DNA of 64,000 bases, from positions 20,274,995 through 20,338,994 of the forward strand of contig OZ037765.1 in assembly GCA_964035545.1 (NCBI GenBank), written 5' to 3'. Under the pieces are notes generated by a model, which saw only the letters and a list, made by a program, of their open reading frames with translations, searched no databases and had not been told where the DNA came from. Of the stretch, positions 1 to 64,000 are shown piece after piece. Source of the DNA: Bugula neritina. Taxonomy: Eukaryota; Animalia; Bryozoa. The translations under genes were made by a program, and so were the position numbers. Positions within the stretch are counted from its first letter, which is position 1; every line of letters begins with the position of its first letter.

Positions 1-352
1 TTATACCAAGTCCTTGTTTTCTTCTACAGAGAAACTACAAAGAATAAATATAATGGTATATTTCTTTAAAAAATTTGAAGTTATTACATATTTATGTAAG
101 TTCTACTTATACAACAAGATCTGAACAAGACACATGTGGCATGGTGTTAATGCTCAAATACACAAAACAACACATTAAGGAAGTGAAATGGTATTAAACA
201 ACTGCTAACCTTGCACTTGCTGATAAGAACGCGTGCAATATTTTGATGTATATAAAACTACAGTAACATCGAGACTCTACAAAAGAATTCAACAATTGAA
301 AAATAATGAGCAAGTGACATTTTGTGAAACAAATAATATACTTGGGGGCAAA

Positions 353-405
353 TCAGAAACAAGGAATTGCATATCTACAGTATTTTCAGAGAAAATTATC
401 ATCGG
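353..405 (-). ncRNA. Degenerate snR57-like box C/D snoRNA copy (variant or pseudogene)
   Basis: Minus strand has C box CCGATGA (mutated), D' CTGA, and guide AATTCCTTGTTT before D box CTGA. The +5 guide base is T rather than the C of the other copies. Confidence 0.6.
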
Positions 406-570
406 GTATACCATAAATAAATATATACCACAAGTCAAACAAATGATAGTTTACCTCAATGCAGACAGGTTTTTTGGATTCAAGAGGAAACCTTGTATAA
501 TCTATAAACATACACACAAGGTTAGCAAATAAACATTGTGCCCCATAGTGTAGACCAGACTATGGTGAGT

Positions 571-640
571 TTACTTCAGATTACCAAGTATCAACACTGT
601 GTCACTGACAGGGATAACAATATTCATCATTGAAATGTAA
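571..640 (-). ncRNA. Box C/D snoRNA, snR38/SNORD1-like (28S rRNA guide)
   Basis: C box ATGATGA (624-630), guide GTTATCCCTGT complementary to conserved 28S ACAGGGAUAAC, C' GTGTTGA, D box CTGA (576-579), terminal stem TTAC/GTAA. Confidence 0.85.
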
Positions 641-1164
641 GTAGTGGAACTGTTCACACAAATTGCAAGTTTTCAAGCCACAAACTATTATATCAAGGGT
701 CACAGAAATGGGTTAAGCTATGGAAGCCATCCAATGGTAAAGAACATAACTACAACATACTGTTTGGTTGGCATTATGCACATGCAGGTGAACTTTACTA
801 GCCTCAACTTATGGTGGTGTTATAAAAACACTAGACGATTATCTCAGATCTCAACAAACTTTAAGTCACCATTAAATTTTTTTTGCAGACTTTGGTTAAA
901 TTGTCTCCGACATTGCATTTGAAGGGCACCGCCTATTGTGGCGCATAATTTCAACTGCTAAGTAAATTTTTTGATAAACTAAGCCTTAGGCAGACGAGAT
1001 TTATAACTCAAGGTCAACTTACTTGACTCATTTCTTGACTCCAATGGTTTCAACACAACTTCAAGAGATCACAGGATACTCGCAAACCTGAAACAAAACT
1101 TGGTGTCCATTACCGTCATATAAAATAGCAGCAGCAGCAGCTCACCAGCTATATCTTTAGACTA

Positions 1165-1227
1165 GTGCATGTCAGAAACGAGGAATTTATCCACAAAGGT
1201 GTTCAGAGAAGTAATCATCATGTGCAC
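1165..1227 (-). ncRNA. Box C/D snoRNA, snR57-like (18S rRNA guide)
   Basis: C box ATGATGA (1215-1221), D' CTGA, guide AATTCCTCGTT complementary to 18S AACGAGGAAUU, D box CTGA (1172-1175), terminal stem GTGCA/TGCAC. Confidence 0.85.
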
Positions 1228-1388
1228 AATAATATGAATAGTGAGTAAAGCAGCAATCAGTTACCTTAATTTGCATCAATTATCATCTTGAGGGATCAGA
1301 TTCATGGCTAACCTGAAAATAAAGGACACTTGGTTATTAGCCACATAACATTGCACATGTCGGCTACCTAGAGTGCAGTTATTTCGCT

Positions 1389-1443
1389 TCAGTATACCAA
1401 ACATCAACACTGTGTGTCTGACAGGGATAACAAAATTCATCAT
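1389..1443 (-). ncRNA. Box C/D snoRNA, snR38/SNORD1-like (28S rRNA guide)
   Basis: C box ATGATGA (1437-1443), guide GTTATCCCTGT followed by D' CAGA, C' GTGTTGA, D box CTGA (1389-1392). Confidence 0.85.
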
Positions 1444-1700
1444 AGTAGCAGATGGAAAACAACTAAAAATAGGTAAATTGATTGCAACAGCAGTAAAAGG
1501 TTTGCAGCATCAACTTTACATAAATGAGGTAAACTATACTACAAAAACGAACTAAAGTATTTGCAATTTACCTGGTGATCAATAAGTGACTCCCTTCCCA
1601 AATCATCAACATAGAAGTGTGGTCTAAAATAAAGAAATGAGCTGATAAGTTTTTATGTAACTGAATGAAAAGTTGGATCACTGGAGCAAGACTTTACTTC

Positions 1701-1766
1701 GGTGCTATCAGAAACGAGGAATTGTATCCACATGGATCTTCAGGGGAATTAATCATCATTCGCACC
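1701..1766 (-). ncRNA. Box C/D snoRNA, snR57-like (18S rRNA guide)
   Basis: C box 1753-1759, guide AATTCCTCGTT, D box 1708-1711, terminal stem GGTGC/GCACC. Confidence 0.85.
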
Positions 1767-1977
1767 ATAAATAAAAGGTTTGCAGCATCAACTTTACATA
1801 AAGTGAGGTAAACTATGCTACAAAAACAAAATAAATTATTTGCAATTTACCTGGTGACCAATAAGCCACTTCCTTCCCACCCAAATCGTCAACATAGAGC
1901 TGTGGTCTAAAATAAAGAAATGAGCTGATTAATGTAACTGAATGAAAAGTTGGATCACTGGAGCAAGACTTCACTGC

Positions 1978-2043
1978 GGTGCAATCAGAAACGAGGAATT
2001 GTATCCACATGGATCTTCAGGGGAATTAATCATCATTCGCACC
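1978..2043 (-). ncRNA. Box C/D snoRNA, snR57-like (18S rRNA guide)
   Basis: C box 2030-2036, guide AATTCCTCGTT, D box 1985-1988, terminal stem GGTGC/GCACC. Confidence 0.85.
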
Positions 2044-2249
2044 ATAAATTAAAGGTTTTCAGCATCAACTTTACATAAAGTGAGGTAAACTATGCTACAA
2101 AACGAACTAAAGTATTTGCAATTTACCTGGTGATCAATAAGTGACTCCCTTCCCAAATCATCAACATAGAAGTGTGGTCTAAAATAAAGAAATGAGCTGA
2201 TTAATGTAACTGAATGAAAAGTTGGATCACTAGTGCAAGACTTCACTTC

Positions 2250-2315
2250 GGTGCAATCAGAAACGAGGAATTGTATCTACATGGATTTTCAGGGGAATTA
2301 ATCATCATTCGCACC
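2250..2315 (-). ncRNA. Box C/D snoRNA, snR57-like (18S rRNA guide)
   Basis: C box 2302-2308, guide AATTCCTCGTT, D box 2257-2260, terminal stem GGTGC/GCACC. Confidence 0.85.
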
Positions 2316-2481
2316 ATAAATTAACATTATAACAGGCTTTTGAAAATTTACCTATTGGGAACTGCCTTCTTTAGCTTCTGAATACCACACACCATTGATG
2401 ACCTGAAAAATTGAGAGAAGACAGTGAGTGCACCAGCAAGCAAATCAACGGAAATTACTATTTAGTTTTGTGAGGTTCATT

Positions 2482-2536
2482 TCAGTATACCAAGTATCAA
2501 CACTGTGTCACTGACAGGGATAACAATATTCATCAC
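2482..2536 (-). ncRNA. Box C/D snoRNA, snR38/SNORD1-like (28S rRNA guide)
   Basis: C box GTGATGA (2530-2536), guide GTTATCCCTGT, C' GTGTTGA, D box CTGA (2482-2485). Confidence 0.85.
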
Positions 2537-2788
2537 GATAGCATATGGCAAACAACTAAAAGTAGGTAAATTGATTGCAACAGCAGTAAAAGGTTTGCAG
2601 CACCAACTTTACATAAAGTGAGGTAAACTATGCTACAAAAACTAACTGAAGTATTTGCAATTTACCTGGTGATCAATAAGTGACTCCCTTCCCAAATCAT
2701 CAACATAGAAGTGTGGTCTAAAATAAAGAAATGAGCTGATAAATGTAACTGAATGAAAATTTGGATCACTAGAGTAAGACTTCACTTC

Positions 2789-2854
2789 GGTGCTATCAGA
2801 AACGAGGAATTGTATCCACATGGATCTTCAGGGGAATTAATCATCATTCGCACC
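2789..2854 (-). ncRNA. Box C/D snoRNA, snR57-like (18S rRNA guide)
   Basis: C box 2841-2847, guide AATTCCTCGTT, D box 2796-2799, terminal stem GGTGC/GCACC. Confidence 0.85.
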
Positions 2855-3013
2855 ATAAATTAATATTACAACAGGCTTTTGAAAATTTACCTATTGGGAA
2901 CTGCCTTCTTTAGCTTCTGAATACCACACCATTGGTGATCTGAAAAATTGAGAGAAGACAGTGAGTGCACCAGCAATCAATCAACGGAAATTACCATTTA
3001 GTTTTGTGAGGTT

Positions 3014-3079
3014 CATTTCAGTATACCAAGTATCAACACTGTGTGACTGACAGGGATAACAATATTCATCATTGTAATG
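3014..3079 (-). ncRNA. Box C/D snoRNA, snR38/SNORD1-like (28S rRNA guide)
   Basis: C box ATGATGA (3066-3072), guide GTTATCCCTGT, D box CTGA (3018-3021), terminal stem CATT/AATG. Confidence 0.85.
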
Positions 3080-3385
3080 GCAATTCATTCATTCTGTGTA
3101 AGCTGAATCAATTAGTAACAACTCACCATACCATCAGCAGCTACACCCAAGTATCTACAAGAACAAAAGAAGTTGGTCTACAGTGTTTGACTTGCAGACA
3201 TCATCCTTGAATTTGTACATATTTCATCACCATTACAACTCATGGATCACAAAAAATGACAATTTGCACAGGACACTACAAGAAATAGATAATAGGCAAC
3301 AACACTTGAATTGCTATTTGACAAATTAAAAATCTAGTTAAAATAAAATACTTACTATAAAAGTGAAAATCTAGTAAACGTAAAG

Positions 3386-3434
3386 CAGAAAGAACTTGCA
3401 GAAATTTTGATAACCAAAATAGAGTTGGTTTATA
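3386..3434 (-). promoter_or_regulatory. Putative TCT/5'TOP core promoter of the snoRNA host gene
   Basis: GTTC(+1, 3392)TTTCTG is identical to the RPLP0 start motif. TATAAA at 3429-3434 sits at similar spacing to the RPLP0 TATA-like box. A GTAAGT donor follows at 3350-3355. Confidence 0.55.
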
Positions 3435-3537
3435 GGATAAGGGCAAACATGAGTTAGAGCTGATCAACTGCATTTATTATTACAAAATGATGTTACAAAC
3501 AATCAACAGTTGTCAATATTGATAACACAGACGAGGA

Positions 3538-4915
3538 CTAGTCAAACAATCCGAATCCCATATCATCATCTTCTGACTCAGACTCGACGGCTGCAGCGGC
3601 AGCAGCTGGGGCCTCCGAGGCAGCAGCAGCTACAGGAGCAGCCACAGCAGCTGCAAACTTGCTGGGGTCAGCCAAGTACTCCTTCAAGGTCTTGGCTTCT
3701 TCAAACTCAATATCTGTCACTGCAGCAACAGCCAGCAGTTTCTTGAAGCCGTTGACGATTGAGTGAGGAACAGAAGCGACAGTTGGGTAGTTGATAGCGA
3801 GAGAGAGGCTAGCAACACGGGCCACACCCTGAAGCATAAATTCACAGAATCACAATACTTGTGAAATTAATAGTGGGGTGCAGGTTCATCATCCAATTTT
3901 TAATAGCCTATAATCCATATGGCCACAAGATATCCATGTTATCACACTTTACAATCAGTTACGCAGAAGATTTCCAATATAATTATTAAAAGAGAAGTGA
4001 ACCATCAAGAACATACTTGAATACTGGACACATTAAAGGGTACATATATGTGCAATCAGCAAACCTTCATGAAAGTTTCTCTGATCTGATCATCAGTAAT
4101 GTCCAGAATTTCAGGATCCAGAACGCTGCCATCATCGTAGATCTTCTCAATGACCAGACCATAGGTGAAGGGCGAGATACTCAACATGTTCAACAGTGTG
4201 GCTTCTGAGGCACCGACCTTTTCTCCAGCTTTGATAAGCTCAACATCTCGCTAAACATGCATAAAATAAAACCTCGATAAACATACATAAAATAATCGGT
4301 TATTACATAAAATTTGAAGTATGGAATTTTGAACTAGACAGAAAAAAGTATAAACTTCATCTCACCAAGATTTCAATGTTTCCTCTTGAAATTTTGGTTG
4401 GAATTTGCAGAGCCTGGAAGAAAGATGTTTTCTCAGGACCAAGGGGCGTGACTTGAGCAGGCACAGTGCAAGATACTGGGGCAATAGCACCAGCACGAGC
4501 AGCAGCTGGAACTTTGTTAGCCAGGATTTTGTCTCTTGTTTCTGCCAACTCCTTATCAGTGAAGACAAAACCAACATTCTGTTTTATCAGAGGTAGAAGC
4601 TTCTCCAAGTTGGGATTGGTGTCGAGGTGGCCACGGATAGCTTTCCTCATCATGGTGTTCTTTCCCAAAAGTAGTGTTGCTTCACCTGCCAGCAGCAAAA
4701 ATCATTTGTGATATTTTATAATGGTAAATTAATCAATAATGTAATATGAATTGAATTTTTAAAATAATACCTCTCAAGTCAGCTCTGATGTTCTGCATCT
4801 GCTTGGAACCAACATTGTCAACGTTGACAATAAACAATTTAGAGTACTCATCAAGCAATGAGGTGAGTTTAAGGAAGTAGTTGGACTTCCACGTTGCCTT
4901 GTCTTCCTTGACCAT
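3538..4915 (-). CDS. RPLP0: 60S acidic ribosomal protein P0 (uL10), 313 aa, 4 coding exons (4771-4915, 4366-4685, 4065-4250, 3538-3828)
   Basis: [14 protein letters not shown]..., [25 protein letters not shown] and the P-protein C-terminus [16 protein letters not shown] introns keep the frame. AATAAA at 3473-3478. Confidence 0.98.
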
Positions 4916-5424
4916 CTTGAATGTGAATCAGGGATCGTTGCACCAACGGTTTAAAGACAAGCTATCAACAGCAAAAACAAACTTTGCAAATGAATAACAT
5001 GGTTATTTTAGCACACGATATTCATATTTATTTACTTTTAGTTGTAGTTTTTTACAATTTAATTAAAAATTTAGAAATTCATAGATATCTTGAGAAATTA
5101 ACTTTTTTTATACACGATGACGATTTGAATTGCCGCCCACATTTTTAACTCAAGGTGAATACTGAGTGATTACCTGATGGTGATAATGATTACCATAACA
5201 TTAACTCAATAACTGTAACACGAACAGGCCAAGTGACTAACTTCAACATAATCGAAATATTAATGTATTAAGCATTTAAACGACTGAAACAGCATAATAG
5301 GAGTAGACTGAAGCCAAGACTTGAGACTGGAAATACCTAATTACCGCATTTTATGTTGCAATATAAAAAGCCAGCAGAAATTATGCCAAATGTGCAGGAA
5401 CAAAAAAACTAACGTGTTGCTTAC

Positions 5425-5486
5425 CTAAAATGGCTGATCAGAAAGAACGTCCACGTGACTAAGAAACCTCTTTTGCGCCTTTTATG
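5425..5486 (-). promoter_or_regulatory. RPLP0 non-coding exon 1 and TCT core promoter
   Basis: TTC(+1, 5445)TTTCT TCT motif, GTAA donor at 5421-5424, E-box CACGTG at 5452-5457, TATA-like CATAAAAG at 5479-5486. Confidence 0.75.
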
Positions 5487-5899
5487 TGTGAAAGCAGGGC
5501 AATAATCAGTGGAGTTGTCTTTCACAAATTTACCCGAGGCGCAGGCAAAAATTAATTGTAGCGTCTAGCCGCAACTCCAGATCGTAAAAATATGTTCATT
5601 AGCAAAAACTGCACCAAAATGTGAAAGATGGTGAGTTTCATAGCCTCACGTAAATTTGTTAGCCGGGTTGCCTGCGCTAGAACAACGCTATGATTTTAGT
5701 ATAACTAACTGTATAACATTAACAGCTACATCCTAATAACTTTTATTATTATTAATAATGATGATGATAATTATAATATTGATGACTAAATTTAATATTT
5801 CAATTTATAATTACTGATACTATTGCATTTACTAATAGTTATAATAATAATAATGATAACATTAAATTTGATAATTTATTGGTATTGCTATCATTAATC

Positions 5900-6860
5900 A
5901 TAGAGTATTACTATTAGTATTAGTATTAGTATTAGTATTAGTATCACAGTATTACTATTACTATTAGTATTACTATTACTATTAGTATTAGTATTACTAT
6001 TACTATTAGATTTAGTATTACTATTAGTATTACTATTAGTATTAGTATTAGATTTAGTTTAACTGTAAGGCTAAGTATAACTATAAGTATAAGACTGTAA
6101 CTGCAAGTGTAAGTGTAAGTATTAGTGAGTAATACTAAAACTAATAGTAATAGTAATAGTATTACTTATTAGTCATTACTTATAGTTATAGTTATTACTA
6201 TTACTTATACTATTAGTATTACTATTAACTATTAAGTATTACTATTAGTATTAGTGTTACTTAAAATTAGTAATAACTAGTAACTAATAAGTAATGACTA
6301 ACAACTACAAGTAATACTAATTGTAAACTTTAAAGGCTTAGTAGTTTTAGTACTAATAGTAATACTAATAACTAATAAGTAATAGTAATAATGATAATTG
6401 ATACTAATACTAATAGTAATAGAAATATTAGTATAACTATAAGTATTACTGTTACTGTTAGTAATAGTATTAGTAGTACTATTAGACTTGGTATTAGTAT
6501 TAATAATAATATGGCTTACAGTTAGTGTTACACTTGCTAATACTATGAAGTATGAGTATGAGCATAACTATAACTATAAGTAGTTTGAGTATAACTGTAA
6601 CTTATCAACAATAATTATGTTTATAGTATAACTATAAGTATAACTATAAGTATAGTATTAACTTTAAGTATAATCTATAAGTATAAGCGTAAGTATTACT
6701 ATTGGTAGAGAAGTGTAAGTATATAGTCATAATAATAGTAATAGTAATACTTATGCTGAAGTAGTTCTAAGACTAATAGTAATACTAATAGTGTTACTGG
6801 TAACTCTACTCTTAATCATACTCATATTCATAATGATACTCATAATGGTACTGCCTGCGG
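5900..6860. repeat. Low-complexity degenerate hexamer tract (TAGTAT/TATTAC/TAACTA)n
   Basis: Long run of interspersed ATTAGT, ATTACT, AGTAAT and AACTAT units with no credible coding frame. Confidence 0.85.
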
Positions 6861-7123
6861 CTGCAGTGTTACTGATTAATATAATTTTTGATAACAATTG
6901 TAATTTTACATTTGATCATGAACAGATCTCTTCCAAGCAGCTTAATGATTATCATAATGATGATGCATTGAAGTAATAATGAAAATGATTTATAAAATGA
7001 ATTTTTGATTTGTAAATCTAGGAAGTTGTGGTTTCATCCCAGATAGACGCTTCTCAGTTAAACGCTACCCACCTAGACACTTTCCACATGAACGCTTCCC
7101 AGTTAGAAGCTCTTTTTATTTTG

Positions 7124-7127
<4 letters not shown>

Positions 7128-7215
<88 letters not shown>

Positions 7216-7262
7216 TATATACATATATATATACATATGCATACACATATATACATATATAT
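7128..7262. repeat. (TA)n microsatellite
   Basis: Pure, then CA-interrupted, TA run. Confidence 0.97.
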
Positions 7263-7314
7263 TTGGTACTGATACAATTTTGGATATAAAAATAAACTTA
7301 TATATTCATTTTAT

Positions 7315-7361
7315 CGACTACATTATTGTTTCACGTAGTGCAAGCTACGATCATCAGGTCG
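7315..7361 (-). ncRNA. Minimal type I hammerhead ribozyme (3' pLTR copy)
   Basis: CGAC-CUGAUGA-UCGUAG cuugca CUACGU-GAAAC-AAUAAU-GUA-GUCG. Stem III palindrome has one mismatch. Confidence 0.75.
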
Positions 7362-7971
7362 TTGTGTGTACGGTTGAGTGATTTTGTTTTGAAATTAGCA
7401 TTGTTTATGTATCGCTACGCTGGAATGTCTTAACTAGCGTCTGTTAAATGCGCAAGTAAAAATCTACGCTTATGTCTGCACGTGGTGGAGAGCTCTTTTC
7501 ATTTGTTGGGGGAGGATAATTCTGTTTGTTTTAAAATTATATATTTCTCATAGCTGCATAAGTTACATCTGTTGGTTAGGTTTGAGTATGATTTGCAAAT
7601 TTCTAAATTATTCCATTTTAAGCTGAATTTCGTGTTGTTGTCTTTTAAATTCCAGATGTGTCTGCTGAGTTGTGTGCTGTTGGCTTTATCTGCATGTAGG
7701 AAAGAGGCTTTATGGTTATTGAATCTAGTTTTGAAGGTAGTCGAACAGAGTCCTATGTATGAATGGCCAGAATTATTGTCATGTCTTGTCACAGTTGCTT
7801 GGTATATTACGTCTTTGTATAAGCATTTACCATTTAATATTTTTCATATAATATTTTTAATATTATTGATGGCTCGAATCAACACAAACTTAAAACCGCA
7901 CACATCCTACTACCGCTACTAAACTAAATGACACACAATGTAACTGCAAACAACCTTCTCACTGTCCACAA

Positions 7972-8018
7972 CGACCTGATGATCGTAGCTTGCACTACGT
8001 GAAACAATATTGTAGTCG
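7972..8018 (+). ncRNA. Minimal type I hammerhead ribozyme (inverted pLTR copy)
   Basis: Stem I CGAC/GUCG, core CUGAUGA, stem II CGUAG/CUACG, GAAA, palindromic stem III ACAAUAUUGU, cleavage triplet GUA (8012-8014). Confidence 0.85.
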
Positions 8019-8132
8019 ATACAATGAAGATATAAGTTTATTTTTATATCCAAAGTTGTATCAGTACCAAATATAAATACTCTATTTTTCGAAATATTGA
8101 GTTCTTTTGATTCATTTTTTAATTATAGAAAC

Positions 8133-8424
<292 letters not shown>

Positions 8425-9531
8425 TGATATAGATGTGGTATTGGTTGCTAAACATGAAACAATAGTTAATATGAATTATCCGGAATGATATTCCAGTTTT
8501 CGCGTATTTGTGTGGAAAAATAAAAACAGTAACACATCAATAATAGACATTATCTTCAATGAATACTTATTGATGAAATATTTTTTCAAACAACAAAACA
8601 TATCGAAAATGCAAAATTAATAAGTTAATGCAGATCATAGGAATTCATTTAAAAATTAAAGAAAATCCAATAATGCAAAAATATACATATTTCAATAACA
8701 TTCAAATAAGCTGCATATAAAATACATATATTGTTCCAAAATCAATAAATAAATAACTGGGAAGCGTCGATGTGAGAAGGGTCCAAGTGGGAAATTTAGC
8801 CTAGCATCTAATTGGGAAGCGTCTATCTGGGATGACACCGAAGTATCATTTTCATTTTTCAGATGAGGAATGAAGTCAAAATAAGAGCAAACATGAAGGT
8901 TGCAACAATGATTTAAAGTTTATACCAATTCCATACATTCATTTCAATATTATTTTATCAAAAATGGAATGTATTTGAAATAAAAATCTCATGGCTGCAG
9001 TAGCAAAGAATTTAAAAACTTCAATTATCTATATAAACTTTCTTTGGAGTTGCAGATCTTAAATTTAACAAAGTATATATTTTTTTGCTACATATTTACC
9101 TTTAATTTAGGCCTAAGGCCTTTTCAGCTTTTTGTCTCAGTCATTATTACAAACCCAATAGATTCAAATCATACCCTCAAACTGTTATTAACTTTAAGCC
9201 ATAAAGTTTCAACATTTTTCTTTCTATCAATTTAATTCATCACCTTTTGACTAAACCCCATCCAGTAAATGTAATGCAAGCCTTCAGATTTGATTGAACA
9301 ATCTATGATATTGTTTGTTGTAATCTTTACATAGGGAAAAATGCTAATCAATTGCATATATCAAATGTAAACTTGCACACACATTTCAAGATTTCCCTAT
9401 CCGGCTTTTAAATTACTAGTGTAGGGTGTCAATATATTTTAATATACATTGAATAAGCAAATGTAAAGTTTGTGCTACATGCATTACATATTAAGTATGT
9501 TGATGTAGATTGTGGTTTCCTCCATTACAGC

Positions 9532-10822
9532 ATGCCTGATAGATATGGAAAGTATTCATACTTTGACACACCTGATGGGCAAGATGCCCACAAGAAAGCT
9601 TGGTATCTTTGCAAGAATCTGGGAAAGTTAGGTTAGCTATTGTAATATCAATTTTATTACTGTTAAATAGATATTTATCTATATTACATTTATAGATCTC
9701 CTTTTTTTCACATAATTATTATGATTATTATCCAATACAGCTTTGATGTCAAATACAGTTTCATTATTCTATCATTGCCATAACAGTTTGTAGAGTTTTT
9801 TTTTATATTTTAGAATAAATTTTACAGGGGTTACATTGTTGATTGAAACCACTATAGGCTGCAAAAAGCATTGCATTTTCACTGTCTCCTATTGCAAAGC
9901 CGAAATTAAAGTTGCGCACATTAATAAATTTTCTATTTTGCAGGCTTCATCACTGGTACACTTGATGCATTGAATATAACAAAAGCTCAGACGAAAATGG
10001 GCGTGCTGCTAGTTTATGGCAAGCACATGGGATTGCTAGGTGAATTTGACATAATTATTATCTCTGCTCATCAACTTCTGTTAGCAATTGCAAAAAATCT
10101 GCTTTTGGCTGGTTCTGTATTGATTTTATATGTAGCTCCAAAACTAGTTCTCTTTTATAAAAGTGTGAAATGCTCCAGATTTAAAGCCGCCAAACTTTCA
10201 TTAGCCGATGGTCATGTAGTAATTTGAGATATTTTTTCTCATTTTGCTGATGAGAAAATGCTTACTTTGATTTTCTGCAAATTGTTTCAGCATGTAACTT
10301 TCAATTTTTTGTTGACTTTGTGTTGGAAATTAACGTCCATTTTTAATTGAATTTCAAATCAAGTTTGCTTTGTTTTAGTTGGGGCTGGCTTAGCCTTTAC
10401 AGCTGCTACCACTATTAGCTTGGATCTTCGAAAGAAAGATGATGAAGTAAATCATGTAATGGGAGCAGTTGCTGTCAGCTCTCTATTTGCTGCTTACAGT
10501 AAGCTGCTATTCAAGTGTTTAATTTCAATTTTAGACTCGTAACCTACTAAGGGTTTGTAATACATGACTTTTATTTTCAGCTGCAAGTCCATTTGTGATG
10601 GCTTCGCTTATTGGTATCACAGTACCATTGGCATATTTGAACAAGACTGCTTTTATGGACGGAGTTAGCCCATGGCATGACTTCAGAAGGGTTCCTAAGA
10701 CAGAATATCCCATTACATATTACAATTTTGAGCTGGACAAAAGGGAGGATACCATAAAGAAACGCTACGATGAAAAAAACGAAGAGTACTTTAAAAAATT
10801 AAATCTAGACTCTAAAGTTTAA
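9532..10822 (+). CDS. NDUFA11: NADH dehydrogenase 1 alpha subcomplex subunit 11-like (Tim17-fold); exons 9532-9631, 9944-10039, 10379-10498, 10581-10822
   Basis: Spliced frame MPDRYGKYSYFDTPDGQDAHKK...AFTAATTISLDLRKKDDEVNHVMGA...; the 'D.PDG.D' and 'LR.KDD..N...G' motifs are typical of NDUFA11. Canonical GT-AG introns keep the frame. Confidence 0.85.
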
Positions 10823-11365
10823 TTCTTGTTCGGATTTTTTTTGCTTTGAAAAACTTGATGGATTTTACAAGAAAAACAAGTGTGCTTATTACATCATTTT
10901 TTTATACACCATGTGTGAAATACATAAATAATCTAAAACATATTCTAGATTGTATTATTTGTCCGCTCTCTAACATTAAAATTTTCAAGACCAGCATTTT
11001 TTAACAGTTTGAAACTGTCTTGGATAAATTTGTTTTGATTGTAATTCCCCCTTCAAAGACTATGACTTAGTATTAAGCAACTAATCATAACATCAGTGCA
11101 TGTTCCTAATGTAAGCAGACACCATGGTTGATCCACTGTTAACATTGCTTTATTGAATATTAGTATAAAAAACAACCAGTTTCAGTTCTACTGCAATATA
11201 AATACCAGAAAGTTTATTTTAGCAAATCTTATCACATACAAATAAGATTTCAGCATCAATTTGATTATTTTAAGAAGCCAGAAATCATATAGGTGCATGA
11301 AAATGGATGCACAAATCATTGAATATAAACTGAGAAATCTTCCAAATGAAAGACAATGACAGCAA

Positions 11366-14300
11366 CTAGAGGCCATGGGATGCAGAGTCTGAAGAATGCT
11401 GAATTTCTGGTTCAATAACCTGAAAAGCACACAGTAATTATGTTCTATGCAAACTTGAACCATTTTACACTTCAAACAATTGAAGCTTAATGAAGTTGAA
11501 TGTCAGAGAAAGGTAGCATAGTTCAGATACACTAATCTATTTAGCTACTGCCTTACATCCTGGTAGAACACAGATTTCAGAAATCTTACCTGAAGTTGAC
11601 TAGAATGGTCTTCATACTCAATGACATCACTGGTAACTGGAGGTGGATCGTCAACAGATGGAGCTACGGAAACTGATATGACTCGGTTAGGACCTTGAAA
11701 CTGCTGAAGCAGTTCAGCCGACACCTGATTTTCGTCAAGAATTTGAATCTGGTGAGACTGTTGAAGCTTTAGTAGCTGCTCCTCTGTTGCATGAATAATC
11801 TGTAACTCTGAATTGTCACCAATAGTCAATGCCTAAAATATGAGAATAGATACACTCAAAACAAGCTATTGACTATAAAGATTATTATGTCACTTTTATT
11901 GTGCACCAAACATACAGCTTGATAATTGTTCAATCAACAGCCAGATATTACAGAAATGAATGCAAATACTTTCAACATAAAATACAAATGTATGAATACT
12001 AGAGTCAGCAATACCTCCTGTATACCATGCACAGGCAGCACATTCTCATCGTGAAGAGCTGTTGTAGTGTACGTAACAAACTCCTCATCCTTTCCCGAGT
12101 CTTTGAAATTCTTCACTATCATTGGCTGGCCTCTCATCTTTCGCCGATGCGCTGTCCGACACTTACTGTCAATATTTAGCCGAATTCGGTGCCAATCTTG
12201 CTCTCGTATATTGAATTTATGAATTAAATGACCTAAAAATAAAACAGGGTCAAGTGAATGATTACCAGGCGACAGCTGAGTAGAGAAATAAATACTTTTA
12301 CCCCCCCCCCGTCTATGATTCAGAGGACAACACTGCAATCTAATAGCAATACACAACCTACACTACATACAAATTTGTTAAACATAAGGGACACAAGTAA
12401 ACTGACATTTTAGTAAAACTATGTCTACATCTACATTACAGTAAACAAAACCTGCATAAATGCAGTGAGCAACACTCACATCTGATACCATATATTTTGA
12501 GTGGATCAAGCTGTTTTTTGCCATGTTTGCCTGTGCCCGAGAGATTTGAAGTAGCCTGAATTTCCCTATCAAACAGATAGTCCAGCAACGTAAGAGCCAT
12601 CTTTTCGGGAGTCCGACAGTTTGAATGAATGTGGAGGAGATCACTGGGTGTTATCGGAACTCGAACTCTCAGTTCCGGGTTAGTCTCGTCACCCAGCCAA
12701 ACACCGTTAGGGTAATCATCTAAAACATATCAAACCGGTGTAAATGGTTTGGAGAAAGTCAGGCAACTGCACAAATATCAGAGGAGGAAACATATGCTTA
12801 CCTTCATTGTTGAGAGTTATGAGAGTGACATTTCCTCCCGGGGTTGTGAAGGCATTCTTGACTTGAGCACCATTACTCTGAGGTAGACCAACCACCACTG
12901 CAGAGCCCCGGCCTCTGTTTCCACTGCTAAAGACAAGTGTACAGTAAAGTTTATATAACATGCTTATCACAGGTCATTATAACCTTAGCACAAATTACTT
13001 TCAATAGAAAAAGTTACTACATTTCATGACTAGTCGGCTGTAATACAGCATTGATGCTTTTTGAAAGAGCAAGTATTACAAAAACACCCTTTATTAAAGA
13101 TGTGCAAGAATAACTTGTATTACAGCTAAATCCCAACATGTTTATTGAAATAATATTAAATACAATAATAAATATGAGCATACAATAACACCCTACGATT
13201 TATCTTCCTTGGCCTGCAGCTCAAATCTCTTATTTTGGTTGTGTAGCATATTCAAGAGCATCTCATACTTGTGTTCCAAATCTTCCAGTCTTAATGTGAG
13301 CGCTCTGTTCACATTATACAATGTTTGCTAAAACACAAGTCAAATACATACACACTTTTTGGGCTGACATTACTGACTAACATGTTTAGATAATGCATTC
13401 AAATGGAAGACATCTAGGCGAAGCGAGGAGTACCTTTACATTTTCATCACCCCAGTCAATAGTGATGGTTTCTGTGAATGCATCTTCTTCAGATTTTACT
13501 CTTTTGGGCGAAGGCTCAATAGCATCATGTGCAGCTGAGTCTAGCTCAGCTTGGACAATGCCTGAAAGATACTTACACTGAATAGAACTAAGATTTACAC
13601 TAACAAATCAATCCTGACTGAGTACTAACAAAGTGCTGGTCAGATGGCCCCTGGGCAATATGAGTTGTCTTCCCTTTCCAACAACTAATCAGTATGACGG
13701 AGTAACGAAGACAACGTGTCTCACCCAGCCATATAAACTTGCCGCTCATCATGCCAACACTTATATATTACAGCTGTGTTTAAGGGTTGCAAGTTACAGA
13801 AAGCAAACTTATTTTTGATAAAGGTTGCATTTACCAGAATTGTCAAAGTTTCTGAAAATAACATTATAAGAAAAAAATAAGAGAAACTTGCTGGAGCTAA
13901 TGATATATTCACTATCTGTTCAGTTTATTTTTATAGGTCAATGTGTTCACTACAACTTGAGTACCGATGCAAAATAAATTTTTGAATATTGTGATAATTG
14001 CTTGATTGCCAACATGCAGTAATGATATTGACTAATACGAATGCTTTTCAAAACAAGCATCACTGTGAATGGTAATTGAAGTAGTTAATTAGCAAGTTAA
14101 TTACAATCACATAAAAATATATTTATCTCAAGTCAATAACCATAAATCTTACACTTTTTTGGTATTTCATGAAAAGTTAATTACTATCACCTTACAGTTA
14201 CATCAGTGTTCCACAAACAACACCAAGACATATATGCGCAAAAGCATAAATTCAAATAATAGACTTGATAAAACTGTTTCTTGCTAGTAACATGTTTAAA

Positions 14301-14667
14301 ACATGTTCATGCCTCAAATTGAAACCTTTCACCAATTTAACCCTTCTAACTAGTGATGTCATTACAACTTTAAAGACAACATGAACATATATAACATGTT
14401 TGAGACAAATGCTTCAAACAATTTTGGTGAAAAAAATCGGTAATATTTTTTCTGATAGCATAAATAGAATGAAGGAGCAATAAAATACTTCTATCTTGTT
14501 GAAAATGATAACAATTTGCTTTTCAAAATAGAACGAGACACTTGCATAATAATATCACCTGCTGCCACATGTTCTTCTACAGGATTTTGGTGCAAAGGGT
14601 CATGCACATCAACGAATAAAGAGGAGACGCAGCCTGAAGATGGAGGCTCCAAATGTGAATCTGCCAT
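11366..14667 (-). CDS. BANP: BEN-domain transcription factor BANP/SMAR1; exons ~14559-14667, 13434-13561, 13197-13327, 12802-12926, 12480-12719, 12015-12232, 11590-11832, 11366-11419
   Basis: VTLITLNNEDDYPNGVWLGDETNPELRVR...CRTPEKMALTLLDYLFDREIQATSNLSGTGKHGKKQLDPLKIYGIRCHL...DWHRIRLNIDSKCRTA matches the BANP BEN domain. Confidence 0.93.
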
Positions 14668-15599
14668 ACTGTTGTGGTTATTTGAAACACTTCATCAAAT
14701 TTATACCTATGGATGGAAATGAGATAATAAGTTAATTACAGTCTGGTGGTTCATATCTGATATAATATGATATAATCAAGTGATATTCATTATTCATCAA
14801 GCCTTTCTTACTCAAAGCCAAGCCTAATATAACAGACTCAGAGTAACATTGGAGTAACTGTAAGACTAAGTGCAACACTAACATTACTCACTACGAGTAT
14901 GACAATCACTCGTCTCATGAGTTACAAGACTCACAGTCACACTTTGACTTACTCTCAGTCTTAGTGTCATGTAACTGTTGTCTGTCACCGTTACACACGG
15001 ACACTCACAGATCCGGTACAATTATCACTATCATTATGATTATAAGCATGAGTACGCCACTATTACTATTAGTATTTAATTTTTTTAGTTAAAGCTTGAA
15101 GTTAAAGGATAGTTCAAATTCAATGTGGCGAAGCTGCAATCTCTTTCACTTTGTATTAAATTGATATTTAACTGATTTACTTTTAGTTTTACAATATGAA
15201 TATTACGTATCGGTATTGATAATACTTATACAGATACTAATTTATTCACGAATTATGTTCAAACTAACAAAAAATTAAAGTACCAACTTCGAGCAGCAAA
15301 CGGTTCCACGGCGATAGAACCTCAGGCTGAGGCAGACCCCGGTCAGGCCCATTTTGAACTAGAACTAGAAGTTCAAGTTGAAGATCAACTTCAAGCAGTT
15401 CAACCTTTAAATGTTCATATTTCTAATTCTACTAATACTATTCAGTTTCATGATTTATGTAATAAAAATAACGAAATATTCGGAGTAAAAATTTTCTAGT
15501 TGTTTCAAAACCAGGCATACTCCACAAATACTAGGTAAGTGTTTGTCAAGTGATCAACGTGCTTGCATTTTCCCTTATTTTACATCCCTATCATTCTGG

Positions 15600-15840
15600 C
15601 TTTACGACATACTATATACGAGATATTCAGAGAATTACCGTTTTTCTCAAATCTTCTCGGCTGTGGCGGTAATGGCGCTTAAAACGAGAAAATGGCGTAT
15701 TCTCGTTATATTGAGAACTCTCGTCTTCTTGCTATTCTGTCCAATAGTCGGTTGTGAATGTTAACAAGCTGTTTTTATTGGTACATTTTTCTCGCGTAGT
15801 AACGCGTTGCAGGTCTCCTTGTCGACCGCCGCAACAAAGC
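15600..15840. promoter_or_regulatory. Divergent BANP / dynein promoter region with X-box-like site, CCAAT boxes and TCTCG motifs
   Basis: CpG-richer patch between head-to-head genes. GTCTCCTTGTCGAC (15813-15826) resembles an RFX X-box; CCAAT at 15741, ATTGG at 15777, TCTCGCG at 15790. Confidence 0.45.
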
Positions 15841-15961
15841 ATTTGTTGAGTCACTTCATTTTACGTGCAAATTACATACACTGAGGTGTCACTAAAACTC
15901 ACAAATATTACGCTTATTTTGAAACAATATTGATAATTAGTTGTGCTGAGTCGGGATCAGC

Positions 15962-18900
15962 ATGGCTAGTGCTGCTGAGCTTGAGCTCGGCGATGCCCGA
16001 GTGGAGTTTATTGCAGATTATGTCCTAAAAACTCTGAGAATCAAGGGTGATAAGTTTTCAAAATTGTATAACGTTGAAGAAAACAAGATGATGTTCATGG
16101 ATTTTTTTGAAAAATCTGATAACATGGTAATGGTTATTCAAGCAGCAGGTGGTGGTGCATTGTCTATAGCTTATGATTGGCCTACAAATTTGCGAAACAA
16201 AGCTTGCTACTTCGTCAGAAAAGGAAAAGATTTGATAACCAAAGATGCGAATCTTAGAAATGTGCTGTACTACGGTGACTTATCTTATGCTCCTTTAGAA
16301 CAACTGTCTGCATTTGTTGATGAGGTACAATTTTCATCATTGTTATATTAAATAGATTGCATTATTCAAATGAAGTCAAATATTGATATTACAGTTGTAG
16401 TTTAAAATTTCCTTTTTTTCAACGAAAACTTTTATATTGTTTTAGATTTGAAAATCTTTGAATTATCAAATTCTGCAATGATACTTTTAATCATTTAAAA
16501 ATCATTTTATATGTTGAATTAGGCTCATACTTTAATTACATTCTTTATACCCTAACTATAAAGTTACACAAAAATTTTCACAATTTATTTTTGTCAATGC
16601 AATAAGACTATTATCATGTTATTCATGCTGATTCTATAAAAGTTAAACTCTCAGTTGCTATGACTGCTGCCTTGCAAGAGTTATGCTTTGAGTTTTGATG
16701 AAGTGATACTAATTAAATTTAAAGCTTTAAATTTTACAACTTGCAGGTTTTGGTGCCATTGTTGACTAATGAGAAGAACCATGAACAGTGGCCAGCTGTC
16801 GTCTCTCAGGATGTTAGAAGACATGTGCACACTCTAAAGAGTAATGTATACGTCGTATCAGGACAGGTCAATGGAAAAACACTGCTGCCACTTCCTGTTG
16901 GTACAGAAAGGGTTACTGAGTCAGAAAGGTAAATTAGATTTCTAAGATAAAAATGTTCTTTTCTTTCTTTTTTTATGTTTTAGTGCTATTTATTAAAGGC
17001 AGTAGATTATATAGTAGTCTTAACTTTTAGATGGTGTAAACATACTAGACAAAGCAAGAATTCATCATTGAATATTGTTAGTTTAATTGCTACAGCACTA
17101 TGCAAGACAGCCAGTACTAATTTGTTTCAGTAAATTTACAGAATTAAATTCTAATGATTTACCAATGAAGTATATTAAAATAGTGATATAGCATGTAACC
17201 TGCCAACCATATAACAATTTAGGTCCAATTAAAACATAGCTTATGATTTTATTGCTCGCTTCTTAAAATCAGTTACTTTTATAAGTGTGTTTGCGCCTTA
17301 TGGCTTATATTAATAAATTAAATAATAGAAGTACACAGAGAAAGAGTAAGTTAGGTGATGTAGTAATAAAGTTTTCATTGATAGAAATATTGATGGACGT
17401 AAAGTTACTTTAAGATAAAAAAATGTACTTAAAAGCATTTTAGTTACCTTTTTGTCTCCGTTGTCATATATCACTTTGATTTACACAAGGCTTTGATTGT
17501 CTTTTAAGTCTGAATAACTTGTTAAAATATTTATGCAACATTTTTTAAAACTGTTGAATTGATTTTAAAAGCTTAGTATAAATTTTATGGAAGCTAAACA
17601 GCAAAGCTAAAATTATTTAAGCTTAAAAGCTTTACACAACATGAAGGCTGTGAATTTTTGGTGTTGTGAGATCTGGTATATTCAGTGCATTTTGATGCAT
17701 TTGTTACATTATTAAGGATTACTTAGGTTTGGCCATTTTTTGTGTTCTGTGCATTCATACATTGTACTATATAGAATTTTCTTTTTTGTCTGCATGTTCT
17801 AACTTTAGCTATTTAATTCTCATCAAAGAACTAGGTAATCAAGTAATGAAAAAAATGTTATTCTTTAAACTTTATAAAATGATATGCTATAAGCCACAAG
17901 AATTAGGACAGACGTTGCTAAATTTTTTTAAATATTACAGAAACTCTCATGAGCTATGAATACTGCGCTATGTTAAATTAATCTTTTTGTGTTGCTGATT
18001 GGAGAAAGATGGCGGATTACTTCTAAAATACTGTGATTAAATACAATGCTATACAGACTAAGCCAATTCAGCTTTGCTATTTAAGTTTCAATGCTCTCTA
18101 AATATTGTGAACAAGTATTAGTGTACATAACAGAAAACAAACTTGGTTCACTTAGCAACCTCTAACTTCTTTTGTGTATTCAGTATTTGTTTTAAATGCA
18201 GAACTTGTTTAGCTGTTATCAAACAAATAAGGAATTACTATTTAGTCTGACTGCGCAACAAATTGTAGCCTAATTTGATAAATTTCTAATCAGGGTTATT
18301 AACTTCTGGAATCAATGTAATTTTAACGTAGTTTACAAAATCAAGGAAAGTTTTTGAACATTTTGTAGGAGTTTTGATGTTGAGTGCATGTTTTCAATGC
18401 TGACCAAGTTTCTAAACTCACAAAATTATTTTAACCGTTTAGAATTTGTTGCTTTAGTGGTGGGTATGATCGGCAACTCATTCATGCCATTGAGTCTGTC
18501 ATCATTGACTGGTCGCATCAAATTAGAGATGTCCTCAAGCGGGACTCTGCTCAGCCCCTTCTTGAGGGACTCAATCCCACTCCTCGTGTAGAAGTAGAGT
18601 TCTGGAAGGCCAAGTCTGAGAACTTAGAATGTATCTATGACCAACTTAGAAACACCAAGGTATTTAATATGCGTGTAACAGGAGAGTAACTGTTTACTTT
18701 ATTGTGTCATTGCTTTCATTGCATGTATGTCTAGACATGTGTAATGATACAAAAAGTAGCTAATGTCTCATACATGTTGCTATAGGTTCGCAAGATGGCT
18801 GAGTTACTGGAGAAAACAAACAGCTCTTACTATCCATCTTTCAAGTCACTGTTTCAAGATGTTGTTCAAGCGCTCACAGAAGCTCAAGATATAAACTTGT

Positions 18901-21900
18901 ACTTGAAACCTCTTATGACTCATTTTGAAGACTTGGAACAGGTTTGGTTCTGTCTAAAGTGTAATTTATAAACTTTCTCCAATCTATTGGCAATAGTATC
19001 CTAATCTTTTCAATGTCCAGTTAAATGGCTAAAAAAATTTAAATATCACTGTATATTAGTAATAATTGAACTGAGATTTCTTTTTTATTATAGCAGAATT
19101 TAGTTTATCAAAGCTGTGATCAATCACTGTGTGTGAATGAGATTGTATATGTTTGTATAAGCACCAAGCCAACAATTTTTAAATCAACTTTTTTTCAAAA
19201 CATCTAGTCCTGTTTTATTTTTATTGCACTTGGTATCAGCTAACAATCAAATAGACACAAAGTATTACCTGATTGTTAACACATGTAACTACTGATGATT
19301 CTAGGCGGAGTTTGATGAGTGTATTCCGCAGATAGCCCCCATGCTTCATTGCATCTGCTTGACATGGGTGCATAGCAAGTTCTACAGCTCCCCTGCTAGA
19401 ATCATAGTTCTATTGCAAGAACTCTGCAATCTCTTCATTCAACAGGTACACAATTATGATGAAAGCACATCAAACTTCTGAAAACTCTGCACTTTTTAAC
19501 AACATTGAAGGATTGTTTAAATTTAAAGATGTTGAATGTTTTTTTTAAAGTTAGTTCATATAATTATTTGTAGTAATATTACTACAAAATAAAGTCATGC
19601 ATGCTCTTATTAAGAAGATCTTTCAGCATAGCTTGAACTCGATATTTATTGGTTAAATAGCATAGCTTCTATAATAAACACTCATATATTTTCAAGCAAT
19701 ATAAAAAAAAATTAGTTCATTAAATTAAATTTCTCAAACACTTTTTTGGTAAAAATTTTGATTGAATATTGCGCTTACAGATTCATTGTTTAACTTTTTT
19801 GTGAACTAAATTACTTCAACTGACATTTATACATTGAAATGGTTCGATTTGACAAACCATTATACCTATATTGCAATGTATACAATGTTATTTTGTGCTA
19901 GGCTTATGCTTTCCTTGGAACAACCAGTGAGCTTTTCCAAGGGGAATTAGAAGAAGTTGTCCTGAAAGTCTCTAACTGCTTGAAGACACTTCACGCCTTC
20001 CGCAGTAGCTACGAAGAGCACAAGGCTAAACTAAAATCTTACTACAAAGAGGGAGAAAAGGTTAACGAGTGGGAATTTGCAGCTCCACTGGTTTTTGCTC
20101 GATTTGATAAGTTTGTGGAACGAGTTCAGACTCTCAAGGTACACAGCCTATTCTCAATAGAAAGTCATATTTTCTGCTTTTCTATGTTTTGTATGCATCA
20201 TTCACAGTTATCAGAGTTAGAATTTTATATGTAATTTATTTCCTTTAATATCATACTTGTGTAAAACAGATTTTCACCAGGTCATAATGTGAATGTGAGT
20301 CTCTTTAGTAATGTAATTATCTTGAACTGTTGTGCACTTTCTGTATTTAGATTCTGTTTGACACTGCTAATGAGTTTATGAAACTTGAAAAGATCGAGTT
20401 TGGAGGAATCAAGGGCAAACAACTCTCTACTCAAGTTGAAGGAATGTTTGTAGAATTTCAAGGCTTGTACAAGGTAAAGTACTTATTGGCTAATTTCTAC
20501 CCTGTATTTACTTCTTTATTTCGAGGGAGCAGCCTAGGTTTGGGGGTTAGAGCGTTTGCTTTGTAAGCACGAAGTCATGGGTTCGAGCCCCGACAAAGAC
20601 CATTGGTGATGTTAGGAAAAGCACCTAGTCATAATTGCTTCTTTGCCTTGTCTGAATAAGTCCTTAGCCCGATTTAACAAAAAAGCCCTTTAGATTAGAG
20701 GTTTTCTCACAGGGATGGTGACTATAAACTTTTGTGAGTTTTATTTACTTTTTTATTTTGATTATTGAAATTGTGATGTATTTACCCAAATTTCTATCTT
20801 CAAGTCAAATAATATTGTGTGATAAATTAATTGGTTGCTCATGTTTAAATGATGAATGTAGTTTAAATATATGTTTTGAGCAGATGTTTCCCACAAGTGA
20901 AATGGTATTTTACTAAAGTACTTTAGATCACATCCCATCACCCATAGAGTGTTGATTGTAGTTTGCTAGTAAATATTCTTGTTATTCTGCTATCCTAGTA
21001 CCACACAACCTCTCAGTATCAAGATTACTTACCATGTAGTTGTTGACTTTCTTTTCCTGGTAGTCAGAAAGTTTCAACATTTTCTTCATAGCAGTTCTGA
21101 CTGGATCAAAGGAGATGACGATTTTCAATTGAAGTGTTAATAAATTATTCTGGTTGTTCTTTAAAATATAATAAATTTAATAATTTCAGATTTGAGAAAT
21201 TAAAATTATTTCTTTAAATAATTGTTGCAACTTTGGTAACCTTTTCTATAAATTTGAGTAGTTAGCCGATATCAGTATCTTTTAACAAAACTACATTTTT
21301 TATAACTAATTTTATACTATAAAAAGTTAAAAATGCTTCAGGTGTTTGGTGAGAAATCATATGATGCCTTGGATCTAAGTGAGAAGGATTTCCTAGAAGA
21401 TTATGAGAGGTTTACTGACCACATCAGTGATTTGGACAGACGTCTGGCTTCTATCATCTGCCAGGGGTTTGAGGACAGCTCTGGTCTAGAAAGTTCCTTC
21501 AGAGTCAGTATCCACTAACATCTACTGACATTTGCATTCGGCTTTGTTTATTTTGCTTTATTTTAACGTAACTCACAATTTTACAAAATTAAAAATAAAC
21601 GTTATCTATACTTAACTGTAGTTGGTTGACATCTTCGGGGGCCTGCTTGACCGCCCCATAATCAAGAGCATCTTTGATCCGTACTACCCGAGACTAGTAA
21701 CTGCTATGGACGAAGAGCTAGACAGTGCTAAAATGATCTATGATTGGCAAATGAATAAACTTGCAACCGATGGCGTACCTCCAGTCCATAAGAACTTCCC
21801 TAAGGTAGGCCGTTAGTATGATTGCCAAAGTGTCTGCATTGGTGTACTTGTGGAATGCTGTCTTACATGGAGTTTATTTATTTACAGATCTATGGTGGCT

Positions 21901-24900
21901 TGAGATGGGCACAAGAACTTAGACTAAGACTTGACACGCCAATATCCAACTTCAAACATCTGGAACACCCTTGCATGAACTCTATGGAGGCCAAGAAAAT
22001 GTTCACTAAATATGAGGAGATGCTAAGACTGATTGGAGAGTATGTTTATTGTAAAACAGTTTATGCACAATAGTTATTTAACATTAATTATTGTAGCTAT
22101 CAATGCTAATACCTTCATTTATAACATTGTCTCTTAACTTACAATATCTAGTTCATATTAGCAGGTGCTCAAGCTCTTATTCTTGTTTTTATTACAGGTA
22201 TGAAGCCTCCATCTTTGCTGAGTGGACTGCTGGTGTGTCAGAAGCCTGTTCCTTCAACTTACAGCAGCCACTTCTCACAAGAAATGAGGAGACAAATCTC
22301 ATTGCTGTCAACTTTGACCCTCAAGTAAATTAAACAGCGATCATGTATTACAGCATTTTTATTTTTCAATAGATATGAAAAAAGAAGAATTTCCTAATAG
22401 TCCACATATATTGATTAGGTAGTCAAAAATTGTACGTAATATATAAACAGATAAAAAAGTGCCTATTAATATGTTTATATAATTTTAGTCATTTAAAGTT
22501 GTGTTGACTTAAAGTAACCATCAATCTTGTCTATTTTTAGTTGATAGCTGTGCTACGTGAGGTCCACTACCTGGAGAAGCGAGATATGGAGGAAATCCCA
22601 AGTGATGCAGCTGCTCTCTTTTCTAAAAACGAGACATTCAGACGGTTCAGAGCTAACTTAGACCTCACTGTCGCCTGGTACAACAAAGTGAGGCAAACTG
22701 TGTTAGAGGTCGAGTTTCCTCTGGTGGAACAGCAACTGGCCGATATTGATAAACAGCTAATGCAAGCCGAGCAAGCTCTAAACTGGACTAATGATGGTAA
22801 GTGGTTCATGTAAACACTTAAATGTTTTTTTGCTATTAACTACTGTAAAGCCATGTAGTTTTAAGATGCAGAAAGATGCTACTTTAAGCAATCCTACATC
22901 CAATAAGCTTCAAAACATTGAAATAAGATTTTTTTAGCATTATTTTTATTCGTATCATTTTACCATATTAATTTATTTCATGAAATAAAATTAAGTAAAC
23001 CAATGTGATAAAGTAATATGAATGCAGATATTGCTGAGAAATTCTTATTTTGATATTCTGAAATCAATGTGCACATAATAATTTCTTGTTTTTTTCTTAT
23101 TGATGGAAAGTAACTGCATGCAATTTAAAAAAATTTTCACATTGAAGATGCTTGGGGCTACATTGAGGAAACCCGTGAGATGGTGCATGATCTTGAGCAG
23201 AGAGTTCAGAAGGCTAAGGATAATGTAGACACAATTACCAAACTCATGCAAACGTGGAACAAACTGCCATTATTTGAGAGGAAGAAGGAGTCAAAGACAG
23301 ACCACATGCTCAGCTTAGATGATCGTAATGACCGAATCAACAAGAGATACAATGAAATCAAGGATGTGGGTGACAAGATCCACGGCCTTGTCAAGGTGCA
23401 GTAAATATTGTTTTGCTTGCTCTGATTAGTCTAATAGCTTCCATCACCAATCTTCTCTTTGCAAGATGTGATTCACTTTGACAGTTGAAAATTGTTGAAG
23501 AGATCTAAAAGTTGTATTTTTAACATATGTAATTTCGAGACACACAGTTTTAATCTTAAGTTAAAGATAGTGTGTTTAATCTTTTTCATGATGCCCAACT
23601 TCATCTGTGTAATATGCTTTTAGGAAAATCTTGGGCTCTTTAAAGCAGACGAGAGCTCTGATTTCTGGAAGGCTTATGTGGATTATGTAGATGAAATAAC
23701 TGTTGATGGATTCTTCAATATTATCCACTGCAGCTTGCAGTACATGCTGGAAAATACAGACGTCTCTCGTTCTAACCAGGATGTGCTGTTTGAGGCTAAG
23801 CTTGAGTTACAGGTGAGAGTTCAGTTTCAATCAAGTGCAACATCGTGCTGCAACTCGTATGACATTCTTGAGATTATGTTTATTTGTTGAGTATTTTATT
23901 TCTTACCTTGATTAGTTTACATATTACCAAAAGATTAATCAGACAGGAGTTTTGTAATATATGAACAAAACGAATGTTGGATATTACTTTATGTAGATCC
24001 CAGATATGATCTTCCATCCATCATTGGACTACGGAATAGCTGATGGGTACTACGACCTGGTTGATGGTTTAGTTGGAGACGTGTACAAACAGGCCTCGCT
24101 AATACCCCGCCTTGCTACTCATACTGGTGTCTCTCACTACCAGGAAGATCTGGAGGAAATGGATGAGCTGAGCGAGATGAGGACTGAACTGATGGAGAGA
24201 GTTACTGGTGGGTAGAGTGACGCAACCAATCAGAAGTTTGCCTCTGAAATCTTCAACGTGTTCCAAACATAAACGGAGACACGAAACTGAGCACATATTT
24301 GAGATCAAAGCTACTTTATTTAATTATTCTAAGCATTTTTGTGAGTTAGGTCCACTTGACAACTTGCAATAGTATTTGGTTTTAACATGCCAATGATGTA
24401 TATGTTGTAGGTATAATGAACAAGGCTTGCGAATACAGAAATTCGTTTGACTCGTATGCCTATCTGTGGGTGGATGACAGAAATGAGTTTATGAGGCAGT
24501 TCCTGCTCTATAACCATGTGCTCACTGCTGAAGAGATTGAGGCTCATGCTGAGGAGGGAGTGCCAGAGTGCCCACCCACATTGACTCAGTTCAAAGAACA
24601 GGTTGGCAGTCTATCATATTAACTTTAGATGCTGTGATGTTTTAAAGGATTCGTGTGTAGTTGTATCTCAGGTGGAATATATGAACTATATACTAAGATC
24701 TGAAGAAATTGAACAGTTGTATTTGCAGAAGACGTCAGCCATTTTATTTATTGTCAGATATGACTGCATATTTGATAGTTGCAATCGAAGGTAGCTGAAC
24801 TTGTTGGCAGCTTAAAATTAAAAACGATTGGCCGCAAAACTACATTTTTAGAAATAAGATTGTTTTCTGTCTTATTTGCTTTGTAAAAAGTGAAGTATAG

Positions 24901-27900
24901 CAACAATTAGATGAGTTTTCTGGTTTCAGGTCGACACGTATGAGAAGATATATGAAGAAGTTGAGGAAATTCAAGGCGTGCATATCTTTGAGAACTGGTT
25001 CAGAGTTGATGCTAATCCATTCAAACAGGCTCTTCTGAATATCATCAAGAGATGGAGTTTCATGTTCAAACAGCACTTGATTGATCATGTGACCAACAGG
25101 TATAACGATTATCCAATCAACAAAGCACCTTCAGAAATTTATCTAAAGCTTAATTTAAATAGTTTTTTCTGCAGCAAAGCATTGTTATTTCACAACTCGT
25201 TGAATGTAAATCGTGTTTTTCAGTTTCTCTCTACCAGGTTTATATGTTGAGTATGAGCTGATGCAATATTCTCTACTGTTACAGCCTCAAGGAACTGAGT
25301 GCCTTCATAAAGACCACAGACTCAGGCTTGCAGATGGAAGTAGTGGACGGTGACTACAATGGCCTAGTCAACTGCATGGGTCATCTGATAGCCGTGAGAG
25401 ACCGACAGACAGCTACTGATGAGATGTTTGAACCTCTTAAAGAAACTATTGAACTGCTTAAAACCTACAACCAGGAAATGCCAGAAGAGGTAAAGTTCCT
25501 CACAGTTTTTATTTGCCACAGAAGTAGAATATGCTTTTGCATATCTATGTGTATTGGGCAGAAGTTTTACAGCATGTACTTTATATTCGTTTTTATTTAG
25601 TCAACATCTTTAGCTATAATGTTATTTTTAATAAATCTTTCATAGAGCTCTGAAAAAATTTAGGGTTGTCATTTCAATTGGTGATCAGACCTATGATGCA
25701 TTTATTGAATTTTTACTTTTTTTGGTTGGTTGAGTTTATTAGTCAACCTGTTAGACATTCAGATGGCTGTTTGCCATATCTACATTAAAAATTAATAGAA
25801 AGACTCTTGCTAAATGCCTGCACCTAGAAAGTTATACAGTTGGATCATTATACAGTCTAAGGAAAACCTAGGGTCACACCACATCTTGAAATCTTACAGG
25901 TGCATCAGCAACTGCAAGAGTTACCTGAACAGTGGAACAACACCAAGAAGATTGCCATCACAATCAAACAACAAGTGGCACCACTGCAAACCAATGAGGT
26001 GGCTAACATACGCCGTAAAACAGCTAGCTTTGACGTGTCACAGCATCAGTTCAGAGAGACCTTCCGCGGCATTGGACCATTCTTCTACGAGTGTCCCAAT
26101 GCTTATGAGGAGCTGGACAGTCAGCATATCACCATTCATTCAATGGAGAAGAACATGAAGGCACTGAATGAAAGTGCCTCTCTGTTCGAGGTCAGTAACA
26201 GTTAGCCACACTAAGGTCTTCTCAGTTTGACGCGCAAATAACAAAGATTAGAGCAGATACTTTCCTTGGCCATAATTTTTGCTTTAAAATACAAATGTTT
26301 CTTTTCAAATAAAAGTACTGTAAGCGTAACAAATTCAATTTTAAATAAAATCGCCTTTGAAAGTATTTTTGTAAATCAAATTAGTTACTTGTATTTGCTT
26401 TAAAGATAATCGTTTGAATGGTTTGCAAACTAGTAATATTTAGAAAAAAATTTATACTTGAATATTTTATTTAAAAAGTTGATTTATTTTCAATTTTCTA
26501 TTTTCTAGGTTGAGGTAAGAAAATAATATTAGCTCTATTCACAATTTAGTTTAGTTTATTATTTGTTACACAGTGTTAGACTATATTTTTTAGTCAACTT
26601 TATATTATAATTAATATATATTTGGCTAGAAATATTTCTTCTGTTCTTGCTCAAATCACCTTAACAGTATCTCTCCTCTACACAACTGCTAGTTATATTT
26701 ACACTTCTTCAGTAAAGACTAGTGTCAGTTGTGTAATAGTGTAAGAGAAAGGTTTTTTTATTTAGCGTGTTATTTGAACACTATGTTTATCAATGTTTGT
26801 AACAAACAATACGTACATATTGAGTGGAAGTTATAAAGACAACTTTCATGACAATACCAAGTTGAAAATTGTAGCTGTAGTTTAAAGTAAACTCATTTCT
26901 AGTAATTCAATCGAAAAAAGATTTTCATAAGCAAAGTTTCCAATGTATATATTCGAATCGGAAATAAGTTCAAGTCTTTAAACCTCTTTTTATATAACTT
27001 GTATGCTAAATGAATCATTTTATGTTTTATTGTAGGTTAATGTGCCAGACTTCAAGCAGCTGAAGGCTTGTCGAAAGGAAGTGAAGATGTTGAAGGTGTT
27101 GTGGGATTACGTGTACTTGGTCAGAACTTCTATTGATGACTGGAAGACCACCAAATGGGAGTCCATTAATGTGGAGCAGATGGACATGGATTGCAAGAAA
27201 TTTGCTAAGGTAAGATAACTCTAAGGTATTGAAGCTTTCTCTGAATAATTCAATTATTTTGATTACAACTGCTACAATATTATAAAAAATACTAAAAATG
27301 GAGCATTTGTACAATAAAGTAAAACCTATACATGAAAAAATATATATATTTGTATGTTTAACCATCTACAGAAATTTTTGAGCTTTGAACTAATGTGGGA
27401 CAAGGCATGATGTGTAAATTGATTATTCTACATTGTTTTTATACTATGTTCTTGTAGGACATCAGATCTCTAGATAAAGAGATGAGAGCCTGGGACACCT
27501 ACACAGGTGTGGAGAATGTAGTGAAGAATATGATCACGTCCCTCAGAGCTGTGGCTGAGCTGCAGAACCCAGCTATCAGAGACAGACATTGGCAGCAATT
27601 GATGCAGGCCACTGGTGTCAAGTTCACTATGGATGAAACCACCACTCTTAGTGACTTGCTGTCTCTTAACCTTCACGAGTTTGAGGATGAGGTGTGTGTT
27701 TATTCATTTTGTACTAATTGCATACGTGTTATCATGTTATTGAAATAATTGATTTAGTTTATATTTATTGTTTTTATTATGAACTCGAGTGGTGAGGATT
27801 CCCAAGGAGAAAGGCTGAATCAGTTTACTGAACAATTTTATTCTTAGCCTGATATGCTTTTTATATCCTCTTTAAATTTATTTTTGAAATATTTAGAGCA

Positions 27901-30900
27901 TTACAACAATATTTTCAAACTCACTATCAACAGGTTAAATGAAGTTGAATGAACAAGCTGGTTGCTTACAGAAACAGCTGAGTTTACAAATCTGTATATA
28001 AATGATTAGATCATTACTGGGGAAGAAAATCGTAAATTCAAGTGACATTGAAATGTGATGATGAAGGCTTATATCAAAGGCTGTGTTGATATACTTGTGG
28101 CATTGTAGGTGAGAGGCATTGTGGATAAAGCCGTTAAAGAAATGGGTATGGAGAAGGTGCTGAGAGAGTTGGACGTCACGTGGGCTAGCATGGAGTTTGA
28201 TCATAACCCCCACCCCCGTACTAAGATTACTTTACTGGGAGCTTCTGAAGAACTCATTGAGACCCTTGAGGACAACCAAGTACAGCTACAGAACATGTTG
28301 ACCTCTAAATATATCGCCTTCTTCCAGGAGCAGGTCTCTAGCTGGCAGAAAAAGCTCAGCAATGCTGATCAGGTACATGGCGTGTTGTACTTGGGAATAT
28401 GTTGTACCAATATTCTTGTTAATAACTTCTAGTTAGTCTAGTCAAAGAAATTATAAGCTAGTCCGATAATTCTTTGTTCACATATTAGGTTGTTTGTTGA
28501 CTAGATTTTGAGGCATTCGATATTTTTTTCATGTGTTCAAGTTATGACAGTGTCAATTTTTTAATTATATATCATTGCTCTACTTTAGTATTTTGTAAAA
28601 AGGTATTTCTAAAACTAAAATAATCTTGTTGGGAGACTAGTATAACTTTTCAAGCTCAGCCAAAAATTTATGTAGACTTCTTAGACTACATGTTTATAAA
28701 ATAGTCCTAAAATAGTGACAAAATAAGCTTCGTTTGCGCCAGGCAATGATTTGCAGAATGAAAGTTTTAGTACGAGTCCATTTTTACCTGTTTACTTGTC
28801 ATGTTTTATGTGTTGGCTATCAGTTTGTGTATTGGAATTACAGGTCATCACCATCTGGTTTGAAGTGCAAAGAACTTGGTCTCATCTTGAGAGCATCTTT
28901 ATTGGCTCAGAAGACATCAGAAAGCAGCTGCCTGAAGATTCAGCAAGATTTGATCAGATTGACTCTGACTTCAAGGTATTGTTCACAAGTTTTTATTTTC
29001 ATTTTGAATTTTGCAAGGTAATCCAGGTGTTTTTTGCTTTATAAACTTTTTGATGCCTATATAAAACTGTTAATATTATTGATAGTGTTTAGTGTGATAA
29101 TTTCTAATGTTGGTTTGACCTTGTAGGCTCTAGTGTCAGAGGTAGAAGTCACTAAGAACGTGGTGGATGCAACTAACAGGCCAAACCTGTTCCAACGGCT
29201 GGAAGCCCTACAAGGAAATTTGAGTCTGTGTGAAAAAGCACTCGCAGAGTATCTCGAGACTAAACGTCTTGCCTTCCCCAGATTCTACTTCGTGTCTTCT
29301 GCTGATTTACTGGATATTCTATCCAACGGCAATAACCCTGTGATTGTAAGTTGAACATTCGTTTTATCAACAAAGTTATTATGTAAGTTATGATTATTTC
29401 AGCAATTTTTATGTAATGACACCTATTCATGAACATAAATGTTGGCACATTTGTGTTATGAATCTATATTATACGTGAAAATGCATCATAAAAGTATTGG
29501 TTACGTCATAACTTTCTAAATTGCACTGCAAACATCTGTATGTCGAGTAATCAGTGAATCTACAGTACAATAAGTTATAGTATTTATTGAATTAAACTTA
29601 GCCACTGTTTTATATTTTGTACAATGATTTGTGCATGCTCAAGCTAAACTTACCCATGTTGATTTCCAGGTGGCCAGACATCTTACCAAACTGTTTGACT
29701 GCATGGCAGCCTTGGAGTTTGAGACGGACGACAAAGGAGAGGTGTGCAGTAAGAACGCCACCGACATGTACAGTAAAGATGGGGAGAAGGTAAACTTAGC
29801 CTACGCCTGTGACTGTGACGGACAAGTGGAGGTCTGGCTGAACAGACTACTGGATGACATGGTGGAGTCTGTAAGGAAGGAGTTCACTGAAGCTGTAGTG
29901 GCCTATGAAGAGAAACCTAGAGATCAGTGGCTGTTTGATTTCCCCGCACAGGTGACTCATAAATATTATTTCTAAGTTTATTATTACCTGAATTTTAGTA
30001 TTATATAAATTTATTACTTTATCAACATTGATGCGCATATTTCATGTTTACTATATCATAAATCTTATTATATATGAATAACAAATTAATAAATAATTGT
30101 TTGTCAACATATTTTATATTTATTATTGCATAAATCTTATTATATGAGTAATAAATAAATAAACCATTGCTATATCAACATATTTTATGTTGCCTTGCAG
30201 GTTGCACTCTGCGGCACTCAGATCTGGTGGACAACAGAAGTGAACATTGCCTTTGCTCGTCTGGAGGAAGGCTATGAGAATGCGTTGAAAGACTACAACA
30301 AGAAGCAGATCCAGCAGCTCAACCAGCTCATCAGCATGTTAATCAACAAGCTGTCTAAGGGAGACCGTCAGAAGATTATGACAATCTGCACCATTGATGT
30401 GCACGCCAGAGACGTGGTAGCTAAGATGATCACTCACAAGGTACTAACTGCTATGTTACGTAATCAACTGCTTTGTTTTTAGTCTGTCTCAATTGTGAGT
30501 AAACTATATAATATGTTTTTTGTAGTAGTTTCCAATTTTCTAAAACTTTTACTCATGTAGTTTGTTATTGATTTAGTGAATGACTTGGCTTTGTTAGTTA
30601 TAAAATCAACTCACTCAATTTGTAGTAAATTTATTTATACACTGTTAACAGTGCACACAACTCCAATTGAGTTCTCAATTACATTTGAGTTGCATGTAGT
30701 GCAAATTAAGTCATATTGATTAATTTATTTAATTCAAATTAATTAGTTTCTCAAAGCATAGTCTCATACAGTACACCAGGTTCTGTGTGTTTAGGTTGAC
30801 TCTTCAGCCCACTTCATGTGGCTGTCTCAGCTGAGACACAGGTGGGACGAGTCCATTAGAGAATGCTTTGCCAACATCTGTGATGCCCAGTTCAAGTATT

Positions 30901-33900
30901 CCTATGAGTATCTCGGAAACACGGCTAGACTTGTCATCACCCCCCTCACTGATAGGTGCTACATCACACTCACTCAGTCTCTCCATCTCACCATGAGTGG
31001 TGCTCCAGCTGGACCTGCTGGAACAGGCAAGACAGAAACAACTAAAGATCTTGGCAGAGCTTTGGGTATTATGGTGTATGTGTTCAACTGTTCCGAACAG
31101 ATGGACTACAAGGTAATTAGCCTCAAGTGCCTCTCAATAAATAGTCCACTTCTAAATATTTTATATTACATACCTCAAGTGCCTGTCCATAAATACTCTA
31201 TTTTTACCCAGCATTTTGTTACTGTTTTTAAACATAGCATAAATACTTCTTTCTGATTGTTTTAAAATCTGAAAACAAACTTATGGTTTGAAACATTAAC
31301 AAGATATCTTTTGATAAATACAAATAAATGAGTAAAAAAAAAAAAAAATTGTACTGTTTTTCCTAGTCAATTGGAAACATTTACAAAGGATTGGCGCAGT
31401 CTGGTGCCTGGGGTTGTTTTGATGAGTTCAACCGAATCTCTGTGGAGGTTCTCTCCGTAGTGGCTGTGCAGGTCAAAAGTATTCAAGATGCTATCAGAGA
31501 CAAGAAGAAGCGATTCAACTTCCTTGGAGAAGACATCAAGCTGCTTGACACTGTTGGTATCTTCATCACCATGAACCCAGGTAACAATTTGTTTACCTGT
31601 GTAACTTGGCAAATAGTTTTATTTGAGCAAAACATGATACATAATTAGCTTGAGTTGTATATTTATTTATTTATATACAAGTTAAATGAAATGCTAGGGT
31701 AATTTTTATACTCACTGTTATTGTGAATATTACCCTGAACTATCAAAATGATTAACAAACATGATTCATTTAAATGGATAATCTATGAGTCGTAGTATTT
31801 TAGTCATATAGTATACAAATCATATTTTGTTATTTAGGGTATGCTGGCAGAGCTGAGCTACCGGAGAATCTGAAAGCACTTTTCAGACCATGTGCTATGG
31901 TTGTACCTGACTTTGAGCTGATTTGTGAGATTATGTTGGTGGCAGAAGGATTCCTCGATGCCCGTCTGCTGGCCAGGAAGTTCATTACTCTGTACACACT
32001 ATGCAGAGAGTTACTGTCCAAACAGGACCACTATGACTGGGGTTTGAGAGCCATCAAGTCTGTACTGGTGGTAGCTGGTGCCCTGAAGAGAAGTGATCCG
32101 GATAGACCGGAGGACCAGGTGATGTTTTGATCTGCTTGACATAACTTTAGGTTCTAGTCACTAGTGAAATTTTCCATCTTTATCAAGCGTAAGTGTATAA
32201 TATATGAATATGTTACGCTAAGTAAAGGAGAGGTAAGTGCAGTAATTGAAAAGTCAAGAAAAGCATGTGTTCTAGATTAGAAATGTAGCAAAAAAGTTAG
32301 GTTTTTGCAAGAATTTCTACCTGTGTCCCAAACCAAAATTTATTAAGAAAATCAAAGAACTTATGCTATTAAAATTTCTTTACTACTGCATATAAATGAA
32401 GTATGAAGGTGTGAGAGTCAAAGTATTTATAATATAAGCTGAGCATGCATTGTATGTTTGTAGGTGTTGATGAGAGCTTTGCGTGATTTCAACACTCCCA
32501 AGATTGTGACTGATGATGTGCCCATCTTCATGGGTCTGATTGGTGACCTCTTCCCCGCTCTTGATGTGCCGCGTAAGAGAAACCTTGAATTTGAGAAGGA
32601 GCTGAGAAACGGTGCCTTGGCACTTAAACTACAACCAGAGGAAGGCTTTATTCTCAAAGTTGTTCAGCTACAGGAGTTATTTGAGGTAAATCTACACTAT
32701 TTTCATATTTTTGTAATTTCAACTATTCTTTTATTTTTCATAAGTGTTTATCAGCACATGCAACATTTAGTTTTATATCTTGCCCCATGCTTTTTAAATG
32801 TTCATGTAACACCTCTTAGTCAGTTTTTATAAGATTTAAAAAATATTTACTGCAAAAATACGTAGTCTAATGCTTTGAATGTGTATATTTTATTTTTTGT
32901 GTATGTTACTGCCACTCATTATTTAAAACTGCTTGCTACTTCTTATCACAGGTGCGTCACTCTGTCTTTATTATTGGAAATGCTGGAACAGGAAAGTCTA
33001 TGGTCTGGAAAACTCTCAACAAAACCTATCAGATGCAGAAAGTGAAACCAATAGCGCAAGATCTCAACCCCAAGGCTGTCACTAATGATGAGCTTTTTGG
33101 TATGATATTCTCAGCTTAAACAGCAATACAGTTGTGTACTCATTTTTTGTTGAGTCTATTACAAGAATGGAAAGTCAAAATTATATTTCTTATTATCAGT
33201 ATATAACTTGATAAAGATTGAATATTGGTTTGTTAAGTTATATTCAAGAACACTTTTTTAAACGAGTTGAATTTTTAAAAATAAGAACTATAAAAACTTT
33301 TTTCTCAAATTTTTTTTTTTCAAGTTGTCTATATTCTAGTGATGATATAAACTGATTATTTCAGGAATCATCAACCCGTCTACCCGAGAGTGGAAGGATG
33401 GATTGTTTTCTGTAATTATGAGAGATCTGGCCAACATCACTCACGATGGACCCAAGTGGATTGTATTGGATGGTGATATTGATCCTATGTGGATTGAGTC
33501 ACTTAACACTGTCATGGATGACAACAAGGTAATATAACAAATGGCTCATCTCAAAATAATTAGTACAGTGCAAAATAAGGACAGGTTTTCAAAAATGATG
33601 TTGTCTAGCTCTCTGATGCTTCAAATATGTGAACTCACTGTGTCCCAGAATAAAAAACATTTTAATTTATTATAAAATTAGTATATTTAAGCTATATTAT
33701 GCATTTTTTATTGAAAAAATGACAAGTTTTTAAATTTTACCCACTGAAAAATAAATTCAGTGGGTAACACATTTCAACTTTGACATAGCATAATTTTTTT
33801 ATAAACATATATTATGATTATATTTTTTTCCTTAAACTGTTCTAAAAAAGCTTGTCAATCTCTTGGTGTGCTGAATGTCTAATTCCTAGCGGTACAAGTT

Positions 33901-36900
33901 TAGATATTCCTGTTTTAGTGTTTCAACCTCACGAATTTTTTGTCCGCAACAATTGTCCGTAAATTGAGTATGAGCACGTGAGAACGAAATTGCTAACGCT
34001 TTCTGTTTACACTCTCAAATAAATTAGTTAAATTTCATTATTTTGCTCAAACTTATTTTTTACAACGATAAATATATTTTCATCTTGTTTGTTCGTAAGT
34101 ATAAAATAATTACACAGTAATCTAATTCTGTTTTCATAAATAAAGTCATCTTGAAACCTCTAGAATTTAGAGTATAGTAGCGCATCCGGTTTGTTGCCAA
34201 GAAAATGATCTGATGGCATAGCGGTTTAGTTTTCATTTATTTCGTCAGGTTAGTATTCATTGTATTTTTCCAAACTTCTCATAACTTTTTATATTTATCA
34301 AACAATATAACTTTCAGTCAATTTTTCTCTAAGGCTTCATTCTTTTGTTTTATCAATTCTTACAATGATAATCCCAATCATAACGATAACGAGTAACTCT
34401 TTAAGTTTATCATAACATTTCTATTATTAATAATTTAAAATTAATGATAATTGGGAAATAAGAACTAAATAACTAAGTAAATAACTTTTTAATGCATTAA
34501 GTTTAAATTGCACTTGCGTATTTAGACTTTAGTTTTGAATTGCCATAATTTATATTCAACTAAAACTTTTATTGCCGCGATCAGCAACTTAAAATTCAAA
34601 TTGAAATTGTAGCCATTCACCATTTAATGATTCATTTTGAATTCAATAGTCAATACTGAATATTGTAAACTGCGATGTGTAAATTCAAACTGTAAGTGTA
34701 ATGATATTGAACTCAATATGATATTACCAATACTAATACTATTACTATTAGTAGGCCCATTACTTTTCTTAATAACATAAGCATTAAGTGATTACTCTTA
34801 CTCTTACTACTCTCACTCTGAGTGCTTGATCCCTGCTTATTGGCATTTTTTATAGTTTGCACTTGATAAATTTAATTTAATTAGAAATTTAAGAATAAGT
34901 TGCTTTAATAATAATATGTTAATATATCTACTTAGTACATAATAGTGATTTGGATTAGCTCCTTAGGTTTAAGTTGAATGAGTAAGTTATACTACGGACA
35001 TGTACGCTACGGGTACTTAAGCAAATTAATCATTGCTAACAACTTGTCAATAGTGTAATAGCTTGTAACGTGCTAATAGTCAATTTAAATACAACTTTAT
35101 TCTGAAGGCTAGCTCTTGTTTTGCAACTATTTAGTTTCATTATCTTATTCATTAAGTTATTAATAGCCAATAACTTAGATTATAGCTAACCCTCATCTTC
35201 TAAGCATTAGTCTCAATAGCTTACCAAACTAAAAAACTCATATATTTTAGTTTTTATATTGTATAGAATAGTTTCATGCCTTTCAAGACCAGGCAACAGT
35301 CCACTGCTAGGAGCCATGCTTCATCAGAAAAAAGCAGTGGTCTGAAGAGCAGCAAGAGAGAAGGAAGCAACAACTGAGGGGTATGTCAACATCTGAACAA
35401 GTATAGACAAATTGAAAGTTCAGAAGAGCGATTAAAATAAAAATCATACTTGAAATATACAGCTTAATTAAGTTTAGATGAATCTTACGATGAAGCCAGT
35501 ACAATAGAAATGTAGACTAAACAATCTACTCCTACAACTAGCAAAATATTGAGAGGGCTGCAATAACATCAGCTCAAGCTCACATGGTTTCTGCAACTGC
35601 TACTTGTGAAATAATGATGAAAGTTTAAATGTGTACATCAACATTAGCAAACATTCTATAATTTGTCTTACTGTTTTTTGTAGGAGGAGATGTGAGTGTA
35701 GATAAGTTAGAAGGAAGTGTGTTAGTGAATATGTATTTCATGGTTTGTTGACAATATTTTATGTTTTGTGCATGCATTTTGTTTGTGTGAATGTCTTGTA
35801 CTCGATATAATAGGACTACTGGTGAACTGTCAATTTATACAAAAAACTAACAAGCTATTAGCCTACCTCATAAGTGGTTTGGAAAGGCACCTGCTGTATG
35901 CATATGCTGTCAATTTTAAAAGTTTAGTCTGTAGAAAATTATTTTCCAAAATAAAGTCATTCTGTTTAAAACCAATCATAAAACTTTTGTCTCTTTATGC
36001 TGCAATATTTTTAATAAATTTTTTTTGGTGTTCACTTTATAGAGCCAAAGGTATAAATATGTCTATCACAGATAAAAACTAGTATTATTTTTGAATTCAG
36101 AGCCCTTATATTAGTCTAAAACCATGTTTTGCTTATTAAAATATAAACATTCATATTTCACCATTTTTTTGGACTGCGGACTTTTGAGAGGTTAAAGGTC
36201 AAGTTTAAGCACCTATGGCAATAAAATAATCTCATATTTGAATTCAGCACCTAATAATTACCCGTATCACAAAGTTTGAGCTTTCTACTACAAGTTTTAT
36301 TTTTTGAAAAAAATTTTCTGTGTGTACTAAATATTTTGAGATGGGCCAAATAAGTAGTGGCTATTCATTTCAAATATAGACAGCACTCTCTTCTGTTACT
36401 GTATAAACAGTGTTGGTGCAATCTATATACTACTGAAGAAGTAGTTTTCATTTTTAGTTATACAGTTTGCGAAGACTGGTTATTCAGGTTGGATATAGTT
36501 AGTTTTTACCTTTTAAATTTTTATAAATTGATAATTTTCCTGTCAGCAATCTGCCAATAAATTCTTCCAGGTGCTGACTCTGGCCTCAAATGAACGTATT
36601 CCTCTGACGCCATCCATGAGACTCCTTTTTGAGATTTCTCACCTCAAGACTGCTACTCCAGCCACTGTCTCCAGAGCTGGTATTCTCTACATCAACCCTC
36701 AAGATCTGGGGTGGAACCCGTAAGTCTAACCTGCAACTCCTTGCATCTATTTCAACTCCCTATTTCGGTGCTTGTGACATTCTTCTTTTTTACCATTAAT
36801 AAATAATTAAGTTTCCTCATTTTCAAATTTGAATTTAAGCTAAGAATATGGAGTGTTTTAAATATTTACTATGCATAGAGTAGAATATTATATTACTATT

Positions 36901-39900
36901 GCCAAGTTTTAGTGCAGCTTTTGTGTTAAATACCAGCATTGTGTAATAGTTCGACATGCTTCTCTTTAGGTATGTCAACTCCTGGATTGATACAAGAGAA
37001 GTTCAATCAGAGAAAGCCAACCTCACCATTCTCTTTGAGAAGTATGTGCCACCATGTCTTGACATCATGAAAGTCAGATTCAAGAAGATCACACCTATTG
37101 CTGAGATCTCTCACATCCAGACCTTGTGCTATCTCCTAGAGGTATGTTTCTCTGCACGATATTTCTCTTAATTATACATTAAATTTTTTCCACTACCCGA
37201 ACGGGACAAAGCGGATATAGGTGAGAAATTCTCTTAATTATACACTGTCATGACCTGATTATACTCATGTAATAATGGTTGGCCTAGAAGTGATAGAAAG
37301 TTGTAAGTCTAATGCTTTATAGAAGGAGTGTCGCAGCATTTTTTATGAACTCTAAGATAATGTGTTTTCTTTGTGTCGCTATAAAATCTAAGATAATGTG
37401 TTTGTGCTGTGCAGGTGATGCTGATACCAGAGAACACACCCCCTGACTGCCCCAAGGAGTTATATGAGCTCTACTTTGTCTTCTGCTGCGTCTGGGCATT
37501 TGGAGCCTGTCTCTTCCAGGACCAGCTGACTGACCACAGAGTTGACTTCACCAAGTGGTGGGCTAATGAGTTCAAGACTATCAAGTTCCCATCTGCCGGC
37601 ACTGTCTTTGACTACTACATTGACAACACGACTCACAAGTTCGAGTCGTGGACTAAACTCGTAACCAAGTTTGAGTTGGATCCTGATATACCACTGCAAG
37701 TGAGTTATTTGTTTATATGATGGTAGTGATTTCATGACTAACATAAGCACACTGCAAGCTAGTTATAATAAATACTAATGGGTTTTTACCTGCTAGGTTT
37801 TGTGCCTAGCTATAATTGCTATGAAAAATTAAATGTGAGACCCCCTTATGAATTTAATATATTTCTGTACCATGTGTTGATATGTGTTGCTTATGCAACT
37901 TTTTATGGACACAAATAATTTTCAAAGAATGATAAAATATTCCTGAATTAATATTAGAAAATATACTTATCGATTGTTATTGTCTGTTGGCAGTCTGCCC
38001 TAGTTCACACTGCTGAGACGACTAGAACCAAGTTCTTCATGGACCTGCTGATAGAGAAGAGAAGACCCGTGATGCTGGTTGGTAGTGCCGGTACAGGAAA
38101 GTCTGTACTGATGGGAGAGAAACTCAACACTCTTCCTGACACTTTCAACATCGCCAACGTTCCCTTCAACTTCTACACAACTTCTGGCATGTTGCAAAGT
38201 GTTCTAGAAAAACCTCTTGAGAAGAAGGCGGGAAGAAACTATGGACCTCCCGGCAACAAGAGACTCGTTTACTTTATTGACGATATGAACATGCCTGAGG
38301 TACTAGCCAGTTTAAACTTTCTTAAACCAAACGTGTGCCATCTTTATAAACCTAATGCAGTAACAAAATTGTATATATCCGATAACCAAAACGCTATTTT
38401 CATATTTTATTTGCTGTCTTTATTATTGCGTGAATGAAGGAATGGCTTATTATACATTCAGAGAATGAAATATTGTTTACTGAATGTATAGCTTCTTAAA
38501 TTCAGATACCTACAAGTTGAGTTTCAAGCGATTTGACCTGGTAGGTTAACTTGTGTCTTGCAGGTAGACAAGTACTTCACTGTACAGCCGCACACACTTA
38601 TCAGACAGCACCTGGACTACAGCCATTGGTATGACAGGCAGAAGTTATCTCTAAAAGATGTACACAACACTCAGTATGTCGCCTGCATGAACCCCACAGC
38701 TGGTTCATTCACCATCAACCCACGTCTGCAGAGACATTTCACCGTGTTTGCCCTCTCCTTCCCGGGCAGAGATGCTTTGGCCACTATCTATACCAGCATT
38801 CTTACTCAGGTCTGTTTTGCTAACTTTTGCTGATGGTATTTTGAGCCTCTTTGTCGTCTATCACAGTGGCTTCGCCTTGTACTTATTTAAAGTGGGTTTT
38901 AGTGTTAGCTAAAAGATGATTCAACTAATTTAAAACATAAAAGATTATTTTATTATTTATTCCAACAAATTCAAAATATAAACTTTCTGTCGATGAGCTG
39001 TGATGCAAATTAGTGAATAATATCGCTCTTGTTAGTAGAACTTAAAACTAATGGCCCTAATACTATTGACTGTTTATCATTTATAGCATTTGCAAGTGAG
39101 TGGCATGAATTCCCAAGTTGTGAAGTTTGCACCAAACCTTGTCAATGGTGCTCTAGACTTGCATTCAAAGATGTCATCGACTTTCTTACCTACCGCTATC
39201 AAATTCCACTACATCTTCAACTTGAGAGATCTCTCCAACATCTTCCAGGTGATTATGAATACGTAGTAGACAGAGTGTAGATATCATGTAATAATACCTT
39301 ATGACTTTGCTTAGGTTTACCGTACATAGTTGTATTTATTTTCTATAAATATATAGGGTGTGCTGTTCAGTACCCCGGAAAGCGTAAAAACAACGAATGA
39401 TCTGCTATCCCTCTGGCTACACGAAGCTAACAGAGTCTATGGAGACAAGATGGTGGAAACAGCCGACACTGAGCTCTACCACAAAGTTCAGAAGGATGTA
39501 TTCAAAAAGTCTTTTGAGGATATCGAGCCTGAGGATATTTTCAGCAAGAAACCTTTGATTTACTGTCACTTTGCAACTGGCAAGTTATTTAAAATTCAAC
39601 AATTGCTCTCACATCTCTCACCTAAAAAGCTGTAGTTATGCATGGGTAGCGGTGAAAATGTTAGACAATTATAATAACTGCAAAATATTTGTTGAGGCCA
39701 ACAAGACAGTAATTGATGGCGTTACTATATTTTATAGGTATTGGTGATCCAAAGTACATGCCGGTACCTGATTGGCCGTCTCTCAACAAGCTGCTATTGG
39801 AAGCCCTAGATAACTACAATGAGCTGAATGCTGCTATGAACCTTGTCCTCTTTGAAGATGCCATGGAGCACATTTGCCGAATTAGCAGAATCCTCGAGTC

Positions 39901-42900
39901 TCCCAGAGGAAATGCTTTGCTCGTTGGCGTTGGAGGTAAGCTTATGGCCAATGTATATCTAGTACTTGAGGCACATGTTTTTCTCGAACTGAGTATGTTA
40001 CTACTTATCATATGCAAATTTTCTAGACCTGCCTTTTAAAGTTTTGCAACTTTTTTCAGGTTCTGGCAAGCAGTCTTTGGCTAGACTTGCTGGTTTCATC
40101 ACTGGTTTAGAGCCGTTTCAAATTACTATTAGGAAAGGCTACTCTATCCCCGACTTGAAGCTGGATATTGCTGGTCTATACATCAAGGCTGGAGTGAAGA
40201 ATGTTGGCTGCATGTTCTTAATGACTGACGCCCAGGTGAGTGGTTGCTTATGGAACATGAAACTGTAACCTCATTAAGTAACATAATGCTAGGTTCAAAT
40301 GTCAAGTCTCTTTGGTTTTATGTTTCGTAATTTATATGACTCACGCGGATGCTTCCAGAAAAAAATTTAGAAATCTTTTTTCAACACATATTATGACTAC
40401 AAAACTTAGTTTTGGTCTATAATCTACCATTTTGGTGTACATGTAAACATTCCAGGTGACTGATGAGAAGTTTTTGGTGCTGGTAAATGATTTGCTCTCT
40501 ACCGGTGAGATCGCTGACCTTCTACCTGATGACGACGTAGAAAATTGTATCAATGGCGTAAGAAATGAAGTGAAAGGCATTGGACTGGAGGATACTAGAG
40601 AGAACTGCTGGAAGTTCTTTATCGACAGAGTGCGAAAGATGTTAAAGGTGGTGTTGTGCTTCTCACCTGTTGGCAGTACTCTGAGAGTGAGAGGAAGGAA
40701 GTTCCCTGGTGTGGTTAACTGTACCAGCATCGACTGGTTCCACGAGTGGCCGCAAGAAGCTCTCATCTCCGTGAGCAGACGATTCATCAATGACAGCGAG
40801 TACTTGCCAGAGAATCTGAAAGATTCGGTAGCAGAGTTCATGTCCTTTGTACATACCTCTGTAAACGAAGCTTCCCAGCAGTACCTGCAGCACGAAAAGA
40901 GATACAACTACACAACCCCTAAGAGTTTCCTCGAACAGATTGCCCTCTACCTCAACATCCTGTCTACTAAGAATCACGAGCTACAAGGGAAGATGCAGCG
41001 TCTGGAGAATGGTCTAGAGAAATTGAGGTCTACAGGTATGCAACGTCAGAAGTACAGTTATACTGATGCAAATACCTGAAATCAAAGACACTGGTAGACC
41101 AATTATTATTTGAAATAATTTTAATCTTGTAGTTATGATATTTTGAAACTGCTGCAGTTAATTGATTTTATTTGCAATATTTTAGCTGCTCAGGTGGATG
41201 ATTTGAAAGCAAAACTAGCAGCTCAAGAAATTGAGTTGACCCAGAAGAACGAAGATGCCAACAAGCTGATTCAGATTGTAGGAGCTGAGACAGAGAAAGT
41301 ATCCAAAGAGAAAGCTATTGCTGATGAAGAAGAGAAAAAGGTAACGTGATGCAATCTTCAAACTCTGGTTTTGTTCAAATAACAGACTTTGTTTATTATT
41401 TTGTTAAAAAACTGCTATAATTTACAGTGAGTTTTACCATGGCAGACATATTGTTGTTTAGCACAATGTTCTTCTGATACTATACATTACATATTTAGGC
41501 ATTATTTATGGTTTACAAGACTTCACATGCTGAATTGCCTGTATACTTCTCTAGGTTGCTGTCATCAAAGAAGAAGTAACTAAAAAGCAGATATCTTGTG
41601 AGACAGATCTAGCTAAAGCTGAACCTGCTCTGATAGCTGCCCAGGAAGCTTTGAACACTTTGAATAAGGTACTAAACCTTAAATAACTACTGCAAGTGCA
41701 ACTGTTTCTTTTTTTGATTAGTACTGTTTTATTGTGTCAATTTTCTTAGCGGATCAAAGGAATGCATACTGTTTTTAAACATTCCTTTCATCATTTTAAT
41801 AAAAATAACTGTTTATGTGGTGAATATTTGCAGAACAACTTGACTGAGTTGAAGTCCTTTGGTTCACCTCCAGCTGCCGTTGTTAGTGTTACGGCAGCGG
41901 TGATGTGCCTGATGGCACCTGGCGGAAAAGTGCCTAAGGATAGAAGTTGGAAGGCTGCTAAGGGTATGATGGCCAAGGTATGTTGATGCACGATTGAGTT
42001 AATCGCCAGTTAATTTTTGTTTAAAATCTACTGGTATTTGATTGTTCAGTCAAATTTTCAGACAATATTGCGTAGTGCCAAGTCCATTTTCAATATAAAT
42101 ACTATTAGTTTTGATGTAATTGAAAATTGTATACTGTATTGGCATGTTTAGCAACTTTGTTGGCGTCTTAAACAGGTGGATGGTTTTCTTGATTCGCTAA
42201 TTAATTATGACAAGGAGAATATTCCAGACGCCTGTTTAAAGGCTCTTGAGCCATACTTGGCAAACCCAGAGTTTGACCCTGAATTTATACGTGCAAAGTC
42301 GGCAGCCGCTGCTGGGCTTTGCGCTTGGGCAGTTAATATCGTGGCGTAAGTAGAACCGATGCGTAGGCAGCCAGACATCTCCATAGATGACGCGTTGTGG
42401 CTGTTATCTGTTAGACCAAGACGTGGAGTGGCTTTCTTTATATGTTTAGCTGTTATATATTTAGTGTTCCGTGTTTCTTTCTGTTCTCTTTATACTCTTC
42501 TCTTCTGCTAATTTAACCAACCATAGGTTGACGGGTTTCTAGACTCACTCATAAACTATGACAAAGAAAATATACCCGACGCTTGTCTTAAAGCCGTCGA
42601 CCCTTATTTGCTTGACCCTGAGTTTGATGCAGACTTTATTAGAGGAAAGTCTGCTGCCGCTGCCGGCCTCTGTGCCTGGGCTATAAATATTGTCACGTAA
42701 GTGACCTAATATGTCAGCATGTCATGAGATATACACGAAGGTAGAGTACAGTATAGTAGAGAGCTAGATCTCACTCAGTCAACACTATGTATACATCTAG
42801 AGGTGTTATTGTTGTCTTAGCTATTACATAGTTTTACTACTTCCCTAACTCTCCAGTTGTGCCAGTGTTTTATTAGAAGTGAATATAAAGTAACTCAACT

Positions 42901-44720
42901 TCTGCAATCCCCTCACCCACATCACTGCTGATTGAGATAACTAAGTCATGCTATAGAATTACTTTTTATATACCGATTTGGCTTGTATTAGGATATATAC
43001 TGGTCTACACTTTTACGTTATATTTTAGTTAAAAGATATGAGAAATATATCTTGTCAATAAACCTTATTTATTGTGCCTCGTTATCTCACTCAGTTGCTA
43101 GTAACAGTTGCTAGTAACAGTTGCTAGTAACAGTTGCTAGTAACAGTTGCTAGTAACAGTTGCTAGTAACAGTTGCTAGTAACAGTTGCTAGTAACAGTT
43201 GCTAGTAACAGTTGCTAAATCTATATTGGCTTTTTGATGACAGTATGGTACATAAAGATACCGTATTTAGTGTACCACAATCTACATGATAAGCTGGTCA
43301 AGACAAGATATATTTATTCATGAAGTTGTTTTTGTGGTTTGTTGTTTTTGAGTTAGTTTTGCTGCTGGTTAAGTTTACTTTAGTTATGATACATTGTTTT
43401 ATAGTATTTTACGCCATAATAGAGAACTTTATGGTGAACTTCACTCTTTTTAGTTTCTATCGAGTCTATTGTGATGTGGAGCCTAAACGTCTTGCTCTTG
43501 CTGCTGCCAATGCCGAGTTGGCTGCTGCCGTGGAGAAACTGAAAGGAATTCAGAATAAGATCAAAGCTCTAGAGGAGGTCCTTGACAAGCTGACTGCTGA
43601 CTTTGAGAGAGCTACTGCTGAGAAGATCAGGTGTCAGGAGCAGGCTGACTCTACCAACAGAACCATCAAGTAAGCGTGACGGTTATACATGGTACACTGT
43701 CTGTTTGTGTGCTTAACATATGCGTAGTGTCAAGAGGCAATCTGAATTACTATGTAAAAAGATTATAGTATGTATTACATATATAGTACATATAGAAAAT
43801 TATTACTATTTGTATACTGTCTATAAAAATTAGCCTCTCTGCATACAGTGACATCGAAGAGCTGGTTACTTTGTTTGCTGTAATTATGTTTTATGGGCAT
43901 AAAAAGCATTGAAAAGTACATATTTTACTAACTCTTAATAGCCTGGCTAATCGGCTAGTGGGTGGTCTGGCATCTGAGAACGTGCGTTGGGCAGAGTCTG
44001 TGGAGCTGTTTAAGGAACAAGCTACGACTTTGCCGGGAGACGTGCTGCTCACAACAGCCTTTGTATCTTATGTTGGCTGTTTCATCAAGAGTTACAGAGT
44101 GGACCTGATGGAAAATCAATGGCTGCCATTCCTCACCAAACTCTCCGTAAGAAATTACTTCTATCAGCTATTTTGTCATAAGTATTGCAATATATCACCA
44201 ACTTAATAAACATCTTTGACAATCAACCTAAATTGCTCAACTGGGATAATTTTGCATGTAAAAATTGTTATAGCATGATAAATTTTTTTGAAATTTAAAT
44301 TTTTATACAATTCTATATGTAAGGTTAAATTTGTGTGATAATCTAGCAATATAATTTATCTAATAGCATAATAATATGTACTATGTATTGTTACAGGAAA
44401 ACAGTGCGGTAGGATATGAATTATGTAGCTTTAAATGTCTTGTCGCTTGCTTAGTTTGTTGATTTTATTGAACTATATTTTCTTGAATTTTATTCTATTT
44501 CACATTCTCTCTGAGTTGGGCACATATAATTATAATATTCTAGAAACTTGCTATTTTTTCCACAGACTTTAAATGCATTATTTTCTAGCAGCTATTTCTA
44601 CAAAAGTATCTTATCTTTTACATTCTTTAAGCTTTTAATGCCTTTTGTTAGAATATTTATTTATAGCTAGAAATTTTTTATATTTCCGTAGTGTTATAAT
44701 TATGCTTTCTAACATGCTAT

Positions 44721-44765
<45 letters not shown>

Positions 44766-44790
44766 TATGTATAAATATATATATAAATAA

Positions 44791-44822
<32 letters not shown>

Positions 44823-47800
44823 GTATATATATACACACACGGATAGAGATTATATACAGCAGTTATTGGTTTGTAGACTCCAATACCCGTGACAAAAGAC
44901 CTTGACCCCTTGTCCATGCTGACAGACGACGCTCAGATTGCTACTTGGAATAATGAGGGACTTCCATCAGACAGGATGTCAACTGAAAATGCCACCATCT
45001 TGTGTAACTGTGAAAGATGGCCGCTTATGATTGACCCTCAACTTCAGGTATTCACTTTGCTAATTTTAACTGCATGATTGTATGTTATATATACCGAGAA
45101 GTTACTGGTACTAAGTGCAAATTTATTTGTTGTGTTTCAGGGTATTAAATGGGTGAAAACTCGATATGCTGAGTCGCTGATAGTCGTGAGACTTGGCCAG
45201 AAAGGTTACCTCGACAGAATAGAGCACGCTGTCATGTCTGGAGACGTTGTGTTAATTGAGAACATTGAGGAGAGCATAGATCCGGTACTCGATCCTTTAC
45301 TTGGCCGTAACCTCATCAAGAAAGGTCGTTACATCAAAATGGGCGATAAAGAAGTCGAGTACAACAAAGCTTTCAAACTCATTCTGCAAACTAAAGTGAG
45401 TTTTTAATTAATTACAAAAAAAAATTTTTTTGGGCATTTTTGAGGCATATAATAATAGTGGTTAAAATTGTTGAGTTAGTTATTGTATCAACTTTTTTCA
45501 ATTTATTCTAGTTGGCTAACCCTCACTACAAACCTGAGATGCAAGCCCAGACAACACTGATCAACTTCACTGTCACCAGAGACGGTTTAGAAGATCAGCT
45601 ACTGGCGCAGGTGGTGGCCGTAGAGAGACCAGACTTGGAGCAGCTCAAGTCAGAGCTTACCCGCCAGCAGAACGAGTTCAAGATTGTGTTGAAGAAACTG
45701 GAGGATGATTTGTTGGCTAGGCTTTCCGCTGCAGGTTGTAGCTTTTACTTGGTCACGAGTCTAATATTTATTGTGCCAAGAACTTGTTTATGTTCTCCAA
45801 AAGCTGTAAGAAGTTATATGATTTCATATATAAATATCATGTAGTATATTCCCAATATAAATTTTATAGTGCTGGAAGGCCTTTTTGGTAAGAGTATATG
45901 ACTGATGAAATTAAGCAAGACAACTTGCGTGACAGGCTTAGCTCCTTTAAAGTTTAAACTGTTTTCATTATAGAGATAATAAATATAATATATATTTTGG
46001 AATATCTTGCAGAGGGGGATTTCCTGGGCGACACTGCTCTTGTTGAGAACCTTGAAACCACCAAGACAACGGCTACCGAGATTGCCGAGAAAGTGGAGCA
46101 AGCTAAAGTAACTGAAGTTCAGATCAATGAAGCCAGAGAGCACTACCGTCCAGCTGCAGCCAGGGCCTCACTTCTCTACTTTATTCTCAATGAGCTCTTT
46201 AAAATCAATCCTATGTACCAATTCTCTCTCAAGGTATTGTATCTGCAACGTTTTACATTATATTTATCTGCAAACTCATTACTTCTCTGATTTGTAACTA
46301 ATGAACTGATTATATTATAGCATTGCTACTGATGTATTTTAGGCTTTCAGCATTGTGTTTGGTAAAGCCATTGAAAGAGCAGAGCCAGCTGACGAGGTGA
46401 AGGCCAGAGTGGTAAATCTCATTGACTTCATCACTTTCTCCGTATTCAACTACACCAGCAGAGGGTTGTTTGAGAAGGATAAGCTGATCTTCGTTTCTCA
46501 GATGTGCTTCAGCGTAAGTTTGTTTATAAGTCTTACACTCATGCATTGTTCATACTTTCAACTCACAACTTAATGGTCTGCCTGGTGGGAAATGATCTCT
46601 GTGATTGTGCACTAGTATTGCTTCTATATAAAGTTATTTGGAAAATGACTCATCCATTCTATTTTCAGATTCATATTCAATGTTCAAGTAGCTTGACATA
46701 TTACATATGTGTATTGATGACTAATTTAATTTTAGATTCTGACAGTTTCCAAGGCTATCAACCCTGTGGAATTAGATTTCTTGCTAAGATTCCCTGCACA
46801 GCCGAATGTCACCTCCCCAGTTGACTTCCTCTCACATAACAGTTGGGGTGGAATCAAATCACTGTCGGGAATGGAGGAGTTCAGAAACCTGGACCGTGAC
46901 ATCGAAGGGTCTGCTAAGAGATGGAAGAAGTTTGTTGAGTCTGAGTGTCCAGAGAAAGAAAAGTTCCCTCAGGAGTGGAAGAATAAAACATCTCTGCAGA
47001 AGTTGTGTATGATGAGAGCTCTGAGACCTGACCGTATGTCCTACGCCATGGTCGACTTTGTCGCTGAGATGTTGGGTACCAAGTATGTTGAAGGTAAGGT
47101 GATAAATTTAATTGTATCTGGTTCACCTATCAAAATGTGTATGCAATTTTTGTCTTTTCAATATCAAGAAGTTAAGTAGTATTTTATGCTAAATGCTTTA
47201 TAAGTTGAAATTTTCTATTAAATATATCTTCAACAGTCACAGCTATCATAAACGTTGTACTTAATTTAATTTTTATTTAATTATAAGTTGAAATCTCAAG
47301 GCATTGTAATCTTTATAACTCTGTTTTATACTTATTTCATTTCTTTTAAATTGCAGGAAGATCAATTGAGTTTGCTAAATCTTATGAAGAGACGGGGCCA
47401 GGGACGCCCGTGTTTTTCATCCTATCACCTGGGGTGGATCCACTCAAAGACGTGGAGGCTCTTGGAAAGAAACTTGGCTTCACTTTCGACAGCAACAACT
47501 TTCATAATATCTCTCTAGGTCAAGGTCAGGAGATTGTGGCTGAACAGGCTATGGATTTGGCCGCCAAAGAGGGTCACTGGGTGGTGTTACAGGTATTGAG
47601 ATATGGTTGTTATAGCTTTAGTTAGGTGTGTGCGCCTTGCTCTGTATAGAGTTGTGTTCCCTTCTTGTATTCAATATCAAACTATAGCGATAAGGTATTT
47701 AAATGAATTTTTAAGTGTTTAAAATATTCAAAGATTTTAATGTTTTAGTAAAAATGTTCATATAAAATTACATTTATTAAAAGGTTTGCAAAGGTTTTTC

Positions 47801-50800
47801 GTATTTACTATTGTTGCGTATAAATAAAAATTTAATTATAGTTCAACATTAACTGTAAAATAAGCAGCATTTTATTTCTGCGATTGTGTAGCTAGCCCTA
47901 TTTCAATGCATGGGAACTTGGTCAAGAAATTTTTTAAAAGCCCTTATTTTATATTTTAATGTTTATTAGTTTTGATTAACAAATGAGGTAACTGTAACTA
48001 GCAATTTCCTTATCTATGAAATCATTAAAGTTTTTTTAGTAAAAAATTAAGAAATTTGTATAAAAAACATGTTTCTACTGTTGTAGGTATCTGAGAAAAT
48101 CATTTACCTCCAATGTTACAAGTATTTATTTTATAAAAAATGTGCTGTTCTTTGCTTTAGAATGTGCACTTGGTTGCTAAGTGGCTGGGAACATTGGAGA
48201 GGAAGTTAGAAGAACACAGTCTAACCGCTAATGATGCCTACAGAGTGTATATTTCTGCAGAGCCAGCTAGCAGTGCTGAGTACCATATCATTCCTCAGGT
48301 ATACTAATTTTCCACCACCAATCTAGGGTACAAAGTCAAACAGTGTCATATAGATTTTTACCTGCATACAAAATACAAATTAGTGTCATTGATTTGTAGT
48401 TATTACAATGTAGTCTCATTATTATGTGTTAATTTTTTTGTGTTTATTACTAAATAGCAACTTTTAATAAATAATTTTTTATTAAAATTTGAGATGCATT
48501 AAACTTTTAAATAGCTGCTTTTGAGTATTTCAAATGCACAATTTAAACTTAAGACTGAATGTACTTCTTCAGGGTATCCTTGAGTCAGCTATCAAAATCA
48601 CCAATGAGCCCCCAACTGGTATGACAGCCAACTTGCATAAAGCACTAGACAACTTTAACCAAGACACTCTGGAGATGTGTGCCAGAGAGAATGAGTTTAG
48701 AAGCATACTCTTCTCTCTATGCTATTTCCATGCTGTTGTTTGTGAGAGAAGAAAGTTTGGACCACAAGGTACAACTTTCTAACTTTTTCATATTTTTTGA
48801 GCTTTTGAGTTACATTAAATACTATTTGATTTTAACTGGAAGGAATATTATAGATAGGCAGTGGCATAGGTTTTCTTTTCTGCATCAAATACCTAGAGTA
48901 AAGTTTATCATAGACTAAGGTGCTTGTGCAACTATACAGTTGTCAACTGAAACAGCTAGTACTTTATAGCTTTGAAAATTCATATCAAGGATCGGACAAT
49001 GTTTTAATCCATATTCAGCATTTACAAATAATGTATTAAAATTTTAATTGCTGTTAGGTGATCTGAAATTGTAATTAAAAGATTTTTTACTATTGGTATT
49101 AGGTCAAATGACCAGATTATTTGAAATTATGTTGAGAGTTGTCTACCCAGTGCAGTATATATACATTTTTATGAAAATTATTTTATTTTATACGGAAGTA
49201 AGCTGAAAATATTTCATAGACATGTGATTATATTTCTCCTCATGTCGTTCAGGCTGGAACAGAGTATACCCGTACAACACTGGAGACTTGACTATCAGTG
49301 CCATGGTGCTGTACAACTACCTGGAGGCTAATGCCAAGGTCCCGTGGGAAGATCTGCGATATCTCTTTGGCGAGATTATGTACGGCGGCCATATTACCGA
49401 TGACTGGGACAGGAAGTTGTGTCGAACATACCTGGAGGAATACATGCATCCCGATATGGTGAGAGATGCGCACTCGCATTATGCATAACATGCTGCATAT
49501 TCGTTTGTGAAATATCGCAATTAGTGCTTGCAGACGCGAATTTATCTGATAATATATTGAATGGTGAGAATATATGTAAATAGTTGAACAAGTATACTAA
49601 TGATTGCTTGATAATATCATCAACGTAGTCTGTTTAACAACTTATATTCATTATGCAGAAATCAAGATGCGCTTCGGCTAATTGGCTTCAAAAAGTCTGC
49701 CTACTAACGATAATTAGTTGAATCATTTAGATCTCGCATTCGTTAAGGTCTTCCTGCTTAACCAATTAGGGTTTTCCACTCCAGGCACTCGTAATCTTCT
49801 TAAGAGTTGCTTGGGTTGAACTTGTTGAGTTACTCTAAAAACTTATTTAATTATGTTGGACTTCAAACTAAAATAAGCTTTATTTTATGATGGTATGCGA
49901 GTATGTTTGTTGCAACAAGTTAAAGGACTTTCTAGTGTTTGCTGATAATACGTATATGAACAGCGAACTGATCGTAAAGTTGTTACTAATTATTGAACTG
50001 CTATAATGAGGGTATTGTTTCGCAGATTATTTCATCTTCTTTTTATAATTATGTAAACTGCAAAGTAATTGTATATTCTGTATTGCTATAGGTTTGTAAT
50101 GATTGAGCTTATGCTGAATGTAATGCAATATAACTGATATCCTCAACTGTATATTACATATATATAAATTAGCTTGGCACTCCAATATACACTTTTATAT
50201 GTGTAATTAGACTGTGTGTGCCACAATTAGCTTTTATTACAATACACATGCTTTCCTAATAATAATTTCAACCTATTTCCTATACTTCAATACAACCTAA
50301 TTTCTTTATTATATTACTTTAAAACTACGTTAGCCAGGATGCCAGAGTAAATAGCAGATAATTAGACGAAATATTATATTGCAACTGAAAACCTTTTGGT
50401 TACTTGCTAGCAGTATTAGTGAAGTACAGATATATGTCATGTAATTCCTATTAGTTGTAACTTTGAACTGGTAAATGATTAGTAAGTGACTGAAATATAT
50501 AATAGTTTCAAGTGTGTGATATTCCCAGTGATATTTCTGCTATTTCTGCATTCCTGGTTTAGTTGGAGGGAGAGTTGTACTTGGCTCCTGGGTTTCCCAT
50601 TCCTCCCAACTCCGACTACAAGGGGTACCACGCCTACATTGACGAATGCCTGCCTCCAGAAAGCCCCTACCTCTACGGTCTGCATCCAAATGCTGAGATT
50701 GAGTTTCTCACAACTAACTCTGATGCCTTGTTCAAAACCGTGTTTGAAATGCAACCAAGAGATGCCAGTGCTGGCAGCGGTGGTGGTGCCACCAAGGATG

Positions 50801-52178
50801 AGAGAATCAAGGTAGGTTGAAAGATTCAAGGAGAATGTCTTCTTTTCGTTGTCTTGAGTATTTTTATAGCCTATGTAGAATTTTAACACCACTGAACAGA
50901 CATGGTGCCTTGCTTGATCCTCGGATTACTATTCATAGGATAACGTTATTGGTGTTTTTATTGGTAGACTATTCTGGATGAAATAGTAGAGAAACTGCCC
51001 GAAGAGTTCAACATGATGGAGATCATGAATAAGGTACCCCCGGAGGAGAGAACTCCCTATGTCATTGTCGCATTCCAGGAGTGTGAGCGAATGAATACAC
51101 TAACCAATGAGATCAGAAGATCCCTGAAGGAATTGGATCTTGGGCTTAAGGTAACTAAAATGTCTTTTTTTTTCTAAACCATAAGATAAAATATGTATTT
51201 CTGAATATATTTATGTATGTATTGTGTATTTTTCTTCTTATTTTATTCAATGTTTTATGTTGTGGTTTTATTAAACTCCAGGGTGAATTGACCATCACCA
51301 GTGATATGGAAGATCTAGGAAATGCTCTGTACCTGGACGGAATGCCCGAGTCGTGGGCAAAGAGAGCTTACCCGTCACTCTTTGGTCTGGCTCAATGGTA
51401 TGCTGACTTGCTACTTCGTGTAAAAGAACTCGAGACCTGGGTCAGCGACTTCCAACTTCCTGCTGCCGTCTGGTTGGCTGGATTCTTCAATCCGCAGTCT
51501 TTCCTGACAGCTATTATGCAGCAGGTAAGGGTGCTGTCAGATGACAGAGTTACTCAGTCAATTGAGTCATTGAATAGGTGTTTATAAGCTCGGGAGGTTT
51601 TAGCACTAAAATTATATTTTTATTGTTTTATTTTAATAAAAATGATTATTTTTCTCAGTTTTTTATATCTTTGAACCTAATTTCACTAAAATTATATATT
51701 TATGCAAATGCCACTGGCTACAAAATATAGCATATACAATTTTAGGTTTAATATAATATTGTTGAGCAAGAAATAACCTAATCATATATTCATGTGATTG
51801 TAGATGGCACGTAAGAATGAATGGCCACTTGACAAAATGGCTCTACAGTGTGATGTGACCAAGAAGTCACGAGATGACATGAGTGGACCGCCCAGAGAGG
51901 GTGCTTACGTTCATGGACTGTTTATGGAGGGAGCCAGATGGGACACGCAGACTGGTATGATTGGCGAGGCCCGTCTCAAGGAGCTCGCACCGTCTATGCC
52001 TGTCATCTTCATCAAAGCTATCCCAGTTGACAGGATGGAGACAAAGAATATATACGAGTGCCCAGTATATAAAACTAAGCAGAGAGGCCCAACATTTGTC
52101 TGGACATTCAATCTGAAGACAAAAGAAAAAGCTGCAAAATGGATTCTAGGAGGAGTGGCTCTATTGCTGCAAGTCTAA
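15962..52178 (+). CDS. DNAH9/DNAH17: Axonemal outer-arm dynein beta-type heavy chain (DNAH9/11/17 class), complete, ~62 exons
   Basis: P-loops GPAGTGKT (~31011), GNAGTGKS (~32975), GSAGTGKS (~38081) and GVGG|SGKQ (39925-40072); [21 protein letters not shown], stalk/MTBD; C-terminus [23 protein letters not shown]...GGVALLLQV*. Confidence 0.97.
20525..20733 (+). mobile_element. tRNA-derived SINE remnant in a dynein intron
   Basis: GC-rich tRNA-like head with degenerate A box and B box GGTTCGAGCC (20580-20589). No paired acceptor stem; followed by a ~140-nt body and T-rich tail. Confidence 0.6.
33543..36347. mobile_element. Degenerate DNA transposon with ~26-bp TIRs and 4-bp AAAT TSD (Sola1-like), filling most of a 3-kb dynein intron
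   Basis: Left end GGCTCATCTCAAAATAATTAGTACA; reverse complement of right end GGCCCATCTCAAAATATTTAGTACA. AAAT flanks both ends (33539-33542, 36348-36351). Confidence 0.7.
42176..42345 (+). CDS. Dynein alternative exon A (MTBD helices H4-H6 and start of CC2), mutually exclusive
   Basis: cag|170 nt|gtaagt; encodes [56 protein letters not shown](A). Confidence 0.92.
42527..42696 (+). CDS. Dynein alternative exon B (MTBD helices H4-H6 and start of CC2), mutually exclusive
   Basis: tag|170 nt|gtaagt; encodes [56 protein letters not shown](T). Confidence 0.92.
43092..43217. repeat. Perfect 13-bp minisatellite (CAGTTGCTAGTAA) x9.7
   Basis: Units start at 43092 and every 13 nt to 43209 (last unit partial), with no mismatches. 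Confidence 0.97.
44726..44839. repeat. (TA)n microsatellite
   Basis: TA run just upstream of the dynein acceptor at 44876. Confidence 0.95.
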
Positions 52179-52189
52179 GCTGTGCCACT

Positions 52190-52294
52190 CTAGACTGTCT
52201 ATACACCAGGCTGTATTCCGTTCACCTAGACTGTCTATACGCCAGGCTGTATTCCGTTCACCTAGACTGTCTACACACCAGGCTGTATTCTGTT
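52190..52294 (+). repeat. 36-bp tandem repeat x~3 in the dynein 3' UTR
   Basis: CTAGACTGTCTATACACCAGGCTGTATTCCGTTCAC at 52190, 52226 and 52262. Confidence 0.9.
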
Positions 52295-55200
52295 TATGTT
52301 AGATCATCTAGCATATATTTTACTTCTCTGTGATAATTGAAGATGTTTCACTGAAAGATTTTGCTTTTATTTATGTTTTTATATTTATTCATTTGGTTTT
52401 TTGACAGTCCATCCAGATCTAAACAATTTACTTTTGGTTAATTTATATTTAAAATAATTTTTTTCAGCCAATACAAATTCTTAAATTATTTAATTTATGT
52501 TCTAGCTATTTTAAAGTGACAAAAATGATATGTTATTCTAATAAAACAATCTATTAATATGATATTTTAATAGCTTATCTCATGAGGAGTATATTTACAA
52601 GATATACTTACCTACTTCAGTTAATAATGTAAAAGGTGTGCTGAGTTAATATAAATTCTTGGAACAGGGTTGCTTCAATTTACTTTGAAATATTGATACA
52701 AATAACTATCGAAAGAGTTTTATTGTTCGGCACTTCCCAATATTTGTCTTTGTAAAGTACATCAATAAAAAAACAGGGTAAAGCTATTGGGAATTCAAAT
52801 TCAAAAGTTTTAATAACATTTCAAAACATCAATTGAAAGTAACTTAATACATGAAATATAGCAATCCAGTTTGCATCAATCCCACTGTGACTAAATAATT
52901 ATGGGAAAATAAATTAATCCAAAACATTTTTAATTATCTATTCAGTGTTGCTATTTTATAATAAAATGATAGACTCTTGGGAGAATTGAGACACATAATA
53001 TAACATCTAAGTGTCTTTCTCCACAATACAACTAGCACGTAAATCCAATAAAGAGTAATAATTTATATAATTGAGGAAAAACTAGTGGTGTTTTTGTCCA
53101 CTGTCTGGATAATTTGTCTTGGGGCATAAAAAAGATCTTTTACTACTCTTTGCAGCTTAAGCTTCATAAACATTCCTTAAATTTGTCCCTAGTGCATTTG
53201 CTGAATTGTTGTTTAGAATTTCTATTATGAAAAAAATGCTTTGAAGTTGTTCTATATAATAGGATGCACTGCATTTTAAAAGAAACAACACGTAAAACTT
53301 TTTTAAAGAAGTGAATAGCATTATAGCTAAACTATCTTACTATTTTATAATGGGCAAATGTCAAATGCCTATTTCAGTGAAATGTGGCATTGAAAACTGC
53401 ATTATTAAATGAACTCAACAACTATACATATACAACCTTTAGCTGATTATTACATTTATCTAGCTAATTATAATATGTCAGCACCCACAAAACAGCTGGA
53501 GCACTTTACATCTGTGTCATTATTACATCTCTTAATTGAAATCTTAATCAGAATTATATATCACAACTCTGTATTGGCTATTGGACATCAACAGAGATAG
53601 CTAGATTCATATTTTATCTTTAATAACCAAAGATAATTAGTGTGTGAGCCAAATAACAATTTGCTGTTGATTACAAACTACCCTATAGACAGGCTAATGG
53701 ATATAAGAATACAATAGTTTTCATCTCTTTCTATTAGTACAATGTTCGTGGCATTCGCTCAAGAGTAATATATATAATCATATCAGATAATGTTCATTAT
53801 AGCATGCCAGGCTGAGCTTATGGCAAGCTGTGTGAAGTTCATTTTCCAAGTAAATTATTCAGCATTGATTGGTAAAACTTATCAGTAGCATTATTAATGT
53901 TAATATAAAGTTGTGAAATTAGAGGCAGCATAGAAGCAGCACTAGTGTCAGCAGCTCTACAGGAATATACTGTCTTTTAAAACAGAATTGAAAGGCAAAG
54001 GAGGAAAAAATAGAAAAGAGAAACTCCACATTCATTTGCAGCTCATGAAGGTATTGAAACTTTAACTTTCTTCTACTACTAATAAAATTTCTTTCTGAGG
54101 ACTCTGTTTTACTAAAATTTCATAAGAGGTGCTTGTCTTTTAAGCAAATTGTTTTTAACATTTATAATCTCACTAGTCTGTAAAAGCTACCACTATCAAA
54201 GTTGCTTTGTCAATAAAACAGGATATTTTCATTTTTTACTAATGATGATGTTTTGAAGCCCCGAGTTATTATACTACTTCAAGAAATGCGCAAAAGGATT
54301 ATTGACCAGGTTTGAAAGCAAACAATGTTTATTCATAAGTAGGGAACATATTATCCTATAGCACAGTCTCTTAGCTGTAGGTGACCAGATAAGGTATGCT
54401 ATTTATACAAGAAATATATCACAAATGTGCATGAATACAAAGAACATTTACATAAATGTCATGGAATATCCTCCAATGACAAATACGTTGTGGAGTTTAT
54501 AAAAATACCACAGTCTACAGCCCCCATGGGAGGATGATGGTGTTATAGCAGCTGCAGCCACAAATTGAGGGCACAAAGTGTAATGATCTCTTAGTGATAT
54601 TACAAATTATAATTATACTTCCAATCAAAATTGTCATCCTGGTGATTAGATCAGATCAGCTACAGGACTATTGTGGAGAACACTACTCAGAGTTGATGAG
54701 AAAAGGTACATCACTTCGTTTACCAAAGCTTTCAGTTTTGCTTTAGATCTTTTGTAAAGCTTAAAGTCATCCATATATCAAAGAGTAAGGTTTATTTTTC
54801 TGCCTTGTCAAAACTTTTAACCTTGTTAGAGCTGATGGTGGAATTAAAGCTGTCACAAGAAGGAGTGGATATATTTAAACCAGCTTTTTGCTGGTGTAAA
54901 ATCTCCCACCATCAACCTAGTTCTACTAGATTGGAAATTTTCTTGAGATGTGAGCTGGTCTGTTAAGACATTTCTATTCTTATTGTTTAGAACAATATAT
55001 AACCATTAGTATATCGTTATCATCATTATTAATATGAATTGACCACACAAGGATAATAAACATAGCAGTGGCTGACTGTGGAAAAATATAGGAAAGACAA
55101 CAAGAGAGAATACAGACAACAGTAGCCTGGGTTATGATAACAGGGCTGGAAGCTGTAGTGAGACTCTAGGAATAGCTGGCAGGAAGCATTAGACAGAGTG

Positions 55201-56520
55201 CAATATTCTGCTTACTTCCATCAGCAAAGAGACTAAAAATGACATATGTTGTTAAGGTTTTAACTGGATGCTAAATAAATACGGGCTGAAAGGCTGAGAA
55301 AATAAATAGGAGAAAAAGCAATAATAGTAATAGTAACAATCATTATAATTGCACTGAAGTATATATAAATTAATGGCATAACACTATATACATAAATGTA
55401 AGCATGCAATGTCATATAGATATAGCTCACAGAGCCATACTGCTACAAAAATTGATGCAGTTGTGATAATGACGCTATGAAGATGACATGGCAACTTCTT
55501 TCCCATTGTGTTATATAATGTATACAAAAATTAGAAAATAATCACCTCTATATGCTGATAGAAAACTAATAATGCAGATATAAAGTTGATATCATATACC
55601 CATTTATAATAATTACTGGTATACATTGTTTTTAATATGGAAGTTTAAATATAGCTTTTGATTTTATGGATAATTATTAGTTTTAAAAAAGTATAGGAAA
55701 TACGTAAAAAAAGGAATAAATTAACAAGGGAAATGGTATAAATGATCACTTTTTAAATATGAATTGAACACTAGGTATATGACAAAAATGTAAACAGAGT
55801 CTGGAATCCACATGATAAAGCCTTCAGGCCTTGCGTTGTAGGTTTATACACACACCACTGAAAACGTTATGACATCCAATTGGATAAGGTTATATTAATG
55901 TTTATTGCTAGTGTAAACTAGGTTTCAAATGTTTAGTCATACTATACCATAAATAATTTTGGTGACCAAGATATTTGTGTATTACTTGAAGCATGTGTCT
56001 TTTATTGTCAACTAGTTTTTGAGAAATTTTTAAAAAAGCATTAACATCTCAAATGTCTGCACATCAGACCTAAACAATTTACCTTATATGTTCAGAGCGT
56101 ATATTATCCTAATAGAATGTAAATAAATCAATCTGCTTACCAAATACAAAAATTCAAGCTCACACTATATTTAATTTGATCAAGTTAAAGACTTCGTAAA
56201 CAACCATAATGATGAGTAGATAATAAATGCCCATAGATTGATGGGAATTGCACTTACTACAATATCCACTGTTTAGAGAGCTTAGCTTATCAATTTATAA
56301 TGGTGTTTATTAGGAACCCTCATCTACATTAAAGTATAAAGCGAGCATTATTCTAATTCCCACTCTCTAGTGTATACTCAATTTATACTGGTAGTTAAAT
56401 ACTGAGAATTCTGTTGAACAACTAGCTCTTTCTCACTAATTTGCTGTGTTATCAGGTGCAGTGTGGTGAGAAGCATGAATACATATTCAGTGTTGAATTT
56501 GTAGAAGAAGTGCGACTAGC

Positions 56521-59500
56521 ATGAAGGTATTGAGTCAGCAAGACATATTCAGCAGCATGAACTACTCTACGGAATTAACGCCACCAAATATTTGCGCTGG
56601 ATGTTCACAGGTAAGTTGACATCTCAAGTCTAACAGTTTTAATAGCCAGACATGAAACAGACGTATGCAAGCAAATATTTGTAATTTAAACTACTGAGAA
56701 CTTTTGCATTGTGATTGGAGAATGCTTCAGTCTAATTATTCTGGGGAAACAACCTGATATTAGCAGTTTAGCCAGTGAAAGTGGCTTGTTGCAGTCTAAC
56801 TGTTATTATAATAGAGAAATATTGTATAGTATTAAATCTACATATAGAATTATGTACATTTTGTATTATGTTTAGCATAATATCACCAGATCAGGGTAGA
56901 TTGTTGCTATCAAATTAGTGCAGGTTTCATAGCAATAAAAGTTTTAGTAATATAAAAACTTTATACTTTGAAGGTAATTAAAGACAAATATCTCCTCAAG
57001 GCCGTAAACGAGGTGTGGCATGAAGAATGCTTAAAGTGCTCTTGCTGTAATTGTCTGCTCGGGGAAGTTGGTTCCTCTCTGTTTGTTAGAGCCAACCTAC
57101 TTCTGTGCAAACAGGACTACCTCAGGTTAGACTAACTATTGCCAACTCTAAGCCTGTTGTTGTGTTTGATACAATGTTGACAATGAAGTCACACCATAGA
57201 TGTACGTTTTCAGAAGGTTCTATTTAGCTAAAAATATTTCTTTGGAAAAACTTATTTATTTCAACAAATTTAAATAGTTATTTCAGTAAAATTTCCAACA
57301 AATTTATAAGCAAAAGTTGTATGAGCCTGTTTAAATTTAGAAAATGGATTAATTATAATATGATAAAATTATGAGTAATCATTAGTATAGATAAAATAAT
57401 GCATTCAGTAGCACAAGTGTATCTACAAGTGTATCTAGCATTCGCAAAAACCTCACCAACTTATACATCCTATAGTTTGTTATTAATTAGAAAAAAATAT
57501 ACACATATTTGCAGCAATTCTTGAGATAGATTAACACTATGATTTTGATTTGCATGAAAAGATAAATTCTTTAATATGTCATTGCTTTGTGCCTGCTAAT
57601 TCAACATTTTTTGTCAATTTTTTTTTGTATTGATACTAATTTTAGTTCCACAAAGTTTTCATTGTTACTCGATTGATTACATACTCATAAAGCGCAATCG
57701 CTTCCAGTCAATGCATGCTTTCAATGTTGTAAGCAGTCATAGCACTTTCACACAGCTGGTGTCAGTATTTCCCATTTAACTATTATCTTTTATAGCTAAT
57801 GCACATAATGGCTATTTCATCACAACGCATTGGCATACGACTTTCTAAAACTAGTTGTCTGTGAGGATGAATATTATGTGCAAATAGTCACTGTTTGATA
57901 AGTACAGGCTTGAATCGCCTATTTTTACAAAACTTGCATTGTGGGGTAGATAGATTTTGGAACATTATAATTATGATCTACTGAATGGTGAAAAGCCTAT
58001 TTTGCTTTTAACTCATGTAAATTCTTTTATAGTTAAACTTTTCTAGTTTTATAAATTCAAGACAGTCTTATGATAAAATAAGAGTAGCAAGTGCCATCTA
58101 TTCCAGCTACTGCAATAGCCTGAAAAATACTAACTCTTTCTGAAGCTATACTGAATAGTGCCGGACGTGAGAATACAGACACTGTCATAGGACCAAATTA
58201 GTAAGACAGTTTGATGCCATGATCAGAAATTCACATTATATTTGTGATCCATAATTATCTGCATTCAGGAAAGAAATAAACAATAGGCAGAGATTCCTAT
58301 AATTTGACATCATGATAATATTACTTCGAGTAATTAATAATTTATGTGTCAAATCAAATACACTCTGTTGGGTATTAGAAGCAATTTATAACTGCAAATG
58401 TCAAATAATACAAACATATGATATCTGATGAGGCATTTCATTCACAGCATGCTAATTTCGAATGTGCAGTCTCTACTGATAAATGCATGTTAAAGCAAAA
58501 TATTGATGTATTTTATCTTGCAATATAAATAATTAGTTTGCTAACGAAAGGATTGATGTCTGGAAGAATTTATTTAGTATATATCAAATTTATTGGCTGC
58601 ATTAGAATTAATCATCTACATACAGTGCTTATGCATTTGTTAATTAATAATATTATTTGAGGTGAAGATATCTAATGCATGCTAAAATAGCTGTTATAAA
58701 AGAACTGAAATGCTAGTATTAAATTATGTCTATGCAATTACATTGCTGTAAAATTAATCAAGGTGCCGAACTAATTTATAGTAGAACATAAAATAATGAT
58801 CTTTATGACTATAAGGCATGCTTATGCTGGTTAATCAAGAGGCTTTAGGTTTTGCCCCTAAATAATATTCTATTAAAAACCTAGTCTGAGGAGTTGTCTG
58901 TTCATCTGGTATTTATGGCTCAAGTAATGGATATCTAAAGAACGAAATTTATTATTCAGCTCACGATCAAGTTTCACTAAATGTTGGAAATTTGCAGCAG
59001 ACTCTAAACAGTATTTCTTAAGCACTAAGAGTTTTAATTGATGAATTAATAAGTTTATAAAGTTGGTGCTAATTTGAACGTCATTTAAATTTCATAGCAA
59101 TAGAGAAATTATGTGAGGAATACTTGATTTAACATTGTACATAGAACATTTATTGGACTTTAGATAACTTGAGTGAAAAGGCATGATGAAATAATCCCAC
59201 ATTATTGTACGTTGGGTAGTCAATAATATTAAGGAATCTGTGCCATGTTTTCATCTGTTTTACTGTTGTGCAGATTGTTTGGCACACCGGGAAGCTGCTC
59301 GGCTTGTCTACAGCCCATTCCACCATTTCAGCTAGTGATGAGAGCTAGAGAACATGCGTATCACATTGACTGTTTCTCATGCTACTACTGTCACCAAAGG
59401 TACTTGTAATCTAATAATACATAGTATATGTATTAAACTACTGAAAAATAATTATGATATTTTTTTGAAATCAATATAGTTACTATAAATCCTGTGTCAC

Positions 59501-59900
59501 ATTTGCATGTAATACTTGTGAGATGTTTTTAGAATATAAAATAAACATTAGCAAAGACATCTACAAAAAATGCTTAGAAAATAAAAGCTATGAAAATGGT
59601 GCTGACTATTTTAAACTGGTAACTTTCAAGTTCAGGTTTTGTAACGAGTAAAACTTCAAATACATCTACAGGTTCTGTGTGGGGGACAAGTTTTACTTGG
59701 TTGATAAGAGGATTATGTGTGAGAAACATTACATGGAGGAGGATTTGATGAACCAAGAGACAGCGTCTCTACTCAACACAAGCAGCCATGACCACTCTAC
59801 AGACTCTCATCACCTCAACGGCAGCCCCTTAACAGAAAGTGGCATAGATTTGTCATGCCGTTCTAAGGGTGATACAAACATCGACAATGCCATCTCATGA
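56521..59900 (+). CDS. LMO1/LMO3: LIM-domain-only protein (LMO1/LMO3/Beadex class); exons 56521-56610, 56974-57125, 59274-59399, 59672-59900
   Basis: CAGCSQ|VIKDKYLLKAVNEVWHEECLKCSCCNCLLGEVGSSLFVRANLLLCKQDYLR|LFGTPGSCSAC...VMRAREHAYHIDCFSC...R|FCVGDKFYLVDKRIMCEKHY: two LIM domains and no homeodomain. Confidence 0.93.
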
Positions 59901-60338
59901 TTATCACTCTAATCGGAGGATACAATATGTCAGATTAATTTAGTATAATGTATTTAACACTCAATTCAGGAATAGATATAACTTCAAACGATTGAATAAC
60001 CTTTTGCATTTTCCTGGTGTGCATGCTTGCATGGTGTATTCATTTACCATAAATAAGTATTGAAAGATGTGATGTTATGTATTTTGTTGTACCAGCTTTT
60101 TTAAACATGTTTAATTCTAAGTTATAGTATTGAATTGAAATCTAATACTTATGTAAAAGAATTTCAGACTTTCCATATAAAGTATAAATATTATATTTTT
60201 ACACCAAAATTTATGAATAAAACTAATAAACTATTTAGGTAAATAAAACAAAATAAATAGCAAATGGTACTACTGCACTACCAAACTAACAACTCAAACG
60301 TATAAACAGGAATGTATACAGACGGACTAACAAATATT

Positions 60339-63300
60339 TCATAGACCTTGTCGCCATGTTGGTACCGCCCTGCAAGAACAGAGATAGGAGTTACTGCTTT
60401 ACAATAAAATTATAGAATTGCAATAATAGAGTATCAGAGCACTTTAATTAAATACTTGCATTAAAACAGAATAAGTAAATGAACAGCCCTTTTAGACGAG
60501 AAATAAGGTATGACTATATAAGTTAGTAAACATGGCTCTGTCAGAATAAAATTTCAAACCAAGCAATTAGAACTAAATTGCAGTATCATGCATGTGCACC
60601 AAATACACTTCATGAGTAGACAAATCTTGAAAAAGTGATCAACGTGGAATAAAAGGAACCCTTAAACTTTAAAAATTTGATAGAAAACTGTTGCATAGTA
60701 TAAAAATTGTACGCAAAGTAAATTTATGCGCAATATATTAAATTTACTATTTGTATTGTCAGCATAGCATTTTAATACAGCATTACATAGCAAGATTATC
60801 ATAACATATACATTGTGTAACCAACACACCTGTGCTGCATTGTGTAGACTCTACCCGCCTCTGCACTTGCACCAACCTCCTTTGTCCTTGACTTCCAACC
60901 CTGCGTAGGTTGAAGCAGCCGACTTGGGTCACGTGATACTGAAACCTCATACTACAGGAGAGAAGTAAGTTTCAACCACTAATACATCGTATGAGGGAAA
61001 AATATCAGAACACATATTATTTAATAACAAAATGCTTACCAATTGACAGCAACAAATTATGAGCACATATTTTTTCCATTTGTGGCTAAATTTCCTTTAA
61101 AGAAATACTAAACCCTTAAAAATGGCTTTATCAGTAAAAAAATTGCAAACAATTAACAATATTTTACACTTTGTTGGCTGCATAAAAATTTCAATCTGAT
61201 TCAAAATAAATGAAAGTATAAAATTCTTTGACACTACAAACGCCCATAGAATATTCTAGAGTATATTTGCTCACTTGAGAACGTAGCTTTTTCTCCCGTT
61301 CAATCCGCTGCTGTTTCCTCCTCTCAACTTCCTGTAAGTGTTTGGTTTTCTGCAGCAGCGCGTATTCATTGCGTAGTTTGATTCGCTCTTTATCCATCTG
61401 TAACTTTTCCCTTTGCTGTTCTGACATAACAATTTCATGACTTTGAGCTTCGAGTTCCAAAAACTCCGCCTCTTCCTTTTGTTGTTTCTTGTACTCAGCG
61501 ACCTGGATAAAGAATACAAGGAGCATTAGTGCTCATATCTAGCACCACCCCACCACTAGTTAACAATGAGCTATGCATTCTGTTCAGATTCTTAGAGGAC
61601 ATTGATGACAATGAACTGATAAACAAATCGCAATCATTCAGCTAGTGTTTACTATAAGTTTTCAACTGTTATTTAGAACTTATTTCTTATAAAAAATAAC
61701 ATTATTCTCAATACTGCTAGAAACGAATAGTCGGTAACATTTCAGAATCTGGGCAGACAACTCCATATTTGTGTGCATGCATGATACTTACTGGTTAACA
61801 TATATGAGGATTCATTTTATTAATTCCTGCTGGGTAATAAGTCAATGCTTGAATAAACTATATATAGTAAAAGAAATACTGCAAATAATGGCTATACTTT
61901 ATAAAATAAAATTTCTGTAATAATGCCAATTGTAATGGAGAGGGTTGCCAATTAATATTGATAGATTTTAGCGAGAAAACTATTTGATGATGGCAGAGTT
62001 GAGAAAATAGCTAATAAATGCTATAGAAGGTTGATGCGAAGTTTATTATACTGGAAGTCTGCACCTTCACTTAGTTTAAGTATCTTCACAAAACAGATGG
62101 ATATTAGAATTGCAGTTTATTACCTCTCACAGGAACTGCTGGTACCGCTTACTTCATATCTAGATTTAATTTATAATAAAACTTAGTAATTAATAGGCTA
62201 ATTAATCTAATTACTAAAGTCTTAAGTAGTAGGAAGTGGAAGTCTGGTTTAGTTTGGTAATGCTCAAATATTACAATTAGATAAATCTTAGTAAATTTTT
62301 ACTTAGCCAGTTAAAGTTTGCTTTATTAGTAGGCTATTTGAAAACACTTGTAAAATATTGTACAGAGGCAACCGGCAGGCTTTTATTGGACAAATCCGCT
62401 GATAACCAAGCAGTTAGCTAGCTCCAGCATAAAATTCTACATGCTATAAGTTTAGGCTTTAAATCAAGAAGAAATGTGATGACCTTATTTCGTAACTCCT
62501 GCTGGCGTAACTTCTCTTCCTGTGCTTTTCTCTTTCTATTGCTTTCTTCATGGAGTCGTCTCTCCTCAGCTTCAGCACGTTCCAACTCCTTTTGTAACTG
62601 CAAGAAACACATTCACCACTGTTTATAAGCAGGTAATTACAGTATCAACCCTATGGCGGTTTATAAATCTAGTTAAATTAATGATTGGCATGTACTAATG
62701 CAGCAGCACCCTACATTTTTGACCAATATTGAATGACATCAAAACAATAACATCTGGTAGTGTTCTACCTTCCACGAATCTAGTTTCTGTAACTTATGCT
62801 GCCGCTCTTTTTCCATAAGACTCTGCTGCCTCTCGGCCTGTCGCTCTGCTTCGCTGTCTGAGTCACTCAGTTCTTCTAAAGCTTCATTCTTCTCTCCCTA
62901 CAAACAACAAACTTTAGTAAAATAACATAAGATGGGTTCATATGTTGTGAAAATACTAATGACAAGCATTGCCAGAGCGCTTTTGCATATTTTGGATATA
63001 AATATCAACTGATTTACTTGCGCATGGTAAAGCTTTATTCATTATTTCACAGACCTACTGTTTAACTGGATACAAAATACTAAAACTATCTATCTATCAT
63101 CTAATTAGTTTCTATTTTCATTGACAAACAATTCATGATATCAAAGCTCAGCTACTGTATTCAGTTAATAATTGGGTGTACTTGTTACATTACTCAAGAT
63201 AAATTGTTCACCGATAAACCGTGGATAATATTTCTGGGTAAAATTTTTCATGTGTTTAGGGCAATACTGTTTACCAACTAGAAACTGAAAACCTTTAAAC

Positions 63301-64000
63301 CTTTTTCTTTTCTTTCCAAGTTTTAATTGCGAGCCTTTTCTCTTCCTGCCTAGTGAGAAGCTCTCTGTACCATATCTCATGATCCCTCACTTCATTGGCA
63401 GTCTTTGTTGGCAGCCTAGAAGTTGCCTCCCTTAGAAATTGGTCTTTCCCCTGCAAGTAGTGAACGCATTAGTCTAGCTAATGACAGAGATCTATGTTGG
63501 TTTGTTGTTATGCCTAAGAAAAGCCAATCAGACATTATTAGGGAATCTACCTTGAACCGAACTCTCCACTTGAGAAAGGTGTTGTGGTCATACTCGTCCC
63601 AGCCACCCCTGACACCCCCTGTATCTTCTAGAAATTTCTGTAATCATTCATATTTGGCATACAATATAAACAACAGTAAATAAACTTCCCTAAAAAATTT
63701 TGTCTTACAAAACGTTCAGCTGACAGAGAGGTCACAATAAATATAAAAATCATAAAAACTTAGAAGACATTTAGTTTTTCTCTCAGTTACTATCAATGCT
63801 TCTTTTGCTCCCCTTCAATTTATTTACCAACTTGGTAAAAGAGAATTTTTTAGTCATAGCCAGTAGAAATAAAAGACACATTACAAGGTAGAGACTTACA
63901 GTATATTGTGCCACCTCAGGTGGCAGATTGCTAGTGACATCCTTAGCACCAGGTGGCTTAGAGGTCAAAGGTCGAGTGCTTGGAACTCGTTGGTCAGTCT
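60339..64000 (-). CDS. CCDC112: Coiled-coil domain protein 112 (5' part lies beyond the window)
   Basis: LPPEVAQY, KFLEDTGGVRGGWDEYDHNTFLK, coiled-coil exons and C-terminus VSRDPSRLLQPTQGWKSRTK...HR|AVPTWRQGL*, matching recalled CCDC112 motifs. Confidence 0.85.

What the first reader, a model, noticed from the sequence alone, without database searches (positions are those of the whole stretch)
42176..42696. Mutually exclusive duplicated exons swap half of the dynein microtubule-binding domain
Seen: two tandem 170-nt exons with the same phase and intact AG/GTAAGT sites lie between exons 41834-41977 and 43454-43669. 170 is not a multiple of 3, so including both or neither shifts the frame. The first 23 residues are identical but 17 of those 23 codons differ synonymously, which points to an old duplication with both copies under purifying selection rather than an assembly artefact. 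The 9/57 amino-acid differences cluster in LEPYLAN/VDPYLLD and [18 protein letters not shown]. Known: this segment is MTBD H4-H6 plus the start of stalk CC2, and H6 contacts tubulin. Inference: one gene makes two outer-arm motors with tuned microtubule affinity (e.g. cilia vs sperm, or larva vs adult), doing by splicing what vertebrates do with the DNAH9/11/17 paralogs. I cannot confirm whether this is already described.
Basis: partly seen in the sequence, partly recalled or inferred. Interest (0 to 1): 0.9.

Follow-up and report, generated by a model that had tools for sequence, protein, structure and literature searches.

The report
Swappable exon in ciliary dynein's foot
A moss animal's main ciliary motor gene keeps two old, working copies of the exon for half of its microtubule-gripping foot, so it very probably makes two slightly different motors by either-or splicing; this is a known trick in a spot I found no report of, and the differences are small.

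Summary
Two 170-nt exons (42176-42345, 42527-42696) encode helices H4-H6 and the start of CC2 of an outer-arm dynein beta heavy chain. Either alone keeps the frame; both or neither give early stops. The pair is intact in three other diverged lineages (probably bryozoans). Synonymous sites are near saturation and both copies are under purifying selection (uncorrected pN/pS 0.06-0.21), so both are almost certainly translated, one per mRNA. Lingula and Lineus have one copy. The functional reading is weaker. The differences are conservative and partly off the microtubule interface. One fixed Glu/Asp difference sits at the equivalent of dynein-1 E3378, a known affinity-tuning residue, and B is one charge more acidic. 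The genome also has a second intact beta gene with a single B-type exon, so splicing adds to paralogs rather than replacing them. Duplicated mutually exclusive exons are a known kind, one is described in Schistosoma dynein-1, and this scan noted many in this genome, including one in a dynein ring. I found no paper on one in an axonemal microtubule-binding domain.

The parts
15971..52175 (+). Outer-arm dynein beta heavy chain gene (DHC4-beta, DNAH9/11/17 class), about 60 exons, complete
   Evidence: tblastn of the Lingula ortholog covers 4449 of 4466 residues in order; best PDB hits are DNAH17, DNAH9 and Chlamydomonas OAD beta
41834..41977 (+). Constitutive upstream exon (MTBD H1-H3), ends in phase 0
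42176..42345 (+). Alternative exon A (MTBD H4-H5-H6 and start of CC2); E25, N30, E36, junction Ala; pyrimidine-poor acceptor
42360..42387 (+). Candidate 5' arm of an RNA stem that would loop out exon B (weak, unproven)
   Evidence: p 0.02 here (post hoc); 0.075 and 0.06 in two independent species; 0.48 in the near-identical L026
42474..42512 (+). CU-rich pyrimidine tract and branch-point-like CTAAT (42508-42512) before exon B
   Evidence: the tract is also present before B, not A, in L033 and L039, but not in L027
42527..42696 (+). Alternative exon B; D25, D30, D36, junction Thr
42784..42822 (+). Candidate 3' arm of the same stem (weak, unproven)
43454..43669 (+). Constitutive downstream exon (stalk CC2), starts in phase 2

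Best explanation
This is a tandem-duplicated, mutually exclusive exon pair that arose within the bryozoan-type clade. Step 1 (shown by comparison, direction inferred): an intron right after H6/start of CC2, present in all clade members and absent in Lingula and Lineus, made H4-H6 a self-contained 170-nt cassette. Step 2 (shown): the cassette was duplicated, and both copies have been kept to synonymous saturation in at least four lineages. Step 3 (inferred): each productive mRNA carries exactly one copy. A+B and skipped products have early stops and would be removed by nonsense-mediated decay. The choice is probably regulated through unequal acceptors (pyrimidine-poor A, CU-rich B) and perhaps a stem that loops out B; steric exclusion is unlikely because the branch-point-like motif is about 160 nt from A's donor. 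Step 4 (inferred, about 40%): the two motors differ only slightly in microtubule affinity or release. B is one charge more negative around H5-H6 and has Asp for Glu at the E3378-equivalent position, so it should grip the acidic microtubule a little less than A. The confidence given is for steps 1-3.
For: Frame logic. Pair with intact splice sites in L026, L027-29/44/45, L033 and L039. Against orthologs, A has pS 0.74-0.88 and pN 0.08-0.16; B has pS 0.81-0.88 and pN 0.05-0.09; Fisher p at most 1e-10 in all six comparisons, in the range of the flanking constitutive exons. A copies form one side of a branch in protein and DNA trees (82/76 and 68/87). Columns 25, 30, 36 and the junction codon separate A from B in all four lineages. 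Column 36 maps to human DYNC1H1 3380, i.e. mouse E3378 (offsets); E3378K slows dynein-1 and lengthens its runs, and motility tracks electrostatic binding energy (PMC4987762). Net charge of columns 24-41 is -2 in all A and -3 in all B.
Against: No clear conserved docking/selector element was found. Tree support is below the starred thresholds. The differences are conservative and common among single-copy orthologs. Fixed A/B columns are also what shared descent alone predicts. C3, L036, L042 and L043 each carry only one copy. PMC4987762 disputes the E3378-R3382 salt bridge, and column 40 is not Arg in these proteins.
Confidence: 0.85

Rival explanations
1. Splicing is mutually exclusive, but the two proteins are functionally equivalent. 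Both exons are kept because each is included often enough (by chance or in different tissues) that losing either lowers the output of working motor. This differs from the best explanation only in step 4.
For: Conservative replacements at columns that vary freely among animals. Interface basics are unchanged. C3 and L036 appear to have lost A and do without it.
Against: Position-specific residues and acceptor styles are kept across four saturated lineages, and the charge difference is consistent.
Confidence: 0.4
2. The exon choice changes a partner or a modification site on the outer face of the MTBD (H5 and the H5-H6 loop) rather than tubulin affinity.
For: Four of nine differences lie in H5 or the H5-H6 loop. 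In the other outer-arm heavy chain, H5 is the binding site of light chain LC1 (10.1101/2020.12.08.415687).
Against: That paper describes LC1 only on the other heavy chain's MTBD, and the beta MTBD lacks such contacts. No partner is known.
Confidence: 0.08
3. One copy is a poison or dead exon: it is either never used or used only with the other to trigger decay.
For: A+B is not sterically blocked and gives an early stop.
Against: Both copies show strong protein-level constraint in the reading frame of single inclusion, which a frame-shifted or unused exon would not keep.
Confidence: 0.06
4. Assembly artefact or recent duplication.
For: None. Such an artefact does exist in the Lingula scaffold as a near-identical five-exon repeat, which shows what one looks like.
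Against: 72% identity, saturated synonymous sites, unrelated flanks, and presence in independent assemblies of other species.
Confidence: 0.01

Closest known systems
Mutually exclusive exon in Schistosoma mansoni cytoplasmic dynein DHC1 (Pillmann et al. 2011, PMC3228551; Kollmar 2016, PMC5100056, notes that some DHC genes have alternative motor-domain splice forms)
   Same: A tandem homologous exon pair of equal length in a dynein heavy-chain gene, predicted from sequence.
   Different: [quoted passage not shown] This one is in an axonemal outer-arm beta chain and covers MTBD H4-H6. Kollmar does not list which genes he means, so prior unpublished annotation cannot be excluded.
Arthropod muscle myosin heavy chain MXE clusters (described in PMC3228551)
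   Same: Duplicated exons swap parts of a motor and are thought to fine-tune its mechanochemistry; this is the best 'works like' analogy.
   Different: Myosin has many clusters with tissue-specific use. Here there is one pair, and use and effect are untested.
Vertebrate OAD beta paralogs DNAH9/DNAH11/DNAH17 (PMC6288205, PMC7041708)
   Same: Several beta chains per animal; same protein class.
   Different: Paralogs differ along the whole chain and in axonemal position. The isoforms here differ at 9 of about 4,460 residues, all at the stalk tip, and this genome also has a true paralog (94.6% identical in the flanks).
Competing RNA pairing (docking site/selector) control of MXEs, as in Dscam1 and 14-3-3 (from my own knowledge)
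   Same: There is a weak hint of a stem from just after A's donor to the intron after B.
   Different: No conserved docking sequence, and no support for the competing upstream pairing.

Membership tests
Tandem-duplicated mutually exclusive exons | Adjacent homologous exons encoding the same structural segment | tested here: met
   both match PF12777 152-207
Tandem-duplicated mutually exclusive exons | Same length, phase and intact splice sites | tested here: met
   170 nt, phase 0/2, AG and GTAAGT in five loci
Tandem-duplicated mutually exclusive exons | Both-or-neither inclusion is non-productive | tested here: met
Tandem-duplicated mutually exclusive exons | Both copies under protein-level constraint | tested here: met
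Tandem-duplicated mutually exclusive exons | Transcripts carry one exon or the other, each observed | not tested
OAD beta heavy chain (DHC4-beta) | Closest to DNAH9/17 and algal OAD beta; colinear over the full length with annotated beta chains | tested here: met
   (77.6% to the Lingula ortholog in the flanks)
Steric-hindrance MXE | Branch point of the second exon too close to the first exon's donor (about 50 nt or less; own knowledge) | tested here: not met
   intron of 153-564 nt; branch-point-like motif at -19 in the window and L039 (the branch point is predicted, not mapped)
Docking-site/selector MXE | Conserved intronic element pairing alternately with two partners, with covariation | tested here: inconclusive
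   downstream pairing p 0.02, 0.20, 0.075, 0.06 and 0.48; upstream pairing p 0.25-0.38; introns not alignable

The most novel reading that the evidence does not exclude
Bryozoans regulate, by cell type or stage, which of two microtubule-binding feet the outer-arm beta motor carries, and the two forms differ measurably in affinity or velocity through the H5-H6 charge and the E3378-equivalent residue. That would be a natural pair of otherwise identical axonemal motors that isolates the role of MTBD affinity in ciliary beat.
Probability: 0.3. Interest if true: 0.7.

Novelty: new member of a known kind. Interest (0 to 1): 0.45.

Why it matters
Axonemal dynein diversity is usually explained by paralogous genes that differ everywhere, so it is hard to tie beat differences to one domain. 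Here two isoforms would be identical except for nine residues at the stalk tip, kept for a long time in several lineages. If their use is regulated and their binding differs, they test directly whether small electrostatic changes in the MTBD, known from engineered dynein-1 mutants, are used in nature to tune cilia. If they behave alike, it is one more of many duplicated exons in this genome.

Tried and rejected
Relatives were found through the neighbouring AAA4 exon (40456-41076), through homologous proteins, and once through another species' exon B (L039). RefSeq isoform pairs from ten invertebrate species showed no MTBD swap. Lingula X1/X2 looked promising (same length) but differ at one residue inside a near-identical five-exon repeat. 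I first took L036 to be the ortholog of the C3 paralog; the tree does not support that and I withdrew it. No remnant of exon A was found in the C3 or L043 introns. Recent gene conversion of the identical first 23 residues is rejected because synonymous sites there are saturated. Conserved intron motifs, Rbfox-type TGCATG and ungapped stems gave nothing convincing. Sample accessions were not found in papers, so species names and divergence times are unknown. The search for the other noted dynein pair did not locate it.

Full report
Verdict. The finding is real. [quoted passage not shown] Splicing was not observed, and a functional difference between the two forms is plausible but unshown.

The observation. 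Exon A (42176-42345) and exon B (42527-42696) are each 170 nt with AG acceptors and GTAAGT donors. They lie between a phase-0 exon end (41977) and a phase-2 exon start (43454). One copy keeps the frame. Both give a stop after codon 61, neither gives a stop after codon 6, and reading A into its intron stops at codon 57. The copies are 121/170 identical, with pS 0.98, dN 0.09, 8 replacements in 56 codons and a different junction codon.

The gene. The Lingula ortholog aligns in order over 15971-52175 and covers 4449 of 4466 residues; this exon is the only duplicated one. The best solved-structure matches are DNAH17, DNAH9 and Chlamydomonas OAD beta. An AlphaFold model of the Lingula homolog (mean pLDDT 92) puts H4 at exon columns 1-9, H5 at 18-28, H6 at 35-39 and CC2 from 43 (the helix names are my assignment by order). 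The host is probably a bryozoan. This rests on sample names such as BRYA among the closest relatives and on other agents' unchecked notes. I did not test it.

Conservation. Contigs found through the neighbouring AAA4 exon carry the same pair, in the same order and with intact sites. They are L026 (nearly the same species), L027-29 with L044-45 (one species), L033 and L039. Against the three diverged lineages, A has pS 0.74-0.88 and pN 0.08-0.16, and B has pS 0.81-0.88 and pN 0.05-0.09. All Fisher p values are 1e-10 or smaller, and the pN/pS ratios fall in the range of the constitutive neighbours. An unused or only frame-shifted exon would not keep this pattern, so each copy must be translated in frame. 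A copies group together in both trees with moderate support. Columns 25 (E/D), 30 (N or S/D), 36 (E/D) and the junction codon separate A from B in all four lineages; column 29 also differs but varies within each set. A cut first exon in L035 has D25, so that column may not be absolute.

History. Lingula has one copy and lacks the 3' intron; Lineus lacks both flanking introns. All bryozoan-type genes form one clade (100/100) and share the 3' intron wherever the contig reaches it. L042 and L043 have a single exon with D25/N30/D36, perhaps the pre-duplication state. The window's genome has a second intact beta gene on C3: 94.6% identical in the flanks, with 70% of fourfold sites differing and a single B-type exon. 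It groups with the window gene (89.5/93) among pair-bearing genes, so it most likely duplicated later and lost A. No remnant of A is detectable. L036 also has a single B-type exon, but its position is unresolved. Deep nodes are weak, so this order of events is a best guess.

How exclusivity could work. The A-B intron is 153-564 nt, with a branch-point-like motif 19 nt from B's acceptor in two species, so steric exclusion is unlikely. Decay of the frame-shifted products is sufficient in principle (established knowledge). The acceptors differ: B has a CU-rich tract in three of four lineages, while A's is pyrimidine-poor. That suggests regulation at the 3' splice sites (inference). With fixed windows, the segment just after A's donor pairs with the intron after B at p 0.02 (window) and 0.20 (L033), both post hoc. 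The independent tests gave 0.075 (L039) and 0.06 (L027), about 0.03 combined by my Fisher arithmetic, but the near-identical L026 gave 0.48. The competing upstream pairing is at chance level. This is a hint only.

What the swap could do. The MTBD interface is H2, H3, H4 and H6 (PMC6629372). H4 is identical in the window's A and B. Columns 24, 25, 29 and 30 lie in H5 or the following loop; 35, 36 and 40 lie in or just after H6; 53 and 57 are in CC2. Offsets and one search put column 36 at human DYNC1H1 3380 and column 40 at 3384, which I take from my own knowledge of the numbering to be mouse E3378 and R3382. This assumes the single alignment gap lies before H6. E3378K slows dynein-1 and lengthens its runs, and motility scales with electrostatic binding energy even for residues away from the interface (PMC4987762). 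All B copies are one charge more negative than A over columns 24-41, which predicts slightly weaker binding. Against a large effect: Glu and Asp at 36 are both common among 106 animal beta sequences (69 and 30), Lys41 is invariant, and Arg39 is shared. I put a real, selected difference at about 40%.

What is known. Dynein mutually exclusive exons are documented for Schistosoma DHC1, and Kollmar notes unnamed motor-domain splice forms. Searches for an axonemal, MTBD or bryozoan case found none, though the library lacks most subscription papers. RefSeq isoforms of ten other invertebrates show no MTBD swap. This scan holds 120 notes with the words 'mutually exclusive exon' for this genome, one of them in a dynein ring (unchecked). 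It is therefore a new member of a known kind, in a location that makes a clean experiment possible.

Limits. Interest 0.45.

Noticed in passing
G000:C3:31.696-31.731 Mb (L021-L025), minus strand: A second intact OAD beta heavy-chain gene with one B-type MTBD exon; probably a younger duplicate that lost exon A.
   Followed up: yes
window 43092-43217: Perfect 13-nt tandem array (9.7 copies) in the intron after exon B.
   Followed up: no
L003 (C193), L006 (C125), C165: Dynein matches on small contigs are interrupted only by TAA/TAG, which suggests ciliate-code contaminant contigs in the assembly.
   Followed up: no
L041:17768-23300 (Lingula anatina scaffold): A near-identical tandem repeat of five exons explains RefSeq isoforms X1/X2 (one residue apart); probably an assembly artefact or a very recent duplication.
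   Followed up: partly
P0453/P0350, P0405/P0457, P0454/P0455, P0468/P0369, P0486/P0479, P0481/P0484: OAD beta isoforms in a hemichordate and echinoderms differ by a 5-aa insert after residue 611, and in two clams by a 42-aa insert at the same place: a shared alternative insert in the tail. The window gene aligns without a break there.
   Followed up: partly
window 33535-36570: Unusually long (3 kb) AT-rich intron inside AAA2, with no coding match seen.
   Followed up: no
window 3500-5000 (-), 11500-14700 (-), 56956-59900 (+), 60800-64000 (-): Neighbours: ribosomal protein P0/L10, a BEN-domain protein, a two-LIM-domain protein and a coiled-coil protein without a Pfam hit.
   Followed up: partly
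window 1388-3079: About 275-nt tandem units at 91-95% identity next to the ribosomal protein gene; another note (s1-481341) calls the region a snoRNA host gene. Not tested.
   Followed up: no
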